Source of the DNA: Chloroflexota bacterium | GTDB lineage: Bacteria; Chloroflexota; Anaerolineae; UBA7937; B3-Chlor | Reading direction: 5' to 3' | Length of the DNA: 64,000 bases | Assembly (NCBI GenBank): GCA_030603665.1 | Contig: JAUVXJ010000003.1 | Location: 85,377 to 149,376, forward strand | Shown here: positions 1 through 64,000 of the stretch, piece by piece | How the letters are laid out: every line of letters begins with the position of its first letter | Numbering within the stretch: position 1 is the first letter of the stretch | Notes under the pieces: model-generated | The model's database searches: none | What the model saw: only the letters and a program-made list of their open reading frames with translations | What the model was told of the DNA's origin: nothing | Program-made: the position numbers and the translations under genes

Positions 1-382
1 CTTCGAAGACGGGGGGCACGTCGTCGCCGTAGAAGAGCTTGGCCGCATCGAACGACCGCGGGATACCCTCCAAAGTCTCCAGGAGGACTTTTGCTTCCGT
101 TCTCTCGACAGTGGGATTGGGGACCCTCAGCGTGATGAACGCGTCTCTGCCCAGCCTGGTCTCGGCGAAAAAGGCCTCGTACTTGGTGAGCAACTTCTTG
201 ACCACGAAGGCGTCCACCTCCTTGCCCTCGCAGTCCCACATCTGCTCGTCGCACCCCAAATGGGAGAAGGCATAGTACGCTTCCTGGATCTCGTCATCGC
301 CCTGGAGTTCGGCGTTCTCCGCGAAGAAGGGAGAGGTGACGTTGTCAGGATGCTGCGTGCTCATGCACTTGGGGACTCTCAC
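1..382 (-). CDS. ppcA: archaeal-type phosphoenolpyruvate carboxylase (PpcA family), N-terminal ~125 codons; gene runs off window start
   Basis: Minus-strand translation from GTG 382 (or ATG 364) gives MRVPKCMSTQHPDNVTSPFFAENAELQGDDEIQEAYYAFSHLGCDEQMWDCEGKEVDAFVVKKLL... This matches the MxxIPRxMSTQHPDN N-terminal signature of archaeal-type PEPC. It is absent from the ORF track because the frame is open to the window edge. Confidence 0.6.
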   Translation of the reverse strand, partial: MRVPKCMSTQHPDNVTSPFFAENAELQGDDEIQEAYYAFSHLGCDEQMWDCEGKEVDAFVVKKLLTKYEAFFAETRLGRDAFITLRVPNPTVERTEAKVLLETLEGIPRSFDAAKLFYGDDVPPVFE

Positions 383-557
383 CGCTTGATCTGCCACCGT
401 GCAGGGCTCCTCCTCCGGTACTGAATTGGGCCCCTCTAAGAAGGACCGCATTCCGCGCCATCGGCACAGATGCGGTCCAGCAAGCCACCGGTTGCGGCAT
501 CAGTCTCGCCAAACTGCCCACCTGAGCAGCCTGCCGAGGGGTTCTTGGTTGGGCGGT

Positions 558-586
558 ATTATATCCACTCCGTGCCCCGAGGTCAA
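558..586 (-). promoter_or_regulatory. sigma70-like promoter TTGACC-N17-TATAAT reading toward the PEPC gene
   Basis: On the minus strand: TTGACC (586-581), a 17-nt spacer, TATAAT (563-558). It sits ~180 nt upstream of the PEPC start. Confidence 0.4.
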
Positions 587-737
587 CCTGAAGCGATCCC
601 GCCATCTCCGGCTGGCCAATCTGCCCAGGGTGCAACGCAGCGTTCAAGACGGAAAGCCCGCGGAGGTTGCGCCACCTCCACGTCGAGCGACCTGCGGTAT
701 CAATGAGAGTCGCGGAACGTAGTCGAGGCACCCTGTC

Positions 738-2309
738 CTAGCGTAGGTTGACTACTAGCCAGGACAGCACTCCGATGATCGCCGCAATCAACACCCCGTA
801 GGGAAGGGTCTTTCTCATCACCTCACCCTCCCGGCCCGCCAGCCCCGCAGTGCTGCAACCGACGATGATCTTCGCCGGGGCCAACATGCTGCCCAGAGCC
901 CCGCCGGCTGTCTGGGCGCCGAGAACCACCAGCGCGCTGATCCCGATCATTTCTGCCGTGGCCAGCTGAAGTGGCGCGAAGATGACGTTGGAGTTGGTAT
1001 TGCTGCCGGTCATGAACGCACCCAGCATACCGATCAGAGGTGAGAAGAAAGGAAAGGCAGGTCCCACGCTCTCGCTCAGGCCCCGGGCGAGAAGATGGAC
1101 CATGCCGCAGTGATCCATGATCATGGCCATCCCCACCATGGAAGCGATGCCGAGGGTCGAAGGCACTGCGCTGGAGAGGGTCCCTCGCCAGATTCGCCCT
1201 AGAACGCCCGGCCTGTAGTGGCCGGTGCCGCGATAGATGAGGAAGGCGATGAGGCAGGAGTATCCCAGCAGGGCCCCTGCGTGGCCGAAGACACTGATCG
1301 TGCGGCCCGGCCCGGCGTCCGTGACCCAGCCCAGATTCGTGCTCACCGCCGGGAAGTCTACTCTGATCACCACCCGATTCAGCAGATCATGGAGGGGGGC
1401 TACGAGTTCCGCAGCGGTCACGAGAACCACCAGGATGAGGTAGGCTGAAATAGCCAGGAGAGGTCCGGGGAGCTTCTCGCCGCGGACCTTCTCTCGCACC
1501 ACGACCCCCTCCCGCTCTCTGCCACGGTAGAAGGGCGATCTGGCAATCACCCCTCCGGCCACCATGCCTGCCAGTCCGGCGAGGAAGCCAGCCACGCTCC
1601 ACAGGCCGTTGACGGCGAGAAGGTATTGAGTCACGCTCATCGCCGCGCCCATGATCAGAATCGGCACCATGGACCGCCGCAGACCCCTCAGACCATCGTA
1701 GGCGTGTACAGCCGCCAGACCACAGCCGAAGCATGCCAACCCCAGGAACACGCTGGACCAGTGTGCCAGGTCATAGCCCTCGATGCCGGAAGCGGCTATC
1801 AAGGCCTGGAACGAGGAGGCGATGTCACCGAAGGTGACCGACCAGGAGTGGCCGATGGCCACCGCCGCCACAGAAATGACGGGGTTGAAACCCATGCCGA
1901 TGAGCAGAGGGGCCACCACCGCGATGGGCACTCCGAAACCGGCCACGCCCTGGAGGAACGAACTGAAAGCCCAGCTGAGGATCAGTAACTGGAGTGTGCG
2001 CTCCCCGGTCAAGCGCGCTATGCTCGCGCCGATGACGCCGATGGCCCCCGCCTCGTTGACCACGTGGTACAAGACCAGCGCCATCCAGATGATGTACAGG
2101 ACGTAGAGGCTGAGCAACACCGCCCTGATCTGCGAGTAGAAGAGCACCTGTGGAGTGGCTCCGAAGAACAGAACGCCCACCACCAGCGCGACCAGCCAAC
2201 CGATGGGCCCGGCCTTGGAGCCGCCCCAGCGCAGCCCAACCATCAGCACCAGCACGGCGATGATTGGCGACAAGGCAAGAAGCCAGCTCACAGGACTCAT
2301 GCTCAGCAT
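738..2309 (-). CDS. L-lactate/glycolate permease family (LctP) membrane transporter
   Basis: 523-aa polytopic membrane protein with many hydrophobic helices. Its length and the N-terminal pattern (GLRWGGSKAGPIGWLVALVV...) fit the LctP family. Confidence 0.65.
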   Translation of the reverse strand: MLSMSPVSWLLALSPIIAVLVLMVGLRWGGSKAGPIGWLVALVVGVLFFGATPQVLFYSQIRAVLLSLYVLYIIWMALVLYHVVNEAGAIGVIGASIARLTGERTLQLLILSWAFSSFLQGVAGFGVPIAVVAPLLIGMGFNPVISVAAVAIGHSWSVTFGDIASSFQALIAASGIEGYDLAHWSSVFLGLACFGCGLAAVHAYDGLRGLRRSMVPILIMGAAMSVTQYLLAVNGLWSVAGFLAGLAGMVAGGVIARSPFYRGREREGVVVREKVRGEKLPGPLLAISAYLILVVLVTAAELVAPLHDLLNRVVIRVDFPAVSTNLGWVTDAGPGRTISVFGHAGALLGYSCLIAFLIYRGTGHYRPGVLGRIWRGTLSSAVPSTLGIASMVGMAMIMDHCGMVHLLARGLSESVGPAFPFFSPLIGMLGAFMTGSNTNSNVIFAPLQLATAEMIGISALVVLGAQTAGGALGSMLAPAKIIVGCSTAGLAGREGEVMRKTLPYGVLIAAIIGVLSWLVVNLR

Positions 2310-2459
2310 GTGACTCTAGCGACACCTCCTGCTCTGGGATAGGACAGTCCACGTCCAGCATGGGCCCCGCCCTTGCGGGCTGGTAAGTCAAAGCACAACG
2401 ATCGCTCGTCGAGATCGCAGCGATCTTCGGATGTCTATGACTGACCTAGCAGCGATGGG

Positions 2460-2924
2460 TCACTTCAAGAAACCAGGTTGGGTCGAATCATGGCGATCGC
2501 TAGCTTCCGGGTCGTCTGTGAGAGGGCCCAGATACTTCTGCACGCCGCATCGGTCCCAGTCGCCAGCGGCACGGTGGGCGTTGATGTAATTGGTCGGCAT
2601 AGGATGACTGCCTACAACCACGGGAAGTCCCACATAATTCTCGATGTATTGGATGAAATCCTCCAAATAGGGGCAGGGTGGATATCCTGCCAGAAACCCC
2701 GATGCCAGGACGATCTCCTCCGCGCCATACTTCTTCAGCTCAGCCGGGGCAAACTCCAGGCGTTCGCCGGGACATCCTCCGCACGTGATGAACCCGACAA
2801 CCTCAAGAGGTTCGTCCTTCGGATACTTCTTGAAGGCGCCTGACCGCTCCTGAATAGCCATGAAGCACTTGCCGCCGGTGCACGTTCTATTCCTATCACA
2901 GATGATGATGCCGATCTTGCTCAT
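2460..2924 (-). CDS. CGGC-domain protein
   Basis: Contains the motif FITCGGCPGERLE and additional Cys pairs. Start chosen at MSKIGIIICDR, preceded by the SD AAGGAG; the longer ORF-track start lacks an SD. Confidence 0.7.
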   Translation of the reverse strand: MSKIGIIICDRNRTCTGGKCFMAIQERSGAFKKYPKDEPLEVVGFITCGGCPGERLEFAPAELKKYGAEEIVLASGFLAGYPPCPYLEDFIQYIENYVGLPVVVGSHPMPTNYINAHRAAGDWDRCGVQKYLGPLTDDPEASDRHDSTQPGFLK

Positions 2925-3712
2925 CGAAACTCTCCTTTGTGGCGTAAGTGTCCCGCAAGCCATCGCTTTGCCCGGGACGTGTCACCGTCTCGCTTCTCTG
3001 GAACCAAACATTGACGACGGACCCGTCTGGCCAAGACGGCCAGCACTGATCTTCGACCGCTACCGGCTATTGGCTCAGCCATCTGGCATACGCGGACCGG
3101 CAGGATTCATCGCTCAATCTCGTCTGGCACAGGCGTCGCCGACCCCAGCCCACTCGCTCCAAAGCTTAGCCGCATGATGGGCAGCGCAGGGGCCTGACTA
3201 CTCCCGGTGGCGAGGCCTCCGGCGGCCGGAGGGTAGTATATCATAGGTCAGCTCTCCTGGCAGCGCTGCTGCTCTCTGTCCCACCACCGATTGCGCACAC
3301 GGACCTCGCTCTGGTACAATGGGCATCGGGGGCCGTGCTGCTTTCCCATAGCCAAGCAGGCGTTTCCCCTGCAATTGATGGTGATCGAGATAGAGATTGA
3401 CTGCAGTGGCATATTGGAGGGGTGATTGCGGAGCAAGGAAAGAACCGTCAGCAGGTCGTCAACCAGCAGATTGGCAGAGTTGTCAAGCGTCTGAATACTG
3501 GCGTGAACCGAGGTCGCTGCCGCTCCCCGCTTAGCTCGTTGATCAAGGGCTACGATAGCCACCGAGCGGACGTTGCGCCAGGATCGGGAACAGCAGCAAG
3601 GGCTGATCAACAACATGGAAGACTAGTTGATGGAGCAAGGGGTTGTTGAAAGAGTTGCACTGGGAATGCGTGCATTGCCCCATAGCGCAAGAGCACGGGT
3701 GGGAGGACCACC

Positions 3713-4585
3713 ATGACCAAGATGGTTAGTCCTGCGATTGTCATCGGCTTGGAACACATCGGACAGAAGGTTCTGACCTGCGTGAAAGAGAATGTTTCTG
3801 ATACTCATGGCAGAGTACCAGATACCATACGGCTGCTTGATTTCGGCAGCAGGGGCGAGCATCCTGAGTGGGCAACTGCGGCTGAGCACGCCGAGGCAAG
3901 TGACGTGACCTTGGGACCAAAGGAGTTCATCTCCCCAGGTGGCACCATCGATGACGATGAAAGTAGACTAGCCAAGGGGGCCGGACAGAGCCCTCCTTTC
4001 TGGCGGACGGCTGACTTCCTTGGGCTCGCTAGTGGGCGGCCGAAAGCGACCAAGGCTATCCGGCAAGCTATCGTGGATGTGAAGAGTGCTGCGCAAGTCG
4101 AAGAGCCCTTGGAGATTCACATTGTGTGCTCTTTGGGCGGCGGGACAGGAAGTGGGATGCTCATCGACATTGCCCACATTGCACGTCAAGTTGCCGAAAG
4201 GGAGGCCGTACCGTCCAACATCCGGGCTTGGGTATTGCTGCAGGACATCTCGGAAGGCAGGATCAATGCTCAGCGGGTGTTGCCATGTGTATACGCTGCC
4301 ATGGGCGAACTCCAGCATTTCATGCAGGTCTTTGATCGGCAACATCCTGCCGATCACTCTGATGCGGAAGGTGGACCACGCCGGATCCACGACGGCAGCT
4401 ACGAGAGCAGACTGTTCGACGCCTGCTATTTGATAGACTTCAAGCGACCTTGTTTGTCGCCCGACCGGACAACACCCCAGAGACATATCTTGCCGACTGT
4501 TGCTCAGCTCATCACCGCCTTGCTGGATCCAGAAACCAGGAGTACTCTCAATGCCCCTTATCCAACGGTTGGCAACGGCCTATGA
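3713..4585 (+). CDS. tubulin/FtsZ-superfamily GTPase-domain protein (mini-tubulin; GTPase domain plus H7, no intermediate/C-terminal domain)
   Basis: The GGGTGSG tubulin signature sits in IHIVCSLGGGTGSGMLIDIAHI. A T3-like GAGQSPPFW motif is present. The N-terminus IVIGLEHIGQKVLTCVKENVSDTHG aligns to tubulin [26 protein letters not shown], but the glycine-rich T1 loop is degenerate. A strong SD (GGGAGGA) precedes ATG 3713. At 290 aa it is too short for a full tubulin or FtsZ. Confidence 0.6.
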   Translation: MTKMVSPAIVIGLEHIGQKVLTCVKENVSDTHGRVPDTIRLLDFGSRGEHPEWATAAEHAEASDVTLGPKEFISPGGTIDDDESRLAKGAGQSPPFWRTADFLGLASGRPKATKAIRQAIVDVKSAAQVEEPLEIHIVCSLGGGTGSGMLIDIAHIARQVAEREAVPSNIRAWVLLQDISEGRINAQRVLPCVYAAMGELQHFMQVFDRQHPADHSDAEGGPRRIHDGSYESRLFDACYLIDFKRPCLSPDRTTPQRHILPTVAQLITALLDPETRSTLNAPYPTVGNGL

Positions 4586-5108
4586 GGTGCCAGGCAGGGA
4601 GCACTGAAGGCTCTATACAGCAGCCTGGAAAACTCGTGTCGTATTGGGTAGTCAGTACTGAAGTCGCTCGCCGAGGCGGTGCGAGATAAGACCGAATCGG
4701 AGCGCGGGGCGCCGGCTCAGGCGTCTGTGCGCAAGCGGTGACCCAAGTGCGCTCTCGCACCCCAAGTTGGCAATGAGGGAGCACAAGGCAAGACACCCGG
4801 CCGATGCAGCTAGAGAGGCGATGGAGTGGACAAGGTAGTCGGAGCGGATGGAAGAAGGTGCAGACGACCACCAAGGCCCCGAATCAGCGCTGAAATCCCA
4901 GACGGGCGCACCGTGACCGCTCCGGCGCTGGAAGGAGAAACACAGGCCGATTCGCAAAGTAGAGGAACGATTGGGGACAAGAAGGGCACATTCTCGCGAG
5001 ACGCCTCGCCTGCGCTCGGTGACCAGATGATACCATGATTGCTGAGGAGGTGAGAACGAAGTGACGTGCGTTTGAGCAGGGCATCCTTGTGTAAACTCGG
5101 AGGGGAAT

Positions 5109-5690
5109 ATGGCCAATGGACAGCTGGTAGCTATGAGCGACGATGAACAGCTTGAATTGGCTTGCTGGCTCATCGAGAGACATGACCATCTCCGCGCGTC
5201 GACGGCAACTAGGGCAGCCATCGTGGTAAGCGCAGACGCTATTCTTTTTGCCGGGGCCGTGTTTCTGTTAGACAAATACCTATCATCAGTTACCCAGTAT
5301 CATCAGTTTGGGAGAGTAGTCTTCACAGTAGGCATTGGAGCCAATCTGACCCTTCTTGCCCTTTCCGTAGTGCTAGCTGCCAACGCGATTGCATTTGCCT
5401 GGAAGAAGACACGAACTACGGTCAATATCAGCAATCTGCCGCCACTGCTCTTCTTTCATCCTAGTGATACGATGAAGGCCTTCAACGACAAGGAGTTTGG
5501 GCGTTTCAGGCAGCACTTCCGAGCGGCCACCAAGGAACAGATGGTGACGTACGCCTTGGGTGAACTCTTGCAGATTACCATAGCACACAATATGCGCTAC
5601 CGTGCATTCCGATGGTCAATTCGCTTGCTCTTTGCAGCTACTATTCCAATGTCAATCTGCATTCTAATGCTCTTGTTCAGGAATCTGTAG
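5109..5690 (+). CDS. small 2-TM (plus C-terminal hydrophobic helix) membrane protein, possible SLATT-like effector
   Basis: 193 aa. Two TM helices (AAIVVSADAILFAGAVFLL; VVFTVGIGANLTLLALSVVLAANAIAF) are followed by a soluble region and a C-terminal hydrophobic helix. A GGAGG SD precedes the ATG. Confidence 0.5.
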   Translation: MANGQLVAMSDDEQLELACWLIERHDHLRASTATRAAIVVSADAILFAGAVFLLDKYLSSVTQYHQFGRVVFTVGIGANLTLLALSVVLAANAIAFAWKKTRTTVNISNLPPLLFFHPSDTMKAFNDKEFGRFRQHFRAATKEQMVTYALGELLQITIAHNMRYRAFRWSIRLLFAATIPMSICILMLLFRNL

Positions 5691-6310
5691 ACTCGAACGC
5701 GTCAGAGCGCCATTGATGATCCACATCTGACTCGGCGCTAGACAATACGCACAGAGAATGCCATACGTCGTAGGAAGGATGCTGAGCGCCCAAATTGCAC
5801 GGCGGAGCGGGAGGAGGCGAAGAGAGTCGTCATGGAGGCGTAGAATGGCTAGGCCGAAGTCCCTCGGGATCGAAATCTCGGCTTGTCGGACGATGGAAAC
5901 AGTATGATCACCTATCACGTGGACCCCTCCCATTCTATCCACACCCGTCTGAGCACCGCCTTCCTGCTTCAATCGAGGCATCTGACATTCGGCTGTGAGG
6001 ATTGAGAGATGGTTGGCCGTGTACGGGTCATGGCTCCGTTGGCAGATCCTGGGGCCTTGACGAGAGGGGCTCACCTGCAGTTTCAAATCGACAAGGATGG
6101 CACCGGCCGGGATTGCCGGTTTGATCCGCATAGAGATCTACGGGACAGGCGTTCAAGGTCGCTGTGGACAGGGGACAACGCCCCCCGGTGCCTGCCATGA
6201 AGGAGGAGGACCTTGATGAAAGAGATCGTTGCCTCAGTCATTTGGGTTGGAGCGCTTCTGGCCGCATGTGCAACGCCTGCTGATGCGTTGTAGGCAGACC
6301 GATTGCTCGG

Positions 6311-6339
6311 TTGACCTATCAGGCCACAGAGAGTATAAT
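6311..6339 (+). promoter_or_regulatory. promoter TTGACC-N17-TATAAT for the toxin-antitoxin operon
   Basis: Exact consensus-like hexamers with 17-nt spacing, ~37 nt upstream of the antitoxin ATG. Confidence 0.5.
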
Positions 6340-6375
6340 AGCCTTAAAGGACATAAAGGGTAGGAGCGCAGCACG

Positions 6376-6642
6376 ATGAGCACAACCAGCATCAGCGAAC
6401 TGAAGAGCGGCCTGTCAGAGTACCTGAACCGCGCGGCATATGGACAGGAGCGCATCATCGTTGCCAGCCGAGGCAAGCCCAAGGCGGCCGTGATCAGCAT
6501 AGAGGACTTGCGCCGCTTTGAGGAACTAGAGGACGCCCTGGCCGCCCACGAGGCGCTGGAGGCTTACGAGGCGGGAGAGACTACGCCCTGGGAAGAGGTC
6601 AAGGCAGAACTGGCCGAGGGCGCCGGTGACGTACCGGATTGA
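6376..6642 (+). CDS. Phd/YefM-family antitoxin
   Basis: 88 aa. N-terminus SISELKSGLSEYLNRAAYGQERIIVASRGKPKAAVISIEDLRRFEELED is typical of the Phd/YefM fold. It overlaps the toxin gene by 17 nt. Confidence 0.8.
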   Translation: MSTTSISELKSGLSEYLNRAAYGQERIIVASRGKPKAAVISIEDLRRFEELEDALAAHEALEAYEAGETTPWEEVKAELAEGAGDVPD

Positions 6643-6898
6643 GATAGAGCGCCGGGCACATAAGGCTCTTGGCCGTCTCCCCAAGCGAGACCGCGTTCGG
6701 GTGGTAGTTGCGACCGATGCCTTGGCTGAAGATCCGAGACCGGCGGGATGCGTGCCCGTACGAGCGGCTCCCAGGGGCACATACCGCATGCGCGTGGGTG
6801 GCTTTCGGATAGTCTATCTGGTTCTGGATGATGAGGAAGTGATCATCGTGGCCCGGGTGGCCAGGCGGAGCGAGACTACCTATCGGAAGCCGGGATAG
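6626..6898 (+). CDS. RelE/ParE-family toxin
   Basis: 90 aa: MTYRIEIERRAHKALGRLPKRDRVRV...GGFRIVYLVLDDEEVIIVARVARR. GTG start overlaps the antitoxin stop. Confidence 0.8.
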   Translation: MTYRIEIERRAHKALGRLPKRDRVRVVVATDALAEDPRPAGCVPVRAAPRGTYRMRVGGFRIVYLVLDDEEVIIVARVARRSETTYRKPG

Positions 6899-6998
6899 CG
6901 CTCGAAAACGGTCGGTTCGCCGGAACCTATGGCATTGCACGGCTCCAGTACCTATCAACGGCCTTGCTGCTTCCCTGTCACCAGTCAGGAGGAGGACG

Positions 6999-7712
6999 AT
7001 GGATCAGTACCGCTTCGGATACCACGCAGACCTTCTGGCCCAGTTCCCCACCATCGTGGCCGGAGCCGCCTTCGCACTGGGCATAGACAACCAGTCCAAC
7101 GAGAGGGCCGCCGAGGATCTCCTCAAGGCTCAGGTGGAAACGGTCAAGGCCCAATTCGCCTCGGAACCTCTCTCCAGCCACCCCCATATCTCCTCGTGGC
7201 GGTCCGCCTTCTCCTCTTTCGGCGTCAAGCCCACCCAGTACCGCTGTGCAGTCGAGGCCATGCTGCGTCACGTGCTCAAGAAGGGGTCGGTGCCCCACAT
7301 CAACAAGCTCGTGGACATCTGCAACTACGTCTCTATGAAACACGTGCTCCCCGTCGCGGCCTACGATCTGAGCCATGTCTCAGGGCCCATCGAGGTCCGC
7401 TTCGCTGAAGGCAACGAGCCATTCCTGCCCCTGTACGGGAAAGAGGTCGAGTATCCCAAGCCGGGGGAGGTGATCTACACAGACGATGAGGGCGCCCTCT
7501 CTCGCCGCTGGACCTGGCGCCAGTCAGACCGGGCCAAGTCTACCCCTCAGACGCGCAATGCCCTGCTCACTGCCGAAGGCGTGAATGACATCGAGGGCGC
7601 AGCGGTCGAGGCAGCCATGCAGGAGCTGGTCTCCCTGGTGAAGGAGCACTGCGGCCGAGAAGTCTCCTCGTCCATACTGGACCGTGACCATCCCTGGGCC
7701 GTGAAGGAATGA
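6999..7712 (+). CDS. B3/4 tRNA-binding-domain protein (PheT B3/B4-like)
   Basis: 237 aa, SD AGGAGGAGG upstream. Its length and composition fit stand-alone B3/4-domain proteins. It overlaps comEC by 4 nt (ATGA). Confidence 0.45.
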   Translation: MDQYRFGYHADLLAQFPTIVAGAAFALGIDNQSNERAAEDLLKAQVETVKAQFASEPLSSHPHISSWRSAFSSFGVKPTQYRCAVEAMLRHVLKKGSVPHINKLVDICNYVSMKHVLPVAAYDLSHVSGPIEVRFAEGNEPFLPLYGKEVEYPKPGEVIYTDDEGALSRRWTWRQSDRAKSTPQTRNALLTAEGVNDIEGAAVEAAMQELVSLVKEHCGREVSSSILDRDHPWAVKE

Positions 7713-10078
7713 CTCTGCCCTATCTGGCCGTCGCCTGGCTGAGCGGCATCTACCTCCAGTCGGTGCTGAGCCTGCCGGCCTGGATCCTCTGGCTGGCAAT
7801 CCCTCTGGCGCTGGTCATCATCTTCCTCTGGTGGAATGAATGGCGCGTGCGGCTGGGTACCTCTTGTGCTTTGCTACTCCTCCTCGGCGCCCTCCGCTAC
7901 CAGGCAGCGATGCCCTCCTTCGACTCCAGCAAGCTAGGATACTACAATGGGCTGGGAAAGGTCTCACTGGTAGGGGTGCTAGCCGAGGAGCCAGACGTTC
8001 GAGACCGCTACGTGAACCTCAAGGTGTCAGCCAGTTACTTGGAGATCGAGGCCGAGGAGAGGCAGGTGACGGGCTTGGCGCTGGTCCGCACCGGCCGGCA
8101 TCCATCTTACGCATATGGCGACGAACTACAGATCGAGGGCCGCCTTGAGACGCCCCCTGAGTCGGAGGACTTTTCCTACCGGGACTACCTGGCCCGCCAG
8201 GGCATCCACTCTATGGTCGACTTCGGGCGCATCACCCTGCTCAGCCAGGGTCACGGAGATCCCTTTCACCGCGCCATCTACGCCCTCAAGGGGCACTTTC
8301 AAGAGACCATCGGTCGCCTTTTCCCTGAGCCTTCCGCCTCCTTGCTGTCGGGCATCCTCCTGGGCATAGAAACGGGCATACCTCGCTCGCTGCTGGACGA
8401 CTTCAACGCCACCAGCGCCACCCACATCATCGCCATCTCCGGGTTCAACATCGCCATCGTGGCGGGCGCCATCGGCCTGTTGACCAAGAGGTTCCTGGGC
8501 ATCTACAGGGCGGCTGTGGTCTCCCTGCTGGCCATAACGCTGTACACGATACTGGTGGGCGCCGACGATGCAGTGGTGCGCGCGGCTATTATGGGGTCCA
8601 TCTCCCTGATAGCCATCATCGCCGGACGCCAGACCTTCGCCCTGGCCTCCCTGGCGGCAGCAGCCTTGTTGATGACCCTTTGGAACCCTTTGGTACTCTG
8701 GGACGTGGGCTTCCAGCTCTCCTTTGCAGCAACCCTGGGGCTGGTCCTCCTGGTTGGTCCCATGGAAGAGAGGTTCCGGGACTGGCTCTCCGGCCTGACG
8801 TCCGAAGAGCGAGCCACAGGACTGGTGCGCCTCCTCAGCGGGCCTCTTCTGATCACCTTGGCGGCACAACTGGCGGTGTGGCCCATCACCCTCCATTACT
8901 TTCGCCGTCTCTCTCTGGTATCCCCCGTGACCAACTTCCTCATCATCCCCGCCCAGCCAGGGGTGATGCTGGTGGGCGGTCTGGCCACACTGCTGGGAGC
9001 TATCCATCCTCTCCTGGGGCAACCCGTGGCCTGGGTGGCCTGGGTGTTCGTGGCCTACACCATCGGGGTGGTGGAACTGACGGCGCGTATTCCCCTTGCC
9101 AGCTTCGAGCTGGGCGGCTTCAGCGCCGGAGCTATGTGGCTGTACTATGGGGTCGTCGGCGCCTCAATCCTGGCAGTGAGCCAAGAGAGGGATCGTCTTC
9201 GAGAGATATGGGGGGGATTCACCCAGGGGTTCAGCACCAAGCTTCTCGCGGGCGGGCTGGCGGTTGCGGTCATTCTGGCCTGGATAGCCGCTGCCCAGAT
9301 GCCGGACGGGCGCTTACACGTCCACTTCCTGGACGTAGGTCAAGGTGACGCCATCTTCATCCAGTGCCCCAATGGGCAGCAGATTCTGGTTGACGGCGGC
9401 CCCACCCCTTCCATGCTCCTCTCGCACCTGGGGAGAAGAATGCCCTTCTGGGATCGCAGCCTCGACCTGGTGATTCTGACCCACGCAGAGGTGGACCACG
9501 TTGGCGGCCTCGTCGACATGCTGGAGCGGTACCAGGTGGGTCTGGTGCTGGATTCAGGGCAGGAGTGCACCAATGCGACGTGCGAGAGCTGGAGAGCGCT
9601 CATCGAGGAAAAGGGAATACCCTACCGCAAGGCGGAGGCGGGGATGCAGGTCACAGTGTGTGGCGCCGTACTGCTAGACATCCTCCACCCACCGGCCCCA
9701 CTGATGAGTGGCACGTCATCGGACACCAACAACAACTCGGTGGTGCTGCGCTTGCAGTACGGCCAGTTCTCCGCTCTGCTGACAGGGGACGTGATGGAGG
9801 AGGCAGAGAGGGTGCTTCTCTCATCCGGACAACCCCTCGCCGGCCTGGTGCTCAAAGTGCCACACCACGGCGGGGACACATCGCTGACCACGCCCTTCTT
9901 GGAGGCGATTGGCCCTGAGCTGGCTATCATCTCCGTGGGGGCCGACAACCGCTTCGGACATCCGGACGAGGTCACTCTGGAGAAGCTGCACGGCCTGCCC
10001 GTCCACCGGACCGATCAGCACGGCAACATCGAGCTGGTGACGGACGGCGCGAGATACTGGATCCGGGCCGGCCGCTGA
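7709..10078 (+). CDS. comEC: DNA internalization competence protein ComEC/Rec2 with a C-terminal metallo-beta-lactamase domain
   Basis: 789 aa. N-terminal and central polytopic membrane region, followed by the MBL motifs HVHFLDVGQGDAIFIQ, LVILTHAEVDHVGG and VPHHGG. Confidence 0.85.
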   Translation: MTLPYLAVAWLSGIYLQSVLSLPAWILWLAIPLALVIIFLWWNEWRVRLGTSCALLLLLGALRYQAAMPSFDSSKLGYYNGLGKVSLVGVLAEEPDVRDRYVNLKVSASYLEIEAEERQVTGLALVRTGRHPSYAYGDELQIEGRLETPPESEDFSYRDYLARQGIHSMVDFGRITLLSQGHGDPFHRAIYALKGHFQETIGRLFPEPSASLLSGILLGIETGIPRSLLDDFNATSATHIIAISGFNIAIVAGAIGLLTKRFLGIYRAAVVSLLAITLYTILVGADDAVVRAAIMGSISLIAIIAGRQTFALASLAAAALLMTLWNPLVLWDVGFQLSFAATLGLVLLVGPMEERFRDWLSGLTSEERATGLVRLLSGPLLITLAAQLAVWPITLHYFRRLSLVSPVTNFLIIPAQPGVMLVGGLATLLGAIHPLLGQPVAWVAWVFVAYTIGVVELTARIPLASFELGGFSAGAMWLYYGVVGASILAVSQERDRLREIWGGFTQGFSTKLLAGGLAVAVILAWIAAAQMPDGRLHVHFLDVGQGDAIFIQCPNGQQILVDGGPTPSMLLSHLGRRMPFWDRSLDLVILTHAEVDHVGGLVDMLERYQVGLVLDSGQECTNATCESWRALIEEKGIPYRKAEAGMQVTVCGAVLLDILHPPAPLMSGTSSDTNNNSVVLRLQYGQFSALLTGDVMEEAERVLLSSGQPLAGLVLKVPHHGGDTSLTTPFLEAIGPELAIISVGADNRFGHPDEVTLEKLHGLPVHRTDQHGNIELVTDGARYWIRAGR

Positions 10079-10189
10079 GCTTCCGCCGCGCGCTTCCGGG
10101 TCGGTTGGCTTGGATCCGAAAGGTAACTGTGGTCCGTCATCCAGCCTCACCCCCGCAGCGCTATTCCCTTCGCCTCCCCAACGACCCGC

Positions 10190-10218
10190 TTGACGCCACA
10201 GGTCGCTTCTCGTACAAT
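10190..10218 (+). promoter_or_regulatory. promoter TTGACG-N17-TACAAT with a ~290-nt leader before the next gene
   Basis: Hexamers lie at 10190-10195 and 10213-10218. The downstream CDS starts at 10518. Confidence 0.45.
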
Positions 10219-10517
10219 CACCTAGCGTAATGAGAGAAACGGAATCATGAGAACCTGAACGCATAGCGCACGAAAACAGAGATGCGACGTCATTCCCCGC
10301 ACCGTCCAACCCAAGATTGCGGATGGTAGCGCCAAGGAGGCACTGCCCATGTAGAGACGCGCCTTCCGATGCTCAATAGCTTCAGGCAAGGCGCATTTTC
10401 TTTCTGCGGAACTGGAACCATACTCCACACTAAGACGTACGGAAAGGTGGGACACACACACCGACGACAGTCAGTGTCAACGATACGCGATAACTGCTAG
10501 ATCGAAAGGAGAGAACG

Positions 10518-11048
10518 ATGAGAAGGGTCAGCAAGTCCTGGATGGCCGCGGTGGCGGCCATACTCCTGGTGGGTACTCTGGTCGGTGTGGTCTGGGCCAG
10601 GCCCCATGATAGGCCGCAGGGTGCGGACATCACCCGCAAGGTCACCCTCACGGGTGCTGACTTCAATCCCGCCTTCTACGCTCACCTTTGGGATAACAAC
10701 GGCGAATCGGTGGAGTGCCAAGCCGCCGGCTGCAGCTTCACGGCTCCCGTGGTGTTTCCTTGCTTGCCCTCGGTCACCGTGGAGCGGATCAAGCTCCATG
10801 TGGCCGATAACCACGCGACCGCCCACGCCTCAGCCACGCTGCATCGCACATATCCACCCACAGGGGTTGACGTGTCGCTGGAATATGCTAAGTCCCCCAG
10901 TGGCACCAGCGGAGGTGTCAGGACTTACACCAGCCCCAACATCAACCAGATCGTGTGGCCCAGCCAAAGGGCCTACATCTCCCTGTGGATCAGCGGTACC
11001 AACATACAAGTCCACGGCGTGACGGTGGAGTACCACCGGAACATCTAG
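10518..11048 (+). CDS. secreted hypothetical protein (signal peptide), Cys-containing
   Basis: 176 aa. N-terminus MRRVSKSWMAAVAAILLVGTLVGVVWA is a signal peptide. SD GGAGAG upstream. No family recognised. Confidence 0.5.
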   Translation: MRRVSKSWMAAVAAILLVGTLVGVVWARPHDRPQGADITRKVTLTGADFNPAFYAHLWDNNGESVECQAAGCSFTAPVVFPCLPSVTVERIKLHVADNHATAHASATLHRTYPPTGVDVSLEYAKSPSGTSGGVRTYTSPNINQIVWPSQRAYISLWISGTNIQVHGVTVEYHRNI

Positions 11049-11174
11049 CCAACCGAGGCGCTCTACACAAGAGTAGCACCAGCAGCTCATCGGTCTTGGC
11101 GGTCCGCCTCTTCGTTCCACACGGGCTGACCGTGGGATGATGCTGCGCATTGGTCGCTGCGCCACTCCGCGCGG

Positions 11175-11312
11175 GCCGACAACCGCTTCGGCCATCCAGA
11201 CGAGGTCACTCTGGAGAAGCTGGATGGTCTGCCCGTCTACCGGACCGATCAACAGGGCAACATCGAGCTGGTGACGGACGGCGCGGGATACTGGGTCCAG
11301 ACCGGGCGCTGA
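11175..11312 (+). pseudogene. diverged duplicate of the last 138 nt of comEC (C-terminal fragment, relic)
   Basis: ~90% nt identity to 9941-10078. It encodes ADNRFGHPDEVTLEKLDGLPVYRTDQQGNIELVTDGAGYWVQTGR* versus the ComEC end ...LHGLPVHRTDQHGNIELVTDGARYWIRAGR*. Most differences are nonsynonymous. Confidence 0.6.
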
Positions 11313-11400
11313 GTTCCCACCGCGGAACGCTTTGCGTAGCGAAGATATCACCATGACCATCGTGTTCAACCTGAGAGAATTGTGCACCGGGGGGTAAGCT

Positions 11401-12744
11401 ATGGCACACGTGCAAGGGGCAGATCAGTACTGGAATCCAGTGTTGGAGACTCTGCCCATAGAGAAGCTCTTGGAACTGCAACTGTTGAAGTTCAAGAGGA
11501 TCGTCCAGTGGGCGTACGACAACTCCAAGTTCCATCGGAGGCTCTACCGGGATGCGGGTCTGGAGCCGTGTGATATCAGAACCTGGGAAGATGTCGCGAA
11601 GGTGCCCAAGGTGGAGAAGGCGATGATGAGGGAGATCCAGAGGAAGGATCCCTTTCCCTACGGCGACATGCTCTGCGTCCCTCTGGAACAGGTGACCGAG
11701 TTCCACCAGACGAGCGGCACCACAGGCCAAGCGGTCTATCAGCCCGACACCTGGCAGGACTGGGAATGGTGGTCGGAATCCTGGTCGTACATCATGTACG
11801 CGCAGGGCTTCAGGGACACCGATCGCATCTTCATCCCCTTCGGCTACAACATCTTCGTCGCCTTCTGGGCAGGGCACTACGCTGGCGAGAAGATGGGCTG
11901 TGAAGTGGTGCCCGGCGGGGTGCTAGACACCGAGGCCCGCATTCTCAAGATGCAGGAACTGAAGGCCACGGGCCTGATGGCCACCCCGACGTACGTCTTG
12001 GGCATGGCTGACAAGGCGCGAGCCATGGGCATAGACCCCGCGCAAGACCTCTGCATCAGCAAGATCCTCTGTGCGGGCGAGCCGGGGGCCAGCATTCCCG
12101 CCACCAAGAGGCGGATCGAGGGCGCGTGGGGAGCGAAGGTGTATGACCACGTAGGCGCCACAGAGATCGGCGCCTGGGGCTATGAGTGTACCGCTCAACC
12201 CGGGGGGCTACATGTGAATGAAGCCCTGTTTCTGGTTGAGTTGGAAGACATGGACACCGGCGAGCTGATCACTGAACCGGGCAAGAGAGGCAAGCTGGTG
12301 ATGACCGCCTTCGATAGGCAGGCCCAGCCGTGCATTCGTTTCGATTCCAAGGACGTTGCTGAATGGGCGGACAAGCCATGCCCTTGTGGGCGTAGCTTCC
12401 GCTGGATCAAGGGGGGCGTCGTTGGTCGCGCCGATGATATCACCAAGGTCAAGGGTGTTCTGCTTGCTCCCTCAGCGATAGAGGAAGTGGTGAGGAGCTT
12501 CCCCGAGTTGAGCGACGAGTTCGAGGTAGAGGTGGCCAAGAAGGGCGACCTGGACGACATCACCCTGCGGGTCGAGTTGCTGCCTGAGGACGCCGGCAAC
12601 CGCGAGTCCGTAGAGGCCAGACTGGTCGACCAGCTGCGCCTTAAGACCAATCTGCGCTACAACATCGAGTTTTTTGACTATGGCACCTTGCCGCGGCACA
12701 CCCTCAAGGCCGAGCGGTTCAAGGATCTTCGGGCCAAGCACTAG
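11401..12744 (+). CDS. phenylacetate-CoA ligase family (PaaK-like / coenzyme F390 synthetase-like) adenylating enzyme
   Basis: 447 aa. AMP-binding P-loop TSGTTGQAVY and PaaK-like C-terminal domain. Confidence 0.8.
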   Translation: MAHVQGADQYWNPVLETLPIEKLLELQLLKFKRIVQWAYDNSKFHRRLYRDAGLEPCDIRTWEDVAKVPKVEKAMMREIQRKDPFPYGDMLCVPLEQVTEFHQTSGTTGQAVYQPDTWQDWEWWSESWSYIMYAQGFRDTDRIFIPFGYNIFVAFWAGHYAGEKMGCEVVPGGVLDTEARILKMQELKATGLMATPTYVLGMADKARAMGIDPAQDLCISKILCAGEPGASIPATKRRIEGAWGAKVYDHVGATEIGAWGYECTAQPGGLHVNEALFLVELEDMDTGELITEPGKRGKLVMTAFDRQAQPCIRFDSKDVAEWADKPCPCGRSFRWIKGGVVGRADDITKVKGVLLAPSAIEEVVRSFPELSDEFEVEVAKKGDLDDITLRVELLPEDAGNRESVEARLVDQLRLKTNLRYNIEFFDYGTLPRHTLKAERFKDLRAKH

Positions 12745-12752
12745 GAGGGAGG

Positions 12753-12947
12753 GTGGCCATGAGTGCTCAGACCGATAAGGAGATCCTGCAAGAGATGGAT
12801 CGCAGGATTCAGGCTATCAAGTCGGCAGCCCTGGAGCTGCAAGAACTCTCCGCTGGCGTCCAGGCTGTGTACAGGAACGCTGACCGAATCCTGGCCAGCG
12901 TGAAGATGCTGGAGATCAACGTCTCCGACGTGTTGGATCTGCTGTGA
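12753..12947 (+). CDS. small helical hypothetical protein, likely co-transcribed with the PaaK-like gene
   Basis: 64 aa. Strong SD GGAGGGAGGG lies 8 nt after the PaaK-like stop. Confidence 0.4.
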   Translation: MAMSAQTDKEILQEMDRRIQAIKSAALELQELSAGVQAVYRNADRILASVKMLEINVSDVLDLL

Positions 12948-13013
12948 TGACATGCCCGACGTAGCCACTCAGGGGATCTACCCGTCGCTTCCGCGCTGGT
13001 GGAGGCAACGATG

Positions 13014-14108
13014 TTATCCACTCCCCTTCTCGTCCAGGATGCACCCGTGCAGTTCGGCAAAGGTCTCTGGCGGCACGATATCAGTTCGGCGCTTGAGTCG
13101 CGCTGCATCGCTGGCACAGGGGATCGCGCACAGCCCGCAACCGATGCACACTTCCTCATCCACAGTGGGAAACTCGTCACCCATGACCAGCGCATCCACC
13201 GGGCAGGCTTCGACGCAGTCACCACAGCCGGCACACGCCTCCTCGTCAGTGGTGCGCAAGAAGTAGGTGGCCATGATGTCATCGCGCGACAATCGACGCC
13301 GAGCGATAGGACCCACGTTCCAACAGGCATGCTCACAACAGTTGCAGGTATGCTTGATTCCCTCCCGCGAGTTGTCAACCATGTGCACCAGACCACTCTC
13401 TTCAGCCAGACGGACAACGCCCAGTGCTTCATCAACGTCGATCTGGCGAGCCATGCCCCTTTCGATGACATACTCGGCCAACTCATCGTACTTCATGCAC
13501 ACTTCCAGTGGATGGTCGCAGACGGCCTTGCCCAGCAATTGAGCGGTCATGCGGCAGGAGCAGTGTGCCACTGCGATGGTGCGCGCCCGGCGGATCACCA
13601 CTTCCATCGCCTCATACGGATACACAGCCTGGAAGGGTCCTTTGACGGCCTGCTTGATGGGGATGTAGCGAAATGCTTTGGTCTCGCTGCCGTACGTCTC
13701 CTTGATCTCCGGCGAACGGAAATACTTGACCACACGCGCGGCCATGTCTTCAGAATGGTCCGTTCGCTCGCCCTTCCAGAAGAAGGCCTGGGGAAAGCCA
13801 TAACCCACCTGCTGGAGCGCGTAGCCCGTGTGCCCGTCGTCGGTGGGGCCAGAGAAGAGCAGCCCCCGTCTGGCTAGCTGATCCAGAGCGTGATCCACTT
13901 CCTCACGCGGTCGGCCCATGGTAGCGGCGACCTCCCCCGCCGTGGACAGTTCCAGCGGAATGCGCGTGTTGGGCACTCCGAGGGCCACCTCCGCCTCAGC
14001 CTCGCTGAAGTTGGCCCGCAAGATGCCCACCAATTCCTCCCTCAGCGGGTAGCCCATACCCAGCGCGTGCAAGTGGTGAGCCAGTTTGGTGTAAGGGTCA
14101 GAAGGCAT
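13014..14108 (-). CDS. 4Fe-4S dicluster domain protein (Cys-rich Fe-S protein)
   Basis: 364 aa with several Cys clusters: CSCRMT...CDHPLEVC, CNCCEHAC, CAGCGDCVEACP and CIGCGLCAIPC. Confidence 0.55.
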   Translation of the reverse strand: MPSDPYTKLAHHLHALGMGYPLREELVGILRANFSEAEAEVALGVPNTRIPLELSTAGEVAATMGRPREEVDHALDQLARRGLLFSGPTDDGHTGYALQQVGYGFPQAFFWKGERTDHSEDMAARVVKYFRSPEIKETYGSETKAFRYIPIKQAVKGPFQAVYPYEAMEVVIRRARTIAVAHCSCRMTAQLLGKAVCDHPLEVCMKYDELAEYVIERGMARQIDVDEALGVVRLAEESGLVHMVDNSREGIKHTCNCCEHACWNVGPIARRRLSRDDIMATYFLRTTDEEACAGCGDCVEACPVDALVMGDEFPTVDEEVCIGCGLCAIPCASDAARLKRRTDIVPPETFAELHGCILDEKGSG

Positions 14109-14170
14109 TTCACCTCATCCTACTACACAGACTTAGGCGCCGCCATCCTTTCTTTGACTGGAAGCATCTT

Positions 14171-14235
14171 CAGGAATTGTCCAGCTTTGCGCCTCAGCTG
14201 TCAAGCCGAACGGTGTTCCCAGTCGTCAACTCGCC
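14171..14235. repeat. 65-bp element, copy 1 (second copy at 15354-15418)
   Basis: caggaattgtccagctttgcgcctcagctgtcaagccgaacggtgttcccagtcgtcaactcgcc is ~94% identical to the second copy. Confidence 0.7.
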
Positions 14236-14244
14236 TTTTTCCCA

Positions 14245-14668
14245 CCTTTTCCTTGCGGGAAGTGTGCTCGTTGTGATGGGCGCCCTCGCCCCTGTCGATT
14301 CGCGGGTCCTACTCTAGCGGAGCCATGGCCGCGACGGCGGGCAGGAAGAGCTGTTCATACAGTGTATCATGCTCATCTGGCGTGGAGACCAGGTACACAA
14401 AGTAGGCCTTGTCGCCATCTTCTGCCATCGCGAGGTCGGCCGCATTCCCCCCCGGTCTTTCAAACGAGTAGAAATCCCACGTGAAGTTGCCGACTTGCGC
14501 ACCACTGACCGGGTCCGGCGGCGGATCCAATCCCAGTTGCCCCATTATGGCGGCAAACAGCTCGGCAGCCGCACCCTGACTCGCCTCCAGGACGAAGTAG
14601 GTCGGGTCAAGCGCAGAACTGGCGCGCGCGAGATTTGCTGGCGCAAATTCCTCCCAGCCCACAGCGAC
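14245..14668 (-). pseudogene. duplicated 3'-terminal segment of the S33 hydrolase gene (C-terminal 117 codons plus ~65 nt downstream), ~97% identical to 16981-17404
   Basis: ORF 14309-14662 encodes ...GWEEFAPANLARASSALDPTYFVLEAS...LFLPAVAAMAPLE. This is nearly identical to the C-terminus of the 17044-19020 protein, and nucleotide homology extends past the stop codon. Confidence 0.7.
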
Positions 14669-14973
14669 TCTGGAGCCCCTAGGGCCCGTACTGGCACCCT
14701 AAGGGACGATGGCTCACTAAGGACACATCGGGCGATCTTTGCTTGCGTTCTGTAGAGGAAGCGCCTGACGTGTCTACCTTTCCGAGCATGCGGCTACCGG
14801 GATACTAGGCGTGTGAAGCGCCACTGGCCCGACGTTTTGTCGGGCCAGTGGTTCCCCTCGCACTCAGGTCAACAGTCGTGTTTACTGCTGTTGGCCTTTG
14901 TGGTGCACCATCTCTCCATGCAGACAGAAGATCCTGATTGCTCCTTGTCTTCTTTCCGTTCGGGTTATCCTTC

Positions 14974-15141
14974 TTAGTCGGACTTTATGAACGCGACAGC
15001 CGCCCCGCCAATGAACCAGATGCCAAGCATGAGGACCACAGCCACTGTCGGGGTGTAGGCATCGGTCATGAAGCCGACGAGTCCCGCGACGAGTCCGAGG
15101 GCGAATATCAGGCCACCAGCCGCTCTTTTGTTCAATTCCAC
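14974..15141 (-). CDS. small membrane protein (2 TM), hypothetical
   Basis: GTG start preceded by GGAAGGAGG. It encodes VELNKRAAGGLIFALGLVAGLVGFMTDAYTPTVAVVLMLGIWFIGGAAVAFIKSD. Confidence 0.3.
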   Translation of the reverse strand: MELNKRAAGGLIFALGLVAGLVGFMTDAYTPTVAVVLMLGIWFIGGAAVAFIKSD

Positions 15142-15353
15142 CGGTTTTTGCCTCCTTCCCATGAGAAGATTCGCTTTTCAGAGTAGTCCTTTTGTGTTCG
15201 TATCTGCCTGCACGGGTGACCACTCGGGCGAGGGGCTTTCATCGAAAAGACGCCTCAGAGCTCATGCGCCCTGACATGCTGGTATGAGGCGGAAAAGGAC
15301 TGTTCTTACCGAGGAGGCCTCGTAGCTGCGACCTCCTCTGCCGCGGACAGCTG

Positions 15354-15418
15354 CAGGCATTGTCCAGCTTTGCGCCTCAGCTGTCAAGCCGAACGGGGTT
15401 CCCAGTCATCAACTCGCC
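15354..15418. repeat. 65-bp element, copy 2
   Basis: See the copy at 14171-14235. Confidence 0.7.
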
Positions 15419-15427
15419 TTCTTCCTA

Positions 15428-15590
15428 CCTTATCCTTGCGGGAAGCGTGCGCGTTGTGATGCACACCCTTTCCCTTGTCGATTCTCGGGGCCTACTCAAG
15501 CGGCACCAGCGCATCCACGGCGGGTAGAAGGACCGCCTCACATAGCGCGTCGCGCGCATCAGGTGGCTCCTCGGCGTTAAGTAGACAGAA
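15428..15590 (-). pseudogene. second, more diverged copy of the hydrolase gene 3' end
   Basis: cttatccttgcgggaagcgtgcgcgttgtgatgcacaccc...cctactcaagcggcaccagcgcatccacggcggg aligns to 16981-17100 at ~75% identity. The ORF 15492-15686 ends in ...LPAVDALVPLE. Confidence 0.5.
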
Positions 15591-15829
15591 CTGAGCACAA
15601 CGCTCGGCTCTGCCGCTACAGCACAGAGGAGGGCACCAGTCAAACAAAAAAGCCGACCACAATCGGCCAGCTTCTTGGACTTTCAATTATTGGGAGGCTC
15701 TTTAGGTGGTGGTTCGGTGGTCCCGTTCGCAACGAATGGGCACCAGCGTACCGCCATCGATGTTTGACTGGGAGGTGCCCGTGCTGTTCAAGCGCCGCGC
15801 GGCGGTGTGCGAGAAACTACTGCAAGAGA

Positions 15830-16920
15830 TACCGGATTGACTTAAGTTGATGGTCTTACCCACTTTGCAGACAATGGGATTTCTATGTCAATATTCCCTT
15901 CCGCTTGTTCTATGATCCGATTCTATATGTAGCATATTCCAAGTTTCACGAAGAAAAATGGACAAGCATAGAATACTAAAAGAAGATCAATTCTCAGGTC
16001 TATCTAGCCAGTATTTGAAGGCTATTAAGCCGACTAATGCTCCTGGAATACCGATAATGATTAATAACCACCCGATCATTTGGAGGTACGAATATACCCA
16101 GTAGGTATAAGGTTGACTGCCAAAAGGGGCATAGTAATTACCGTCAAGAGCAATATAGATACAATACGCTATAAATAGAAAGGGTCCAGCCCCGCCGCCT
16201 GCATTTCTTGTCTTATGATCCTTCTTTTCTCGCTCGTTAAACCACCTCTTTTCGTCAGCTGGCAATCGATGCCACCACAAATACCCTCCTAAACCAAAGA
16301 ATATTCCTCCAGGCAACCCAACAAACAACAACTCCCATAGAATCAGCTGCAAGAAGAAGCCTACAATCCAATACAAGCTCCATTGATCGAACGTCGCGGT
16401 ACCATGATTTCCAATAGGAGAGGTTTGGATATGCCAAATCAACACGATAACCGCCACAATGCACAGAACGATTGCAGCAGCTATCGCGAGAATAAATGCT
16501 TTCCAATGCTCTTTGATTCTCCCCTTCCAGTTTGTCTCAACACCATCTTCTTGGTCTTTTTCCATAGTTCCTTAACACCCCTCTTTCTGCTTGATTCTGT
16601 TCTTACATTTCAATACAGATGAGTGGTTTTGTCAACTGCTGCAGTGAACCAATTCCAGGATTTCATTTCGGGTATTCTAGCACCTTTCAACAGAAGCCAC
16701 AACGCAAGCAGTATTTCCGCAATACCGGCAACCGCGGCACCCGGGGAAGTTATCGCTTTGAAGTAAGGAGTTACGTAACTTCGCAGGAAATCCCTTGTAT
16801 TCGATGACACCTAGTTCTTTAGAGAACAGGCAAATCGTCAGTGCCAAACCGTCCCTCTACAAGTTTGCCATTTACTATGCGATAGATGTCAACAGCCATA
16901 TTTGTCATCTTCTTGCCAGT
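15830..16920. other. low-GC (~40%) inserted segment, probably horizontally acquired, carrying one intact membrane-protein gene and gene remnants
   Basis: There is a sharp drop in GC relative to the ~60% flanks. The segment lies between hydrolase 3'-end copies. Confidence 0.45.
15987..16565 (-). CDS. hypothetical polytopic membrane protein (Trp/Tyr-rich), low-GC gene
   Basis: 192 aa with 4-5 hydrophobic helices. AT-rich codon usage is atypical for the window. Confidence 0.45.
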   Translation of the reverse strand: MEKDQEDGVETNWKGRIKEHWKAFILAIAAAIVLCIVAVIVLIWHIQTSPIGNHGTATFDQWSLYWIVGFFLQLILWELLFVGLPGGIFFGLGGYLWWHRLPADEKRWFNEREKKDHKTRNAGGGAGPFLFIAYCIYIALDGNYYAPFGSQPYTYWVYSYLQMIGWLLIIIGIPGALVGLIAFKYWLDRPEN

Positions 16921-17016
16921 AGGGGCTAGTCCATGAAATTCGCCTGCATGGGTCCCCGTATAGGTAGGGCGAACCCACACCTTATCCTTGCGTGAAGCGT
17001 GCGCGTTGTCATGCAC
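16819..17016 (-). pseudogene. C-terminal fragment of a SnoaL-like/ester-cyclase-type protein
   Basis: ...YTGTHAGEFHGLAPTGKKMTNMAVDIYRIVNGKLVEG matches the conserved C-terminal HTGEFMGIxPTGKKVxxxGIDIFRIENGKI block of that family. Only ~65 codons remain. Confidence 0.35.
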
Positions 17017-17043
17017 GCCCTCGCCCCTGTCGATTCGCGGGCC

Positions 17044-19020
17044 CTACTCCAGCGGAGCCATGGCCGCGACGGCGGGCAGGAAGAGCTGTTCATACAGCGT
17101 ATCACGCTCATCTGGCGTGGAGACGAGGTACACAAAGTAGGCCTTGTCGCCATCTTCTGCCAGCGCGAGATCGGCCGGATTCCCCCCCGGTCTTTCAAAC
17201 GAGTAGAAATCCCACGTGAAGTTGCCGACCTGCGCACTACTGACCGGGTCCGGCGGCGGATCCAATCCCAGTTGCCCCATTATGGCGGCAAACAGCTCGG
17301 CAGCCGCACCCGGACTCGCCTCCAGAACGAAGTAGGTCGGGTCAAGCGCAGAACTAGCGCGAGAGAGATTTGCTGGCGCAAGTTCCTCCCAGCCTACAGG
17401 GACGACGCCACTGAAGCCGCGCTCCTCGTCGGTGAAAGGTTCCAGCACCAACTCCGGCGCTTCGCCTGGCACATCGAAGACGACGCCGGGCATCTCCGCG
17501 ACGCACGCTGCGTCGGGCGCCTGGGTGGGGTCGTCGAAGAAGTCGCCGATGATGCTCCGGGCGCACTCAGTGGCACCAAGAACGTCATGGCCAACGCCGG
17601 GGAATTCGAAGAAGTAGCTGTTGCTCAGGTACCCGGCGACCAGTTGGCCATACTCCGGAGGTGTGACCGGGTCGAATTCGCCCTCCAATATCAAGGTAGG
17701 GATGTCGCTGACCAAGGGCTCCTTGACCCACGGGTCGGCCTCCTCGACCGGCCAGTTCTCACAGATGCCGAATATGCCGTATTCGATTTCGAACTCGGGG
17801 TCGACGCTGCTTGCCAGTTGCCTGGGCAATGCTGCTCTGACATTCAACAGATCCTCCGGCGTCCGGCCGATGAGGTCATCGGTGCAGAGCACGGACATCG
17901 TCATCCCCCGGGTCGTAAGGTCAAGGAGCAGCAGTCTGGTGCTGCTCAGTTGCGTCATGAGTTCATAGTCCCCATTGTACACATCGTAGATCGCCTGCGG
18001 CAGAACAGGGATGATCTGAGTAATGTAGAGGAAGGTCACCAGGTTGCCCAAGACCGCATCCCCGGTCAGTACGGCATCGTAGCTCTGGCCTTCTAGAGGG
18101 TTGGTGATGGTGATGGGAACAGGCTCCTCGTTCAGCTGGTCGATGGTATCGAAGAGCACGTCCTGGAGATCGGGGTACGCGCTGTTGCAGGCTTCGTCGG
18201 CCGCGCAGGCGTCAAGCATGCGCATGACGGCGTTGGCGGTGGTCGTCGATACAAAGATGCTCTTCTCCAGTGGCAGTACCGAGTTGATCGCCACGCTGCG
18301 TATGTCTTCCGGGTGGTCGCGCATGGTGGCCTGCGCCAGCAACGAGCCGTAAGACCCTCCGAACAGGTTGACCTGGTCGTAGCCCAGTGCGCTAGAGATG
18401 GCATTCACATCGGCGGCGTTCTCGATAGTATTGTAGGCCGACAGGTTGAATCCCTCACTCACCAGGCGATCACGGCAGGCCATCAGGGCGTCGAACACCG
18501 TTTCAACACCAACGTCAGGGTCTGGCTCATCGAGGATGTCATACATCGCCTCCAAGAACTCCGGGCACTCCAGCGCTGGTTCCGAGAGGCCCGTGCCGCG
18601 CTGATCGAAGATGATTAGGTCGCGATTAGGGTGAATGGGAGCAAGGACTTGCGCAAGGGCAAACGCGTTGTGCACGGTCTTCTCGCCGGGCCCGCCACTC
18701 AGCACAATCACCGGGTCGGGCTGGTGCTCATCGCTCTCGTCCTTAACTACGGCCACGGCCAGCTTGATCGTGGGCCCGTCAGGGTCAGTATGATCCTCGG
18801 GCACGATGACGAAGCCGCACTCGACCGGGGCACCTTCGGGGACGTCAAAGGGGCACGGGCCCTCCTCAAACGTGGCTACCGGTTCCGCGGTCGGCTGGAC
18901 GGTGGGAGTCGGCTCGACCGCTGGCGTCGCGGTCGGTTCGGGGGCACTCGTGGTGGCTCCGCCGCAGGCGGAAGCCAGCAACACGACGACTAGCAGGGCA
19001 AGTAGTACGTTTTTGATCTT
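17044..19020 (-). CDS. secreted alpha/beta-hydrolase, TAP-like tripeptidyl/prolyl aminopeptidase (S33), lipoprotein
   Basis: The LFGGSYGS nucleophile elbow, its length and the TAP-like C-terminal region support the call. N-terminus KIKNVLLALLVVVLLASACGG is a lipoprotein signal. The exact start codon is unclear (the ORF track starts at 18984 on GTG; the signal peptide extends upstream to ~19020). Confidence 0.7.
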   Translation of the reverse strand, partial: KIKNVLLALLVVVLLASACGGATTSAPEPTATPAVEPTPTVQPTAEPVATFEEGPCPFDVPEGAPVECGFVIVPEDHTDPDGPTIKLAVAVVKDESDEHQPDPVIVLSGGPGEKTVHNAFALAQVLAPIHPNRDLIIFDQRGTGLSEPALECPEFLEAMYDILDEPDPDVGVETVFDALMACRDRLVSEGFNLSAYNTIENAADVNAISSALGYDQVNLFGGSYGSLLAQATMRDHPEDIRSVAINSVLPLEKSIFVSTTTANAVMRMLDACAADEACNSAYPDLQDVLFDTIDQLNEEPVPITITNPLEGQSYDAVLTGDAVLGNLVTFLYITQIIPVLPQAIYDVYNGDYELMTQLSSTRLLLLDLTTRGMTMSVLCTDDLIGRTPEDLLNVRAALPRQLASSVDPEFEIEYGIFGICENWPVEEADPWVKEPLVSDIPTLILEGEFDPVTPPEYGQLVAGYLSNSYFFEFPGVGHDVLGATECARSIIGDFFDDPTQAPDAACVAEMPGVVFDVPGEAPELVLEPFTDEERGFSGVVPVGWEELAPANLSRASSALDPTYFVLEASPGAAAELFAAIMGQLGLDPPPDPVSSAQVGNFTWDFYSFERPGGNPADLALAEDGDKAYFVYLVSTPDERDTLYEQLFLPAVAAMAPLE

Positions 19021-19272
19021 TCTTCACTCCTCTTCAATGTTGAATTCCCACGCCCGTAGCACGTTGGGCCGCTAGCGGCTAGCAACCCGGTATCACATTC
19101 AAGACGGGATACCCGCACCACCACTGCGGATGAACCAAGTACATCACTATCGCCGCGACGACGATGCCACCCGCTAGCAGAACAGCGCCCGCGATGACAA
19201 GCGGCTTGGATGGTTCCTGCCTTTGTCCGGAGAAAGCAGATCCAAGGCATAGGCCCACTGCTACTTCTATCG

Positions 19273-19884
19273 CTACGCTGGCTGTATGGGATACTTGCGC
19301 ACGAAGCGGACCAACATCACGCCACCCCACAGCGTAATGACGCCCCCTACCACCGTGAGTGCCAGCGCGAAGGGCGCGTGGAGTAGATACCCACCAACGA
19401 AGGCGACTGCGGTCAGCATGGCGTATGCATACAGGCGACCAAGCCCGGACAGCCAGGCAGCTACACCCATCACGAATGCTCCAGTCACTCCAAGGACAAC
19501 CATGAGGTATTCCCGTAGCCCTTCCAGGAACCCTACCGGAACACTCCCTGTAGACCGACCCCACAGCATTACCATGCCGGCCAGCAGAGCCAGGACCAGC
19601 ATGAGGACGATGAAGACACCTGCCCTCATCATGCCAGCAAGATGCTCCTTGGGGACCTCGACGTCGGGCAGGCGCCGAGCTGTGATCAACTTCTTGGCGG
19701 ACATCCAAATGGGCACCCATACAACGACCCACAGCGCCGCCAACGGGAAATCCGAATCCACCAGCATGGTCAGGCCGGCGAGCACAATCCCCAAGCCAAC
19801 CAGAAGATCCAATACACCATCCTCCTGGTAGCGCATGTAAGCCCGCTGCTCGCGCTCTTTCGAACCGACATTCTGTGCCATCAT
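19273..19884 (-). CDS. hypothetical membrane protein (5-6 TM)
   Basis: 203-aa hydrophobic ORF. No family recognised. Confidence 0.45.
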   Translation of the reverse strand: MMAQNVGSKEREQRAYMRYQEDGVLDLLVGLGIVLAGLTMLVDSDFPLAALWVVVWVPIWMSAKKLITARRLPDVEVPKEHLAGMMRAGVFIVLMLVLALLAGMVMLWGRSTGSVPVGFLEGLREYLMVVLGVTGAFVMGVAAWLSGLGRLYAYAMLTAVAFVGGYLLHAPFALALTVVGGVITLWGGVMLVRFVRKYPIQPA

Positions 19885-20398
19885 GAACCCCCTTGCATGC
19901 TCGTCACGAGTCTCGTCTTGGCTGGATTATCTGATGGGTGACACGTAGCAGGAGCCCGACGCTTGCAGGTACTCGTGCTGGTGATCCAGATGGGGCTCCG
20001 AGGAGCGAAGTCTGTATACCTGCTTCACGATGCGGCCTGGGTTCTCCTCAACCTGCTCTCTCAGTGCCTTGACCCTGACTCCATACCCTTTCCACGTGAG
20101 TTCCATCCTTCTCTCTCCTTGGTGCTTCTATCTATACCCAGTATACATGAAGAATCCCCCAGATGCGTCGGCCATCCGGGGGATTCCTCTATTGGCCAGG
20201 TCGCTGGTCTTCTTCTTGGTCAGGTGACCAATACTCTCAGTCGAAGCACCCGGTCACCGGTGCGCAGGCGCGTCGTGGCGTTGCGACAGCCAACGACGGC
20301 GGGGATGCCCATCTCACGACCGACATCACAGGTATCCTCCTGCCTTCACTCTGCACCGTACTCTGCTACTCCTCTGATTCGCCGCTCTTCTCCTTCTG

Positions 20399-21595
20399 TC
20401 ATGTCAGGTTGCCGATGATCACCTTTGCCAGGCGCTGGATCCCCAGTTCGATCTTTTGCTCATCGCAGGCAGAGAAGTTGAGTCGCATCTTGTTCTCTCC
20501 ACCACCGTCGGCGTAGTAGCAGGAACCAGGCACGTAGGCGACTTTGGCCTGGACAGCTTGCTGAAAGAGATCCATGGCATCCATCCCCTCAGGCAGTGTC
20601 ACCCAGAGGAATATTCCTCCGTCTGGCTTGGTCCAAGTCACCTCGGAAGGAAAGTGCCTCTCCATGGCCTGAAGCATCCTGTCTCGCCTCTTGCGGTAGC
20701 TCTCGATGATGATCTGGATATGAGGGTCCAAGAGATCTCGCTCCAGGAATCCGTACATAATCCGCTGGGCAAGGTTGTCGGTATGGAGATCAGCTGCCTG
20801 CTTGGCGAAGACCAGCTTCTCCATCACGCCGTCAGGCGCGATGAGCGCACTCACGCGCAGGCCCGGGCTCAGGACCTTGGAGAAACTACCCAGGTAGATC
20901 ACCTGCCCTCCCTCATCGAGCTCCTTCAAAGCCGGCAGGACCTCGCCGCTGTAGCGAAGCTCACCATAGGCATCATCCTCAAGAATCGGCACTCCGTATT
21001 GCTGAGCCACCTTCAACAATTCCTTGCGGCGCTTCAGAGATAGGGTTACTCCGCTTGGATTCTGGAAGTTAGGAATCACGTAGATGAACTTGACGTCATT
21101 GTCCTCGAGGATCTCTGGCAGCAGATCAACTCTCATTCCCTCCCCGTCGACGGGCACGGTTAGATACCTGGCCTGGAAGAGACTGAACGCCTGCAACGCC
21201 GTCAGAAAGGTGGGATCCTCCACCAAGACGGCATTCCCCTTGTCGAGCAGAATCTTGCTCACCAAGTCAATGCCCTGCTGGGAACCCGATGTGATTAGTA
21301 CGTTTTCGTCGGTTATGTCGAATCCCCTCTTCACATATCTTTCAGCGACAGCCATCCGGAGTGGCCCGTAGCCCTCTGACGTTCCATACTGCAGGATCGC
21401 CGCTCCATCGCTATCGAGGGTATGATCCACGACCTCCTTCACCTTCTCGACAGGGAAGAGCTCCCAGGCCGGAAGCCCGCCTCCAAAGGAGATTACTTCA
21501 GGGTCGGCGATCAGATGCATCAGCTGGCGGGTCATGGAGCCGTACATATGACTTACCCGCTCGCAGTACTTGGCCTCCCAGTCAAAGGTCATCAT
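20399..21595 (-). CDS. PLP-dependent aminotransferase class I/II (2-aminoadipate/aromatic aminotransferase-like)
   Basis: 398 aa. The PLP-lysine motif SFSKVLSPGLR is present and the fold-type I pattern runs throughout. Confidence 0.8.
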   Translation of the reverse strand: MMTFDWEAKYCERVSHMYGSMTRQLMHLIADPEVISFGGGLPAWELFPVEKVKEVVDHTLDSDGAAILQYGTSEGYGPLRMAVAERYVKRGFDITDENVLITSGSQQGIDLVSKILLDKGNAVLVEDPTFLTALQAFSLFQARYLTVPVDGEGMRVDLLPEILEDNDVKFIYVIPNFQNPSGVTLSLKRRKELLKVAQQYGVPILEDDAYGELRYSGEVLPALKELDEGGQVIYLGSFSKVLSPGLRVSALIAPDGVMEKLVFAKQAADLHTDNLAQRIMYGFLERDLLDPHIQIIIESYRKRRDRMLQAMERHFPSEVTWTKPDGGIFLWVTLPEGMDAMDLFQQAVQAKVAYVPGSCYYADGGGENKMRLNFSACDEQKIELGIQRLAKVIIGNLT

Positions 21596-21613
21596 CTGTC
21601 CTCCAGTTGCAGC

Positions 21614-22261
21614 CTAGTTGTTCTGATTCACGTTCTTGACAGCCAGGGCATATTCTCTGCCCCTATCCAGGGAAACGAGATTTGCCTCCAGGAAACGAGG
21701 CCGCGTAGTGGCTCTCATCGCACTCTCTACAGAATTGTAGCTGAGGGGGAAGACGTCGAAGCCACACATAGCACCGAGCAGCAACACGTTCGTCGTGGTC
21801 GCGCCTCCGGCCTCTTCAGCCATCGCTCGAGCATCCATTGCCAACAGCTCCCCTGCTCCCAGTTTCCGCAACTGCCGTTCGATGGTCTCAATGCGCAGAT
21901 CTGGCTGCTTCCCCAGCTGGGTCTCCAAAGGAACGCTGACATGGGTATTAAGGACCACTCCGGCCCGTGGAGCCAAGTAGTCAGCGCCCCTACGCAAGGC
22001 CTCAATCGGCTCGAGACCCAAGAGGAGATGACAGCACCCCTTAGGTATGAGGGGTCCATACACCTGTCGTCCGATCCGCACCTGACTGTACACCGGACCA
22101 CCACGCTGAGTCACACCATATGTTTCAGCGATACGAACGGAGAAACCCTCCTCTATCGCAGCCCGCGCAACAACCTGCGAGGCGAATATGGTCCCCTGTC
22201 CACCAACACCGGCGATGATCAGATTGAAAGGGCCTTGCTTTGCTTTCGTTTCTCGTGTCAT
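21614..22261 (-). CDS. iorB: indolepyruvate ferredoxin oxidoreductase subunit beta
   Basis: NLIIAGVGGQGTIFAS N-terminal motif. Start chosen at MTRETKAK, which gives a 4-nt ATGA overlap with iorA; the ORF-track start is 45 nt further upstream. Confidence 0.8.
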   Translation of the reverse strand: MTRETKAKQGPFNLIIAGVGGQGTIFASQVVARAAIEEGFSVRIAETYGVTQRGGPVYSQVRIGRQVYGPLIPKGCCHLLLGLEPIEALRRGADYLAPRAGVVLNTHVSVPLETQLGKQPDLRIETIERQLRKLGAGELLAMDARAMAEEAGGATTTNVLLLGAMCGFDVFPLSYNSVESAMRATTRPRFLEANLVSLDRGREYALAVKNVNQNN

Positions 22262-24177
22262 TCTTCTGGCTCCAGACGCTCCAGGTATATCGCCCCCTGT
22301 GGACACACGATCTTACAGGACGCGCAGCCATTGCACAGGACCGGGTCAATAGCCATCTTGCCCTCGCCATCTTCAGCGGCGACGAAAGCCGGGCATCCAT
22401 ACTCCTCCACGCAGGCGAGGCAGCCGTCGCATTTGGCCGCGTCCACCTTGGCGACTACGGTCCTTTCTCTCCACCTCTCGCCGGGTTCCAAGGCGCAGGC
22501 CTGTCGCGAAACAATCATGGCGGGGACATCCAGAACCAGCGCCTCTTCGAGTTCCCTGATCAGGCGCTTGATCTGCAGCGAGCGGACGACCCTCACATGG
22601 GGAATCTGGAAGGCCCGGGCTATGTCCTCAATGGGTATCACCGTCCGCTCGTCGGTCAGCTGCCACGTGCCGGGGTGAGGTTGCTGACCGGTAGAGGCGG
22701 TGACCGAGTTGTCCATCGCTATGATCAAGACCGGCCTCTGCTGCTGGGCTATTTGCAGCAGTCCAGGCATCCCGGCGTGATAGAAGGTGGAATCTCCGAT
22801 GACGGCTATCACTTTTCGGCTGGGGTTGAGCTGGGCCAGGGCGTCGGATGTGCCCATGCTTGCGCCCATAGAAGTCATGGTCTGCAGGATGCTGAAGGGC
22901 GGGTAGAACCCCAGGGTGTAGCACCCGATATCCCCCACGACGATAGGGTCTTTGATGCCTGCGTTCTGCAAGGCCTTGGTCAGAGCGTAGTATGTAGCCC
23001 GATGGGAACACCCAGCACAGAACCCTATCTGGCGGCGGGGTATCAGCTTCTGGATCGCTGTCGACTGTTCCGCCCTACCCTTCGAAAGGAGAACATCGCT
23101 GGGAAGCGCTCTATCGGGAGATTCTTGCCGGACCACGTCGGCCAGAGCCGAGACAACATCGTCCAGGATCGTCTCACCGACCTCCGGCAAAGCGCCGGAC
23201 TTCCGACCGTGTATCTGGATGGGGCGGTGTATGCCTTGGGCCTCCGCCTTGATCCCCTCCTCCAAGAAGGGGGTAACGTCTTCCACAACCAGGACCTGGC
23301 TCACATGGTTTAGCAGTCGGTGAATGATCCTGTTCGGTAGCGGGTTCACCGTGCCGATCTTCAATAGGGCCACCTCGCCCCTCAGCCCCAGTCTGTCAAC
23401 GGCTTCCTGAGCATAGTTGAAGGCAAAGCCGGCTCCGACCACACCGATCTTCTCGCTCCCCATCCCTTGGTAAACATCAAACTCATAACGTTCGAATACC
23501 TCCCCAGCTTGGCGCAACTTCTCTCTTAGCCTTCGCTCGGGTTCCAGGCACGGAAAGGGCGTCCACTGTCGCGTGCCGTCGAAATTTGGCTCTCGCCGGT
23601 TTCGGTCGAACTCGCCCAATTCGAGATCGCCCGTCATATGTCCCAATCTTGTGACGGAGCGTAGGATGACCGGCGTGCGCAGCTCCTCCGAAATCTCGAA
23701 AGCACGCTTGGCCATCTCGCGCGCCTCGTTCAAATCAGCGGGTTCGATGGCGGGCAGTCCAGCAAACTTGGCGTACCAGCGGTTGTCCTGTTCGTTGTTG
23801 GAGCTCAGGCCGCTGGGATCGTCCACCGAAACGATCACAAACCCACCGGCGATGTCTATGAGTTTCAGTTGCTGCAGCGAGTCAGCAGCCACGTTGAGTC
23901 CTACGTGCTTCATGATCACCATGGAACGGACCCCCGAGAACGATGCACCCGTCGCCGCATCGAAGGCCACCTTCTCATTGACCGACCAATGGGCGACGAA
24001 GTCCAGGTGGGGAGCAGCTTCGATCAGCGTCTCCATGATCTCTGTGGAGGGCGTCCCCGGATAGCCGGTCACGAACTGCACACCCGCCTCTATCGCCCCT
24101 CTGGCGATGGCCTCGTTGCCCAAGAGCAGCACACGAGTTCCAGGAGCATCCGACAGCAGCACTTCTTTCCTCATCAA
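22258..24177 (-). CDS. iorA: indolepyruvate ferredoxin oxidoreductase subunit alpha (TPP- and 4Fe-4S-binding)
   Basis: 639 aa. TPP-binding region, C-terminal CDGCLACVEEYGCPA and CNGCASCKIVCP clusters, and an IorA-type N-terminus GNEAIARGAIEAGVQFVTGYPGTPSTEI. Confidence 0.85.
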   Translation of the reverse strand: MMRKEVLLSDAPGTRVLLLGNEAIARGAIEAGVQFVTGYPGTPSTEIMETLIEAAPHLDFVAHWSVNEKVAFDAATGASFSGVRSMVIMKHVGLNVAADSLQQLKLIDIAGGFVIVSVDDPSGLSSNNEQDNRWYAKFAGLPAIEPADLNEAREMAKRAFEISEELRTPVILRSVTRLGHMTGDLELGEFDRNRREPNFDGTRQWTPFPCLEPERRLREKLRQAGEVFERYEFDVYQGMGSEKIGVVGAGFAFNYAQEAVDRLGLRGEVALLKIGTVNPLPNRIIHRLLNHVSQVLVVEDVTPFLEEGIKAEAQGIHRPIQIHGRKSGALPEVGETILDDVVSALADVVRQESPDRALPSDVLLSKGRAEQSTAIQKLIPRRQIGFCAGCSHRATYYALTKALQNAGIKDPIVVGDIGCYTLGFYPPFSILQTMTSMGASMGTSDALAQLNPSRKVIAVIGDSTFYHAGMPGLLQIAQQQRPVLIIAMDNSVTASTGQQPHPGTWQLTDERTVIPIEDIARAFQIPHVRVVRSLQIKRLIRELEEALVLDVPAMIVSRQACALEPGERWRERTVVAKVDAAKCDGCLACVEEYGCPAFVAAEDGEGKMAIDPVLCNGCASCKIVCPQGAIYLERLEPEE

Positions 24178-24364
24178 CGCCTCCCAAGATACACTAGTAC
24201 GGAGAAGCAGAAACCAGCATCCGTCCCAGGGCAGCGCTCAAAGATCAGCCTAGACGCACCTGCGAAAGGAATGATGCGAGCTATGCTTGCCAAACCATCA
24301 CCCAGAGTATCTTCCCTGTATCTTTGTGTTTATCTGCACACTGTACCGTGGCTTCCCAGACGCT

Positions 24365-24440
24365 GCCACAGATATCGCTCAAGCCATCAAGGCCAGCACC
24401 TGGAAAACCGGGTGCATTCGGTGAGAGTCAATCAGGCACA
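24365..24440 (-). repeat. fragment homologous to the 3' end of the MFS transporter gene (26170-26245)
   Basis: ccacagatatcgctcaagccatcaaggccagcacctggaaaaccgggtgcattcggtgagagtcaatcagg is ~80% identical to ccacagagatcgcgcaagccagcaacgccagcgtctggaaaacccgatccatcccctgaaagtcaatcaaacg. Confidence 0.4.
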
Positions 24441-24889
24441 GCACATGGAGGGTCCAAAGTCGCCCTGCATCATATTGAGGACAAAACGTCCGTACTGAAT
24501 CAGCAGAGGCTGATGGAGACCGAGCGAGTGGCTCACCTGAGCCCTCACCTCCTGGCCGGAGTGCAGGGGCCAATGAGGGCCAACAGGGCTCTGCAGCCGC
24601 ACGAGCAGAAAGATCACGAAGGTCACCGTCAGCACTGAAAAGGGGCCCTGCAACGATCGCCTCACTACATATAGGCATGGATTGGTAGCGTCTGCAGCCG
24701 GGATGCCCTCGACGTCGCTGCCCGCGTGCAGGCAGACCACCGGCCTGACTCCTACGTGCCGGACGACTTCTACAATGCATGCCAGGTCAAGCTCATCGCA
24801 GTACCGCGGCTGAAGACGGCAATGAGCGGGTAGTCCTGGGCCCTCGGACCGATCAAGAGTGCGCGTTTTTCGCGGCAGGACCGCCAGCC

Positions 24890-25303
24890 CTAATCACTGC
24901 CATGAAAGATCCGCGCAATCTCCGGGTTCAGGAATCGCTCGATCTCAATGGCATATCCGCCTGGGTCTTGGCACTTGAAGGCTTGAACCTGAATCCGTTC
25001 TGATTGGCTTAGCTCGGTTAGAATCTTGACTCCTTTGCTGGTCAGGTACTCGTACCACCAGGGCACATCGTCTACGATGAGCCCAAAGAGGACCGCGTTC
25101 TTTTCTTGAGCGTCGTAGAACCCTTCCTTCTCGTCGACGATTGCCAGGTATGCGTTCCCATTGACGCGATAGACCTTTGCCCAGCCGTAGTCCTGAACCA
25201 GCTCGAGTCCGATAATGTTCTCGTAGAACGCTGAAATGGGGGCAAGGTCACGATAGTACAGAAAGGTGATCTGAGATTTCACTTGCTGCTTGTTCTGACT
25301 CAT
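24890..25303 (-). CDS. VOC-family (glyoxalase/bleomycin-resistance fold) protein, paralog 1
   Basis: Start chosen at MSQNKQQVKSQITFLYYRDLAPISAFYENIIGLELVQDYGWAKVYRV...; the ORF-track N-terminal extension looks spurious. It is ~80% identical to the paralog at 29125-29538. Confidence 0.6.
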   Translation of the reverse strand: MSQNKQQVKSQITFLYYRDLAPISAFYENIIGLELVQDYGWAKVYRVNGNAYLAIVDEKEGFYDAQEKNAVLFGLIVDDVPWWYEYLTSKGVKILTELSQSERIQVQAFKCQDPGGYAIEIERFLNPEIARIFHGSD

Positions 25304-25548
25304 ATCGACTCCTTTGCTCGCAACTTGGCTTCTCGCTCGGCGTGCCCATGACAGGGTGCCGCGGGTCGCCAGGGGGAAGAGACCCGCCAGAATCGTCAGC
25401 ATCCACCGCCTCCATAACTGGGAAGCTGTTAGACGACGCTGGCCATACCAACAAGACTTCACTGATTGCCTCAGCGCCCCTGACGCTGCCATGCTGGCAA
25501 TGTGCTATAGGCCTACCTCCTTTCTCTCGACTATCCCAGCCGTCGTGA

Positions 25549-26043
25549 TCACGTTGGCGGCTGGATCGGGACAGACGACGGGGTAACGCCTTCGACAACC
25601 AACACCTCGTTCACACGGCTGCACACGCGGCGGATAATCGCGCTCGGTAGGGGATTCACGCTGGACTTCCTCGAGAGGGCCACCTCGCCCCGCAGCCCAA
25701 GTATGTCAACCGCTTCCTGAGCATGGCTGAAGGCAAAATGGGCCGCGACAACACCGATCTTCTGCCTTCCATCCCCGTGGTGCTCAATAGGCTGACAGCT
25801 CTCCAAGACCTCGCCGGCCCGGCGCGATTCCCCTCTGAGTCTCTGTTCAGGTCCCAGACACGGCAAAGGCGTCCACAGACGCGAGCTTGCAGAGTAGGAC
25901 TCTTGCCCTTGCGGCCCAGTCTTGCCCAGCTCCATCTCACCCACCACGTGTCCCAGGCGAGTGACCGAGCGCGGGATAACCGGCATGCGTGGCTCCTCCG
26001 GAATCTCGAAAGCACGTTTGGCCATTGAACGCGCCTCGTTCAA
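25549..26043 (-). pseudogene. internal fragment of an iorA paralog (degraded)
   Basis: NEARSMAKRAFEIPEEPRMPVIPRSVTRLGHVVGEMELG...KIGVVAAHFAFSHAQEAVDILGLRGEVAL aligns to IorA residues ~150-320 (NEAREMAKRAFEISEELRTPVILRSVTRLGHMTGDLELG...). Confidence 0.6.
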
Positions 26044-26118
26044 TTCGAAGACCTGCTCTGTTCCATGCTCGAAACTACTGAAAGGGCCTCTGATCGGTGG
26101 TCCGCCTCCTCGAGGCTC

Positions 26119-27306
26119 TTATCGCACGCCGCTGCTTGGCTTCCCGGCAAGTCGCAGTTTGACAAGCGCTCCCACAGAGATCGCGCAAGCCAGCAACGCC
26201 AGCGTCTGGAAAACCCGATCCATCCCCTGAAAGTCAATCAAACGTCCCACCAGAGGTGTCATCACGCTAGAAGTCCCTTGGCTGAAGGAGTAGTACATTG
26301 CCAGGGCCATAGCCAGGTGCGGCCCCGGGACATGGTCAGCCATCAGGGACTCAGTTACCGGCATAAGAAAGCTCACGGTGACTCCAAGACCAGCCAAGAT
26401 GGCCAAGAGCCAGAGCCCCATGGGAGTGACCGTCAGGAGATAGAGCAATGGACCCGCTGAGATCGAGGAGTAAAGGATCACCCTCTCACGTCCGATCCTG
26501 TCCGACAATGCTCCGCCCAACGGTGAACCCACGATGCCGACGCCGAGCATAATCCCAGTCAGGATACCAGCCCACTGGAAGGAAACGCCATGTTTGTCCG
26601 TCAAGTATAGCGGGAGGAATGACCCTATGCTGAACAAGACAAGTATCAGAACCGTGGTCACGACAAGCAGGACGCCGATATTGCGCACAATGCCCCTCCA
26701 GCCCAACCCTCCGTGACCGAAGTCAAGAGCTGTCTTCTGCTCTACCACTCCTTCTGCGGGCACGGTGGCCCATAACAGACCACCCGCCAATAGAGCTGGA
26801 AGAGCCAGCACCATGAAAGGGGACCGCCAGCTACCACTCAGACTGGCGATGAGCACGGCTAGAAAGGGAGCGATCAGGTGACTGAGATTGCCCCCCACAA
26901 GATGCAGTCCTATCATCTGACCGCGGCTCTCCTTGGAGAACGATCGCGATATGTAGGACGAGGACAGGGCGCCGTAGCTGGAACCGAAAAGGCCCATCAG
27001 CACACGCGAGGCTAGGAGTTGGTTGTAGTCCCCGGCGAACCCGCCGGCGATCGCTGCCATAGACATCCCCATCAGACCCACGATCATAACCCTTCTCTGG
27101 CCGATCCTCTCCGAGAGGGCGACAATTGGTAGCTGTGCAAAGGCATATACTAGACCGAAAGCAGAGGTCAGCAACCCAATTTGGAAGTAGCTAAGCGCAA
27201 AATCCTGTCGCACGAGCGGCAACAAGGGCACCAAGATCCCAGAGCATAGGTGATGGCTGAAACGGGCGAAGACAAACTGCGGCAGCACACCATAGCGACT
27301 ACTCAA
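26119..27306 (-). CDS. MFS transporter
   Basis: 395 aa with 12 predicted TM helices and the MFS loop motif GQRRVMIVG. Confidence 0.75.
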   Translation of the reverse strand: MSSRYGVLPQFVFARFSHHLCSGILVPLLPLVRQDFALSYFQIGLLTSAFGLVYAFAQLPIVALSERIGQRRVMIVGLMGMSMAAIAGGFAGDYNQLLASRVLMGLFGSSYGALSSSYISRSFSKESRGQMIGLHLVGGNLSHLIAPFLAVLIASLSGSWRSPFMVLALPALLAGGLLWATVPAEGVVEQKTALDFGHGGLGWRGIVRNIGVLLVVTTVLILVLFSIGSFLPLYLTDKHGVSFQWAGILTGIMLGVGIVGSPLGGALSDRIGRERVILYSSISAGPLLYLLTVTPMGLWLLAILAGLGVTVSFLMPVTESLMADHVPGPHLAMALAMYYSFSQGTSSVMTPLVGRLIDFQGMDRVFQTLALLACAISVGALVKLRLAGKPSSGVR

Positions 27307-28120
27307 CAGCCTTGGTGTTCCTATGGCTTCTCTCCTTCATCTGTGGAGAGCCAGGGGAAACCACCACCCGAAAACCGAGGTAGCGGTTGTGATAGTCGGG
27401 AAAGCGGCTGATGCGATAGGCGCAGCGGACAACCCCACGACTGCCGTAGAACGCCCCGCCACGCACCACCCGGGAACCCTCCGCCTCAAGGTCCTCCCGG
27501 CCATCATCGGGATCGTAGGGGTAAGGCTTGTACAGGCCACTGCACCAGTCCAGGACATTACCTGCCATCTCGGCTACCCCATAAGGACTGTCTCCCGCAG
27601 GAGAGTAGTTGCCCATCGGTGTGGTGTCCCCGATGCCCGACTCCTCCTTAGAATTACACTTTGACTTGTCAAACTCATCGCCCCAGGGATACACTCTGCC
27701 ATCAGTTCCCCTGGCTGCCTTCTCCCACTCTGCCTCCGTGGGCAACCGTATCTCCTGTCCTGTTTCCTCGCCCAGCCAGGAGCAATAGGCGAGGGCATCG
27801 TGCCAACTGACGTAGATAACAGGGTAGCGATCGTACTGAGGGTTACCATAGTAAGACTCGCGAGTGTGAGACGAGGTCTCTTCAGGGGGCTGGCACGCGC
27901 TAGCCTCGACACATTCACGGTACTGGGCGTTGGTCACGGGATACCTGGCGATATAAAAGCCGTCAACGTCCACATAACGCGCTGGCTGCTCGCGCTGTGC
28001 CTTTCCCACATAACGCGCTGGCTGCTCGCGCTCCTCCCCATTGCTACCCATCAAGAAAGTGCCGGCAGGGATATATATCATCTCCGTGCCTCTGACTGTA
28101 ATCGTGCTAGGAAGATCCAT
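27299..28120 (-). CDS. formylglycine-generating-enzyme (FGE-sulfatase/SUMF1) domain protein
   Basis: YVSWHDALAYCSWLG...RLPTEAEWEKAARG...VVRGGAFYGS motifs. It contains a 36-nt in-frame tandem duplication (REQPARYVGKAQ/REQPARYVDVDG). Confidence 0.7.
   Translation of the reverse strand: MDLPSTITVRGTEMIYIPAGTFLMGSNGEEREQPARYVGKAQREQPARYVDVDGFYIARYPVTNAQYRECVEASACQPPEETSSHTRESYYGNPQYDRYPVIYVSWHDALAYCSWLGEETGQEIRLPTEAEWEKAARGTDGRVYPWGDEFDKSKCNSKEESGIGDTTPMGNYSPAGDSPYGVAEMAGNVLDWCSGLYKPYPYDPDDGREDLEAEGSRVVRGGAFYGSRGVVRCAYRISRFPDYHNRYLGFRVVVSPGSPQMKERSHRNTKAVE
27971..28042. repeat. 36-nt tandem duplication inside the FGE-domain gene
   Basis: cacataacgcgctggctgctcgcgct occurs twice, 36 nt apart. Confidence 0.6.
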
Positions 28121-28688
28121 CTTGACCTCCTCTCCACATATACTCGGATCTCATCTCCATGCCCTTGATAGCAATAGCGTAGCACAGCTTTGGATCAATC
28201 TCGACACTCATCAGCTATCACCTCTCTTCCGCGAGTCTTCTCGTTCGTAGTCTACGCTTTAGCGCATTTTCAAGGGGCTGACCCTTCGACTCCGCTCAGG
28301 GCACGAGCCCTCACTACGATCCCCCTCGTTTCACCTCCCCAAGACTCGTCCCCGGTAGCGCCGCTCCCCCTGGAAAGCTGCCCAGCACCTCCACGAAGCA
28401 TGGGGCGCCGAAGCCTCCGCAACCCAAAGCATCTGGCCGGCTCTCCTGGCCGAGGGGCCGACCCAGACCAGGCAGCCCTGATACCCCGTGCAGGTGGCGG
28501 CAGGCACCAAGCGAGTTCAAGAATGGGCTCGACCTAGGTCAATGGGAGTGACCCCGCACAGACGTCGGAGTGATCGTCTTGAGTGCCTGTTGACCCCGAC
28601 CGCCCCTAGGGCTCCAAAGAACTGTCGCTCTCCGCAAGAGCACCACCGCCGAGCCAAGGGCGAATCTCCCTTGACGCCCCGAGGCGCT

Positions 28689-28958
28689 CTAAGACCGCAC
28701 CATGGAGCGAACCGCAGAAGACGATGCATTTGTGGCCGCATCGAAGGCCACCTTCTCATTGACCGACGAGTAGGCGACGACGCCCAGTTGCGGGGCAGCT
28801 TGGATTAGCGTCTCCACGATCTCTGTGGAGGGTGTTCCCGGATAGCTGGCCACGACCTGCACACCGGCCTCAATCGCTCCTCTGGCAATGGCCTCGTTGC
28901 CAATCGCCAGCAAACGGGTCCCAGGATCATCCCTGAACAGTACTTCTCTATTCATCAA
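28689..28958 (-). pseudogene. N-terminal fragment of an iorA paralog
   Basis: MMNREVLFRDDPGTRLLAIGNEAIARGAIEAGVQVVASYPGTPSTEIVETLIQAAP aligns to the IorA N-terminus, and is ~85% identical at the nucleotide level to 23908-24177. Confidence 0.6.
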
Positions 28959-29124
28959 GGCCTCCCACTGGACAACAATGATCAGGCGCAGAGACTGGCA
29001 TCCGTGCCAGTCCAGCTTTCAAAGATCCGTGTGGGCCCACCGTGCAAGGATCGGTTCCCTTTGAGGGAGCCCTGACACTCCGACCGACCAAGCGTGCGCG
29101 TTTTTCGTGGCAGGAGCGCTGGCC

Positions 29125-29538
29125 CTAGTGACTGCGATGAAAGATCCGCGCGACGTCTGGGTCCAGGAATTGCTCGATCTCAACGGAATATCCGCCTGGG
29201 TCCTGGCAGTTGAAGCCTCGCACCTGAACCTCATCGTCTTGTCTTACCTCGGTTAGCATCTTGACTCCTTTGCTAGTCAAGTACTCGTACCACCAGGGCA
29301 CATCGTCAACGACGAGCCCAATGAGGACGGCGTTCTTTTCTTGAGCGTTGTGAAAGCCTTTCTTCTCGTCGACGATTGCCAGATATGCGTCCCCTATGAT
29401 GCGATAGACCTTCGCCCAGTCGTAGTCCTCAACCAGCTCGAGTCCGATAATGCTTTCGTAGAATTCTGAAACTGGAGCAAGGTCACGATAGTACAGAAAG
29501 ATGATCTGAGATTTCACTTGCTGCTTGTCCTGATTCAT
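29125..29538 (-). CDS. VOC-family protein, paralog 2
   Basis: Start at MNQDKQQVKSQIIFLYYRDLAPVSEFYESIIGLELVEDYDWAKVYRI... Confidence 0.6.
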   Translation of the reverse strand: MNQDKQQVKSQIIFLYYRDLAPVSEFYESIIGLELVEDYDWAKVYRIIGDAYLAIVDEKKGFHNAQEKNAVLIGLVVDDVPWWYEYLTSKGVKMLTEVRQDDEVQVRGFNCQDPGGYSVEIEQFLDPDVARIFHRSH

Positions 29539-29740
29539 ATCGACTCCTTTGTTTGGAATCTGGCTTCTCGCTCGGCGTGCCCATGAGCGGGTGCTGAAGT
29601 CAACCAGTGAGCCTGGAACAATTCGGCCCAGATCCGTTGACAGGGTGCCACGAGCCACGAGGAGCACGAGACCCGCCAGAATCGTGAGCAGCCACTGCCA
29701 CCATAACCGGGAAGCTGTTAGGCGACGTTGGCCACAACAA

Positions 29741-30058
29741 CTAGACTTCACTCATTAGCTCAAAGCTCCTAGCGCTGCCATGCTGGCAATGTCCTATAGG
29801 CCTGCCTCCTTTGTCTCTGATTTCCCCAATCATCGTGATCACGTTGCCCGCTGGATCGGGACAGATGACGGGGTAACGTCTTCGACAGTCAACACCTGGT
29901 TCACATGGTCTAGCAGTCGCTGAATGATCCCGCTCGGTGAGGGATGCACCGTGGAGATCTTCAAGAGGGCCACCTCGCCCCGCAGCCCGGTGTGTCAACC
30001 GCTTCCCCCGATACTCGTCGAACTGGTAGCGCTCCAAGACCTCTCCAGCATAGCGCAA
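29741..30058 (-). pseudogene. second internal fragment of an iorA paralog
   Basis: MRYAGEVLERYQFDEYRGKR... corresponds to IorA LRQAGEVFERYEFDVYQGMG.... Flanking nucleotide homology to the 25.5-26.0 kb copy is also present. Confidence 0.45.
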
Positions 30059-30334
30059 CTCCTCCGAGATGTCGAAAGCACGTTGGGGTATTTCACTATC
30101 GTGTTGAATTCATGTTGAGCGAGGCTACTAGAGTAGTCCATCAAGAGTGCGGTAGAAGTCTGCAAGCTCAACGCTATTGTTCCGAGAATGCTCATATGCT
30201 GGCCGAAGCGGCTCTGAAACCGCCTCAGACTCGCTATTGGATGACACCACAACCCGCTCACGGTGGGGGCCAGTTGTGGCAAAGTGTCGAGAACAGGCTT
30301 GGTGATACTCGTAGCGGAGTCTCTTCGTTCAACC

Positions 30335-31162
30335 TCAGCGTGCCTCTGCCAGTCCGTCTCCCAGCAGATTGATGCCGAGCACGATTAGCATGATCGCCAG
30401 ACCCGGAAAGACGGCGTTCCACCACGCGGTGCTGAAGACCTGTCTTCCTTCGCTCAACATCTGCCCCAGGGTGGGCATGGGAGGTTGCACACCCAACCCT
30501 AGGAAGCTCAACGCAGCCTCAGCCAGAATCATGATCGATACGTTGACCGTAACAATTACGAGAATGGTCGGCATCACGTTGGGGAAGATGTGGCGGGTGA
30601 TAATGTGAAACGGAGTCGCGCCAATAGAACGAGCTGCGTCCACAAACTCCTTCTCCTTCAACACCAGGGCCTCGCCCCGAGCCACTCTAGCATATTGGAC
30701 CCAGCTGACAAACCCCAGTACTGCGATCAAATTGAGCAAGCCTCGACCTAGAAAAGCAATTACGGCGATGGCAAGGAAGATCACAGGGAAGCTAAGTTGG
30801 GTGTCCGCCAGCCGCATCAGGATGCCATCTACCTTGCCTCCGAAGAAACCAGAGACAATCCCGAGCACGGTGCCGAAGGTCCCACCAACAAGAACAGAGC
30901 CAACACCAACGATCAATGAGATTCTCAATCCATAGATGATGCGGGTAAACAGGTCTCGCCCTAAGTGGTCGGTCCCCAGTAGGTAAGTGATGTCGCCGTC
31001 TGGATACCAGAAAGGCGGAGTCAACGCTTTCGGAAGGTTCTGCTCTTTGTAGCTGTGCGGTGCCACCAGCGGGGCAAATAGAGCCGTGAACGCCAAAAGC
31101 AATGTGATCATCAGGCCAAACATTGCGGTTCTGTTCCGGGCAAATCTTTTGATCCCCTTCAT
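30335..31162 (-). CDS. ABC transporter permease (oligopeptide/dipeptide DppC/OppC-like)
   Basis: 275 aa, 6 TM. N-terminal KRFARNRTAMFGL and the EAA-like loop are typical of DppC. Confidence 0.8.
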   Translation of the reverse strand: MKGIKRFARNRTAMFGLMITLLLAFTALFAPLVAPHSYKEQNLPKALTPPFWYPDGDITYLLGTDHLGRDLFTRIIYGLRISLIVGVGSVLVGGTFGTVLGIVSGFFGGKVDGILMRLADTQLSFPVIFLAIAVIAFLGRGLLNLIAVLGFVSWVQYARVARGEALVLKEKEFVDAARSIGATPFHIITRHIFPNVMPTILVIVTVNVSIMILAEAALSFLGLGVQPPMPTLGQMLSEGRQVFSTAWWNAVFPGLAIMLIVLGINLLGDGLAEAR

Positions 31163-31175
31163 TGTTTCATACCTC

Positions 31176-32093
31176 CTACTGGTACCTTATCCTTGGGTCC
31201 AGGTAGCAGTACGAAACGTCAACAGCAAAGTTAATGAAGGTGATGATAATGGCCATCACGAGTACGTCAGCCCGTACCAGCGGCAGGTCGCGGGCGTTGA
31301 TGGCCTGATACATCAGCCAACCCACCCCGGGCCAAGCGAAAACGGTTTCAACGATCACTGAGCCACCGATCAATGAGCCGAGGTGTAAACCGATCACTGT
31401 CACCGTTGGAATCAGAGCATTTCTCAGGGCATGGCGGTAGTTGACGGCCCTTTCTTCTAGCCCCTTGGCACGGGCGGTTGTAATGTAGTCCTGGCTCAGC
31501 GCCTCCAGCATGCAACGCCGCACAAGCCTGGTGATCATTCCGATGTGCGAGGCAGCCAAGGTGACGGCCGGCAGAATGAGAGAGGATGGACTGTCTTTCC
31601 CCGAGGGAGGCAGCCAACGAAGTCTCTCGGCGAATAGGAGAATCAACAAGATGCCCAGCCAAAACTGGGGAGTCGAGATTCCCAGCAAGGACATGCCCGT
31701 TGCCAAGTCGTCTAGAACGGTGCCTCTCCTGGTCGCCGACATGATGCCGAGAGGCACAGCGACAGCCACGGCAATGATCACACTGGTTACGGCCAATATG
31801 AAAGTAGCTGGTAGCCGCGCCAGCACCAGTCCCAGGGAATCTTGCCTGTATTTGAAGGAGTGTCCGAGATCTCCGTGCAGGGCGTTTCTGACGAACAAGA
31901 TGTACTGGATGTAGAGCGGCTGATCCAGGCCGTAGTAGGCTTTGATGGACACCACATCTGCAGGCCGGGCAACCAGAGGAACCATGGTGCTGACCGGATC
32001 ACCCGACAGATATATCAAGACGAAGATGCCGATACTCACGGCGAACAGCACAGCAATGGACTGCAGGAACCGCCATACGATGAATCGCAACAT
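31176..32093 (-). CDS. ABC transporter permease (DppB/OppB-like)
   Basis: 305 aa. N-terminus MLRFIVWRFLQSIAVLF... is typical of DppB. Confidence 0.8.
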   Translation of the reverse strand: MLRFIVWRFLQSIAVLFAVSIGIFVLIYLSGDPVSTMVPLVARPADVVSIKAYYGLDQPLYIQYILFVRNALHGDLGHSFKYRQDSLGLVLARLPATFILAVTSVIIAVAVAVPLGIMSATRRGTVLDDLATGMSLLGISTPQFWLGILLILLFAERLRWLPPSGKDSPSSLILPAVTLAASHIGMITRLVRRCMLEALSQDYITTARAKGLEERAVNYRHALRNALIPTVTVIGLHLGSLIGGSVIVETVFAWPGVGWLMYQAINARDLPLVRADVLVMAIIITFINFAVDVSYCYLDPRIRYQ

Positions 32094-32199
32094 GTCTGAG
32101 CCTGCCTGTCAATAGCCTCTTGCGCAAGTAGCCTGCAGGTCTACTGCCCCTGCATCATTTCAATAGCGCCCGCGGGACAATAGTATTAGTAGAGACAAC

Positions 32200-32970
32200 A
32201 ACCGGTGCACGCTCTTTCGTTCATCACAATCCGAGGGCCGTGCTCGGACAGGGCCAGACTCTCAGCAGCAGTCTTCTCCAGACAGATTCCGTCACACTTA
32301 CGGCAATTCTGCTAATCAGCGATGGATGCCTTCAGCGCGTGCAGGACTACTTCGTTGCCTTCGACGGAAGATTCCAGGGCACACCCTCTGATCTCGTGGC
32401 AGTCGCAGTAGCCATACTAGTTCAGTCAGTCTTCCAGGCCCGCCACACAGCCTGAAACATCCTGCAAACCACTCACGTAAACGGTGGAGCAAATGCTCAC
32501 AGCGCGCGCCCAACATCAGTCGCTCGACGATATGTTGCCAGGTCATCACTCCTCCGCCGCTGATGAGGGGTAGATCCACAGTCTTGGAGAGTATGGCGGT
32601 GTATTTCAAAGCGATGGGATTCAGTTCTGGCCCGGCAATCGCCGATAGCGCCTGGGTCTCGAGGCCCAGATAGATGGGTCGCCCACCGCGGGTGATATCC
32701 ACGCCGCGCAAGACCCCAAGCGTGTTGATGGCACCGTGGGGCGTCGGCGCTATTGGCTTTGCAGGCCTGGGCGACGCCGACCACATCTGGGGCTCTCGGC
32801 GATAGCTTGCCGATGACAGGGATATCTGCCGCCTGCTTTACCGCCTCAATGCTATGATCGCGGGTAGCTGGCATCCGCGGACCGGACAGGAAGCCAACTA
32901 CCCGCTTATCTGCCTGGTGCCTGCAGAAAGTACGAGTGTACCTGGCTATTGCAGGCTCCAACGGCGGCAT
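32200..32970 (-). pseudogene. degraded DHODH-like/PreA-like dehydrogenase gene (frameshifted) lying between the substrate-binding protein and permease genes
   Basis: Two overlapping minus-frame ORFs carry ...DIPVIGKLSPRAPDVVGVAQACKANSADA and ...ALKYTAILSKTVDLPLISGGGVMTWQHIVERLMLGARC. These match PreA-like paralog 1 at 35266-36474 (KIPVIAKVSPYVIDVSLLGLAAKQGGADG; YYTIVLAKNVGLPLSSVGGIMDWEIAVQRLMVGATT). Confidence 0.5.
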
Positions 32971-32982
32971 CGACCATAAGCA

Positions 32983-34650
32983 TTAGGCTTTGTAGCAGCC
33001 CTCGCCCTCGCGCAGCCAGAATCTACCATTCGGATGAGGGTAGAAGTCATGTACGCTGTCCCGCACAGCGTAGATGACCTGCGTTTCAGCTACGTAGATA
33101 AAGGGCGCCTCATCATAGAGGATCTGTCTGAGTTGGCGCACCTTCAGGTCCCGTTCCTCGTTATCAAAAGTAGCCAGAGCCTCCTCATAGAGGGCGTCCC
33201 ACTCCGGGTTCTCGTAACCGTACCAGCCGGCTCCCTCACCTTTGGAGTAGACGCACATGCTCATCGACACGAAGGCGCTGCCCTGATCGCCATAGCCGAT
33301 CAAACCGGCATCAAAGACCGGGGGTTTCTGGATGAACTCGCCGATGTAGGCTCCCCAGTCCAGGAGGTTCAGCTCGGCTGTTACCCCAATTGCCTCCAGT
33401 TGGCTGGCTATGGCCTCCAGAGTTGCCTGGTCCTTGAAGTAGCGATTGTTGGGGCCGGAGAGCGTGAACTTAAAGCCGTTGGGATAACCAGCCTGCTCTA
33501 GCAGGCTGCGTGCCTTGTCCGGATCATAGGGATATGGCTTCAAGTCGGGATCGTACCCCTCGTGCGCTGAGGTGAGGTAACCCACTTGAGGCTCGCCGGC
33601 GCCCATCATGATATATTGGACTATGGCCTCCCTGTCAATGGCATAGTTCATCGCTTGACGGACCTTGACGTTGTTGAAGGGCTCCCGAAAACAGTTCAAC
33701 TCGATGTACGCCGACATCTCCATGGGCGCGCGGAGGATTTGGATACCGCCAGCGTCCTCCAATTCGGGGATTCTGCCCACCGGTACCTGGTCGATGACGT
33801 CGACCCGTCCGGTCTTCAGTTCTACGATCCGGGTAGCGTCTTCCACGATCGGCCGCAAGACCACGCTGGCCAGCTTGGGCGGACCCATCCAGTAGTCCTC
33901 GTTGGCCTCCATGACCAGCTTTTCGCCCGGCGTCCACTCCACGAACTTGAAAGCCCCGGTGCCGACTGCCACGTTGACGACATCGTCGCCCAATTCCGCG
34001 ATGGCTTTGGGCGACATGATCCGGAAGTTCTCAGGGGTAAACTCCACTATTGGTCCCAGGGGGATTTGTGTGGTCCACTTGACCGTGTACTCGTCCACGA
34101 CCTCACAACTCTTGAAGTAGCGGGTGAAGCGCTCCCCCCCGGTAGGGGCCCCTGTCGCTGGATCGGCGAAGCGCTTGAAGTTGTAATCCAGGACGTCGGC
34201 ATTGAACTTCTCCCCATTGTGAAACTCTACCCCTTCCTGCAGGTGTAGTAGCCAGGTCACCTCATCTACATTCTCCCACGTGTGGGCAAGGTGGGGGACC
34301 AATTCGCCCGTATGGAGTCGCTGTGACACGCTCTCTATCATGTGGCCCACCATCATTATCCCACTAAGTGACGTTTGGACATCCATGGTGTCTATGCCCG
34401 CACTCTGCGCGACGATGAGCTCTCCGGAGGGGAACTGGGGCGCAGGGGTAGCTGGCACACTGGTCGGTGTGGGGACCACAGCCTTTGTCGCTTGGGGCGC
34501 CTCTGTCGCTTGAGGCGCCTCCGTCGGCGCACAGGCAACGCCCATAGCCGCCAGTGCACTGCCGGAAGCGAGCCCCGCCATCAGGCGGAGAAACGTCCGC
34601 CGGTCTATCTGCCCAGAGCGAAACAACTCCTGAACTTCTCCCTCGTCCAT
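32983..34650 (-). CDS. ABC transporter substrate-binding protein, family 5 (peptide/nickel type), Tat signal
   Basis: 555 aa. RRTFLRLMAG twin-arginine motif and the Thr/Pro linker support the call. SD AAGGAGG is 8 nt upstream. Confidence 0.8.
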   Translation of the reverse strand: MDEGEVQELFRSGQIDRRTFLRLMAGLASGSALAAMGVACAPTEAPQATEAPQATKAVVPTPTSVPATPAPQFPSGELIVAQSAGIDTMDVQTSLSGIMMVGHMIESVSQRLHTGELVPHLAHTWENVDEVTWLLHLQEGVEFHNGEKFNADVLDYNFKRFADPATGAPTGGERFTRYFKSCEVVDEYTVKWTTQIPLGPIVEFTPENFRIMSPKAIAELGDDVVNVAVGTGAFKFVEWTPGEKLVMEANEDYWMGPPKLASVVLRPIVEDATRIVELKTGRVDVIDQVPVGRIPELEDAGGIQILRAPMEMSAYIELNCFREPFNNVKVRQAMNYAIDREAIVQYIMMGAGEPQVGYLTSAHEGYDPDLKPYPYDPDKARSLLEQAGYPNGFKFTLSGPNNRYFKDQATLEAIASQLEAIGVTAELNLLDWGAYIGEFIQKPPVFDAGLIGYGDQGSAFVSMSMCVYSKGEGAGWYGYENPEWDALYEEALATFDNEERDLKVRQLRQILYDEAPFIYVAETQVIYAVRDSVHDFYPHPNGRFWLREGEGCYKA

Positions 34651-34678
34651 CTTCTCGTCCTCCTTATGCTAAGCTAAG

Positions 34679-34693
34679 GTGTATTGAATACAC
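34679..34693. promoter_or_regulatory. palindromic operator-like site GTGTATTgAATACAC upstream of the substrate-binding protein gene
   Basis: Perfect 7-bp arms around one central nt, 29 nt upstream of the ATG. It fits the GntR-type t.GT-N-AC.a pattern. Confidence 0.35.
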
Positions 34694-35265
34694 TGTATCC
34701 GTCGGGGTGTGCCGGATCCTCCTGGAGATCGTCGGTCTCCGCTGGTGCTTTGGGTATGGAGGAAGGCGATTCCCCCAGCGTTGCACTATCCTCCACAATC
34801 CTCCTGTGGCTTGACCTCACCTCCTTCCCCACGGCCCGAGTCATGGCAGCAGCGCAATCGCCAGTTCCGGAGACCGATCGCCACGCTTGAATCTCCTGCC
34901 TCCAACCCGAGTCTTTCCAGATCGCAAGCGGTGATCGTCTCACCGGGTCCTCTGCCGGTCAGTTCAAAGACTCGGCCCGCCAATCGACTGGCTGAAGAGC
35001 GCCCGAACCCAAAGTGGCGCAGTTCTCCAAGCGATGAACTGGCGCATCGCCACCGGTACCGCGGAGGGTGGCCCTGACAGCGCAGGGCAATGAACGCCCC
35101 ACGATCCGACAATTGGATCTTGCTCCCAGGCACGCATCGGGCAGACACCCCTTCGACCACCGATTCGCACAGCCGCCACCGAGAAGAAACGTCGGATTCA
35201 TCTGTGGCCTGCTGGCCGTGTCGTCTATTGTATGCCATCGCTGAGAGCTTGATGGCCAGCTGCTC

Positions 35266-36474
35266 TCACTTCTGGACGTCGATTCTGACCGCCCCCTCCG
35301 GAGCGTACCAGTAACACAGCGAACAACCAGTGCACGCGTCCTGGTCAATCACCGGCACACCACCCTGCATGGTAAGCGCCAGGCAATCTCCTTGAACCCG
35401 CTCTACGACTTCGTCCCAGCCATTCCAGGAAGTGTCAGTGATAACCGCCTTGAGTGGATGGAAGACCAGCTGTTCTCGGTCTACGATATAGGGCAACCCG
35501 AGGCCTATGATGTCCGCCGGACTGCGATAGCCGTATTCATCTAGAAAGCGGTTCATCCCCGCCACGCAATCCGTAACTGCTTTCAGGCCATTGAGATAGA
35601 CCGTAGAGCAGAGCTGCGCGGTAGTCGCCCCGACCATCAACCGCTGCACCGCAATCTCCCAATCCATGATGCCCCCAACGCTGGAGAGGGGTAATCCCAC
35701 GTTCTTGGCGAGGACGATTGTGTAATATGGCGACACATGGGTCGAAGGTGCGCCCATGGGCCCTGAAAGGGATTGGGCAGGCGTCCCGTCCTCCAATTCT
35801 ATACCGGGGAAGATCGGCTTTCCTCCGTTGCGGATGTCCACACCGGCAAAGCCACCCGCCCTAGCGGCGGCCGTAAGGCCATCAGCACCGCCTTGTTTGG
35901 CAGCCAACCCCAGAAGGCTCACGTCGATGACATAAGGCGATACCTTCGCGATCACCGGAATCTTCACCGCATCCTTCAGGGCTCTGGTCATTGCGCCGAC
36001 GAGTTCCGGATACTGGCCAATGCTATCGCCAGTGAAGACAGGGATGCCATCTTCTTCCTCGTGATAGATGTGGGCGCTGAGGGGAATCTCAAGCATGTCG
36101 GCGCCGGCCTTTTCCAGAGCCAGCCCGGCCTCCACCCAACTGTCTGCAAAGTAGGATTTGCCATTCACGTTGGCTATGATCGGGATATGCAGTTCCTTCT
36201 TCGCCGTCTTGATGAGATCTACGCCTTCCTCCAGGGTCAGGCGCCGGTCACCGCCCGCCACGGTCCAGGCGCCGTTGCCCAACATCACAGACCGGTAGGG
36301 TTGGCGGTCCACCCGCGGGGGGACAGCGTTGGAGGCCAGCTTGGTGACAATGCCACCGGCACCTGCTTCCTCCAAGCGTCGCAACTTGGTCGGATGGTTG
36401 GTAAGGGAGGAAGAGGCGATCAACACAGGGTTCTTGAACTCCACACCAGCAAACTCCACTCCTAGATTGGCCAC
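35266..36474 (-). CDS. DHODH-fold FMN-dependent dehydrogenase with C-terminal 2x[4Fe-4S] ferredoxin domain (PreA-like), paralog 1
   Basis: 402 aa with a TIM-barrel DHODH-like core and C-terminal ...IDQDACTGCSLCYWYAPEGA. A Ser (IPLSAH) replaces the active-site Cys of paralogs 2 and 3. Confidence 0.65.
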   Translation of the reverse strand: MANLGVEFAGVEFKNPVLIASSSLTNHPTKLRRLEEAGAGGIVTKLASNAVPPRVDRQPYRSVMLGNGAWTVAGGDRRLTLEEGVDLIKTAKKELHIPIIANVNGKSYFADSWVEAGLALEKAGADMLEIPLSAHIYHEEEDGIPVFTGDSIGQYPELVGAMTRALKDAVKIPVIAKVSPYVIDVSLLGLAAKQGGADGLTAAARAGGFAGVDIRNGGKPIFPGIELEDGTPAQSLSGPMGAPSTHVSPYYTIVLAKNVGLPLSSVGGIMDWEIAVQRLMVGATTAQLCSTVYLNGLKAVTDCVAGMNRFLDEYGYRSPADIIGLGLPYIVDREQLVFHPLKAVITDTSWNGWDEVVERVQGDCLALTMQGGVPVIDQDACTGCSLCYWYAPEGAVRIDVQK

Positions 36475-36576
36475 GGACAGCCTCCTTTCGCCAATTGGCG
36501 ACTTTCTTGTGTGGCTTGTTGGCAGTCACCCCCCCGGCGATTGTCAGGCAAGCCACGGGTCGCAATAGCCTAGTGA

Positions 36577-37299
36577 CTATGTTGCAGGTATCTTGTCATT
36601 GCCAGCATAGCCAGACCTTTCAAGGACTTCTCTGACCATGCGAAAGTGCTCGCGCATCGCTTCCTGTGCTTGTTCCTTATCCCCATTCTTGACCGCCTCA
36701 AAGATCTCCCTATGGCCCTCGAACGATAGCTCAGTGCTCCCCGGCGGTTCACTAGTTACTCGTCTGCTTTCCCGTAACAACTCTGCAAGCGGATTCAGCA
36801 GGATAGGCAACACCTCATTGTGCGCCCCCCTCGTGAGCAAGTCGTGGAATCGCAGATCTTCTTCAACATACTCACCCGGCGAATCAAGGACTTCAGCCTC
36901 ACGGCGCAGGGCTTTCTCTATCTCCTCCCGCTCCTCATCCGTTGCCCTCTCCGCCGCCAATCCTGCAATTTCGACCTCAAGGATCTCCCGAACTTCCAGC
37001 AGAGCCATAAGAGAGCTCTCGGTCATCCTAAGGTGAAGTGTGAGCGACTCCGTGACGCTATCCATCGATGGTTCGACAATATACACACCACTGCCATGCT
37101 TGACCTCGACCAATCCTCTTTCCTCCAGGGCCCTGATCGCCTCCCTGATCACCGTTCGGCTCACGCCAAACTCGTTGATCAATTCACGTTCCGGGGGCAG
37201 CTTGTCGCCGGGCCGTAGCTGCTGACGTACGATGAGGTCCTGAATCTGGGCCAGTACATCGACGTACAGCCTGTCCCGCCTTACTTCATGGTATTCCAT
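36577..37299 (-). CDS. GntR-family transcriptional regulator (FadR/FCD subfamily)
   Basis: wHTH PPERELINEFGVSRTVIREAIRALEERGLVEVKHGSGVYIV plus a C-terminal FCD-like helical domain. Start chosen at MEYHEVRRDR (ATG 37299). The upstream ATG 37368 sits directly on a TATAAT and operator repeats. Confidence 0.75.
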   Translation of the reverse strand: MEYHEVRRDRLYVDVLAQIQDLIVRQQLRPGDKLPPERELINEFGVSRTVIREAIRALEERGLVEVKHGSGVYIVEPSMDSVTESLTLHLRMTESSLMALLEVREILEVEIAGLAAERATDEEREEIEKALRREAEVLDSPGEYVEEDLRFHDLLTRGAHNEVLPILLNPLAELLRESRRVTSEPPGSTELSFEGHREIFEAVKNGDKEQAQEAMREHFRMVREVLERSGYAGNDKIPAT

Positions 37300-37368
37300 C
37301 CGAGGTTCCCCATTCCCGTCGAATGAACTCGAACCAGTATCCGCCCCAGCCAACCCAACAAAGGTCAT

Positions 37369-37407
37369 ATGGTTAGATGGTTACATGGTGATATGGTCAT
37401 TATACCA
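37369..37407. promoter_or_regulatory. four ATGGT direct repeats (8-bp period) ending in a TGGTcattatACCA inverted repeat; minus-strand TATAAT embedded
   Basis: The sequence is atggttagatggttacatggtgatatggtcattatacca. TGGT-N6-ACCA fits GntR/FadR-type operators. The reverse complement of attata (37399-37404) gives a -10 for the GntR gene. Confidence 0.35.
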
Positions 37408-37424
37408 CTTTCTCTATCGCTTGT

Positions 37425-37437
37425 CAAGTTAAACTTG
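37425..37437. promoter_or_regulatory. perfect palindrome CAAGTTaAACTTG in the GntR / surface-protein divergent intergenic region
   Basis: 6-bp arms around a single central nt. Confidence 0.3.
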
Positions 37438-37577
37438 GCCGTCCCAACTCAGAAGTGTGCTGCTTTCGGTTGAAGAGTGAATGCGGTGCTGGATTCCCTT
37501 GGCATTCTTGAGGACTAAGCCATGGATCAAGATCACAAGTGCTGTTCCGATAGGCAGGGCGGCAGCACCACTCCTCT

Positions 37578-37606
37578 TTGCCCTGCCTCTGCTCCCATGG
37601 TACAAT
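37578..37606 (+). promoter_or_regulatory. promoter TTGCCC-N17-TACAAT for the 37652 gene
   Basis: Hexamers at 37578-37583 and 37601-37606. The ATG lies 46 nt downstream. Confidence 0.4.
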
Positions 37607-37651
37607 GCCTCTCGATTCTCTTGTAGCTCTTTCTTACCAGGAGGGATGGGA

Positions 37652-39523
37652 ATGAAGAAGAGAGGCATAGTGGCGCACTCACTGTCCGTGGCAGTCATCT
37701 TTCTGGGCATCGTAACGAGCGTGGCGCTGGCAGCTCCTCCGGAGACGCCCCCCAATGCGATCACCATCGCCGGCAGCCCCCTGCGGATCGAAGTCGGCCA
37801 CAACATGAGCATTCAGGTGTACCACCAGAACTACGAACACGGGGCGACCTACGGCGATGCCGACAGCGGCCCGGCCTGGTACATCGATGGCCAGATCTAT
37901 GGGCCGGACCTGCTATCCCACGGAGACTCTGCGGCCTTCAATTCCAGCGAGCTGACCTGGATCGATCACCGAGGGCCTTCGGGGTCGGGCACGCTAGGGG
38001 ATCCCTGGCGCGTAGAGACGACCGGCCAGTTGAGCACCGGTACGTCCACTCTGGACGTGACGCAGCTAATCTCCTACGTGAATGGCCGCAACTACTTCCA
38101 GCTGGACTGGACCATGACCAATCGCGGGGGAGGTCAGAGCTGCTTCAAGTTCTACCACGCCGCCGACATCTATTTCGCCAACGACGACTACGGGTTCGGC
38201 TACTATGACGCTGGATCGGGCTCGGTAGGTGGATACGACGAGAATCGCACCTGGTTCATGGTTTTCGCACCAATCACGCGGCCGGACCGATACAGGGAAG
38301 CCTACTATGACAGCATCTGGGAGGATGTTCAGTCAGGCAGGGATCTGGACAACACCATCGACGCCGAGTACTTAGACAACGGCATCGGTCTGCAATGGAA
38401 CCTCTGCCTTGCGGCCGGCGAGACCCAGACAATCAGCAACCTGTGGAGCTTCGGCCAGAGCGAGGCCGAGGTCATCCCCACCGTGGTCGCCCGAGCGACG
38501 CCTGAGGGGCCCGGGGCGGTGGATGTGATGGTCAGGGATCACATCAACGACGACGGCTCAGTCCCTTCCAACCCTAACGGTGAACCCTTCTGGATGAGTC
38601 CGGATGTCATCGTCCGCCACGAGGCCGACGGCAGAACGGGAGAGACCGATTTCCAGAACCCCACCTTCGGTCAGACCAACTACATCTACGTCACGGTGCG
38701 TAACATCGGTACCGAGAACGCGTCCAACGTTAGGGTCAACGTCTATTGGGGCGACCCTGCGCTCCTCCTCGCCTGGCCTGACAGCTGGAACTTCATCGGC
38801 GCAGCGACTGTGGACGTACCGGCAGGAGGGCGATCCGTCACTCCAGAGATCGCCTGGACGAACCTTCCCAGCCCTGGACATCGGTGCCTCTTGGTCCGAT
38901 TGGAGTCTGACCAGGACCCCATCCGCGATGAGGGAAACGTTCCAGGGGACAATAACATCGCTCAGCGCAACCTGCACATCCTGGAGCTGCCCCGCGGCGC
39001 GGATTCCAGCACGGGCAGCGAGGATGTGGAGGCGATTGCCGTCGGTCCTCCCAACGCCGAGACGGCCCAAGTTGACATCGCCGTCCAGTATCCGGATCTG
39101 CCTCCTGGCGCCCAACTGATCATCCGCATAGAAAGGGACCTGTTCGACCGCTGGATGCAGGCCACAGGCGGCGATGTGGTCAACGGGACCGTTCGAGGTG
39201 AGGAGATTATCGCCACCGGCCCCGACGAGACCATCATCCGCGACCTGCCCCTGAACCCAGGGGAGCAAGCGCCAATCACCATCCACATCGACGCTCCCAT
39301 CGCAGACCCCTTCAGTTTCCAGGTTGTGGAGAGAGTGAACGGAGTGGACACAGGGGGCAATGTGTACTGGCACACCGCCCTGCTGCCTGAGCCCACACCG
39401 GAGACCGGCGACGACGGCGTCGATCTGCCTGAGATCAAACTGCCCAGCGAGCTCACCTGCACTATCCCTTGCTTCGGGGCGATACTGCTCACGCTGTTGG
39501 TGCTGTGGTTGATCAGGCCATAG
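37652..39523 (+). CDS. large secreted/cell-surface protein with signal peptide and C-terminal TM anchor, hypothetical
   Basis: SD AGGAGGG is 6 nt before ATG 37652 (MKKRGIVAHSLSVAVIFLGIVTSVALA). The protein ends ...CFGAILLTLLVLWLIRP. Internal beta-rich regions, no family assigned. Confidence 0.55.
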   Translation: MKKRGIVAHSLSVAVIFLGIVTSVALAAPPETPPNAITIAGSPLRIEVGHNMSIQVYHQNYEHGATYGDADSGPAWYIDGQIYGPDLLSHGDSAAFNSSELTWIDHRGPSGSGTLGDPWRVETTGQLSTGTSTLDVTQLISYVNGRNYFQLDWTMTNRGGGQSCFKFYHAADIYFANDDYGFGYYDAGSGSVGGYDENRTWFMVFAPITRPDRYREAYYDSIWEDVQSGRDLDNTIDAEYLDNGIGLQWNLCLAAGETQTISNLWSFGQSEAEVIPTVVARATPEGPGAVDVMVRDHINDDGSVPSNPNGEPFWMSPDVIVRHEADGRTGETDFQNPTFGQTNYIYVTVRNIGTENASNVRVNVYWGDPALLLAWPDSWNFIGAATVDVPAGGRSVTPEIAWTNLPSPGHRCLLVRLESDQDPIRDEGNVPGDNNIAQRNLHILELPRGADSSTGSEDVEAIAVGPPNAETAQVDIAVQYPDLPPGAQLIIRIERDLFDRWMQATGGDVVNGTVRGEEIIATGPDETIIRDLPLNPGEQAPITIHIDAPIADPFSFQVVERVNGVDTGGNVYWHTALLPEPTPETGDDGVDLPEIKLPSELTCTIPCFGAILLTLLVLWLIRP

Positions 39524-39633
39524 AGTGAAGCAGAATGCTATGCGCCCGCTTGGCGTGGGCCTTAGCCTGAACTTCCATAAGGAGACTGCCGGGCTGTCCT
39601 CTGGACGAGTAGGCATTCGTGCAGCTGCCGGGT

Positions 39634-40821
39634 CTAAGGCGGCACCATGGTAATACATCCCTCCACCGGGCACACGTGTGTGCAAAGGGAGCAGCCATCG
39701 CACCTCTCGATCACCACCCGAGGGTACACCTCCCGGCTCTCCATCTCGATAGCCTGCCAGCCCCCGTCCATGCACGCGGTGTGGCACAGCCCGCACCTGC
39801 TGCAGAGAGCCTCGTCGATCGCAGCTACCACCTTGTGCGCAAAGTCCAACTCCTCATGCGCCGTGATCTTGGGCAGGATCTCACCTCTCATCTCACCCAA
39901 GGACTGGAATCCCTTCTCATCCATGTAGGCAGAAAGGCCCTTCTTCATCTTCTCCACTGTCCCATAGCCCTGCAACATGACCGCCGTGCACACCTGCACC
40001 GTCGAGGCGCCCACCAGTATGTACTCCGCCGCATCCTGCCACCTGCCGATGCCGCCGATGCCCGATAGCGGAATACCCGTCCCCTTCGCCAACTGAGCGA
40101 TACAACGCAGACCTATAGGCTTGATCCCAGGCCCTGAGTAGCCTCCCAAGGCTGAGGTTCCCCCCACCGACGGCAAGGGCTCCAGTCGGTCGAGATCTAC
40201 TCCGATGAGCGCCGAGACCGTATCTATGGCCGCAATAGCGTCGGCTCCAGCTTCCTCGCAGGATCTACCTATCTGTGCAATGTCGGTCACATTCGGGGTG
40301 AGCTTGACCATCACCGGCACCGTAGCTATCTCCTTTGCCCACCGTGTGATCTCTCCGGCGATGGTGGGGTCTTGGCCCTGGATTGAGCCCATCCCCTTCC
40401 CCGGCATGCCATGGGGGCAACCGAAGTCGAGCTGAACACCGTCTACACCGGCTTCTTCAACCTGCTTGATCAAGGAGTGCCACTCCTCTCTCACGACTCC
40501 GGCCGTCAGACTGGCGAAAAGCACGTGATCGGGATAATGGCGCTTGATATCCTCGATGTCCTTGACCCACACGTCAAGCTCGCGCTGGCTGACTAGTTCG
40601 ATGTTCTCCAGGCCGATGGTCTTATTAGCCATCACCAGACGCGCCAAACGAGGCCGGGCGTCGACGGCTGGTTGTAGGGCGATACTCTTGGTCACGGCTC
40701 CGGCCCACCCCGCCCCAAAGGCCCTCTGGATCATCTCCCCGGTCGCCGTTGGAGGGGCTGGAGCCAACATGAAGGGATTCATCAACTGGAGGCCTGCGAA
40801 TTCAACCTTCAGATCGGCCAT
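39634..40821 (-). CDS. PreA-like FMN/Fe-S dehydrogenase (DHODH fold + 2x[4Fe-4S]), paralog 2
   Basis: 395 aa. NFGCPHGMPGKGMG active-site region (Cys). C-terminal CSRCGLCHTAC...CDGCSLCTHVCP. Confidence 0.7.
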   Translation of the reverse strand: MADLKVEFAGLQLMNPFMLAPAPPTATGEMIQRAFGAGWAGAVTKSIALQPAVDARPRLARLVMANKTIGLENIELVSQRELDVWVKDIEDIKRHYPDHVLFASLTAGVVREEWHSLIKQVEEAGVDGVQLDFGCPHGMPGKGMGSIQGQDPTIAGEITRWAKEIATVPVMVKLTPNVTDIAQIGRSCEEAGADAIAAIDTVSALIGVDLDRLEPLPSVGGTSALGGYSGPGIKPIGLRCIAQLAKGTGIPLSGIGGIGRWQDAAEYILVGASTVQVCTAVMLQGYGTVEKMKKGLSAYMDEKGFQSLGEMRGEILPKITAHEELDFAHKVVAAIDEALCSRCGLCHTACMDGGWQAIEMESREVYPRVVIERCDGCSLCTHVCPVEGCITMVPP

Positions 40822-41008
40822 CCCTCACCTCCTCTGCCACCAAGCGGCGACGATCCGTCCATCGGCCCCAAGCTTGTTTTCCCAGGGGGATCTGTATCGT
40901 GGATGTCGAAACGATTCAGCGGGGCCTCGTGACAGTGCTACTGACTATGGCGCGAACACCGTCCGTCGTGACCTGCTGGCGCAAGCCAGTGGTGGCGGCC
41001 ATCCATAT

Positions 41009-42382
41009 CTACACGCGCTTTCGCCTCAGAAACTGACCAGACCCTGCCTCGCCCAGAAACTGGCCATCTCTGACTATGATCTTGCCTCTCTGCATAGTCA
41101 GGACAGGGTACCCTCTCACGGTGATGTGGTCATAGGGGCTGTGATCCACATTCATGTGCAGGTTTTCCACACTGAGGCGAACCTCCTTCTGGGGGTCGAA
41201 GACGACCAGGTCCGCATCTGCCCCAATCGAGATAGTGCCTTTCTGAGGAGCCAGGCCGAATAGGCGCGCAGGATTGGTGGAGACCAGCTCCACAAACTTG
41301 TTCACGGAGAACCGGCCTTCGTTGACCCCGAAGTGGTACATCAAGGGCACTCGGGTCTCCACGCCAGGCATGCCGTTGGGTATCATGGAGAAATCGTCCT
41401 TGCCCATGTCCTTCTGGCCGACGAAGTTGAAGGGGCAGTGGTCGGTGCTTACCACCTGCAAGTCGCCCGACATTAGCCCTTGCCAAAGCGATTCCTCATT
41501 GCCCTCATCTCGTAGCGGGGGGGACATTACGTACTTCGCGCCTTCGAAGTTGGGCAGTCTGTAATGCTCGATGTTGAAGAAAAGATACTGAGGGCAAGTC
41601 TCGGCCAGAACGCGCTGCCCCTTATCCCGGGCCTCTTTGATCTTCTCCAGGGCCTGAGCCGCACTCGTATGAACGATGTAGATAGGGGCCTTGGCCAGAG
41701 CGGCCAGGCTGGCGGCCCGGCCGACGGCCTCGGCCTCAGCCTCGGGGGGATGGCTCAGGGCGTGCCAAATCGGCTCCTTCTTGCCCTCGGCCAGGTGCTG
41801 ATTGATGAGGTGGTGCAAGACATCGCCGTTCTCGGCGTGCACCATGATCAGCGCTCCAAGGTCTCTGGCCTTCAGAAGGGACTTGAAAAGGGTTTCATCG
41901 TCCACCATGAACGCACCCTTGTAGGCCATGAAGAGTTTAAAACTGGTAATGCCCTGCTCCACCAGCTCAGCCATCTCCACATTCATCACTTCGTCGGTCA
42001 TGTCCCCTATGGCCACGTGGAAGCCATAGTCGATGGCCGCCTTGTCCTTGGCTCGGGCCATCCAGGTCTCCAGGGCCTGGTGTAGACTCTCTCCCTCCCC
42101 CTGGATGGCGAAGTCTACGAAGGTCGTGGTGCCCCCAAATGCTGCGGCGATGCTCCCGGTCTCGAAATCGTCCGCCGACACGGTGCCCATGAAAGGCAGC
42201 TCGAAGTGGGTGTGGATGTCGATGCCTCCGGGGAACACGTAGTTGCCCTGGGCATCGATGGTCTCTGCGCCCTCAAGATGCAGGCCCAGCGCCGCGATCT
42301 TCCCCTCTTTGATGCCGATGTCGGCCTGGTATGTCTCCGTGGCCGTAGCAATGATCCCATTCGTGATTACAGTGTCCATCAT
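41009..42382 (-). CDS. dihydropyrimidinase / D-hydantoinase (cyclic amidohydrolase)
   Basis: PGGIDIHTHF metal-binding motif, carboxylated-Lys region, length ~458 aa. Start chosen at MMDTVITNGII. The upstream ORF-track extension (MAAPFAHTC...) is antisense to the preA paralog 3' end. Confidence 0.85.
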   Translation of the reverse strand: MMDTVITNGIIATATETYQADIGIKEGKIAALGLHLEGAETIDAQGNYVFPGGIDIHTHFELPFMGTVSADDFETGSIAAAFGGTTTFVDFAIQGEGESLHQALETWMARAKDKAAIDYGFHVAIGDMTDEVMNVEMAELVEQGITSFKLFMAYKGAFMVDDETLFKSLLKARDLGALIMVHAENGDVLHHLINQHLAEGKKEPIWHALSHPPEAEAEAVGRAASLAALAKAPIYIVHTSAAQALEKIKEARDKGQRVLAETCPQYLFFNIEHYRLPNFEGAKYVMSPPLRDEGNEESLWQGLMSGDLQVVSTDHCPFNFVGQKDMGKDDFSMIPNGMPGVETRVPLMYHFGVNEGRFSVNKFVELVSTNPARLFGLAPQKGTISIGADADLVVFDPQKEVRLSVENLHMNVDHSPYDHITVRGYPVLTMQRGKIIVRDGQFLGEAGSGQFLRRKRV

Positions 42383-42389
42383 CGCCCCC

Positions 42390-43595
42390 CTAGGAATGCT
42401 GCGTCGTCTGAAGCGGCACCATGGTAATACATCCCTCCACCGGGCACACGTGTGTGCAAAGGGAGCAGCCATCGCACCTCTCGATCACCACCTGAGGGTA
42501 CACCTCCCGGCTCTCCATCTCGATGGCCTGCCAGCCCCCATCCCTGCACGCGGTGTGGCACAGCCCGCACCTGCTGCAGAGAGCCTCGTCGATCGCAGCT
42601 ACCACCTTGTGGCCAAAGTCCAACTCCTCATGCGCCGTGATCTTGGGCAGGATCTTCCCGCTCATCTCATCTACAGACTGGAAGCCCTTCTCGTCCATGT
42701 AGGCAGAAAGACCCTTCTTCATCTTCTCCACTATCCCGTAGCCCTGCAACATGGCCGCCGTGCACACCTGCACCGTCGAGGCGCCCACCAGTATGTACTC
42801 CGCCGCATCCTGCCACCTGCCGATGCCGCCAATGCCCGATAGCGGAAGGCCCGTCCCCTTCGCCAACTGAGCGACACAACGCAGACCTATAGGTTTGACC
42901 CCAGGCCCTGAGTAGCCCCCCAAGGATGAGGTTCCCCCCACCGAGGGCAAGGGCTCCAGTCGGTCGAGATCTACGCCAATGAGCGCCGAGACCGTGTTGA
43001 TAGCGGAAATGGCATCGGCCCCGGCCTCCTCACACGCCTGGCCTATCTGCACGATGTCCGTGACATTGGGGGTAAGCTTGACCATCACCGGCACCGAAGC
43101 TATTTCCTTTGCCCACCGAGTAATATCTCCGGCGATGGTGGGGTCTTGCCCCTGCACAGACCCCATCCCCTTTGCCGGCATACCGTGAGGGCAACCGAAG
43201 TTCAGTTCCAGACCATCAACACCGGCTTCTTCAACCTGTTTGATCAACGAATGCCACTCCTCGATGGCCACGGCACCCATCAGGCTTGCGAAGAGGATGT
43301 GATGGGGATAATGGCGCTTGATATCCTCGATATCCTTGACCCAGGTGTCCAGATTCCGCTGGCTGATCAGTTCGATGTTCTCCAGGCCGATGGTTCTATT
43401 GGCCATGGCCAAACGCGCCAAACGAGGCCGGGCATCGATCGCTGCTTCCAGCGCAATGGTCTTGGTGATCGCCCCGGACCACCCTGCCTCAAAGGCCCGC
43501 TGGATCATCTCGCCTTTCGCTGTTGGGGGAGCTGAAGCCAACATGAAGGGGCTCATGCAGTTGAGACCGGCGAACTCAATGCCTAGGTCAGCCAT
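42390..43595 (-). CDS. PreA-like FMN/Fe-S dehydrogenase, paralog 3 (~88% aa identity to paralog 2)
   Basis: 401 aa. Near-identical to 39634-40821 over its whole length, including the Fe-S tail. Confidence 0.7.
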   Translation of the reverse strand: MADLGIEFAGLNCMSPFMLASAPPTAKGEMIQRAFEAGWSGAITKTIALEAAIDARPRLARLAMANRTIGLENIELISQRNLDTWVKDIEDIKRHYPHHILFASLMGAVAIEEWHSLIKQVEEAGVDGLELNFGCPHGMPAKGMGSVQGQDPTIAGDITRWAKEIASVPVMVKLTPNVTDIVQIGQACEEAGADAISAINTVSALIGVDLDRLEPLPSVGGTSSLGGYSGPGVKPIGLRCVAQLAKGTGLPLSGIGGIGRWQDAAEYILVGASTVQVCTAAMLQGYGIVEKMKKGLSAYMDEKGFQSVDEMSGKILPKITAHEELDFGHKVVAAIDEALCSRCGLCHTACRDGGWQAIEMESREVYPQVVIERCDGCSLCTHVCPVEGCITMVPLQTTQHS

Positions 43596-43613
43596 CCTTC
43601 ATCTCCTTGAGAA

Positions 43614-44447
43614 CTAGGCGTCGACGATCTTCCCATACGCATCCGGCCTACGATCACGGTAGAACTGCCATTCGTTGCGGACCTGCCTGACTATGTCCAG
43701 GTCCAGGTCGGCCACCAGCACCTCTTCCTCGGTGTCGGAGGCCTGAGCTATGATCTTGCCGCGAGGATCGCAAAAGTAACTGGATCCATAGAAATCATTC
43801 GGCCCTAACTCAGTCTCCTGCCCCACGCGATTGATGGTTCCCACGAAGTAACCGTTAGCGATGGCGTGAGCGGTCTGTTCGATGTGCCAGAGGTGCATTG
43901 ACAGCCCCCGCGACGTAGCGGAGGGCATATACACGATTTCGGCCCCGTTCAGCCCCAGCACGCGCGCGCCCTCAGGAAAGTGGCGATCGTAGCAGATGTA
44001 GACACCTACTCGGCCATACCTGGTCTCGAAGACAGGGTAGCCCAAGTTCCCGGGTCGGAAGTAGAACTTCTCCCAGAAACCAGGTAGTTGAGGGATGTGG
44101 GTCTTACGATACTTGCCCAGCAGCGTCCCGTCGGCATCGATGACCGCTGCGGTGTTGTAGTAGATGCCCGGGGCATCCTCCTCATAGAGAGGCAGAACCA
44201 GAACCATGGAGTGCTTCTTCGCCACCTCCTGCATGCGTTCGGTCGTGGGTCCTGGGATCGGCTCGACGTGGTCGTACCATTTGGTGTCTTGAACCTGACA
44301 GAAGTAAGGACCGGAGAACAGCTCCTGCAAGCACGTGATCTGGGAGCCTTGACCGGCTGCCTCTTCGATGAGCTCAAGGTGCTTGACGATGTTCTCTTCC
44401 TTGTCCAGGCTACCCGTAGTCTGGATCAGAGCACTTCGCACAATCAT
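43614..44447 (-). CDS. carbon-nitrogen hydrolase family: N-carbamoyl-D-amino-acid amidohydrolase / beta-ureidopropionase-like
   Basis: 277 aa. Nitrilase-superfamily pattern with the E-K-C catalytic triad context (ITCLQELF...; YRKTHIP...; ICYDRHFPE). Confidence 0.75.
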   Translation of the reverse strand: MIVRSALIQTTGSLDKEENIVKHLELIEEAAGQGSQITCLQELFSGPYFCQVQDTKWYDHVEPIPGPTTERMQEVAKKHSMVLVLPLYEEDAPGIYYNTAAVIDADGTLLGKYRKTHIPQLPGFWEKFYFRPGNLGYPVFETRYGRVGVYICYDRHFPEGARVLGLNGAEIVYMPSATSRGLSMHLWHIEQTAHAIANGYFVGTINRVGQETELGPNDFYGSSYFCDPRGKIIAQASDTEEEVLVADLDLDIVRQVRNEWQFYRDRRPDAYGKIVDA

Positions 44448-44916
44448 TTCACCCTCCTTCGCATCCGGGATTGGAGCCAGTGATTTTAGTACAGGAAGCT
44501 AGCTTTGTCAAGTGTAGAGAACGCTTCGGGAGCGTGTCTCACGCCGTGAGGTCGTCTCATTGCTTGAAGACGTGGCGCAAGTCCTTTCATACCGCTACCC
44601 TAGGGCCGTGAGGAGGTGTGGCCATCCAGGTGAGATGACCCTCGAGACACTGTAGCACGTCCGGGCCAGCGAAGCAGCGAGTGCAGCAGCATCGAGTCCA
44701 GGACCGATGGGTTGGATTACTCATTGCCGACCAAATGACGACACCCGGCGAACCTCCTGGAGATCCTGCCTCGCGATCTGAGAGCCCTGCTGAACTAGAG
44801 CGACTGACGGCCGGGGCTGCGCATTGGATCCCAAATCTTGGACTCGGTGAGAGCCATGGTGCAGCACGCGTCCGGCGCTCTCCGCCCGTTCCCCTCGCCT
44901 GCAGGACTGGAGCGTG

Positions 44917-44945
44917 TTGCACGAGCCCCGCATCTTCGCTATGAT
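44917..44945 (+). promoter_or_regulatory. promoter TTGCAC-N17-TATGAT for the C25 peptidase gene
   Basis: Hexamers at 44917-44922 and 44940-44945. ATG at 44967. Confidence 0.4.
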
Positions 44946-44966
44946 AGAAGTGGCGCAGAGAACTGG

Positions 44967-47231
44967 ATGGAGAGCTTGTCACGACGCTCGCGAAGCAGAT
45001 TCCCAACCCTCCGTAGACCTCTCTGCCTGGCAATGGTGGCCGGGACGGTACTCCTTGGTCTCTGTCTACCTCCCCTCTCTCACACCGCTGGCCTTCGGGC
45101 GCACGCCGCACAACAGCTCCAGCAGGATGCCCCACGGGTGGACGTCGTTGAGTCTAGCACGGAGGGCATCACTCTGGACGCCGCGGTGCCTGTGCCACTG
45201 GAAGAAGTCGTCCAGCAGCAGGCCACAAGCTTTCAGCGCCTTACCCTCCAGGGTGCAGGTTCCGTCAGCCAGATCGGCCAGCCAGAACTTCCATCCTTCG
45301 CTCGTTTTGTGGCCATTCCTCGCGGAGCCACAGTTCAGGTCAAGGTGCTGGCAGATGCGATGGAGACCCGCTCGGGCTACCTGCTCTACCCGGCTCAGGA
45401 ACCTCGCTCAGAGCAGGGTGAGGAGCCGGACTTCACCCTGGACCTAGCTGCATACCAGAGTGATGAGTTCCTTCCCTCGGACCTGGTGACGCTGGAAGGC
45501 CCCTACGTCATTCGCGGGGTGCAGGTGGTACTGGTCAGGTTCCATCCCGTCCAGTACAACGCCGCCAATCAGGAACTCAGGGCCCACTCCAACCTGCGCG
45601 TGCGTCTCACCTTCGAAGGTGGGGGCGCGATGCTGTCCGACGAGCGTCTCCGCTCTCGCTACTTCGAGCCCCTTCTGGCCAGGACGCTTCTTAACTACAC
45701 GCAACTGGAGCCAACTGCGCAAAGTCTGGGGTCGAGCTTGAGCAGCGGAACCGGGTGCGACTTTCTGATCATCACCGCGCCTGAGTTCGTGAATCAGGCC
45801 AATCTCCTGGCCGACTGGAAGATCCGCAGAGGTATAGACACTAGGGTTAGAACCACCACCCAGACCGGGCCGACGGCTCCCACCATCCAGAGCTACATCC
45901 AGAACGCCTACGACACTTGGAACCCGGCTCCCTCCTTCGTCCTCTTCCTCGGCGACGCCGAATTCATCCCCACCAACTATGTGACCAAGCACCCTGGCCA
46001 GCAACCACCAGGTTCCTACATCGGCACGGATCTCTACTACGCCACCGTGGACGGCAGCGACTACTTTCCCGACATCAGCACGGGGCGCATCTCCGTGGAC
46101 ACAGCGAACCAGGCGTGGCGCATCGTCAACAAGATCATCAACTACGAGCGATCTCCGCCCTATAGGGCCAGTTTCTACTCCACCGTGGCCCTGGCCGCCT
46201 ACTTCCAGGACGAGAACGTGCCACTGACGCGAGAGGACCGCAAATGGGTGCGCACCTCCGAGGAGATAGGCAGCTATCTTGGCGGCATCGGGTACGATGA
46301 GCAGCGCATCTACTACGCTGAGCCTTGGGTCGACCCATTGTACTACAGTGACGGGAGTTCTCTGCCCTCCTATTTGCGGAGGGAGAATGGCTTCCCCTGG
46401 ATAGGGAGCACGTCAGAAATCGTGAACTCGGTGAACGATGGCCGCTTGATCCTCAATCACCGCGACCATGGGTGGAGAATGATGTGGGCGATACCAGAAC
46501 TCCAGGTGTCCGATGTCCTGGGTCTGACCAATGGCGCCAGGCTGCCCGTGGTGTTCAGCATCAACTGCGAGACCGGCTGGTTTGACAACGAGACCGACAG
46601 CCCTGACCACGGCACGCCCAGTGGCGAGGTCAACTTCGCTGAGGCCTGGCAGCGGAACCAGAACGGTGGCGCCGCCGGGATCGTCGCTCCAACGCGGATA
46701 AGCTACGGCGGCTACAACGACCATCTGGACAAGGGCCTTATCGACGCCGTGTGGCCCGGTTTCCTGTCCTATACCCCCACACCCGGTCCCTTCTCCAACC
46801 CGCAGTACAGAATGGGGCAGGTTCTGAACTATGCCAAGCTGTACATGGCCACCGTGTACGGCGAGAGCACCACACGCCAGATCACCTTCGAGATGTTCCA
46901 CTACTTCGGCGATCCCACAATGGAGATCTGGACCGCCCAACCCTGGAACATGGCTGTGTACCGCTCGCCCCTCTATTTCACCGACGCCACTTCATACACG
47001 GTGGGCGTCCAAGATGGGGCGCTGGTCTCCCTGGTCAAGAACGGCGAGATACTGGGCACGGCGCTCTCGACAGGAGGGGAGGCCACTGTCACCCTATCGG
47101 CGCCGCCGACCTTTGGCACCATCTATCTCACCGTCACCAAGCACAACCGCAGGCCCTACGAGTCCACCGTCCAGGTGGTGACGGAAAACATGTCTCTCCA
47201 GGGGTACGTGCCGCTCGTCCTGGGTCAATAG
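44967..47231 (+). CDS. secreted peptidase family C25 (gingipain-like cysteine peptidase)
   Basis: Signal/Tat-like N-terminus MESLSRRSRSRFPTLRRPLCLAMVAGTVLLGL. C25 hallmarks GCDFLIITAPEFVNQANLLADWKIRRGIDTRV and FVLFLGDAEFIPTNY...GTDLYYATVDGSDYFPDISTGRI. Start at ATG 44967 rather than the ORF-track start. Confidence 0.7.
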   Translation: MESLSRRSRSRFPTLRRPLCLAMVAGTVLLGLCLPPLSHTAGLRAHAAQQLQQDAPRVDVVESSTEGITLDAAVPVPLEEVVQQQATSFQRLTLQGAGSVSQIGQPELPSFARFVAIPRGATVQVKVLADAMETRSGYLLYPAQEPRSEQGEEPDFTLDLAAYQSDEFLPSDLVTLEGPYVIRGVQVVLVRFHPVQYNAANQELRAHSNLRVRLTFEGGGAMLSDERLRSRYFEPLLARTLLNYTQLEPTAQSLGSSLSSGTGCDFLIITAPEFVNQANLLADWKIRRGIDTRVRTTTQTGPTAPTIQSYIQNAYDTWNPAPSFVLFLGDAEFIPTNYVTKHPGQQPPGSYIGTDLYYATVDGSDYFPDISTGRISVDTANQAWRIVNKIINYERSPPYRASFYSTVALAAYFQDENVPLTREDRKWVRTSEEIGSYLGGIGYDEQRIYYAEPWVDPLYYSDGSSLPSYLRRENGFPWIGSTSEIVNSVNDGRLILNHRDHGWRMMWAIPELQVSDVLGLTNGARLPVVFSINCETGWFDNETDSPDHGTPSGEVNFAEAWQRNQNGGAAGIVAPTRISYGGYNDHLDKGLIDAVWPGFLSYTPTPGPFSNPQYRMGQVLNYAKLYMATVYGESTTRQITFEMFHYFGDPTMEIWTAQPWNMAVYRSPLYFTDATSYTVGVQDGALVSLVKNGEILGTALSTGGEATVTLSAPPTFGTIYLTVTKHNRRPYESTVQVVTENMSLQGYVPLVLGQ

Positions 47232-47322
47232 AGCCACACATGCCATAGCGGAGGGTTCAGCAAGGCCACTCCAGTCATCCGGCCACCAGTACCCTTTTCC
47301 CATTTCCGAGAGCCACCAATTC

Positions 47323-47331
47323 TGGTATAAT
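47323..47331 (+). promoter_or_regulatory. extended -10 element TGgTATAAT upstream of the chagasin-papain gene
   Basis: TG at 47323-47324 and TATAAT at 47326-47331. The -35 is weak (TTTCCG). Confidence 0.35.
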
Positions 47332-47426
47332 TGGTCTTGCGGGAGGGTCGATTGAGCCCCCCGCCGGTCTGGCTTGGACTCGGGGGCAGAGAACCCGCAA
47401 TTCCGCGATGGGAGGGTGTATCCTAC

Positions 47427-49592
47427 GTGAGAGATACCTGGAGAGGACGTCTCGGCATTCTCGGAGTGCTTGTCGCTGTCGTCATGGCAGCGCTTGCACT
47501 ATCGTCGAGCGCCCTGTCCAGCTCACCTCCCACTGAGCCCCCGCCGCCCACCGAGATCATACTGAGCGCCGGTGACCATGGTCGGCAGGTTCAACTCCAC
47601 GAGGGCGAGACCCTGGTCATCAGCCTGGAGGCCAATCCGTCCACGGGCTACGGATGGGAATTGGACATGGAACCCCTGGACATCGAGGTCCAAGGCATCC
47701 TGGTCCAGACCGCCGAGGAGTTTCAAACCCGGCAGGAGCTGCGGTCGCCGGGTACAGGGGTTCAGGAGGTGGCACCCCTCCTTGGCGCCCCGGAGACGCA
47801 GATACTACAATTCCAGGCCCGGGCAGCAGGAGAGACCGATCTGAGGCTGGTCTACCGTAGACCGTGGGAGGAAGACACCCCTCCCGCTGGCGAATTCTCC
47901 CTCCAGGTGCAAGCTATCGGTCCCTTCACCGGCCCCGAGCCGGCGGCCATGCAGAGCGCACCGCAGCCCAGCGACCAGCCTGAAGTGGATTTGGGTGACG
48001 ATGGCCAACTGGGACTCCCATCGGCCTTCAACTGGTGCGATTTGGGGGCCTGCACCCCGGTCAGGAATCAGGGATCATGCGGTAGTTGCTGGGCCTTCAG
48101 CACCGTCGGCCCGCTGGAGTCCAACATCCTGTATCATGACGGTGTGGACAGGGATCTGTCCGAGCAATACCTCCTCTCCTGTAACGCCGACGGCTGGGAC
48201 TGCACCGGCGGATACTTCGCCCACGACTACCACCTGGATATGATCCCGCTGGGCGAGCCTGATGCCGGGGCCGTGAATGAAGCTGATTTTCCATACACAG
48301 CTCAAGATGACCCCTGTGACCCCCCGCACGCCCACCACGAGAAGATCGCTGACTGGGAGTATGTTGGCGGTGGCCTTCCTCCGGTTGCCGACATCAAGCA
48401 GGCCATCTTCGATCACGGCCCTGTTGCGGCGGCCATCTGTATAGGCAACGCCTTCAGGAACTACACCGGTGGTGTCTTCCTAACGGAGGAGTGTGGTGGT
48501 CTCAATCACGCGATAGTCCTGGTGGGCTGGGACGACAACCAGGGGCTCAGCGGCGTGTGGTACCTCAGGAACTCGTGGGACACGGGCTGGGGTGAGAGCG
48601 GTTACATGCGCATTGGCTACGGCATCTCTAGCGTGGGATACGATGCCAACTACGTGGTCTACTACCCCGCATGCTACGACTTGGACACCGCGGTGTATCC
48701 AGCGGGCACTGGCACCGTCGTCGCGGACCCTGCGCCCAACTGCAATGGAGGCTACGAGCCCAACACTGAAGTGGAACTGACGGCCGGCGACAGCCTGGGC
48801 TGGCATTTCTTTGCCTGGGGCGGTGACGCGTCTGGGAGCGTTAGTCCCATCACCATCACCATGGACTCACCCAAGAACGTGACCGCGCATTTCATGTGCG
48901 ATGGGTGCTCGGTGCCTCGGTACTACCCCCTGGGTATGAAGGGCTATGAGGGCCCACCCGAGGGATGGGTCACCATCATGGCTGAGGACTACGAGGGGCC
49001 ATTCCCCAACTCGTGGAGCGTCCTTGACGACGCGCCCGGCCACGGGGAGTATTATTGGGGTAAGAGGGATTGCCTTCCGGTTGAGGGCAGCTACAGCGGA
49101 TGGCCGGTGGGAGCGGGCTCGGACGGCTTGGCGCTGTCCTGTGGCAGCAATTACCCGGACTACGCCGAGAGCTGGATGACCTACGGACCTTTCAGCCTCG
49201 CTGGGGCCACAGCTGCCGACCTGCGCTTCAAGCAATGGCTCGACACGGAGAGCGGCGCTGACTACCTATGTAGACTCGCTTCACTCGATGGAAGCGACTT
49301 CTACGGAACGTGTGCCAGTGGTTACAGTGCGGGTTGGACAGATTCCATCCTGGACCTGTCGGACGTCTATACGATCGGCAGTCTCCTAGGACAGCCAGAG
49401 GTCTGGATCGCCACGCTCTTCTTCAGTGACGAGTCCACAAACTACCCCGAGGGCGCGTACGTGGACGACCTAGTACTCCGCAAGTACATCTCAAGCACTG
49501 GACAACCGCCTCCCCTGCACAAGGCGTCGCCTTCCTCTGGTCCCGGGGCACAGATTATCGAACAGCCTATGGTGGCGACCAAGAGGCGCTGA
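47427..49592 (+). CDS. secreted fusion protein: chagasin-family cysteine-peptidase inhibitor (I42) domain + papain-family C1A peptidase domain + C-terminal beta-rich domains
   Basis: GTG start after the SD GGGAGGG. Signal peptide RGRLGILGVLVAVVMAALALSSSA. Chagasin motifs LEANPSTGYGWEL and YRRPWE. Papain active-site block NQGSCGSCWAFS with downstream His/Asn regions. An InlB-B-repeat-like segment follows (TEVELTAGDSLGWHFFAWGG). Confidence 0.75.
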   Translation: MRDTWRGRLGILGVLVAVVMAALALSSSALSSSPPTEPPPPTEIILSAGDHGRQVQLHEGETLVISLEANPSTGYGWELDMEPLDIEVQGILVQTAEEFQTRQELRSPGTGVQEVAPLLGAPETQILQFQARAAGETDLRLVYRRPWEEDTPPAGEFSLQVQAIGPFTGPEPAAMQSAPQPSDQPEVDLGDDGQLGLPSAFNWCDLGACTPVRNQGSCGSCWAFSTVGPLESNILYHDGVDRDLSEQYLLSCNADGWDCTGGYFAHDYHLDMIPLGEPDAGAVNEADFPYTAQDDPCDPPHAHHEKIADWEYVGGGLPPVADIKQAIFDHGPVAAAICIGNAFRNYTGGVFLTEECGGLNHAIVLVGWDDNQGLSGVWYLRNSWDTGWGESGYMRIGYGISSVGYDANYVVYYPACYDLDTAVYPAGTGTVVADPAPNCNGGYEPNTEVELTAGDSLGWHFFAWGGDASGSVSPITITMDSPKNVTAHFMCDGCSVPRYYPLGMKGYEGPPEGWVTIMAEDYEGPFPNSWSVLDDAPGHGEYYWGKRDCLPVEGSYSGWPVGAGSDGLALSCGSNYPDYAESWMTYGPFSLAGATAADLRFKQWLDTESGADYLCRLASLDGSDFYGTCASGYSAGWTDSILDLSDVYTIGSLLGQPEVWIATLFFSDESTNYPEGAYVDDLVLRKYISSTGQPPPLHKASPSSGPGAQIIEQPMVATKRR

Positions 49593-49828
49593 CCCCACCA
49601 CCGCCGCTGTAAGCTTCGCTCCCGTTAAGGCTCCCCCATTTGCTCTCGCAGGGTGAGAACACACTCTGACCGCGGCATGCTCCACTCCTTCGACGCTGCG
49701 TGTCCTGCCCCAGGTCTGGGCAAGGCGCGTCGCCCCTCTCTCTTCCAGTAGACTCCACACCCAATTGCGGTACACGCAGTCGGGCAGTGGCAGGCTCACT
49801 CAAGTCTCTGGGAGAGGATACGTCAGGC

Positions 49829-49862
49829 AACCAAAAGAGGCTCCATCTCTCGACGGAGCCTC
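49829..49862 (-). terminator. Rho-independent terminator (8-bp GC-rich stem gaggctcc/ggagcctc, 10-nt loop, TTTTGG on the minus strand) between convergent genes
   Basis: Hairpin at 49837-49862 followed on the minus strand by a T-run (49833-49836). It lies ~110 nt downstream of the CBS-protein stop. Confidence 0.5.
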
Positions 49863-49973
49863 CCACATTTCGTCCAGCGCACGTCACCATGATGGACGAT
49901 GCACCATTTCTTGGCATCTCATTGGCGGCGGCACAACAGTGCACGTTCAGGACTGGCGTCAACAAGCAGCCGG

Positions 49974-50618
49974 TCAGGAGCCGCGCACATCGACAAACTC
50001 GACTCCCAGCTTGGCGATGCCTTCCTTCAGTTTCTTCTGGTCCACACCGGACACTCTGATCGTGACAGTCCTATCGCCAGGTTCATCCCTACCCCAAGTC
50101 ACGAGGGCCAGCACGCGCCCTCCCAGCTTGGATATCGTCTCGGTGCAGAGTGGCAACATGCCCTGTCCCTCGGGCACCTTCATGGTGATGCGCACGCCGG
50201 GCTCCCCGGCACCCAGCAACTCCAGAAACGCCTTGAAGATATCGGTCTCCGTGATGATACCAACGAGTGAGCCATCATGCAGGACCGGCAACGCACCTAT
50301 CCGATTGTCCGCCATGGTCTTCGCCGCCTCTTCAAGGGGGGTGTCCTCCGTCACCGTGAAGACGTTCTTGGTCATGATCTCCACCACTGTGAGTTTGGAC
50401 ACCAAATAGTGGATCTCATGAATGCTGAGCGACGTGGCAGGAGACGGTGAAGCGTAGAGGATGTCCTTCTCGGCCACTATCCCCACGAGCTTGCCCTTCT
50501 CGTCCACCACCGGCAGACGTCGGACCTTCTTCTCGCGCATCACTTTCAGCGCTTCGTCAATGGAGGTCTTGTTGGTGACGGTGATCGGATCACGGGTCAT
50601 TCGGCTGGCAACTAGCAT
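49974..50618 (-). CDS. CBS-domain protein (two CBS pairs)
   Basis: 214 aa of tandem CBS motifs (e.g. GALPVLHDGSLVGIITETDIFKA; VRRLPVVDEKGKLVGIVAEKDILYA). Confidence 0.75.
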   Translation of the reverse strand: MLVASRMTRDPITVTNKTSIDEALKVMREKKVRRLPVVDEKGKLVGIVAEKDILYASPSPATSLSIHEIHYLVSKLTVVEIMTKNVFTVTEDTPLEEAAKTMADNRIGALPVLHDGSLVGIITETDIFKAFLELLGAGEPGVRITMKVPEGQGMLPLCTETISKLGGRVLALVTWGRDEPGDRTVTIRVSGVDQKKLKEGIAKLGVEFVDVRGS

Positions 50619-50722
50619 TAACGCACCTCCTCATGGCCGCCCTGTCAGAAGCGTCCGATTCCGGATGCAGTGTAGCATAGAATCAATTGCAACGCAATCT
50701 GCACCATCTGAACGCAGCGCCG

Positions 50723-51142
50723 CTACGAGTCCAGGAAACTCTCCTTCTTCCGATACACCACCCCGTGACACGAAGCAACCAGATCTCCGTTCTCAGTGTT
50801 AACCGTGATGTGATAGAGGGCTGTGCGTCTTCCCAGATGCTCTTCCGTAGCTTCAGCCATGAGTTTGGTGCCCGGGGCAACGGTCCTCAGATAGCTTATC
50901 TCCATGTTCAGGGCCACCGAAGTGACTCCATGGGAGTTGGCAGCTGCACCAAAGGCGGCGTCTGCCAGGGAGAAAATCGCTCCCCCGTGGGGCAGGTTGT
51001 GGAAACTCAGCATGTCGTCCCGGACCGTCATGCTCACCAGGCTGTACCCCGGCTCCACGTCCACCAACTCGATGCCCAATAAATCGGCGTAGGCATCCTG
51101 CCGCAGCTTCTGCATAGTCCTCTGCTTGGTATCTTGATCCAC
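50723..51142 (-). CDS. PaaI/hotdog-fold thioesterase
   Basis: 139 aa. LHGGAIFSLADAAFGAA motif of PaaI-type 4HBT thioesterases. Confidence 0.75.
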   Translation of the reverse strand: MDQDTKQRTMQKLRQDAYADLLGIELVDVEPGYSLVSMTVRDDMLSFHNLPHGGAIFSLADAAFGAAANSHGVTSVALNMEISYLRTVAPGTKLMAEATEEHLGRRTALYHITVNTENGDLVASCHGVVYRKKESFLDS

Positions 51143-51435
51143 CTTCTGTCTTCACCTCCTCCATCGGCTGAAAGCATTATAGCACCCACCTTGCATCGCT
51201 CACAAAGCTGCTGGCCCGGTCCTGCGCCGGCCCATCATGATGCCCGCTCCCCTGGGCTCCAGAGTTGAGTCCGGTCCAAGCGTGGAGGGTGTGGAATTGC
51301 AGGATCGGGGTAAACAGTGGACTCACCCTTCGATACAGCCTTCGGCCTACTCAGGATGAGCCTTGGCAGAGGAACCTCGCAAGACAGCGAGTCTCTGCAT
51401 CTCGCCGCCTCTTTTCACACCGGCGGGGTGGTACG

Positions 51436-51464
51436 TTGCCCGGCCTGCTGCCCTGCGATACAAT
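51436..51464 (+). promoter_or_regulatory. promoter TTGCCC-N17-TACAAT for the methyltransferase gene
   Basis: Hexamers at 51436-51441 and 51459-51464. They lie inside the ORF-track N-terminal extension, which argues that the real start is ATG 51510. Confidence 0.4.
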
Positions 51465-51509
51465 GGCGTCGGTTCCGGACAGCAATGGAGTAGGGACAAC
51501 CAGCGATCT

Positions 51510-52340
51510 ATGTTGGATGCAGAAGCCTTCAAAGCGAACGAGCGCCGAGCTTGGGATCTGTGCGCGGAGAAGTACGACGGGTACCTCACGCGAGCCTTCA
51601 TACCCTTCAGCCAGAGACTGCTTGATCTCGCGCAACTGCAGGCAGGATACCGGGTCCTGGACGTCGCCTCAGGTAGCGGACTGGCGACGTTCATGGCCGC
51701 GCAGGTTGTCAGACCGGAGGGAAGTGTGATAGGTGTGGACCTATCGGAGACCATGGTCACCCTAGCTCGGACAAGGGCGGCAGGAGAGGGTGTGGACAAC
51801 GTCGAGTTCATGCACATGGACGCCGAGGAACTGGAATTCCCCGCCGATTCCTTCGACGCCGTCCTCTGTGCTCTGGGACTGATGCTCTTCCCCCAGCCGA
51901 ACAGAGCCCTCTCCGAGATGCGCCGGGTCCTCAGAACAGGCGGAATGGCCGCTCTGTCGGTGTTCGGCAGAGGCAGCAAAGTGGCACTGCGAGCCTTGAT
52001 CGAGCCATTCATTCCCCACATGCCTCCTCTCCCTCAACGCGGACCTTCCATCTTCGGCTTCGGACGAACTGAAGTGCTGGAAGAGGCAGCACGGGCGGCC
52101 GGTTTCTCAGATGTGACAACGCATCAGGAGGCACACGTTCTGGCAGTTGACCAAGAGAAGGGCATCTGGGAGATGCTGCTTTCGCTGGGACGTCTGGCTC
52201 AGATACATTCAAGGCTTCCAGCGGAGACGCAAGCAGAACTGAGGGAGCAGGTGTTTCAGATTGCCCGGGACCAGCACTCGAACCCGCAAGGTGCCCTGGA
52301 GCTACCCTTTGAGATCACCTACGCGGTGCTGCGACCATAG
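51510..52340 (+). CDS. class I SAM-dependent methyltransferase
   Basis: Motif I VLDVASGSGLATF, post-I acidic residue, motif II/III pattern. Start at MLDAEAFKAN. Confidence 0.75.
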   Translation: MLDAEAFKANERRAWDLCAEKYDGYLTRAFIPFSQRLLDLAQLQAGYRVLDVASGSGLATFMAAQVVRPEGSVIGVDLSETMVTLARTRAAGEGVDNVEFMHMDAEELEFPADSFDAVLCALGLMLFPQPNRALSEMRRVLRTGGMAALSVFGRGSKVALRALIEPFIPHMPPLPQRGPSIFGFGRTEVLEEAARAAGFSDVTTHQEAHVLAVDQEKGIWEMLLSLGRLAQIHSRLPAETQAELREQVFQIARDQHSNPQGALELPFEITYAVLRP

Positions 52341-52342
52341 CA

Positions 52343-53122
52343 TCACTGGGCCCTCCCGTCACGGCATGCCAGCACGATCTGTGGCAATACCTCAGCCACG
52401 TCTCCGCGGATCACCACGTCGGCGACGGCGTCGGCCCGCGTCTCACGGTGGTCGACGATGATCAGTGCAGCGCCCTGCCTGCAGGCGGCCAAGGGCAGAT
52501 TGGCAGCGGGAACCACGGTAAGCGAGGAACCCACCACCAGCATGACATCGCATAGCTCACCCTCCAACTGGGCATCCAAGAAGACATCCAGCGGCAATTG
52601 CTCCCCCATGAGCACAGCCATGGGCTTCAGCGCACCCCCGCACTCCTGGCAGTAGGGTACTTTGCCCTCCACCATATGCCGCTGAACAAGGCCTTCAGCG
52701 GGAATGATACCCCGGCACCGCATGCACACCGCCTCTCTCAGATGACCGTGCAACTCCAGCACGCGCTTCGACCCCGCCCTCTGATGGAGGTTGTCGATGT
52801 TCTGGGTGATGACCGCCTTCAGCAGACCAGTCTCCTCAAGCTCGGCCAGCGCAAGATGAGCAGCGTTGGGCTCGGCTTCCGCGAAAAGGCGAGCTGTGGG
52901 GCGTATCCATTCGTAGAAAACCGCGGGTTCGGTGCGGAAGGTGTGGATAGAGGCCACCACCATGGGATCATCTTTGGCCCAGAGGCCTGATTCGGGGCTA
53001 CGAAAATCGGGGATGCCCGAAGGCGTGCTGATCCCGGCTCCAGTGAAGGCTACAGCGCGTTTGGCGCCTAGGATGAGCTCTACTGCCCTGCCGATGCTGT
53101 CCCCAAGGGGCACGCGTTTCAC
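52343..53122 (-). CDS. NAD-dependent protein deacylase, Sir2 family
   Basis: FTGAGISTPSGIPDFRS, QNIDNLHQRAG, and Zn-ribbon CMRC...CQEC. Start is ambiguous (GTG 53122 or GTG 53191); the longer form would overlap the endonuclease V gene by 62 nt. Confidence 0.8.
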   Translation of the reverse strand: MKRVPLGDSIGRAVELILGAKRAVAFTGAGISTPSGIPDFRSPESGLWAKDDPMVVASIHTFRTEPAVFYEWIRPTARLFAEAEPNAAHLALAELEETGLLKAVITQNIDNLHQRAGSKRVLELHGHLREAVCMRCRGIIPAEGLVQRHMVEGKVPYCQECGGALKPMAVLMGEQLPLDVFLDAQLEGELCDVMLVVGSSLTVVPAANLPLAACRQGAALIIVDHRETRADAVADVVIRGDVAEVLPQIVLACRDGRAQ

Positions 53123-53129
53123 ACCGCCA

Positions 53130-53828
53130 TTACAGATCGAAAAGTTGCCGCTGTTCTGACGCCGTACCCAGCTGTTCTCCGCTGGCCGCACGGTGAGCGT
53201 AGCGCGTGGTCTCGGGAAGCCTGTAGCCCTTGCAGCAACCCAACACGTACTGAATGGCCATCTCCAGGTCTGTGCGATGGCCCACGGAGACGTAGACCGG
53301 GCTCACCTTGTCGCGGGTACGAAGTACGGCGCCTAAGACATCTTCGCCGTCGTACAGGTGTACATATGAACCGGCCTCCCGTGCAGGCTCATGGTGAGTC
53401 CCACACAGACGGGATTTTGCGCACCCGATGGATGGCTTGTCCAGGATCACGCCCAGGTGGCTGGCGATGCCAAAGCGTCTTGGATGGGCGACGCCCTGAC
53501 CGTCGAAGACGAAGAGGTCGGGCTCGATATCCAGCTTCTCACAAGCGGCAAGAATGGCCGGCGCTTCCCTGAACGACAGGAGGCCGGGCACGTACGGCAT
53601 GCTTGCCGCCACCTCGGCCAGGCTTTGCTCCACAGGCTTCAGGGAAGGATAGGCGAGGACGACCACCGCCGCCCTGGCCATGTCCCCTGCCATGCCCACA
53701 TCAACGCCAGCTACACTGCGCACTTCTCCGAAGTCAGGCTCGAAGGATACTCTGTCCCGCAGGTCGAGCTGAATCTCCCTGGCCTCGGCGGTGGATACTC
53801 TCCAGGGATGAGGAGCGACGGTGTTCAT
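53130..53828 (-). CDS. nfi: endonuclease V
   Basis: 232 aa. GVDVGMAGD...VLAYPSLKPVE...PYVPGLLSFREAPAILAA...FVFDGQGVAHPRRFGIASHLGV is the characteristic Nfi pattern. Confidence 0.8.
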   Translation of the reverse strand: MNTVAPHPWRVSTAEAREIQLDLRDRVSFEPDFGEVRSVAGVDVGMAGDMARAAVVVLAYPSLKPVEQSLAEVAASMPYVPGLLSFREAPAILAACEKLDIEPDLFVFDGQGVAHPRRFGIASHLGVILDKPSIGCAKSRLCGTHHEPAREAGSYVHLYDGEDVLGAVLRTRDKVSPVYVSVGHRTDLEMAIQYVLGCCKGYRLPETTRYAHRAASGEQLGTASEQRQLFDL

Positions 53829-53864
53829 CGGACCATTCCAGGGGCGGCTCTTACTCGGCTCCGG

Positions 53865-54824
53865 CTACTCGTTAAACATCTCCCCCACAGAGATGCCCAG
53901 GTAGATGCGCCTGATCACCTCACCCAGCAGAGGGGCGACCGAAAGGACGGTGACCTTCACATCCTTCATCTTCTCCCTCTTGTCCTCTGCGATAGGAACG
54001 GTGTTGGTCACCACCAATTCCGTGAGGCCGGATTCGTTGATGCGTTCAGGCCCAGGCTGGGAGAGCAAAGCGTGGGTCACACAGGCATAAACGTCCCTTG
54101 CGCCCTTGGACTTGAGGAACTTCGTAGCGTCGCGAACGGTGCCGGCAGTGTCTATCTCATCGTCGAAGATGATGGCGTTCTTGCCCTTGATCTCTCCAAT
54201 CAGGCTGAGAACCTCAGTCTTCTTCCCCTCTCGACGCTCCCTTCGTTTCTCGATGATGGCCAAGGGTACGCGAAGCGCCTCGGCGAAGTCACGGCCCAGC
54301 TTGGTGGCCCCCACGTCAGGCGCCACAACCACGGCGTCCTCCACACCCTTCTGGAGGAAGTAGCCGCTCAGCATGTGAAACGCAGTGATGTCGTCCACAG
54401 GAATGGTAAAGAAACCCTGGATCTGGTCTGCGTGCAGATCCATGGTCATGAAGCGCGTGGCACCCGCAACGGTAATCATGTCCGCTACCAGGCGTGCCGT
54501 TATCGGCACCCGGGGCTGATCCTTCTTGTCGGTCCGGCTGTAGCCATAATAGGTTACCACGGCCGTGATGTCCGCTGCGGAGTCGCGCCTCAACGCGTCG
54601 ATCATGATCAGTAACTCCATCAGGTTGTCGTTAACCGGTGCGCACGTGGGTTGCACGATGAACGCGTGCTGTCCTCGCACGCTCTTCTGCAGCCTCACGA
54701 ACGTGTTGTCATTGGCGAACTTGAAAACATCCGCACCCCTCAAGGGGCAGCCCAGATACTCGCAGATCTCTCGGGCCAAGTCAGGGTTTGCAGTGCCGCT
54801 GAAGACGGCCAGGTCTTCATACAT
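53865..54824 (-). CDS. prs: ribose-phosphate pyrophosphokinase
   Basis: 319 aa. PRPP-binding loop DDEIDTAGT and an N-terminal PRPP synthetase domain. Confidence 0.9.
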   Translation of the reverse strand: MYEDLAVFSGTANPDLAREICEYLGCPLRGADVFKFANDNTFVRLQKSVRGQHAFIVQPTCAPVNDNLMELLIMIDALRRDSAADITAVVTYYGYSRTDKKDQPRVPITARLVADMITVAGATRFMTMDLHADQIQGFFTIPVDDITAFHMLSGYFLQKGVEDAVVVAPDVGATKLGRDFAEALRVPLAIIEKRRERREGKKTEVLSLIGEIKGKNAIIFDDEIDTAGTVRDATKFLKSKGARDVYACVTHALLSQPGPERINESGLTELVVTNTVPIAEDKREKMKDVKVTVLSVAPLLGEVIRRIYLGISVGEMFNE

Positions 54825-54835
54825 CGTAGGGCCTC

Positions 54836-55396
54836 CTAGTCCAGTGCCTCCCCGGCTGTTACCTCGTTGTCAAAGAACTCGCGGCGCAGAACCGCCAATT
54901 GAAGGGCATCATGATATCTCCCGTCTCGGAACAGAGCCTCGCGGGCTCGACCTTCATGGCGGAAGCCGCATTTCTCATAACAGCGGATCGCCCGCTGGTT
55001 GAAATCGAACACCGATAGATGGATACGATGCAAGTTCATCTCGCCGAAGGCAAAACGCAGCAAAGCGACAATAGCATCGCTGCCGTATCCCCTCCCCCAG
55101 TACTCTTTCTCCGCGATTACAATCCCCAGAAAGGCGCTGCGGTTCTTCCAGTCCAGGTCGCTCAGGCCGACATTGCCGATTAGCACGCTCTCCTCTGTCT
55201 CAATGCCGAAGACGCGACCGCTATCGTCCTCCATCTGCGTCTCGAACCATTCCTCTTCTTCGGCCTTGGACATCGGCAGATAGATCTTCAGATAGTGTCG
55301 CACTTCAGGATCGTTCAACCACCGCACGAAGGTGGGGATGTCTTCACGCTCGATGGCACGCAGTCGGGTCTTCTGGCCTGGGATCACGATCTGCAC
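54836..55396 (-). CDS. GNAT-family N-acetyltransferase (RimL/RimJ-like)
   Basis: 186 aa with the acetyl-CoA-binding motif EKEYWGRGYGSDA. Confidence 0.75.
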   Translation of the reverse strand: MQIVIPGQKTRLRAIEREDIPTFVRWLNDPEVRHYLKIYLPMSKAEEEEWFETQMEDDSGRVFGIETEESVLIGNVGLSDLDWKNRSAFLGIVIAEKEYWGRGYGSDAIVALLRFAFGEMNLHRIHLSVFDFNQRAIRCYEKCGFRHEGRAREALFRDGRYHDALQLAVLRREFFDNEVTAGEALD

Positions 55397-56364
55397 CCCT
55401 TGCCCGTCTCTTCGGCGGTCAATCCATGAAAGAAGGAGTCCACTAGAGTATCCGCAGCCGTGTAGGGATCCAGTTGTCGTTCAGCAACTTTCCCTGCCAG
55501 GGAGTGCCAGCGATCCCCGTTGACCTGACCAAACAACCGGTCCAGCAGCTCTTGCCCCACTATTCGTCTAAGCTCCTCCTCCGCCAACCTTCTCGTGCGA
55601 GTAGCGAGATGACCGCTCTCCCTCAGGTGTGCCAGGTGCTCCTCCACTGCGTCCGCCAGGACGGTCGCTCCTTCACCTTGCAAAGCGATGGTCTTCAGGA
55701 GAGGCGGCCGCCAATCCCTCGCACCCCCGGGCTCGTCCATCTCCAGCATCATCTGCAGTGTTAGGTAAGTCTTGTCCGCGCCATCCCGGTCTGCCTTGTT
55801 GACCACTAGGATGTCCGCGATCTCGAACAACCCTGCCTTGATGGCCTGGATGTCGTCTCCCAAGCCCGGCGCATCGACCACGATCACGGTGTGGGCCGCG
55901 CTGGCGATCTCCACCTCCGATTGCCCCGCGCCCACCGTCTCCACCATGATCAAGTCACGCCCGAAAGCGTCCAGGACCTTGATGGCGTCCCCAGTAGCTC
56001 GAGCCAGGCCACCCAACTGTCCTCGGGAAGCCATGCTGCGGATGAAGATGCCGGCGTCCGTGCTGAGCTTTTGCATGCGGATACGATCGCCCAGCAACGC
56101 TCCACCACTGAAGGGGCTGGTGGGGTCGACGGCGATGATCCCCACCGTCTTACCACGCCCTCGGAACTCTTTGGCCAGTTCGTAGACCAGCGTACTCTTT
56201 CCGGTTCCGGGGGAACCGGTCACACCAACGATGTGCGCACGACCAGTGTGGGGGTAGAGAGCCGCTATCGCCTCGCGGGCAGAGAGGCCGCCATCTTCCA
56301 TCGCTGTAACAAGCTTCGCTGCGGCCCTGCGATCACCTGCCAACAGACGGTCAACCAGATCCAA
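55384..56364 (-). CDS. meaB: methylmalonyl-CoA-mutase-associated G-protein chaperone MeaB/ArgK
   Basis: P-loop VGVTGSPGTGKSTLV, switch regions, 326 aa. Confidence 0.85.
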   Translation of the reverse strand: MDLVDRLLAGDRRAAAKLVTAMEDGGLSAREAIAALYPHTGRAHIVGVTGSPGTGKSTLVYELAKEFRGRGKTVGIIAVDPTSPFSGGALLGDRIRMQKLSTDAGIFIRSMASRGQLGGLARATGDAIKVLDAFGRDLIMVETVGAGQSEVEIASAAHTVIVVDAPGLGDDIQAIKAGLFEIADILVVNKADRDGADKTYLTLQMMLEMDEPGGARDWRPPLLKTIALQGEGATVLADAVEEHLAHLRESGHLATRTRRLAEEELRRIVGQELLDRLFGQVNGDRWHSLAGKVAERQLDPYTAADTLVDSFFHGLTAEETGKGCRS

Positions 56365-56366
56365 GT

Positions 56367-56768
56367 TCAGCCCTTCTTGACGTTCTCAGTGATGAAACTT
56401 GCGATCTCCTCCGACGATGCGCCAGGCCCAAAGATACCATCTATTCCCATCTCCCTGAGGGCCACGGCGTCGTCATCGGGAATAATGCCTCCGACCAAGA
56501 ACAGGACCTCGCCCAGGTCTTTCTCCTTCGCTAGCTCCGCGACCTTGGGGATGAGAGTCATGTGAGCTCCGGAGAGAATGCTGAGTCCGATGACGTCCAC
56601 GTCTTCCTGCAAGGCGGCTGCTACTACCATCTCAGGTGTCTGTCGCAACCCAGTGTAGATGACCTCCATGCCGGCATCCCGCAGGATGCGAGCTACGACT
56701 TTGGCTCCGCGATCATGGCCATCCAAACCAGGCTTGGCTATCAACACTCGAATCTTCTTCTCCGGCAT
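56367..56768 (-). CDS. cobalamin-binding subunit of an acyl-CoA mutase (B12-binding domain)
   Basis: [36 protein letters not shown] contains the DxHxxG B12-binding motif. SD AGGAGGG is 5 nt before ATG 56768. No large subunit lies nearby. Confidence 0.8.
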
Positions 56769-56827
56769 AGCTCCCTCCTGAGGCACCCCCGGATCGCCAC
56801 GGCCAATTATACCGCATAGGATGTGAC

Positions 56828-56856
56828 TTGCCAATCGCCACACGCTCCAATATAAT
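56828..56856 (+). promoter_or_regulatory. promoter TTGCCA-N17-TATAAT; the downstream ATG (56864) lies ~7 nt after the -10 (leaderless-type start)
   Basis: Hexamers at 56828-56833 and 56851-56856. Confidence 0.4.
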
Positions 56857-56863
56857 GGCGGCT

Positions 56864-57499
56864 ATGCTGAGTACTGAGAAGAAGTGGCTCGACTACTCAC
56901 TGCCCGTCATGGAGGAGATGCGGAAGGAACTGGCCGCCATAGATCCGGTCGTTCTGGCCGCCCGCACGGGCACGGAGTTCGTCAAGTCGAACGATGGCGT
57001 CGGTCAGTTCACCCTGGACTACATCGGGGAGGCATATCAACTCAGCTTCCCGGAGTTCGTGGCGCGGGCCGCGCAGACCGGAGAGGAATGCTGGGCCGGG
57101 CTGCGTTTTCTGTTCTTGTACTACTTCCACACGGCTGACGGAACGCGTCCTGCCGATCGATGGATCTCCTTTCGGGAGTTGCCAGACGGCATGTTCTATT
57201 TCCACGCGTTTCAGGGCTATTCAGGAACTCGGCTGGTGAAGGCCTTTGAGAATGACCTTGCACGCTTCAGGGAAGCCGCGTCGAAAGCGGGAGGCGAAGC
57301 ATTGTCACACGGCGACGCTGGATTCATGTTCCGTGCTCTGCCCAAGGTGCCCCTGGCCGTAGTCTACTGGGCCGGCGACGACGAGTTTGCCCCCAACGCC
57401 AACGTGCTCTTCGACGCGTCGGCTGGTCACTACCTCTCGACAGATGGGCTTGCTGTACTGGGCAGAGAACTGTGCAGCAAGATCATTCGTCTTGGCTAG
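56864..57499 (+). CDS. hypothetical protein (possibly DUF3786-like), apparently leaderless
   Basis: Begins MLSTEKKWLDYSLPVMEEMRKEL. No SD, but a consensus promoter sits immediately upstream. Confidence 0.45.
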   Translation: MLSTEKKWLDYSLPVMEEMRKELAAIDPVVLAARTGTEFVKSNDGVGQFTLDYIGEAYQLSFPEFVARAAQTGEECWAGLRFLFLYYFHTADGTRPADRWISFRELPDGMFYFHAFQGYSGTRLVKAFENDLARFREAASKAGGEALSHGDAGFMFRALPKVPLAVVYWAGDDEFAPNANVLFDASAGHYLSTDGLAVLGRELCSKIIRLG

Positions 57500-57517
57500 A
57501 GTCTCACCGACGAAGCG

Positions 57518-59110
57518 ATGAAGCGACATCTGTTGCGCACCCTCCTGGTGCTGCTCCTGCTCTGGCCCACGGCGCTGTACTACAGTGCTTCGTCCCAGGA
57601 TGTCGCAGACTCCCAGACTACCTCGTCTCCGGATGAGACCCCCTTGCCCCCTTACCGCCCTGGCCAGGTCCTGGTCAAGTTCCGCGCAGAGACGCCTCAG
57701 CGGGACAGGACGCAGGCGCTGGGGGATCACGATCTACCCCTTCTGGAAGAGTTGCCGGACCTGCATGTGCAGCGGGTGGCCGCGCCTGAGGGTCAAGAGC
57801 ACATGATTGTTGAAGCGCTAAACGAGGATCCCCGCGTAGAGTACGCGGAACTGGACTACGTCGTCCACGCTACCATAGTCCCCGATGATCCGGACTTGTA
57901 CCTTCAATGGGGCCTCTCGAAGATCCAGGCTCCCGCCGCCTGGGATGAGACCACCGGCAGCTCGGATCTCGTGATCGCCATCGTGGACACCGGGGTGGAT
58001 TTGAATCACCCCGACCTCAACGATAAGATCGTGCCCGGCCGAGACTTCGTCAATGACGACTACATTGCCCAAGACGACCATGGGCACGGCACCCACGTGG
58101 CCGGCATCGCCGCCGCCGAGACCAACAATTCCCGCGGAGTAGCCGGCGTCTCCTGGGGCGCTCGCATCATGCCCATCAAAGTGCTCAGGTATGATGGAGA
58201 TGGCTACTACAGCGATGTGGCGCGGGGAGTGCGGTACGCCTGCAACCACGGAGCGCAGATCATTAACCTCAGCCTTGGCGGAGCCAACCCTTCCAGCACT
58301 CTGAAAGATGCCCTGGAGCAAGCCTACGCAGACGGCTGCATCATCGTGGCCGCAGCGGGAAATAGCGGACAAGACGAGATAGACTATCCCGCCAGATACG
58401 CTGAGGCTATCGCCGTGGCCGCGACCGATCAAGTCGATGACCATGCCGCCTTCTCGGACTATGGGCCTCAGGTCGAGGTGGCAGCTCCAGGCGTTGACAT
58501 CTACAGCACCCTCTGGACCCCTAGCAGCCACACCTACGGCTGGAAGCTGGGGACCTCAATGTCCACCCCCCACGTGTCGGGTCTGGCTGCCCTCATCTTG
58601 TCCCTCTGCCCCCAATTGACCAACGCCGAGGTACGAAGCGTAATCAGAAGCACCGCGAAGGACCTGGGCGCTCCAGGATGGGATCCATATTTCGGCTTCG
58701 GTCGCATCGACGCCCCCAAGGCGATCGAAGCCGCTGGCCCCGCACCTGTCCTTGCTGTGAACCACGACCAGATGCTCTTCCTGGCGGATGCCACCCTAGG
58801 GCCTTGGGCGCAGACGCTGCTCGTGAGCAACGGTGCGCCTTGCGCTCTGCTGGATTGGACCGCCGGGGAGAGCGAAGACTGGCTTGACGCTGACCCCGAC
58901 TCGGGCCAGGCGTCCTCCTCGCAGCCGGGCGAGGTTGCGGTGTCCGTGGATGAGTCCGGCCTGTCAACGGGCACTACCTACAACACAACTCTGACCGTTG
59001 ACAGCTCGACATCAGGGGTCCAGGAGACGCCGCAGTTGGTTGACGTGAAGTTCGTCTACTCCGACACTCCCCTCATCAGAACCTTCTACCCCCTGGGTTT
59101 GGCTGACTGA
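57518..59110 (+). CDS. secreted subtilisin-like serine peptidase (S8)
   Basis: Signal peptide, catalytic triad blocks VAIVDTGVD, HGTHVAGI and GTSMSTPHVSG, and a C-terminal extension. Confidence 0.85.
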   Translation: MKRHLLRTLLVLLLLWPTALYYSASSQDVADSQTTSSPDETPLPPYRPGQVLVKFRAETPQRDRTQALGDHDLPLLEELPDLHVQRVAAPEGQEHMIVEALNEDPRVEYAELDYVVHATIVPDDPDLYLQWGLSKIQAPAAWDETTGSSDLVIAIVDTGVDLNHPDLNDKIVPGRDFVNDDYIAQDDHGHGTHVAGIAAAETNNSRGVAGVSWGARIMPIKVLRYDGDGYYSDVARGVRYACNHGAQIINLSLGGANPSSTLKDALEQAYADGCIIVAAAGNSGQDEIDYPARYAEAIAVAATDQVDDHAAFSDYGPQVEVAAPGVDIYSTLWTPSSHTYGWKLGTSMSTPHVSGLAALILSLCPQLTNAEVRSVIRSTAKDLGAPGWDPYFGFGRIDAPKAIEAAGPAPVLAVNHDQMLFLADATLGPWAQTLLVSNGAPCALLDWTAGESEDWLDADPDSGQASSSQPGEVAVSVDESGLSTGTTYNTTLTVDSSTSGVQETPQLVDVKFVYSDTPLIRTFYPLGLAD

Positions 59111-59311
59111 TCGCAGCGGCCGGGGCGACTCACAGCAGAAGGCCAATCCCCAAGTGATTCCCCCAGACCGCCATTCTCCCCCTGGCCTTCCACCGCCTGA
59201 TCTCAGCAAACGTGGTCAGCACAGAGATCGGCGCTCAGGAGGTTCCCGCTCTGCTGGTGTGCACCCAGTGACCCAAAGCCGAGGTCTGAGTTCTGTGGCC
59301 TTGCGCCGGGC

Positions 59312-60061
59312 CTAAGTTAATCCAACGCCCCTGGCGGTGAGGGAATATGCCTGAAGGAAAGCATCACGTGAGGGGACGAAGCGGCTGTCGAGGATCTGCG
59401 TTGCCATGGTCGTGGCGCGGTTCTCGCAATCACGGAAGTACTGGGCCTGAGCATCGGCTGAGTGCGCCTCAGCGAAGACGTGACAGAGGCACTTCTCCTC
59501 CAGCACCGAGACGTACACGATGAAGGCCAGATGCATCTCTTCAGCGTCACCGGGAACCGGCATCTCGTGCAGCCGGCGGTAGATCTCCCTGAGCCGGTCT
59601 GCCGCGTTCTGGTCGATGCTGGCAGGGTTGCTCAAGATACCTTCTTCCTCCACGCCGACCACCAGTGGCACGAATCTGTCCAGGTAGTCCGCCACCTCCA
59701 CAGGCACGGTTGGCTGTGGCACCGGGGTGGGGCTGGAGGGCTGGGTCGCCGTTGCCGTGGGCGAAGGTGTTGACGTCGCGGTGGGCGGAATCGAAGTCCT
59801 GGTCGGAGTATCGCTTGGAATGAGGGTGGGCGTACGGGTCGCTGTCGGCTGCGGTATAGGTGACTCGGCCGGCTTCCTGGTCTCTCCCGGCAAGGCAGTG
59901 GACGTTGCCGTGGCGGTCGATGTCGGCGTGTGCAACACCAGCGCAACGGGGGTGCTGGCAGGCAAGTCCATCGCCCCCTGCAGCAGTTGGAGCAGGGCCC
60001 AGAACACGATGACCACGGCGCCCAACAGCACCAACAGCGTCAGCTTCTGACATCCACGCAT
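59312..60061 (-). CDS. membrane-anchored Pro/Thr-rich hypothetical protein
   Basis: N-terminal TM MRGCQKLTLLVLLGAVVIVFWALLQLL, a long PT-rich linker, and a C-terminal globular region. Confidence 0.5.
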   Translation of the reverse strand: MRGCQKLTLLVLLGAVVIVFWALLQLLQGAMDLPASTPVALVLHTPTSTATATSTALPGETRKPAESPIPQPTATRTPTLIPSDTPTRTSIPPTATSTPSPTATATQPSSPTPVPQPTVPVEVADYLDRFVPLVVGVEEEGILSNPASIDQNAADRLREIYRRLHEMPVPGDAEEMHLAFIVYVSVLEEKCLCHVFAEAHSADAQAQYFRDCENRATTMATQILDSRFVPSRDAFLQAYSLTARGVGLT

Positions 60062-60296
60062 GATCTACCTCAGTGGTGGAGCAACACCCTGCAACTGCCA
60101 AAATGGACCGTTCGCAAACATTATAACGCAAGCTCAAGGGGTCGTCAACTGCCCTCTGACGTGCATTCGAGGCCGCCGTCCAGAGCCCCCCTGACGCAGT
60201 ATCTGTCGCGGGCCGCCCAACTGGAGTCCACCTCCAGGCCTGACAGGGGGTCCCGTCCACTGGTAGTCTCGATGCGTCCTCGGATCAGCCGCTCGT

Positions 60297-60325
60297 TTGT
60301 CAGAGGCATGGCCTCATGCTATAAT
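60297..60325 (+). promoter_or_regulatory. promoter TTGTCA-N17-TATAAT for the HTH-M1 peptidase gene
   Basis: Hexamers at 60297-60302 and 60320-60325. ATG at 60370. Confidence 0.45.
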
Positions 60326-60369
60326 GACTGATCGAATTCAGAAAGGCGGCTGTTTGCAGAGTTCCGAAG

Positions 60370-62085
60370 ATGGGAAAACTGGGTGACGCGCTACGTGAAG
60401 CGCGAAAACGAAAGAATTGGTCGCTGGCTCAAGCCGAGGGGGCTACCCGAATCAGGCAGCAGTATATAGTTGCCCTGGAGAAGGAGCACTTCGCTGAGTT
60501 TGCCGGTGAGAGCCAGATCAGGGGCTTCCTCCGGACCTATGCTTTGCACCTCGGTCTGGATCCGGAGGAGATACTGGAGTACTACGATGAGGAGCCGAGG
60601 AAGCTATCTCTCCGGCCCACTATTCCCACCCTCCGCTCTCTTAGCCCCTGGTCCATGATGAATCTCTTGATTCTTCTCTCTATTGTGATCATCGTTGGGG
60701 CCATGGGCCTGTACGTTGCGTCGAGGCAGTCCGCGCCCCCTCCCACCCCCACACCCACAGCCACCCAGGTCACGGTGATTCACACCACACCTCGATACGT
60801 TCTGGAAGTCAGTCTGGACTATGAGGGACATCGCCTCGACGCCACCCAGCGGCTGGATTTCGCCAACATGACAGAAGACACCCTCGAAGAGTTGGTGTTC
60901 AACGTGTTCCCCAACCATGCGGAAGACGTCTTTCTCTTGAAGAGCGTGTCCACGGAACAGGGCGAAGGGGATGAAGAGCCTCCGCAGCTGGAGTACAAGC
61001 TCAACGGGACGAGCCTGCGGGTGAGCCTGCCGTCCCCACTGGAACCCGAAGACCAGACCACGCTCTTTCTTACGTTCTCCCTGGATCTGCCGCGCATGAA
61101 CCCCTATCTTCAATGGAGCAACGGCAGTCTGGGCTATTCAGACCGAATGCTGGCCGCGGGCAACTGGTATCCCGCCCTGGTGCCGTACAAGCAGGGCCAG
61201 GGCTGGAGTATGTTTGCCTTTCACCTCGTAGGCGACCCTTACGTCACCGAGGTGGCCGACTACGAGGTAGAGATAGTGGCTCCCTCGCAGGTTGTGGTGG
61301 CGGGCAGCGGAGAAGAGCAACGTTTCGGCAATCGTTGGCGCTACACCGCCTCCGAGGCTCGTTCCTTCGCCTTCACCGCCAGCGACGAGTACGTGGTGGC
61401 CACCCAACAGGCCGGTCATGTCACGGTGTCGTCGTACTTCTTCCCGGCGCACGAGCGCAGTGGCTCCGATGCGCTCGTCGCCGCCTCTGAAGCACTGCTG
61501 GCCTTTGAGGAACTCTTTGGACCCTATCCATACTCCAGCTATCGCGTGGCCGAGGTGGACTTCGCAGGAGCCATGGAGTTCTCGGGAATGGCTTTCATGG
61601 GAGATGACTGGTATGGCGATCACCCTGGCGGGTACCGCAGCCGGATGGTATCGCTGCTGGTCCACGAGGTGGCTCATCAGTGGTGGTATGGATCGGTGGG
61701 CAACAACCAGGCAAGGGAGCCGTGGCTCGATGAGGCACTGGCCACCTACAGCTCGATGCTCTACTACGAACGGATGCATCCGGAGTTGGTGGAATGGTGG
61801 TGGGACGTTGAGGTGGAAAGCTACCGGCCTCAGGGACAGATCGACCGTCCCATCTATGCGTTCATGGATGGCCGAACCTATCTCAATGCCGTCTACCGCC
61901 GGGGCGCCCTCTTCGTCAGAGACCTTAGAGACCGTATGGGCGACGAGGAGTTCTTCGCCTTCCTGCGCGACTACTACGAGAGCCAGACAAACGAACTCAG
62001 CACCGCTGACGATTTCTTCGGCATTCTGAATCGCCACACTGCTGTGGACATCTCCTCTCTCAGGGAGGAGTACTTTGGCCCCTAG
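60370..62085 (+). CDS. fusion: RodZ-like cytoplasmic HTH domain + single TM + extracytoplasmic M1-family (gluzincin) peptidase domain
   Basis: N-terminus ALREARKRKNWSLAQAEGATRIRQQYIVALEKEHF (XRE/RodZ-type HTH). TM at LLILLSIVIIVGAMGLYV. Zinc site HEVAHQWWYG...EALATY (HExxH + E). Confidence 0.65.
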   Translation: MGKLGDALREARKRKNWSLAQAEGATRIRQQYIVALEKEHFAEFAGESQIRGFLRTYALHLGLDPEEILEYYDEEPRKLSLRPTIPTLRSLSPWSMMNLLILLSIVIIVGAMGLYVASRQSAPPPTPTPTATQVTVIHTTPRYVLEVSLDYEGHRLDATQRLDFANMTEDTLEELVFNVFPNHAEDVFLLKSVSTEQGEGDEEPPQLEYKLNGTSLRVSLPSPLEPEDQTTLFLTFSLDLPRMNPYLQWSNGSLGYSDRMLAAGNWYPALVPYKQGQGWSMFAFHLVGDPYVTEVADYEVEIVAPSQVVVAGSGEEQRFGNRWRYTASEARSFAFTASDEYVVATQQAGHVTVSSYFFPAHERSGSDALVAASEALLAFEELFGPYPYSSYRVAEVDFAGAMEFSGMAFMGDDWYGDHPGGYRSRMVSLLVHEVAHQWWYGSVGNNQAREPWLDEALATYSSMLYYERMHPELVEWWWDVEVESYRPQGQIDRPIYAFMDGRTYLNAVYRRGALFVRDLRDRMGDEEFFAFLRDYYESQTNELSTADDFFGILNRHTAVDISSLREEYFGP

Positions 62086-63781
62086 GCAGACTGGGGCGTT
62101 CACCCTTGCACTGCTCCTCTTCCTCGGATCCTTGCTCGCAGGCCGCCTGATCTCAGGGAATCCAGTCCCCATCTCCCCGGTGAGCAGCTCCCGCCCTACG
62201 AGCACCCAACCGGTTCCAGACGCCACGGCCACTGCTACCCCGATTCAGACACCGATTCCAACACCAACCCTTCCACCATCACCAACTTCGACCTTGCAGT
62301 CGACCGGTACTGTCCTCTTGAACGAGAGCAACACAACGGTCTACGCGCTTCCCCAGGACTGCCTGATCCACCCCTTGCGGCTGCTGGTCTGGAACGACGA
62401 GGTATATGCCCTGGACACGGGCCAGTTGAAGCTCATCGGTTTGGGTACTGAGCCCACGTGCCGGGCGATCCGACCTCCAGGCGGCCGGGTTGGTGAGATG
62501 GTGCTTCAGGAGCTGGCCGATATCGCCCTCGCCGAGAACGAAGGATCGCTCTTGTTGCTCGATGGAGCTGGGAACGTCGTCCTCTACTCTCCTGTCGACG
62601 ACGACTGGCAGGTGGAGCGTCTGGCCCACGCAGCGTATGCGAGCTCCCGCCAGTACCTGGTTACTGTCTCCGCGCACCAAGACGCCTTCTACCTGCTGGA
62701 CGCCAACGTAGGCCAGATCTGGCAGCATACGAACAAACGCGCAGAGGTCATTCCTGTGGACCTGGACCTGCGAGAGAGCGTGGATCTCACCGTGGGAGAA
62801 TACGTCTTCGTGCTGGCCCAGGAGGGATATCGTGGGCCCCTGCGCCTGCACAGGCTGGTTGGACAGCCCCTTGAGCGTGACCCAGCTTTCGTGCCACCAT
62901 CGGATCTGGAGAATCCTTCGCTCCTGTTCCAGGACAAAGAAGCAGGAGGATACCTGTACGTGGTTGACATGAGTCACCAGCGCCTACGTGTGCTCGATCC
63001 CTCCACCGGCGACCTGGTGAGGGAGTATATCTTTGCCAGCGGAGGGCCGCAGATCGATGCGGCTTACGCCCGAGGGCAGAAGCTGTATCTGGCATCGAGT
63101 GATGCGATCTACGTCTATCCACGCGAGCCCGCGGGGCTCGGCGGGTTGGCCCCCGCACCTGCACCCCAGGGCGACCTAGTGTCGCTCCCGCCCCATGACT
63201 CCAGGGTAATAGAGCTGCTCCCTCCCCTCACGCTGCCCATCGAAGGGACGATGATCTCCGATCTCGCATTCCGGCTGCCGGGAGCGCCCCGCTCTTACCG
63301 GTACGGGGTACATGAGGGCATCGACTTCTACTGGGCTGCCGGAGAGATGGTGACGGATACCACCCCGGTCTTGAGCGTCGCAGATGGCAGAGTCGTCCGT
63401 GCCGACACCGACTACGAGCCCCCCACACTCCAGGCGATAGAGACCATGCTGGCCCATTCCGAAGAGGTGTACCACACGCCAGAGGATGTGTTGGATGTCC
63501 TGCGAGGACGCCAGGTGTGGATAGAGCACGAAAGCGGTCTGATCAGCCGCTACTGCCATCTGAGCGCCGTTGCAGAGGAGCTTGAGGCTGGAGATCACGT
63601 GGAACAGAGCCAGATGGTCGGATACGTTGGCAACTCCGGCACCCCCGCCTCGTACTACGACCCAGGTCAGGAGATGCATCTGCACCTCGAGATCAGGATC
63701 GGCGAGGGGTACCTGGGGCAGTATCTTCGACCCATCGAAGTGAAGCGGTGGCTCTATCAGGTTTTCGGCGCAGGTGCTTGA
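62075..63781 (+). CDS. secreted protein with C-terminal M23 (LytM-type) metallopeptidase domain
   Basis: TTG start overlapping the upstream stop. Signal/TM at AFTLALLLFLGSLLAG. M23 motifs HEGIDFY and GNSGTPASYYDPGQEMHLHLE. Confidence 0.7.
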   Translation: MAPRQTGAFTLALLLFLGSLLAGRLISGNPVPISPVSSSRPTSTQPVPDATATATPIQTPIPTPTLPPSPTSTLQSTGTVLLNESNTTVYALPQDCLIHPLRLLVWNDEVYALDTGQLKLIGLGTEPTCRAIRPPGGRVGEMVLQELADIALAENEGSLLLLDGAGNVVLYSPVDDDWQVERLAHAAYASSRQYLVTVSAHQDAFYLLDANVGQIWQHTNKRAEVIPVDLDLRESVDLTVGEYVFVLAQEGYRGPLRLHRLVGQPLERDPAFVPPSDLENPSLLFQDKEAGGYLYVVDMSHQRLRVLDPSTGDLVREYIFASGGPQIDAAYARGQKLYLASSDAIYVYPREPAGLGGLAPAPAPQGDLVSLPPHDSRVIELLPPLTLPIEGTMISDLAFRLPGAPRSYRYGVHEGIDFYWAAGEMVTDTTPVLSVADGRVVRADTDYEPPTLQAIETMLAHSEEVYHTPEDVLDVLRGRQVWIEHESGLISRYCHLSAVAEELEAGDHVEQSQMVGYVGNSGTPASYYDPGQEMHLHLEIRIGEGYLGQYLRPIEVKRWLYQVFGAGA

Positions 63782-63807
63782 CAACCGTTCCAGCCGGGCA
63801 CTATAAT
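63778..63807 (+). promoter_or_regulatory. consensus promoter TTGACA-N18-TATAAT overlapping the M23 gene stop codon
   Basis: Hexamers at 63778-63783 and 63802-63807. Confidence 0.45.
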
Positions 63808-63869
63808 CTGCACGCCTTGAGGCATCTATCTTCTTTGCAGACCAGAGGCGACAATCTAGCGAGGTTCAA

Positions 63870-64000
63870 GTGCGCAAACTCCAACTGGCCATAACCACCT
63901 TTCTCTTGGTCGTGCTGGCCACAATCGGATTCCTGGCCTACAAGCTCCGTGAGTACGATAGCTATCGCGAGGGCATATACCCAGGGGTCTCGGCCGCGGG
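63870..64000 (+). CDS. N-terminus of a membrane-anchored protein; continues past the window end
   Basis: GTG start after the SD GAGGT. It encodes VRKLQLAITTFLLVVLATIGFLAYKLREYDSYREGIYPGVSAA... Confidence 0.35.
   Translation, partial: MRKLQLAITTFLLVVLATIGFLAYKLREYDSYREGIYPGVSAA

Follow-up and report, generated by a model that had tools for sequence, protein, structure and literature searches.

The window, by which we mean the whole 64,000-nucleotide stretch of DNA analysed here, contains a 290-aa ORF with a tubulin-type signature and, downstream of it, a gene encoding a 193-aa 2TM membrane protein. A sequence-only reading proposed that the two genes constitute a distinct mini-tubulin module, and the question raised by this locus is whether they belong together as a system. 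We consider it most probable (about 0.78) that the 290-aa ORF represents what is left of the 5′ part of an FtsZl1-type gene, that the PycTM-like gene beside it is separate, intact and orphan, and that no new two-gene system is present. The features on which this reading is based are listed in Table 1.

Table 1. Features of the tubulin-like/2TM locus (positions in the window)
Feature	Position	Strand	Remarks
Shine-Dalgarno-like GGGAGGA	3701-3707	+	5 nt 5′ of the ATG of the tubulin-like ORF; read from sequence
290-aa tubulin-like ORF	3713-4585	+	ATG start; probable N-terminal remnant of an FtsZl1 / Pfam Tubulin_2 gene, normally ~1,200 aa
Degenerate T1 (phosphate-binding glycine) loop	3746-3763	+	GLEHIG vs family GLGGTG
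Site of in-frame 87-bp (29-codon) deletion vs ortholog	3944-3947	+	Pairwise DNA alignment, family consensus
T3-like GAGQ motif	3977-3988	+	Residues 89-92; kept in the window ORF
T4 tubulin/FtsZ signature GGGTGSG	4136-4156	+	Within SLGGGTGSGM, residues 140-149
Premature TGA stop inside conserved N-terminal domain	4583-4585	+	Common to window and orthologous locus
In-frame relic of ancestral frame past the stop, GARQGALKALYSSL	4586-4627	+	14 codons; tblastn and hmmsearch
Spacer without recognisable homology or RNA family	4628-5108	.	Diverges at neutral rate
Shine-Dalgarno-like GGAGGGG	5099-5105	+	5′ of the 2TM gene; identical in the orthologous locus L001
193-aa membrane protein, PycTM / CBASS-2TM effector-like, PF18967-related	5109-5690	+	Intact; strong purifying selection
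Phd/YefM antitoxin	6376-6642		Pfam
ParE toxin	6626-6898		Pfam

Family assignment of the 290-aa ORF

The ORFs and motifs described earlier (GGGTGSG, GAGQ and a degenerate T1 loop) are all present at the places given for them. By its sequence, the 290-aa ORF is a member of the FtsZl1/Tubulin_2 family, and the comparison with FtsZl1 that had been proposed was borne out: the Pfam model Tubulin_2 (PF13809) matches at 80.8 bits (cutoff 27, E = 1.5e-22), the match spanning only profile positions 99-271 of 356, and an exhaustive phmmer search with the ORF returned 503 matches. PF00091 reaches 18.7 bits, under its cutoff of 33, and neither FtsZ_C nor Tubulin_C was matched in the Pfam scan. No solved-structure relative of the family was found when the family profile was compared with PDB sequences.

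The ORF has the tubulin/FtsZ nucleotide-binding fold, with nucleotide-binding loops that are not all intact, since T3 and T4 are present and T1 is lost. The T1 loop is degenerate because IVIGLEHIGQKVL at the N-terminus of the ORF replaces the FtsZl1 family consensus IIIGLGGTGQWVL. The T1 loop of the orthologous metagenomic locus L001 also departs from the family motif, reading GLGYTG, and there the T3 motif is degenerate as well (GIGH vs GAGQ). The 87-bp deletion has removed the family-conserved segment HIxSWLQAxxYL from the window ORF. At T4, residues G143, G144, T145, G146 and G148 are invariant columns of the FtsZl1 family alignment. The GGGTGSG motif had been taken as a sign of eukaryote- or archaeal-type tubulin, for which it is not diagnostic; the FtsZl1 consensus at the same place is S-L-A-G-G-T-G-S-G-M.

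A nonsense codon within the conserved domain

Homologs of the 290-aa ORF are essentially always long. Most of the best 150 of the 503 phmmer matches have 1,100-1,250 aa or more, and ORFs of 1,100-1,260 aa are found in about 70 of the 80 FtsZl1 genome loci, the short ORFs among these loci being contig ends or sporadic breaks. The window ORF aligns within the N-terminal ~320 residues of the long homologs (residues ~105-320). In the full-length homolog P0007, Tubulin_2 spans residues 9-362, and the end of the window ORF corresponds in the tblastn alignment to about residue 320 of that protein. The ORF had been described as stopping right after helix H7. Its end is in fact a nonsense codon within the conserved domain, with homology continuing in frame: the window reads GNGL, a stop and GARQGALKALYSSL where the family has GKALYSSLGTYTYILPVED, and the homology ends after those 14 codons. 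The KALYSSL past the stop matches the family-conserved GKALYSSLGTYTYILPVED with identical spacing, 23 positions after LLDPET. When the long homologs P0006, P0007, P0009 and P0010 were used in tblastn, window positions 3713-4627 were aligned, 42 nt beyond the TGA, and the alignment of long homologs likewise crosses the TGA in L001. An hmmsearch with the family profile placed the translation AQLITALLDPETRSTLNAPYPTVGNGLXGARQGALKALYSSL (X marking the stop) against profile positions 295-336 without a gap. Thus the end of the 290-aa ORF is not a natural domain boundary, because in-frame homology runs on past its stop.

The TGA occupies the identical alignment column in L001 and in the window. The shared stop is a real sequence feature, since it recurs in a JGI contig and in a Logan assembly as well as in the window, all three assembled independently. 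A much longer product made by decoding of the TGA is unlikely, since a TAG comes 21 codons later.

FtsZl1 genes form operons with a vWA-domain gene in the majority of family members (PMC2875224), and vWA homologs lie upstream of FtsZl1 in three of the loci studied here (L003, L005 and L006). No tblastn match to the vWA partner was found in 2900-6500 of the window. When 2964-3712, 4628-5108 and 5691-6375 were searched with tblastn and hmmsearch --max, no significant trace emerged of the ~860 aa missing from the FtsZl1 C-terminus, of the vWA partner or of any further member of the operon. tblastn did place residues 487-515 of P0006 weakly at 4902-5006 (E = 0.35; 0.011 in L001), a match that the profile search did not confirm and that was discarded. 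No locus was found that could represent an intermediate, with FtsZl1 at full length upstream of the 2TM gene, so that either the nonsense mutation or the deletion may have come first.

In sum, a TGA nonsense codon breaks the FtsZl1 frame inside its conserved N-terminal tubulin-like domain, 14 codons of the old frame can still be read, and the other ~860 codons have disappeared together with the operon partners. The remnant has kept the T4 signature, whereas its T1 glycine loop is lost and a conserved segment of 29 residues is missing. It would be very unlikely to bind GTP or to form filaments in the usual way.

Residual constraint on the probable remnant

The remnant ORF is 74.6% identical to L001 at the DNA level, the same as flanking non-coding DNA (72-75%). 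Because the TGA is common to both lineages, all of the measured divergence accrued after the truncation. In this single comparison, between the window and one orthologous metagenomic locus, the NG86 dN/dS of the remnant is 0.46, whereas the simulated neutral mean is 0.82 (P about 0.0005), and around T4 it is 0.30; two off-frames give values of 1.0-1.2. Under neutrality 3.6 new stops would be expected in the remnant, and none was seen (P(none) = 0.02). The start codon, the ribosome-binding site (a GAGGA stands in L001 at the same place as the GGGAGGA of the window) and the open frame have been kept in both lineages. Coding on the minus strand or in an off-frame was considered as a source of the constraint and rejected, the off-frames showing dN/dS of about 1.0-1.5; the single low off-frame value, 0.53, belongs to the antisense frame whose wobble positions coincide with those of the sense frame.

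The preserved frame and the dN/dS below neutral fit a protein that is still used and are unexpected of a long-dead pseudogene, and the remnant may still be expressed. Since the lineages split, its nonsynonymous changes have accumulated about half as fast as under neutrality. Because the start, the ribosome-binding site and the frame have been kept and the nonsynonymous rate is slow, the remnant may be made as a GTPase-inactive fragment, or it has lost its function only recently.

The 193-aa 2TM gene

The earlier description of the second protein as 2TM and effector-like is upheld by PADLOC, whose CBASS 2TM effector and PycTM models match near full length (E = 5e-9 and 1e-8, respectively; residues 12-187 for PycTM). 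Homologs at 33-48% BLASTP identity carry PF18967 in precomputed annotation, and one relative, P0158, reached 21.8 bits on rescan for this model, under the cutoff of 27.2; the 193-aa protein itself has no Pfam match to PF18967. The suggestion of a SLATT-type effector was not sustained, as none of the Pfam models SLATT_1-5 and DUF4231 matched the protein even at E ≤ 5. In the AlphaFold2 model the protein is entirely helical, its three long helices (H11-59, H66-98 and H142-192) being largely hydrophobic, and Foldseek against the PDB gave only non-specific helical-bundle matches (E ≥ 0.06). A 2TM profile scan found no relatives in the genome_contigs set. The protein shares 84% amino-acid identity with its ortholog, with a dN/dS of 0.24.

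Pycsar consists of an adjacent pyrimidine cyclase, PycC (a class III cyclase), and a PycTM-type effector (PMC11224242). Neither a CD-NTase nor a class III cyclase stands beside the 193-aa gene among the neighbours scanned (the tubulin remnant, the Phd/ParE pair, the CGGC-domain protein, the lactate permease and the B3_4-domain protein). The closest 2TM relatives mostly adjoin SIS, HAD, Sir2, cyclophilin, pentapeptide or Rce1-like genes and no class III cyclase. By analogy with the family, the 193-aa protein would sit in the inner membrane and disturb that membrane on receiving a trigger. The locus itself appears to contain no cyclase that would make the trigger, and the 2TM relatives occur in varied contexts that lack a class III cyclase. 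A cyclase, or an intact vWA-FtsZl1 operon, may lie elsewhere on the 413-kb contig or in the rest of the genome.

Neighbourhood and co-occurrence of the two genes

The locus is indeed gene-poor and adjoins a toxin-antitoxin pair, as described earlier. No conserved ORF is present in 2964-3712, 4586-5108 or 5691-6375, and the further neighbours are a CGGC-domain protein, a lactate permease, a B3_4-domain protein and a 789-aa ORF. A minus-strand ORF at 3248-3616, with a weak Pfam Pepco match (18.9 bits, under the cutoff of 27), was rejected as a gene, its frame being broken in L001 in all three phases. The spacer between the two genes is of near-equal length in both loci (522-523 bp), and the intergenic stretch 4586-5108 is 75% identical to that of L001, the same as upstream non-coding DNA. 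It contains no terminator-like site. There was no Rfam match at E ≤ 1 in 2900-6500, nor at gathering thresholds in the whole window, and no tRNA was found. The search for mobile-element signatures gave no direct repeats and a single weak 18-nt inverted pair; no plasmid similarity was detected, and viral contigs held no relatives of the 290-aa or the 193-aa protein.

The tubulin-like/2TM pairing was found only in the window and in L001, which shares the stop, the gene order and the 2TM neighbour with the window at about 75% DNA identity, and in none of the 99 other loci examined. No 2TM homolog lies within ±10 kb of FtsZl1 in any of the 80 genome loci, and no tubulin-like ORF occurs in the 19 loci holding 2TM relatives. 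As the sole second example is an orthologous locus, the pair represents one evolutionary event: the two genes adjoin by common descent in two related genomes and are not a recurrent module. Two orthologous loci are too few for the conserved gene order and spacer length to tell function apart from common ancestry. The idea of a distinct mini-tubulin module accordingly fails the refutation test named when it was put forward, because homologs are long, this copy is evidently truncated and the two genes do not co-occur independently. The other suggestion made at that time, a decaying gene pair, holds for the first gene, a remnant that is still measurably constrained, but not for the second, which is intact.

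Alternative explanations

The remnant might be fully dead, its 290-aa frame being open by chance and the low dN/dS reflecting functional time before a recent inactivation. The premature stop with read-through homology, the destroyed T1 loop, the T3 motif degenerate in the ortholog, the 29-codon deletion and a DNA identity no higher than that of the flanks all agree with this, and the neutral probability of no new stop is small but not negligible. The truncation is, however, older than the split of the two lineages, and dN/dS since then is well below both the off-frames and the neutral simulation, which leaves this explanation possible but doubtful. At the other extreme, the same low dN/dS, lack of new stops and conserved ATG and ribosome-binding site could be seen as signs of a domesticated mini-FtsZl1, a GTPase-dead tubulin-like domain co-opted as sensor or regulator of the PycTM-like effector in a lineage-specific conflict or membrane-remodelling module, especially as the neighbour is of effector type, the toxin-antitoxin pair adjoins, and the pair and its spacer length have been kept in a second lineage at ~75% DNA identity. 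Against it stand the single orthologous example, the missing pairing elsewhere, the end at a nonsense codon with homology beyond, the decay of different nucleotide-binding motifs in each lineage, the neutrally evolving 523-bp spacer and the other neighbours of 2TM relatives, and we regard it as quite improbable.

The 193-aa protein might instead be the surviving effector of a degraded Pycsar or CBASS operon, the cyclase having been lost or displaced by the rearrangement that truncated FtsZl1. Its near full-length effector matches would agree with such an origin, as would the non-coding stretches of unknown origin that flank its gene and the relative L088, whose downstream neighbour, a protein of 353 aa, has weak CD-NTase-like matches (PADLOC cyclase E = 2e-3). 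No cyclase relic is detectable, however, the closest relatives mostly keep other company, and the dN/dS of 0.24 speaks for a protein that does its work with no cyclase next to it; such an origin is unlikely. It is highly improbable that a GTPase-dead FtsZl1 fragment, retained by selection in a small lineage whose nearest relatives found are Chloroflexota MAGs, acts with the PycTM-like protein, as scaffold, decoy sensor or antitoxin-like brake, in a cyclase-less module born from gene decay.

Comparison with known systems

If the FtsZl1-remnant reading is correct, a far larger FtsZl1 gene can leave behind a stump that looks like a well-formed ORF and bears a textbook tubulin signature. Comparison with full-length relatives beyond the stop codon settles whether an ORF is such a stump, and the value of the case is mostly one of annotation hygiene. 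The constraint on the FtsZl1 stump also makes it a possible case of a truncated gene whose remaining fragment has been retained. The 193-aa gene is of a known type and lies beside a gene remnant; it draws attention to a PF18967 (PycTM-like) subfamily whose members have no class III cyclase and frequently adjoin SIS and HAD genes, and cautions against calling all PycTM-like proteins defence effectors.

SLATT and DUF4231 2TM effectors, reportedly described by Burroughs et al. in 2015, resemble the 193-aa protein in broad concept, as small effector-type membrane proteins with two TM segments, and differ in that none of their Pfam models matches it. With PycTM and CBASS 2TM effectors (PF18967; PADLOC PDLC02364 and PDLC00700) it shares a similar size (~160-200 aa) and long hydrophobic helices, whereas its gene lacks an adjacent pyrimidine cyclase or CD-NTase and its relatives occur in heterogeneous contexts that are mostly not defence-locus-like. 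Like canonical FtsZ, tubulin, TubZ and BtubAB, the 290-aa ORF has the GTPase-domain fold at its N-terminus and a GGGTG[ST]G signature. Unlike them it has neither the intermediate nor the C-terminal domain, and the T7 synergy loop is missing too; even intact FtsZl1 proteins lack these parts or have them in unrecognisable form (PMC2875224). The closest likeness is to the FtsZl1 family itself (Makarova & Koonin 2010, Biol Direct 5:33; Pfam PF13809 Tubulin_2). The ORF differs from its members in having 290 rather than ~1,200 aa, no long C-terminal (coiled-coil) region, a destroyed T1 loop, 29 residues deleted and neither the vWA partner nor other operon genes, and yet it is 39-43% identical to the N-terminal domains of full-length members, and shares their T3 and T4 motifs and family-specific inserts, the nearest genomic relatives found being in Thermoflexales and Chloroflexaceae MAGs.

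The 290-aa ORF is a truncated FtsZl1 gene

Both ORFs proposed in the sequence-only reading, one for a 290-aa tubulin-like protein and one for a 193-aa 2TM membrane protein, were confirmed in place, each with a Shine-Dalgarno-like motif 5′ of it. The 290-aa ORF carries the nucleotide-binding loop motifs SLGGGTGSGM (T4) and GAGQ (T3) and the N-terminal IVIGLEHIGQKVL. It matches Pfam Tubulin_2 (PF13809; E 1.5e-22, 80.8 bits, cutoff 27) over profile positions 99-271 of 356 only, and is sub-threshold against the canonical Tubulin/FtsZ model PF00091 (18.7 bits, cutoff 33). Given the Tubulin_2 assignment and an AlphaFold2 model of moderate quality (13 sequences; pLDDT 55, pTM 0.63), the tubulin fold that had been claimed is correct. 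An exhaustive phmmer search found 503 relatives; the best 150 of these are mostly 1,100-1,250 aa long, some up to 2,300 aa, and the query maps onto residues ~105-320 of these proteins. The top matches are 40-43% identical (e.g., P0007, 1,246 aa, with the Pfam domain at residues 9-362; P0009, 1,250 aa; P0010, 1,211 aa), and the nearest relatives come from Thermoflexales and Chloroflexaceae MAGs. These long proteins belong to FtsZl1, the family of Makarova and Koonin, whose members typically adjoin a vWA-domain gene (PMC2875224), and were treated in later work as a divergent Tubulin_2 “FtsZ-like” group (PMC9871819). The closest full-length relatives have a homologous ~880-1,010-aa gene directly upstream, which carries VWA_2 in locus L006 and shows similarity across the other loci (E 1e-52). 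Among 80 loci from species-representative genomes, the domain-bearing ORF is 1,100-1,260 aa in about 70; the short versions either run into a contig end or are sporadically broken.

The 290-aa ORF is a truncation of such a gene (hereafter the stump), and with long homologs and a truncated copy the suggested class of mini-tubulins does not stand. By tblastn, four long homologs align in one frame to 3713-4627, which is 42 nt beyond the TGA at 4583-4585, and positions 295-336 of the family profile align ungapped to AQLITALLDPETRSTLNAPYPTVGNGL[TGA]GARQGALKALYSSL. Past the stop, a run of seven residues (KALYSSL) coincides with the family’s conserved GKALYSSLGTYTYILPVED, at an identical 23-position spacing from LLDPET. 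No homology to the remaining ~860 residues, the vWA protein or other operon proteins was found past 4627. The T1 loop has changed from the family’s GLGGTG to GLEHIG, and an in-frame 87-bp deletion has taken out the family-conserved HIxSWLQAxxYL, still present in the orthologous copy. The stump is presumably inactive as a GTPase.

Directly downstream of the first Tubulin_2 gene, the closest loci with full-length FtsZl1 encode another, longer paralog (1,300-2,190 aa), whose tubulin-like domain is internal. In the homolog P0008 (1,745 aa), the domain is fused to a region with a weak match to STAND-type NTPases.

An orthologous locus and selection on the stump

The sole close relative of the stump, P0002 (319 aa, 54% identical), was found on a 2.9-kb JGI contig and in an independent Logan assembly. 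Its locus (L001) has the same order as the window: stump, 522-bp spacer, 193-aa protein (84% identical) and Phd antitoxin. The DNA of the two aligns end to end over 3225-5715 with the TGA in the same column; therefore, the loci are orthologous and the truncation is older than the split of the two lineages. At the DNA level the two loci are 72% identical upstream; the figure is 74.6% for the stump, 74.7% for the spacer and 87% for the 2TM gene. Decay has taken another course in the ortholog (T1 GLGYTG, T3 GIGH, T4 SGGTGTG).

Between these two orthologous sequences, on which the selection analysis rests, the stump has a Nei-Gojobori dN/dS of 0.46 (0.30 around T4), compared with 1.0-1.2 in its two off-frames and 0.24 in the 2TM gene. 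Since this estimator is crude, it was calibrated by simulation, in which the observed number of substitutions was placed at random with the spectrum of flanking non-coding DNA. The null dN/dS has a mean of 0.82 and a 2.5% quantile of 0.575, and a fraction of 0.0005 of simulations reach the observed value or lower; 3.6 new stop codons are expected (P = 0.02 for none). Thus, judged from two sequences, the stump has been under moderate constraint since truncation. It would either still be expressed or have been released from selection only recently.

As the Phd antitoxin adjoins the 2TM gene in L001 too, the block of stump, 2TM gene and toxin-antitoxin pair is syntenic. In the window, ~660 bp without counterpart in L001 separate the 2TM gene from the Phd gene, which in L001 follows after only about 110 bp; searches of this segment for conserved ORFs, repeats and RNA families came up empty. 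A strong sigma-70-like promoter match (11/12) lies 5′ of the Phd gene. Upstream of the stump are a CGGC-domain gene and a lactate permease, both on the minus strand. A 122-aa ORF matches Pfam Pepco only weakly and below threshold (E 0.002); it is probably spurious, because its frame is broken in the ortholog. Elsewhere in the window, ~300 bp is duplicated, with near-identical translations in two plus-strand ORFs and with minus-strand counterparts. The segment between the copies is of low GC (0.45 vs about 0.60 elsewhere), and the whole looks like an insertion or partial gene duplication.

Features of the window and of related loci (L-numbers)
Feature	Locus	Position	Strand	Remark
122-aa ORF	window	3248-3616	-	
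290-aa ORF (stump)	window	3713-4585	+	
193-aa ORF (2TM gene)	window	5109-5690	+	
Segment before Phd	window	5715-6375		
Promoter match	window	6311-6339		
Phd/YefM-ParE type II pair	window	6376-6898		intact, 17-nt overlap; downstream of 2TM gene
Duplicate copies	window	14309-14755; 16999-17330		
ORFs with duplicate	window	14369-14755; 16999-18096	+	
117-aa ORF	window	14309-14662	-	duplicate counterpart
192-aa multi-TM ORF	window	15987-16565	-	in low-GC segment
646-aa ORF	window	17044-18984	-	duplicate counterpart at C-terminus
Downstream Tubulin_2 paralog	L007	13418-17953		
Downstream Tubulin_2 paralog	L008	13764-18341		
Downstream Tubulin_2 paralog	L010	13551-17762		
Downstream Tubulin_2 paralog	L011	7533-11744		
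Downstream Tubulin_2 paralog	L013	6277-10251		
Downstream Tubulin_2 paralog	L017	13953-20513		
Neighbours of 2TM relative	L087	7428-9199		SIS and HAD genes
Neighbours of 2TM relative	L088	4601-7012		HAD gene
Neighbour of 2TM relative	L088			353-aa protein, weakly CD-NTase-like
Neighbour of 2TM relative	L090			pentapeptide-repeat protein
Neighbour of 2TM relative	L096			Rce1-like protein
Neighbours of 2TM relative	L098			Sir2, cyclophilin
Neighbour of 2TM relative	L099	5845-10558		large SIS-domain fusion

The pairing and the 2TM protein

A relative of the 2TM protein occurs in none of the 80 FtsZl1 loci (±10 kb; narrow and broader profile), and a tubulin-like ORF in none of the 19 loci holding 2TM relatives. 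One evolutionary event thus accounts for every known instance of the pairing, and, by the refuting condition set in the sequence-only reading, the two-gene system that had been proposed does not hold. Viral contigs gave no relatives of either protein, and a plasmid search with the locus DNA found no match. The evidence best supports the view that an FtsZl1 gene stump lies 5′ of a PycTM-like membrane protein that is intact and independently constrained. This stump may still be retained in expressed form; that it is a domesticated, GTPase-dead fragment working with the 2TM protein is quite improbable. Nothing beyond inherited adjacency ties it functionally to the 2TM gene.

The effector-like character attributed to the 193-aa protein holds: it matches the PADLOC models of the CBASS 2TM effector (PDLC00700; 5e-9, residues 13-190) and of PycTM (PDLC02364; 1e-8). 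A profile search found relatives with Pfam PF18967 (PycTM) at 33-48% BLASTP identity; in a Pfam scan the protein itself matched neither PF18967 nor the suggested SLATT/DUF4231. AlphaFold2 predicts it as entirely helical (pLDDT 76), the long helices spanning 11-59, 66-98 and 142-192; the model has no meaningful PDB match. The gene neighbours of its relatives vary among loci. SIS-domain and HAD-hydrolase genes recur in L087, L088 and L099, resembling a gmhA/gmhB-like sugar-phosphate context from which class III cyclase is absent; this suggests a PF18967 branch that is independent of cyclase and possibly non-defence. Pycsar systems pair the TM effector with a pyrimidine cyclase (PMC11224242); the 2TM gene in the window has no cyclase nearby.

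Follow-up and report, generated by a model that had tools for sequence, protein, structure and literature searches.

A probable small insertion hotspot, without a visible integrase, downstream of a hydrolase gene in an uncultured member of the Anaerolineae

Introduction

Some prophages and integrative elements target the 3' end of protein-coding genes and bring a replacement for the part that they displace, as do phage 21 and e14 in icd and the accreting ICESt1/CIME elements at fda; elements of this type encode or depend on an integrase, and their ends are fixed. In classical homology-facilitated illegitimate recombination, which de Vries and Wackernagel reportedly described in 2002 for natural transformation, an insertion is coupled to a deletion and the anchor is not duplicated. 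Additive flexible genomic islands, or integration hotspots marked by partial target repeats, have been described at tRNA genes in Alteromonas (PMC4898812), and transformation-triggered merodiploidy in pneumococcus yields duplications of 100–900 kb that are bounded by IS fragments (Johnston et al. 2013, PMC3784515).

Here, we describe a locus downstream of a hydrolase gene in an uncultured member of the Anaerolineae (Chloroflexota). It resembles a small insertion hotspot in which no integrase is seen, rather than a novel type of mobile element.

Materials and methods

Coordinates are positions in the window, the 64-kb stretch of a 413-kb contig that was analyzed; the hydrolase has a 100% match (P0001) on a 413-kb NCBI contig. 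Repeats were mapped by self-BLAST of the window, domains were assigned by a Pfam scan of 40 ORFs across it, and the TM segments of mem192 were read by eye. The layouts of relatives were read from related metagenome contigs (L023–L028 and L107), among which the L023–L027 group stands for six independent assemblies, counting a 5,370-nt ENA contig. The repeat copies are named A (14243–14668), B (15426–15683) and C (16978–17403, the genuine one); T denotes the coding tail, X the 66 nt after the stop codon and Y the promoter region. E1 and E2 denote the older and the younger insertion, respectively.

Table 1. Features of the hydrolase locus and of the comEC parallel, by position in the window.
Feature	Position	Strand	Description
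Parallel case comEC	9931–11324	+	Tail 9931–10090, 1,074-nt insert with orf176, displaced tail copy 11165–11324; 89% repeat
fer4_364, 4Fe-4S protein gene	13014–14108	-	Pfam Fer4 families; original downstream neighbor of the hydrolase gene
X_A + Y_A, native intergenic region and ferredoxin-like gene promoter	14165–14308	-	Collinear with L028; promoter-like site 14204–14176
T_A, displaced tail copy	14312–14668	-	95.2% identical to T_C; open but decaying pseudogene fragment
U, 0.65-kb segment of E1	14669–15321	-	93.9% identical to L023; 55-aa membrane-protein gene at 15141–14974
f', 35-nt remnant of the ferredoxin-like gene 5' coding region	15322–15356	-	83% identical to 13921–13955 inside the intact gene; fused to Y_B
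Y_B, duplicate of the promoter region of the ferredoxin-like gene	15348–15425	-	97% to L023, 92% to Y_A; TTGACA-17-GACAAT at 15387–15359
X_B	15426–15491	-	First ~27 nt diverged (element-like); last 39 nt 38/39 identical to L023
T_B, strongly diverged tail copy	15495–15683	-	Right end of E2; blastx 35–44% identity over 56–68 aa to C-termini of hydrolase homologues
GC-rich spacer between low-GC cargo and T_B	15684–15849	-	GC 0.56; also adjoins the low-GC part in L107
Low-GC segment, foreign cargo of E2	15850–16977	-	GC 0.44 versus 0.59 in the window; absent from L023–L028; 94.3% in independent contig L107
mem192, intact 192-aa multi-pass membrane protein gene	15987–16565	-	Asgard-archaeal affinity; 198 homologues
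66-codon ORF, possible C-terminal fragment of a DUF4386 membrane protein	16610–16810	-	Weak Pfam match, positions 179–210 of 210, E = 0.023, below cut-off
SnoaL-like C-terminal gene fragment	16819–16977	-	Pfam SnoaL 3.1e-14, profile positions 67–122 of 126
X_C, 66 nt past the stop codon	16978–17043	-	Alignments; 64/66 identical to L023
T_C, genuine coding tail (last 119 codons)	17047–17403	-	96.6% identity with L023 and L028 tails
Alpha/beta hydrolase gene (TAP-like, S33-type)	17044–18984	-	646-aa ORF; Pfam Abhydrolase_1 8.8e-20, Abhydrolase_4 (TAP-like) 3.9e-13; anchor gene with repeated 3' end

Results

The repeated unit consists of the final 360 nt of the hydrolase gene and the 66 nt past its stop codon, and self-BLAST recovered it three times, always in the same orientation, with copy A at 94% identity to copy C and copy B strongly diverged (Table 1). 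Specifically, 14243–14668 matches 16978–17403 over 426 nt (E = 0), 14165–14344 matches 15348–15527 at 85%, and 15427–15563 matches 16979–17115 at 78%. The repeats are unequal in size, one measuring 426 nt and the others about 500 and about 260 nt, and their boundaries vary: copies C and A have in common 426 nt that end with X, while A and B have in common the last tail codons, X and Y. X follows all three tail copies in the alignments, and only A and B reach the promoter element Y.

An earlier note on this DNA had reported duplications of the gene's 3' end with inserts behind the hydrolase gene, and all the pieces that it described are present, with boundaries and identities slightly corrected. 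The copy that it placed at 14245–14668, including about 65 nt past the stop, is 94.1% identical overall and 95.2% within the 357 coding nt, instead of about 97%. The diverged copy that it gave as 15428–15590 is longer at the protein level, where blastx similarity to hydrolase C-termini covers 15495–15683. Its "65-bp element" is indeed repeated, although the repeat measures 78 nt (14165–14242 and 15348–15425, 92% identical) and is the promoter region of the ferredoxin-like gene. The 0.7-kb segment with a small membrane ORF is present as U, and the low-GC segment of about 1.1 kb is there with its membrane-protein gene and SnoaL fragment, with bounds at 15850–16977 in place of 15830–16920.

T_A is 94.7–95.8% identical to all genuine tails, which makes it slightly more distant from them than they are among themselves (96.6%). 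It has 10 private changes (5 of them non-synonymous), versus only 3 in T_C, and it differs from T_C at 7 residues while keeping a frame of 117 codons open; its first 13 nt are also the end of U in L023. The nucleotide similarity of T_B to T_C is confined to the last ~70 nt, and T_B reaches ~190 nt upstream of the stop.

Relatives have simpler layouts, both in L028 and in L023–L027. L028 is uninterrupted, with the hydrolase gene followed by the 66 nt of X, the promoter (Y) and the ferredoxin-like gene; it is collinear with copy C through hydrolase, tail and X (92.7%) and with copy A through tail, X, Y and the gene. Its site equals the occupied site minus an element and one repeat, such that the window minus 2,735 nt gives the L028 layout. 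The gene fer4_364, which adjoins the hydrolase gene in L028, is missing at the corresponding place in L023–L027, where U stands directly behind the sole hydrolase tail and only 24 nt of a second tail come after it: U ends there in 'GTCGCTGTGGGCTTGGAGGAACTC', with 20 of 24 positions matching the tail start. Four different layouts (the window, L023, L024–L027 and L028) are therefore found behind hydrolase genes that are 88.9–92.7% identical in nucleotide sequence. As in additive hotspots, gene content differs among close relatives and partial repeats of the target's 3' end bracket both E2 and E1; the locus may well be a small additive insertion hotspot, the product of at least two nested events that were later trimmed differently in related lineages.

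Considering that L023–L027 contain both U and the 24-nt stub, E1 would predate their split from the lineage of the window and would have been partly lost in them. The membrane-protein gene in U has its conserved start at the GTG at 15141 and is called as 55 aa in L023. L023 also contains f', for which we estimate that fewer than 1e-3 chance matches of the same quality are expected; f' appears to have been fused to Y_B through a deletion of ~208 nt, and the promoter-like site TTGACA-17-GACAAT occurs in both copies of Y.

The low-GC segment is foreign, and its composition differs from that of the window (Table 1). E2 as a whole reads as a patchwork of a SnoaL fragment, a possible DUF4386 fragment, the intact mem192 gene and a diverged tail copy of its own. 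The open frame of the SnoaL fragment continues into X_C to 17016, and its PDB alignments begin at 'SRKDKV', only about 15 nt inside X; in the version of the 66-codon ORF in L107, as we read that sequence, a stop interrupts the frame. All named sources of the 198 mem192 homologues are Promethearchaeota/Lokiarchaeota, Hermodarchaeota or Odinarchaeota, except for one labeled 'subsurface metagenome', and the gene is 72–80% identical in nucleotide sequence to genes on contigs of 30–33% GC; in the history that we propose, it would have been acquired from Asgard archaea. The 44-aa plus-strand ORF in the spacer had no Pfam match, and no plasmid or phage match was found.

The independent contig L107 contains the low-GC part, the spacer contiguous with it, and the upstream (5') part of T_B, from 16966 to 15596, at 94.3%. 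It stops before X_B. Its first 17 nt are unlike the window, which leaves the left end of E2 confirmed by the window alone. The sequence of E2, which brings its own diverged tail, turns to 96–100% identity with L023 inside X. At X_B, identity to L023 climbs from 76% to 96% near 15467, and the switch point of E2 would therefore lie between the diverged ~27 nt and the L023-like 39 nt; at X_C, Xa_C is host-like and Xb_C differs at 2 of 39 positions. This reciprocal-looking switch at one 39-nt block is as compatible with a site-specific core as with homologous recombination.

In the alignments, the Y_B/f' junction lies at the short homology CTG and the deletion in L024 at CCCG.GAA; our guess is that GATAAGGTG at the X_C/SnoaL junction could be a third. 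Elsewhere in the 64 kb, we found three repeat-insert-repeat structures, at comEC (160 nt), in the 5' region of iorA (about 1.3 kb) and at the DHO_dh gene (1,234 nt), and their repeats have no sequence in common with X or the hydrolase tail. L023 and L024 have a single comEC tail and no insert.

Discussion

The reading that we favor, and to which we give about an even chance, is that DNA was added by recombination between homologous tails, with no dedicated integrase involved. The ancestral layout, which would survive in L028, consisted of the hydrolase gene, its stop, the 66-nt X, the 78-nt promoter region Y and the ferredoxin-like gene. E1 would have put U, with its membrane-protein gene, between two tail-X-Y copies, after which the start of the upstream copy's ferredoxin-like gene would have been deleted, leaving the 35-nt stub; the L023–L027 lineages would have kept U and the 24-nt second-tail stub and lost the remainder. 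E2 would then have added a patchwork of 1.5 kb to the upstream copy, between its X and its Y, with the switch probably where the last 39 nt of X begin. Mechanistically, DNA with a stretch homologous to the gene end would recombine with the chromosome through that homology, either as a circular molecule, by one Campbell-type crossover, or by unequal crossover, both of which would leave the added DNA between direct repeats, and the remaining junctions would be closed, or trimmed later, at short homologies. Gene ends would be favored because events that carry a gene's 3' end survive, given that one intact gene copy remains. As expected of homology-driven addition, the direct repeats have event-specific extents and other junctions lie at short homology, and tail-homology recombination could quite plausibly account for all the structures without a sequence-specific enzyme. 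Frequent homologous exchange, suggested by the mosaic of identities to relatives along the hydrolase gene (74% to 99% per 100 nt) and by the presence of comEC, bears on this pathway indirectly. No intermediate, circular or other, was seen at the locus, and we infer the recombination pathway entirely. The occurrence of two events at the end of one gene could mean a site preference.

The earlier note had proposed serial insertion by a single class of site-specific element, with comEC as a parallel case. The insertions are real, with a copy of the gene's 3' end bordering each of them, and the duplication at comEC holds (9931–10090 versus 11165–11324, 89%), but a single class of site-specific element is not supported. 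The copies have unequal extents, with only A and B reaching through the promoter element, and the DNA between them includes a duplicated native promoter and a 35-nt coding piece of the ferredoxin-like gene; the Y_B/f' and L024 deletion junctions lie at short homologies, as the X_C/low-GC junction may too; the structures at comEC, iorA and DHO_dh have no sequence in common with the locus; and successive insertions do not repeat the same core and boundaries. A more general form of the proposal, tandem accretion of small integrase-less elements that a tyrosine or serine recombinase moves in trans, with attachment at the hydrolase gene end and the surrogate tail as part of attP, strikes us as unlikely. 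It would fit the three direct repeats in one orientation, the return of exactly the L028 layout when one repeat and the insert are taken out, the presence of E2 in a second sample (L107), and a coincidence within E2: the change from host to element sequence in the left copy and the reverse change in the right copy can both be set where the last 39 nt of X begin. An integrase could lie elsewhere on the 413-kb contig, of which 64 kb were covered. Within the window, the Pfam scan of 40 ORFs yielded no domain of an integrase, transposase or recombinase; the earlier note, too, had seen no integrase. In addition, repeat extents are unlike at both ends, the 'cargo' of E1 starts with a native promoter and a native neighbor gene stub, the left end of L107 is unlike the window, and one recombinase could not serve all the repeats, since those of comEC, iorA and DHO_dh lack sequence in common with X or the tail.

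We consider it very improbable that the assembly concatenated in series the locus variants of co-existing strains. The source has the appearance of a contig assembled from a metagenome, simpler forms of this locus exist in nature, and two junctions (between X_C and the SnoaL fragment, and between U and full-length T_A) are seen only in the window; yet the independent assembly L107 has the contiguity from the low-GC part through the spacer into the upstream part of T_B, and the U-to-tail-start junction is kept as the 24-nt stub in L023–L027. Moreover, the copies differ by 5%, A with a pseudogene-like excess of private changes, and no exact repeat, of the kind at which a k-mer graph could take a wrong path, lies at the U/T_A junction. 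Even less credible is the idea that the promoterless tail copies are silent cassettes, donors for gene conversion that vary the hydrolase's C-terminal domain in the manner of pilE/pilS. The tail is the least conserved part in distant orthologues (31–65% aa identity versus 56–77% for the whole protein), T_A is open over 117 codons, and four polymorphic sites are common to A, C and relatives in mosaic fashion; against this, T_A and T_C differ at only 7 residues, half of the private changes in T_A are synonymous, T_B is degenerate, the second copy is lost in relatives, and a conversion tract has not been demonstrated. A near-identical repeat of a gene's 3' end nearby also recalls the variable and template repeats of a diversity-generating retroelement, which we practically dismiss: it is already refuted by the A/C mismatches, which are of all kinds and not adenine-specific, the repeat extends past the stop codon, and a reverse transcriptase domain is absent from the 40 ORFs scanned in the window. 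In polymorphic toxins, a conserved pre-tip region is repeated and is followed by varied C-terminal tips and immunity genes. Orphan modules of that style were rejected: the repeats here are the tip itself, including the stop and 66 nt beyond, and A and C differ at 7 residues only.

A wider conjecture, which we think rather improbable, is that Anaerolineae have a recombinase-independent class of mobile cassettes, each made of a copy of a host gene end and one small membrane- or secreted-protein gene. If so, cassettes would pop out between their flanking repeats and re-enter other genomes by a single homologous crossover, ferrying genes, archaeal ones included, between lineages up to about 20% diverged.

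Returning to tail-homology recombination, the locus resembles additive flexible genomic islands in that close relatives hold different cassette sets at one position, with direct repeats of a partial target 3' end separating the additions. Unlike at tRNA genes, however, the additions target a protein-coding gene at its end, their repeats are both long (about 260–500 nt) and unequal, no integrase is seen in the window, and part of the 'cargo' is duplicated native sequence. As with phage 21/e14 and ICESt1/CIME, the inserted DNA lies between an intact gene and a displaced copy of that gene's end, which is decaying, and tandem accretion gives three att-like copies; here, in contrast, the ends vary, the inserts measure 0.7–1.5 kb and no integrase was found in the window. 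Campbell-type insertion-duplication and merodiploidy likewise place added DNA between direct repeats, let an intact and a partial gene copy coexist and need homologous pairing only, although the units at this locus are 1–3 kb long, bounded by gene ends and carry foreign DNA, unlike the pneumococcal duplications. Finally, as in homology-facilitated illegitimate recombination, one homologous stretch would anchor foreign DNA, with short-homology joins elsewhere in the locus and comEC present; the anchor, unlike in the classical process, is duplicated.

Anatomy of the hydrolase locus

The locus is described here in gene orientation, i.e., in descending window coordinates. Self-BLAST of the window and a repeat finder identified three copies of the 3' end of a hydrolase gene: the genuine copy C, and copies A and B, made up of the coding tail (T), the 66 nt past the stop codon (X) and, in A and B, the promoter region of a 4Fe-4S protein gene (Y). 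The low-GC stretch, a patch of 1.1 kb, separates C from B, and segment U separates B from A. Copy A shares 94.1% identity with C across 426 nt. Copy B is far more diverged: X_B with the last ~70 nt of its tail is 78% identical to C, X_B plus Y_B is 85% identical to copy A, and the upstream part of T_B resembles hydrolase C-termini at the protein level only (35-44% over 56-68 aa). The pieces are thus those listed in an earlier note on this DNA, while its identity figure and its extents of B and Y are replaced by the present ones. A hairpin at 15668-15651, considered as a terminator ending the younger insertion, was dropped as it sits within the diverged tail remnant T_B, and we claim no function for it.

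The motif TTGACA-17-GACAAT is present in both Y copies, and Y_A lies 56 nt upstream of the 4Fe-4S protein gene, fer4. The 35 nt right behind Y_B (15322-15356) are 83% identical to 13921-13955, codons ~51-62 of fer4. Because these fer4-like nucleotides stand directly behind Y_B, unit B was formerly a tail-X-Y-fer4 unit as well, and ~208 nt of it have gone in a deletion joined at CTG-type short homology. An exact 22-mer search with the promoter element against metagenome contigs gave no match, and a search of X-Y for structured RNAs or riboswitches returned just one sub-threshold chance match in Rfam, elsewhere. Segment U, which belongs to the older insertion (E1), also contains, 3' of its 55-aa gene, a hairpin found by eye at 14893-14863 (minus strand), with a perfect 13-bp stem and 5-nt loop (CCACTGGCCCGAC AAAAC GTCGGGCCAGTGG); it is kept in the metagenome relative L023 and has no T-run behind it.

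Features of the hydrolase locus and of the other repeat-insert-repeat structures in the window
Feature	Position	Strand	Description
Hydrolase gene	17044-18984	minus	646-aa protein; Abhydrolase_1 and TAP-like domains
Copy C (genuine)	T_C 17403-17047; X_C 17043-16978	minus	Tail, stop codon, then 66-nt X_C
Copy A	14668-14243	minus	Runs on into Y_A
Y_A	14242-14165		78 nt
T_B, upstream part	15495-15683		Diverged tail remnant
Segment U	14669-15321		0.65 kb
U gene	start GTG 15141	minus	Predicted 55-aa membrane protein; start conserved
fer4 (fer4_364)	13014-14108		364-aa 4Fe-4S protein
Low-GC stretch	15850-16977		GC 0.44, against 0.59 for the window
SnoaL-like fragment	within low-GC stretch		C-terminal third; Pfam 3.1e-14, profile positions 67-122 of 126
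66-codon ORF	within low-GC stretch		Weak match to the end of DUF4386
mem192	15987-16565	minus	Intact 192-aa membrane-protein gene, within low-GC stretch
comEC tail repeat	9931-11324		160-nt repeat, 89%, around 1,074-nt insert with orf176; not in L023 or L024
iorA 5' region plus VOC gene			~1.3 kb, ~80% identical; flanks FGE-sulfatase and MFS genes
Whole DHO_dh-ferredoxin gene	39624-40855; 42398-43629		1,234 nt, 86% identical; flanks an amidohydrolase

Relatives and the order of events

The hydrolase has a 100% match, P0001, on the 413-kb NCBI contig from which the window comes. In the genome collection, every relative sharing more than 50% identity with the hydrolase belongs to the Chloroflexota, and most are Anaerolineae MAGs. 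The 22 species-representative loci each have one tail without duplication, and their downstream regions lack conserved synteny, which makes them uninformative on the history. Compared with window 19258-19924, the closest of them (L001, 84% aa; 887-1030) is without ~750 nt between orf59 and the hydrolase; this DNA carries a 203-aa membrane-protein gene (19273-19884) and is present in the metagenome relatives L024-L027.

The closer metagenome relatives record distinct states of the locus. In L028 (JGI Ga0114930_10063145), hydrolase, tail, stop, X, Y, 5' UTR and fer4 follow one another uninterrupted. The left part of this contig aligns collinearly with C (92.7%) and its right part with A, and the window takes on the same layout once 2,735 nt, consisting of one tail-X copy and everything between C and A, are removed. 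The comparison with relatives free of the inserts, proposed in the earlier note, therefore has its empty site in L028, and the "65-bp element" of the note is, given the uninterrupted layout, the promoter region native to the space between the two genes.

In L023 (ENA; hydrolase 91% aa), hydrolase, tail, X and Y are followed by the fer4 stub of 35 nt and by U (93.9% identity with window 15527-14648); ~370 nt come next, and then orf64, paaK and comEC. Four further assemblies (L024-L027; 90% aa) have the same order without early X to mid-U, joined at CCCG.GAA. In all five, U terminates in GTCGCTGTGGGCTTGGAGGAACTC, which matches the opening 24 nt of the tail at 20 positions. A chance match at exactly that spot is very unlikely (estimated at ~1e-2 or less, allowing for all positions of U and the gene), and we therefore read GTCGCTGTGGGCTTGGAGGAACTC as the remaining stub of a second copy of the tail. 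On this reading the junction from U to tail is older than the split of these lineages, in which tail A beyond the stub has been lost along with the X, Y and fer4 that followed it. Divergence figures and private changes agree with an ancestral junction: the genuine tails of the window, L023 and L028 share 96.6% identity with one another and 94.7-95.8% with T_A, and T_A shows 10 private changes, 5 of them non-synonymous, where T_C shows 3. Our first model, in which the window stacks alternative alleles imported from L023-like and L028-like strains, was revised in view of the 24-nt stub behind U.

Within the ~370 nt of L023, positions 3106-3247 hold a 142-nt internal piece of an aminotransferase gene, 89% identical to window 20927-21068. 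L024 has it too (4335-4481). Lying between U and orf64, at the place taken in the window by tail A and fer4, it resembles captured filler DNA. Elsewhere in L024-L027, window position 42392, at the end of the DHO_dh-ferredoxin gene, is joined to 20264, so that ~22 kb of the window (20265-42391) are missing there; this DNA includes aminotransferase, iorAB, VOC, MFS, FGE and ABC transporter genes, among others, and is bounded on one side by the duplicated DHO_dh gene.

The younger insertion and its cargo

DNA absent from L023 fills the window from 16977 to ~15464: first the low-GC stretch, then a GC-rich spacer of 165 nt, T_B and, last, the opening ~27 nt of X_B. Those ~27 nt differ from X of L023 at 6 positions, and beginning with the final 39 nt of X_B the identity to L023 stands at 96-100%; X_C is identical to L023 over its first 27 nt and has two private changes in its last 39 nt. 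This is the pattern expected of a reciprocal exchange near the start of the 39-nt block, the partners of which would have been the chromosome and a molecule reading "...spacer, T_B, Xa', Xb', SnoaL fragment, ..." (Xa and Xb being the first ~27 and last 39 nt of X). Because SnoaL homology on the left reaches only ~15 nt into X ("SRKDKV" versus "AEEDRV" in 2gey), the left end may alternatively be an illegitimate join at GATAAGGTG; we rank neither reading above the other. Most of the younger insertion (E2) is confirmed by an independent contig, L107 (ENA ERZ23486233; 1,386 nt, GC 0.46), which matches window 16966-15596 at 94.3% and so shows the low-GC DNA to be contiguous with the spacer and the upstream part of T_B. 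No match to the first 17 nt of L107 occurs in the window or the loci.

The intact cargo gene, mem192, has 198 homologues, and those with a named organism are all from Promethearchaeota/Lokiarchaeota, Hermodarchaeota or Odinarchaeota. L107 aside, the nearest are L108 and L109 (Promethearchaeota MAG GCA_054386175.1), L113 (with a ZPR1-domain neighbour gene) and L114, on contigs of 30-33% GC; at the nucleotide level they are 72-80% identical to the window gene. The GC content of mem192 itself is 43.5% in a 59% GC genome. The simplest reading is a transfer from Asgard archaea into this Anaerolineae lineage, one that was likely recent.

Other repeat-insert-repeat structures

Three further repeat-insert-repeat structures occur in the window, and their repeats are unrelated. 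The parallel with comEC drawn in the earlier note stands insofar as a tail duplication with insert is present there, but its repeat is unrelated to the hydrolase tail repeats. The inserted orf176 encodes a predicted secreted or membrane protein of 176 aa, the family of which is found mostly on very short contigs and forms plain tandem arrays in another Anaerolineae contig (L110, 2400-5500) with a period of 1,055-1,065 nt, close to the insert size. No orf176 homologue was found next to comEC, only such arrays or unrelated neighbours (L112), so that the family offers no second dated example. Between 23225 and 30062 there are duplicates, at 72-85% identity, of internal and 5' iorA fragments and of a VOC/glyoxalase gene; a truncated unit (iorA fragment, VOC, iorA 5' end) lies upstream of the FGE-sulfatase and MFS genes, and the full copy adjoins intact iorA.

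Discussion

The observation holds up, and its history can be traced in uncommon detail; in kind, the locus is a hotspot of additive insertion marked by displaced ends of the target gene. The earlier note had proposed serial insertion by a single site-specific element class. Several observations argue against this: no integrase, transposase or reverse-transcriptase domain was found in 40 ORFs scanned across the 64-kb window; 13000-17050 has no BLAST match in plasmid or phage collections, and a plasmid or phage origin was dropped on that account; the repeat extents differ from event to event; the E1 "cargo" starts with native promoter sequence; and the three other structures have unrelated repeats. 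Site-specific integration by a recombinase encoded elsewhere would be compatible with the switch point of E2 and the precise empty site, and in view of these same observations we consider it a possible but unlikely alternative. Less probable still is an assembly artefact, since independent support for parts of the structure comes from L107, from L028 and from the tail stub in L023-L027, the 5% divergence between copies has a pseudogene pattern, and the junction of U and T_A is not at an exact repeat. It is conceivable that the spare tails serve as silent donors varying the hydrolase C-terminus, the tail being the most variable part among distant orthologues; a diversity-generating retroelement (DGR) is excluded, as the mismatches are not adenine-specific.

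Judging from their anatomy, one process lacking sequence specificity would account for all four structures, namely recombination through whatever chromosomal fragment incoming or misaligned DNA happens to carry. A single Campbell-type crossover, or an unequal crossover, would leave direct repeats flanking the added DNA, and fragments with a gene end, or with a gene start and its promoter, would leave one intact copy; gene ends would predominate in the record because events of this kind survive. The lineages involved clearly appear to exchange DNA by homologous recombination, because identity is mosaic along both the hydrolase gene and fer4: it swings from 74% to 99% per 100 nt against L023 and L024, and unit A drops from ~94% to ~78% identity to L028 some 50-100 nt into fer4. 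The same strong mosaic is seen over 17044-19050 when L028 and L001 are included, and the body of fer4 is ~76-82% identical to every sampled relative, with the promoter and first ~50-100 nt at ~94% to L028.

The locus is a dated, base-level record of gene addition in an uncultured sediment bacterium without visible mobile-element machinery: it preserves the empty site, an older insertion that sister lineages have partly erased, and a younger one that a second sample confirms. Two points deserve attention, the apparently Asgard-derived gene and the recurrence of repeat-insert-repeat structures with no integrase in the window; should this signature prove frequent genome-wide, homologous single-crossover addition would be indicated as a main route of gene gain in the group. 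Among known systems, transformation in pneumococcus triggers tandem duplication by alternative pairing, at a far larger scale than at the hydrolase locus (PMC3784515). Hotspots in Alteromonas have cassettes set apart by partial repeats of a tRNA gene (PMC4898812), whereas the target at the hydrolase locus is the end of a protein-coding gene.

Follow-up and report, generated by a model that had tools for sequence, protein, structure and literature searches.

How does an operon that appears to degrade pyrimidines work when it encodes two reductases of the PreA type and no PreT partner is encoded beside them? The window analysed here is 64 kb of DNA from a Chloroflexota bacterium (Anaerolineae), and it is part of a 413-kb contig. 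Our joint reading, with a probability of about 0.6, is that this locus holds a PreT-less, ferredoxin-fed reductive pyrimidine-degradation operon with a remodelled second isozyme, and that its layout is derived from a deletion. In this operon, a stripped-down reductase without an NADH-binding partner would be paired with a long-conserved second copy whose base-binding pocket is altered.

Gene content of the operon

The genes reported in the initial annotation were confirmed in place, and all of them lie on the minus strand. Gene identities were assigned by HMM scores above curated cut-offs, and the relatives with solved structures concur. The features of the operon are as follows.

39634-44447, minus strand: Pyd operon, in the order CN-hydrolase, PreA, dihydropyrimidinase, PreA
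44483-44511, minus strand: promoter-like site TTGACA-17 nt-TAAAAT, 36 nt before the operon's first gene
43614-44447, minus strand: pydC-type CN-hydrolase, predicted beta-ureidopropionase (N-carbamoyl-beta-alanine amidohydrolase); Pfam CN_hydrolase E 3e-68
42390-43595, minus strand: PreA/PydA2-type reductase of the canonical "NN" type, 401 aa, FMN barrel and C-terminal 2x[4Fe-4S]; NF006183
41009-42382, minus strand: pydB dihydropyrimidinase / D-hydantoinase; TIGR02033 608 bits, cut-off 393
40978-40988, no strand: junction of a 3.76-kb deletion in which class-III aminotransferase, aldehyde dehydrogenase and rubrerythrin-like genes were lost
39634-40821, minus strand: PreA-type reductase of the variant "DD" type, 395 aa, with remodelled pyrimidine pocket; NF006183 497 bits

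Transcription of the operon may start from the promoter-like site at about position 44500. This site agrees with the consensus at 11 of 12 positions and is a consensus match only; there were 2 such matches in 5.6 kb, compared with 1.4 ± 1.1 in shuffled sequences, and the other does not lie upstream of the operon. We propose that uracil or thymine is reduced at C5=C6 by a minimal reductase of the PreA type (FMN barrel and one C-terminal 2x[4Fe-4S] domain), after which the dihydropyrimidinase would open the ring and the CN-hydrolase would yield beta-alanine, CO2 and ammonia.

The NN copy reached 526 bits with the NCBIfam PreA model NF006183 (cut-off 335) and aligned to residues 531-1009 of pig DPD, whose numbering is used here for the pocket residues. 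It keeps K574, N609, N668, C671, K709, N736 and T737 and all 8 Cys. Its ORF begins at the first position of the model, and only 19 nt separate it from the upstream gene, which leaves no space for Fdx1 or an FAD domain at the N-terminus. The ORF of the dihydropyrimidinase spans 41009-42472, but translation probably begins at the ATG at 42382, which is preceded by a GGGGG run and lies 8 nt past the PreA stop. This protein matched the solved Bacillus D-hydantoinases and the Brevibacillus agri dihydropyrimidinase with 552-559 bits. The nearest solved relatives of the CN-hydrolase were N-carbamoylputrescine amidohydrolase (216 bits), Drosophila beta-alanine synthase (194 bits) and human beta-ureidopropionase (182 bits), and it is 58-63% identical to its counterpart in Bacteroidota Pyd clusters that contain PreT and PreA. 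With the NCBIfam model for N-carbamoylputrescine amidase it reached 274 bits, below the cut-off of 410.

Operon order in related genomes

In independent assemblies, the operon has seven genes in the order CN-hydrolase, PreA (NN), dihydropyrimidinase, class-III aminotransferase, aldehyde dehydrogenase, rubrerythrin-like gene (Rbr) and PreA (DD). The NN copy is always in the second position and the DD copy always follows Rbr, in 12 related loci and in the window, where Rbr was deleted. Positions 44626-40978 of the window align to 8965-12618 of the related locus L006 (92% nucleotide identity), and positions 40988-39624 align to 16376-17740 (89%); no part of the window corresponds to the L006 segment 12618-16376. 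Furthermore, the three genes are still present in L037-L039, whose DD genes are 94-97% identical to that of the window. The layout with two PreA genes flanking the dihydropyrimidinase is therefore the result of a recent 3.76-kb deletion from the seven-gene operon. The initial annotation had seen here a tandem expansion of paralogs around the ring-opening enzyme; what lies there is an old pair of two types, brought together by the loss of three genes.

The class-III aminotransferase of the sister operons is a beta-alanine aminotransferase, and a pathway extending from beta-alanine through malonic semialdehyde to acetyl-CoA has been named before (PMC7332683). These genes bear on the substrate of the cluster, since the initial annotation also offered 5-substituted hydantoins or dihydro-heterocycles as a different substrate. 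The cluster would then run a hydantoinase-carbamoylase process in place of pyrimidine breakdown. D-hydantoinases and dihydropyrimidinases are one enzyme family, the best solved matches of the window protein are named D-hydantoinase, and the neighbouring unit described below has its origin in a family associated with HyuAB hydantoinases. However, hydrolysis of hydantoins does not need a C=C reductase, and every uracil-binding residue is present in the NN copy. The CN-hydrolase scores 182-194 bits with beta-alanine synthases and only about 100 bits with D-carbamoylases, and is thus nearer to the former. In addition, the aminotransferase and aldehyde dehydrogenase of the sister operons form the known beta-alanine extension, and an NCS1 cytosine/uracil-type permease accompanies a more distant relative. 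We regard hydantoin breakdown as very unlikely, and pyrimidine breakdown is preferred.

Absence of PreT and the supply of electrons

The initial annotation had described a cluster for dihydropyrimidine-type catabolism in which the PreA-type reductases lack a nearby PreT, and our searches agreed. tblastn with E. coli PreT on the 64-kb window gave a best E of 0.14, and this match fell on the Fe-S domain of PreA itself. The PreT profile HMM found nothing at E ≤ 10 in all six-frame ORFs of the window, and Pfam scans of 60 window ORFs found no Pyr_redox_2 or Fer4_20 domain. Furthermore, the absence is conserved: PreT was not found beside about 30 related Chloroflexota loci (45-97% identity), nor within ±10 kb in the Anaerolineales loci, and the more distant Chloroflexota loci (55-59% identity) are likewise PreT-less. 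As a positive control, the same search found PreT directly upstream of PreA in 12 loci of Bacteroidota, Sericytochromatia and Burkholderiales (two scans).

The enzymes might nevertheless be ordinary NAD(P)H-dependent dihydropyrimidine dehydrogenases, with a PreT- or GltD-like subunit encoded elsewhere and the two PreA copies as redundant isozymes. Both copies score above the equivalog cut-off of the NCBIfam PreA model. Anaerobes commonly have GltD-family proteins, which could serve several complexes, and our search of the organism's own genome spans 64 kb of the 413-kb contig. In L007, a weak PreT-like ORF (3-1967, 58.7 bits) lies 8 kb from the operon. However, a Pyr_redox_2 partner is in the adjacent ORF for 2781 of 3419 bacterial PydA candidates (PMC7332683), and the partner is also adjacent in every Bacteroidota-type locus that we recovered, whereas all of the Chloroflexota loci lack it. 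Thus, we think that a distant NAD(P)H-binding subunit is unlikely.

The closest precedent for a ferredoxin-fed enzyme is PydAc of Clostridium, which is without FAD and NADPH domains; methyl viologen or ferredoxin can drive its reduction of uracil, whereas NAD(P)H cannot (PMC7332683). The suggestion in the initial annotation that ferredoxin donates electrons through the Fe-S clusters matches this enzyme, and since PydAc has been published, the idea is not new. However, PydAc retains two ferredoxin domains, either within a single ORF or split so that Fdx1 is an ORF of its own, whereas the window enzymes are smaller and have the FMN domain and one ferredoxin domain, with no Fdx1. Thus, electron entry may differ from that of PydAc. 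Because PreT, an FAD/NAD(P)H domain and Fdx1 are all absent, a low-potential one-electron carrier would have to deliver the electrons to the two C-terminal clusters. By analogy with clostridial PydAc, reduced ferredoxin is most likely this carrier.

The window also contains the following feature, given as context only.

21614-24177, minus strand: IorA/IorB-like 2-oxoacid:ferredoxin oxidoreductase, with POR_N, TPP_enzyme_C and Fer4 domains at 22258-24177 and a POR gamma domain at 21614-22306

These genes show that the organism has ferredoxin-linked metabolism, and they may be linked to the Pyd operon. Against ferredoxin as the donor, the C-terminal domain of the reductases reads as acidic, not basic, and offers no obvious docking surface for an acidic ferredoxin.

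The variant reductase and its pocket

The two PreA copies share 87% identity in a gap-free alignment of 394 aa, close to the ~88% estimated before, and they are not redundant. The DD copy carries N668D and N736D, that is, Asp at 2 of the 3 uracil-binding Asn, and retains N609, C671, T737, both FMN lysines and all 8 Cys. Six columns (M642T, E666Q, N668D, E677G, S733A and N736D) separate 21 DD from 50 NN proteins with a consistency of 100% and 95%. The NN residues M642, E666, N668 and N736 are common to the pig, E. coli and Bacteroidota enzymes, while E677 and S733 vary. E666Q and E677G are charge-compensating changes.

In structure 1H7X, the O4 of the bound pyrimidine (5-fluorouracil) touches N668 ND2, N736 ND2 and S670, N3 touches N736 OD1, and N1 and O2 touch N609 and T737 (PMC10970046). 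The DD copy keeps N609 and T737, whereas the Asn pair in contact with O4 is changed. It keeps its flavin and its hydride/proton machinery, and it would be expected to favour a ring with hydrogen-bond donors at position 4. A shift of specificity to a different substrate is plausible for this copy; the initial annotation had raised a different substrate without singling out the gene. A precedent for altered heterocycle specificity is the PydA homologue UacX/YgfK, which acts on 2,8-dioxopurine (PMC12507026).

Our leading hypothesis for this substrate is cytosine or 5-methylcytosine. After reduction, the 5,6-dihydro product would deaminate readily to dihydrouracil and join the same pathway: according to PMC2978359, cytosine with a saturated 5,6 bond is deaminated in hours to days, compared with about 50,000 years for normal cytosine. 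However, a protonated Asp could mimic Asn, and the DD enzyme might still reduce uracil. Furthermore, a distant family (P0339/P0391, 34-39% identity) has the same Q-D...D signature and adjoins biotin-carboxylase and CT_A_B/CT_C_D genes, not a Pyd operon; thus, the signature alone does not imply cytosine.

The DD copy is under purifying selection, with dN/dS of 0.11-0.20 among orthologues, equal to NN. Between the two copies of the window, dS is 0.99 over the 5' 200 codons and 0.13 over the 3' 194 codons. Codons 201-394 were homogenised by gene conversion, which ends right after codon 200, the N736D site, and the DD signature persists despite this conversion of the 3' half. Redundant isozymes would leave unexplained six invariant, charge-compensated pocket changes that were held against gene conversion. 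DD would rather be an old isozyme that has been maintained separately, although NJ trees did not resolve the DD type as monophyletic.

Another explanation is that DD is an obligate partner of NN, in a heterodimer with swapped Fe-S domains, and that its altered FMN site serves a non-ferredoxin donor, as a point of electron entry or of regulation. Both chains of the pig DPD dimer contribute Fe-S clusters to each electron path (PMC7332683), and in three lineages gene conversion has left the C-terminal halves (dimer and Fe-S) of the paralogs near-identical, which would suit a shared interface. In L010 and L011, however, both halves are equally diverged between the paralogs (dS about 1), so homogenisation is not required. 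DD was found only in operons that also hold NN, but NN occurs without DD in L001, L041, L042 and L047 and thus works alone. The catalytic Cys, N609 and T737 kept in DD also point to a pyrimidine-like substrate and not to a donor site, and we consider an obligate heterodimer quite improbable.

The neighbouring GntR / DHO_dh-like / ABC unit

A further unit (30335-37368) would be a separate and decaying system. Its features are as follows.

36577-37368, minus strand: GntR/FCD regulator of a separate operon; Pfam GntR E 6e-23, FCD E 1e-28
35266-36474, minus strand: degenerate DHO_dh-like protein of a HyuAB-associated family; PreA model 150 bits, cut-off 335
32983-34650, minus strand: SBP_bac_5 solute-binding protein of a peptide/opine-type ABC importer; Pfam E 8e-81
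about 32147-32916, minus strand: truncated, frameshifted DHO_dh-like pseudogene between the SBP_bac_5 gene and the permeases
31176-32093 and 30335-31162, minus strand: two ABC permease genes; Pfam BPD_transp_1

The regulator is 69% identical to the one located before the DHO_dh-like orthologue in L003, the SBP_bac_5 gene is placed as in L003 and L004, and the permeases are 51-53% identical to those of L003, with no ATPase gene after them. In the orthologous operons, HyuA and HyuB lie directly downstream of the DHO_dh-like gene; both are absent from the window. HyuAB hydantoinases are described as ATP-dependent.

The gene at 35266-36474 had been counted as a third PreA-like dehydrogenase of one system. 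It was rejected as PreA, with a score below the cut-off, 30% identity to the PreA copies and a family linked to HyuAB. The orthologues P0122-P0125 keep D668, N670, C671 and N736, whereas this protein has P, S, A and A; the supposed replacement of its active-site Cys by Ser is in fact Ala in the Cys column, with Ser one position earlier. A single partial CxxCxxC motif is left and all complete Fe-S motifs are lost. Since the catalytic residues and Fe-S motifs of its family are gone, the gene is probably a relic and its protein probably inactive. Its nearest relative, P0121, is scrambled at the same positions.

The fourth copy had been taken for a PreA pseudogene inside the ABC operon. The pseudogene is real and lies within the ABC unit, but the family to which it belongs is that of the third gene, not PreA. 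It is without about 140 N-terminal residues and has at least two frameshifts, because the tblastn pieces are read in three frames. Its best matches are the Fe-S-bearing P0127 and P0128 (45-54% identity), compared with 38-43% to the intact gene at 35266-36474.

Genes of the Pyd operon

The genes for reductive pyrimidine degradation (Pyd) are tightly packed on the minus strand. The two reductases are named here after their residues at positions 668 and 736 (pig dihydropyrimidine dehydrogenase, DPD, numbering), as the NN and DD copies.

39634-44447, minus strand, tightly packed four-gene operon
44511-44483, minus strand, promoter-like site ahead of the four genes (TTGACA-17-TAAAAT, near-consensus match)
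43614-44447, minus strand, carbon-nitrogen (CN) hydrolase
42390-43595, minus strand, PreA-type FMN/Fe-S reductase, NN copy (NF006183, 526 bits against a cut-off of 335)
41009-42472, minus strand, open reading frame (ORF) of a dihydropyrimidinase/D-hydantoinase, likely start ATG 42382 (TIGR02033, 608 against a cut-off of 393)
39634-40821, minus strand, second PreA-type reductase, DD copy (NF006183, 497 bits against 335)

NF006183 is the NCBIfam equivalog model for PreA (PreA/PydA2, DPD domains IV-V), and its 335 bits are a curated whole-protein cut-off. The likely start of the dihydropyrimidinase is 8 nt past the stop of the NN gene. When aligned to the pig enzyme, both reductases have the catalytic Cys671 and the FMN-binding Lys574 and Lys709. 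In addition, both end in a domain with eight cysteines for two [4Fe-4S] clusters (Pfam Fer4_21, E 1e-15 to 2e-16), in which the motifs CxxCxxCxxxC and CxxCxxCxxxCP are visible. The two copies are 87% identical without a gap. Thus, the initial annotation had described the sequence correctly. By annotation, the closest homologues are proteins of Anaerolineae/Chloroflexota MAGs.

The reductase is encoded together with a dihydropyrimidinase (PydB) and a ureidopropionase-type CN-hydrolase (PydC), the gene set of a Pyd cluster, and this trio stays together across Chloroflexota and Bacteroidota loci. Among catabolic enzymes, the CN-hydrolase is nearest to the beta-alanine synthases, and it is nearer to those than to the D-carbamoylases. 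The idea that the paralogs might prove to be dihydroorotate dehydrogenases did not hold. Class 1 dihydroorotate dehydrogenases (PyrD 1A/1B) have the DHO_dh (PF01180) FMN barrel and the catalytic Cys in common with both copies; however, their models score below the cut-offs (TIGR01037, 198-208 bits against 270; NF005574, 190-200 against 269), and both the C-terminal Fe-S domain and the gene neighbourhood match DPD instead of pyrimidine biosynthesis.

Operon layout and a 3.76-kb deletion

Among the related loci recovered for comparison, the gene order is CN-hydrolase, PreA (NN), dihydropyrimidinase, class-III aminotransferase, aldehyde dehydrogenase, rubrerythrin-like and PreA (DD), and no locus with both ends cut off departs from this common order. 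Window positions 44626-40978 align to 8965-12618 of the related locus L006, and 40988-39624 align to 16376-17740. The match on both sides of a clean gap indicates that a deletion removed the three middle genes, which all close relatives have.

40978-40988, junction of the 3.76-kb deletion (lost: aminotransferase, aldehyde dehydrogenase and rubrerythrin-like genes; L006 12618-16376)

We found no remnants of the aminotransferase, Aldedh, Rbr or hyuAB genes in the window. Three loci whose DD gene is 94-97% identical to that of the window (L037-L039) still carry the three genes, which argues that the deletion is recent; the gap is either such a recent event or an assembly variant.

The aminotransferase and aldehyde dehydrogenase are known to extend the Pyd pathway beyond beta-alanine, to acetyl-CoA or malonic semialdehyde (PMC7332683). 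Their presence in the sister operons points to pyrimidines rather than hydantoins as substrates. The hydantoin substrate proposed in the initial annotation is therefore disfavoured, and the affinity of the CN-hydrolase to beta-alanine synthases also speaks against it.

Local absence of PreT and the probable supply of electrons

No PreT subunit (Fer4_20 plus Pyr_redox_2), the usual NAD(P)H-binding partner of PreA, was found within the 64 kb, either adjacent to PreA or fused with it. A tblastn search with E. coli PreT (MG1655) gave a best E value of 0.14, on the Fe-S domain of PreA itself; a profile from 12 sequences had no match among the six-frame ORFs of the window; and Pfam scans of 60 window ORFs found neither Pyr_redox_2 nor Fer4_20. 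PreT was also absent from every Anaerolineales locus recovered, up to 10 kb on either side, and from two more distant Chloroflexota loci (55-59% identical), one of which adds an NCS1 cytosine/uracil-type permease. As a positive control, the same queries found PreT directly upstream of PreA in Bacteroidota, Sericytochromatia and Burkholderiales loci, whose PreA proteins are 47-54% identical. The claim that these PreA-like genes have no PreT partner is thus upheld, in the window and at the related Chloroflexota loci. Among the PreT-less loci, the sole weak match to the PreT profile (58.7 bits, E 1e-16) was a 655-aa ORF at L007:3-1967, 8 kb upstream of the operon, and it is probably a general Pyr_redox_2-type oxidoreductase.

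Both reductase ORFs open at the first residue of the FMN domain, and their Fe-S part is the C-terminal eight-Cys domain only. In addition, neither tblastn nor HMM searches found an Fdx1-like sequence in the window. A separate Fdx1 ORF, as in C. pasteurianum, was considered and rejected, since the operon (intergenic gaps of 19, 8 and 188 nt) has neither space nor a match for one. Reduced ferredoxin or some other carrier of low potential would hand electrons to the two C-terminal clusters, which would pass them on to FMN. Ferredoxin is inferred to be the donor by analogy with PydAc, the ferredoxin-dependent clostridial enzyme, and the one further piece of evidence is an IorAB-type 2-oxoacid:ferredoxin oxidoreductase encoded in the window. 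The initial annotation was thus right in part. Its main idea, ferredoxin as donor, fits the published PydAc class and to that extent was already known; for these reductases it stands as an analogy.

At a related locus, L002:6423-7177, a glutaredoxin gene and a fusion of a ferredoxin:thioredoxin-reductase-like catalytic subunit with a rubredoxin-like part lie directly upstream of the Pyd operon. A link of these genes to ferredoxin-dependent redox chemistry is possible; the pair is absent from the window.

Comparison with known reductases

The reductive breakdown of pyrimidines is textbook knowledge; 5-fluorouracil pharmacology targets its first enzyme, of which a ferredoxin-dependent form has been known since 2020. 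PydAc of Clostridium chromiireducens has no FAD/NADPH domains and sits in a Pyd cluster; methyl viologen or reduced ferredoxin can drive its reduction of uracil, and NAD(P)H cannot (PMC7332683). Of 3419 bacterial PydA candidates, 2781 have an adjacent Pyr_redox_2 protein, and the exceptions are mostly Clostridiales (PMC7332683). Of the ferredoxin domains, PydAc retains Fdx1 as well as Fdx2 (16 Cys); one ORF may encode both, or Fdx1 may have its own ORF, as in C. pasteurianum (PMC7332683).

Like PydAc, the proteins described here are PydA/PreA-type FMN enzymes that have neither FAD/NAD(P)H domains nor a Pyr_redox_2 neighbour and lie in a cluster with PydB and PydC. The NN copy also keeps the uracil-binding and catalytic residues, and the occurrence of PydAc in anaerobes with ferredoxin-based metabolism is counted as a further likeness. 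However, PydAc has two ferredoxin domains with 16 Cys, whereas the proteins here have the C-terminal domain only, with 8 Cys; the phylum is Chloroflexota instead of Clostridiales; and no DD-type second copy has been described for PydAc clusters. Since they start at the FMN domain, carry one eight-Cys domain and have no Fdx1, the proteins here are a further-reduced variant of the PydAc class.

E. coli PreA is 40-41% identical to these proteins, and domains IV-V of pig DPD align with them (mammalian structures PDB 1GTE and 1H7X). The FMN barrel, Cys671 and the C-terminal 2x[4Fe-4S] domain are common to PreT-PreA, DPD and both copies, and the asparagine triad is shared by the NN copy only. Unlike PreT-PreA, PydA1-PydA2 and DPD, the system here has no PreT/PydA1 and hence no NAD(P)H site, FAD or N-terminal Fe-S pair. 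Furthermore, in contrast to E. coli PreA and DPD, the DD copy has two of the three Asn replaced, as well as M642, E666 and E677.

UacX/YgfK are PydA-family reductases of 2,8-dioxopurine in anaerobic uric-acid degradation, and their unfavourable reduction is thought to be driven forward by the next hydrolysis step (PMC12507026). Likened here by description, they are a precedent for a PydA homologue that dearomatises another N-heterocycle, with an amidohydrolase acting next. Like the proteins here, UacX has no FAD and is of the PydAc kind. The gene context of UacX/YgfK is XdhD, SsnA, HyuA and YgeX; the DD gene instead lies within a pyrimidine operon.

The new content is therefore the one-ferredoxin-domain architecture, widespread in Chloroflexota, and the conserved DD-type second reductase. 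The minimal form has a single Fe-S domain and lacks a flavin/NAD(P)H module. It is used by a whole phylum-level group, Anaerolineae and other Chloroflexota, which are abundant in sediments and digesters, and it makes the entry of electrons a testable question. At present such proteins are annotated "NAD-dependent dihydropyrimidine dehydrogenase subunit PreA". This name probably gives the wrong cofactor in every case and, for the DD type, the wrong substrate as well.

The pocket of the DD copy

Both copies align to pig DPD without ambiguity (50% identity in the barrel). The NN copy has N609, N668, C671, N736 and T737. The DD copy has N668D and N736D; its catalytic Cys and the residues that read N1-C2=O are unchanged. 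In the 5-fluorouracil complex 1H7X, with contacts taken from a review, O4 is held by N668 ND2, N736 ND2 and S670, N3 by N736 OD1, and N1 and O2 by N609 and T737 (PMC10970046). Thus, the N668 and N736 changes fall exactly on the residues that read ring position 4.

Within the close clade, only six columns consistently separate the 21 DD proteins from the 50 NN proteins: M642T, E666Q, N668D, E677G, S733A and N736D. This signature gains two negative charges and loses two. Of the NN residues, M642, E666, N668 and N736 also occur in the enzymes of pig, E. coli and Bacteroidota; E677 and S733 are variable. Furthermore, purifying selection acts equally on the DD and the NN genes (dN/dS 0.11-0.20). 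Judged by their sequences, the two close copies are different enzymes, not redundant ones. The NN enzyme would reduce uracil or thymine, and the DD enzyme would reduce a ring with hydrogen-bond donors at position 4. A changed substrate specificity of the DD copy is the reading that we prefer on these pocket residues, with a probability of roughly 60%. A conserved second type rebuilt at the residues that read uracil O4 gives a clean and cheap biochemical prediction of a new specificity, possibly direct cytosine reduction.

That the substrates are specifically of the cytosine type, and the DD copy a cytosine or 5-methylcytosine reductase, is in our view less likely than not, although cytosine is the simplest candidate. 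The two carboxylates, in place of the amides that bind O4, would bind the 4-amino group and keep N3 protonated. A conserved Glu of the DNA cytosine-5 methyltransferases activates C6 by the same trick. In the cytosine reading, the flavin hydride could then attack C6. Cytosine with a saturated 5,6 bond loses its amino group in hours to days, against about 50,000 years for normal cytosine (PMC2978359). Since saturation makes the amino group hydrolytically labile, the product would enter the same pathway as dihydrouracil: ammonia would leave 5,6-dihydrocytosine, either spontaneously or with the dihydropyrimidinase, and the resulting dihydrouracil would join the Pyd pathway. If true, this would be a deaminase-free, ferredoxin-driven route of cytosine catabolism, carried out by the smallest known DPD-type enzyme, with electrons passing directly into a single two-cluster domain.

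We rejected the view that the DD signature generally marks a single function, because a distant Bathyarchaeia-like family has it in a non-Pyd context. In this PreA-like family (P0391 at L032:4023-5204, P0339 and P0346; 34-39% identical), the pocket signature is T-Q-D...G...D, and one member is annotated Bathyarchaeia. The neighbours of L032:4023-5204 are biotin carboxylase and CT_A_B/CT_C_D (urea-carboxylase / 5-oxoprolinase-type) genes, not a Pyd operon. In addition, N668/N736 occurs in 99 of 150 diverse PreA-family representatives, and the other recurrent classes are S668/N736 in PreT-PreA fusions of 830-860 aa, D668/N736 and S668/D736 (representatives include P0254, P0258, P0266, P0269 and P0271). 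The PreA family seems to hold several unexplored substrate classes.

Age of the paralogs and gene conversion

The synonymous divergence between the two copies is uneven along the gene at the window and at some related loci.

Paralog dS by part of the gene (locus; codons 1-200; codons 201-394)
Window; 0.99; 0.13
L006; 0.84; 0.20
L002; 0.36; 0.12
L010 and L011; about 1; about 1

In comparisons of orthologues, dS is similar in the 5′ and 3′ halves. These values together indicate that the duplication is old, about the age of this Anaerolineales clade. In some lineages, gene conversion has homogenised the 3′ half, which comprises the remaining barrel and the Fe-S domain; the mosaic pattern is present in the window, L006 and L002, and not in L010 or L011. 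In the window the tract boundary lies directly after codon 200, the N736D site. A recent tandem duplication of the two close copies was rejected, because their 5′ dS is 0.99 and both types occur in many genomes; the 87% identity is due to the gene-converted 3′ half. The unusual tandem expansion suggested by the initial annotation is thus an old gene pair whose present layout comes from the 3.76-kb deletion.

Neighbour-joining (NJ) trees, built from the whole protein and from either half separately, did not resolve a single origin of the DD type. Meanwhile, two loci carry mixtures. The operon-proximal PreA at L013:3-848 is a hybrid with N668 but A733/D736, and at L037:5113-7207 a DD-type 5′ part joins an NN-type 3′ end, after which comes a second dihydropyrimidinase. 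The latter arrangement is either a true recombinant or an artefact of the assembler, which may have jumped between the homogenised 3′ halves.

The third gene, the pseudogene and the HyuAB-linked family

The initial annotation had counted three PreA-like paralogs and a fourth copy as a pseudogene. These are two systems. The third gene (35266-36474) is 30% identical to the PreA copies and scores 150 bits with NF006183, below the cut-off of 335 (TIGR01037, 130 bits; NF005574, 105 bits). It has a single incomplete Cys motif and not the pyrimidine-binding set Asn609/Asn668/Asn736/Thr737. It belongs to a small DHO_dh-like family (members include P0122-P0130) which shares D668, N670, C671, N736 and a GDRR motif. 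The gene is 72-85% identical to family members and keeps the GDRR motif and the GntR/SBP_bac_5 context. However, it has Pro, Ser, Ala and Ala at 668, 670, 671 and 736, and its closest relative, P0121, is also scrambled there. A Ser had been read at its active site; the Cys671 column is in fact Ala. A working enzyme with Ser for Cys was rejected in favour of decay, because the orthologues keep the Cys and the other pocket residues.

32147-32916, pseudogene, truncated and twice-frameshifted copy of the Fe-S-bearing DHO_dh-like type

The initial annotation was right to call this gene a pseudogene, but it is not a fourth PreA copy. The GntR/DHO_dh-like unit, which is uncharacterised and decaying in this genome, is a system of its own and not part of the Pyd operon.

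The hyuAB genes are absent from the window. At related locus L003 the order is GntR, DHO_dh-like, Hydantoinase_A, Hydantoinase_B, SBP_bac_5, permease and permease. At L004 it is SBP_bac_5, two DHO_dh-like genes with Fe-S domains, PrpD-like, HyuA, HyuB and CN-hydrolase. These loci (L003:9194-19675 and L004:6368-17181) combine DHO_dh-like reductases (GDRR, D668/N670/C671) with ATP-dependent HyuA/HyuB-type hydantoinases and an SBP_bac_5 ABC importer, and the L004 system adds PrpD-like, CN-hydrolase and Asp/Glu-racemase-family genes. This suggests that an acidic lactam or hydantoin is first reduced and that its ring is then opened at the expense of ATP.

Other observations in the window

Downstream of the ABC permeases there are gene fragments at 28689-28958 and 24444-24671, among them a truncated POR_N piece that is 59% identical to the IorA-like N-terminus and a permease N-terminus fragment adjoining the IorA-like gene. 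At L003:19801-20622, a 273-aa ORF resembles a fusion of an IorA N-terminus with an aminotransferase C-terminus. The region downstream of the permeases appears to have been rearranged repeatedly.

Genes for secreted proteins flank the operon on the plus strand, at 37481-39523, 44838-47231 and 47331-49592. One protein, of 680 aa, begins with a signal-like sequence, ends in a hydrophobic tail and matches no Pfam family. Of the other two, one is a C25 (gingipain-type) peptidase, and in the second a papain-family peptidase is joined to a chagasin-type inhibitor domain. In addition, a 290-aa ORF at 3713-4585 on the plus strand matches the tubulin-like Pfam family Tubulin_2 (E 1.5e-22).
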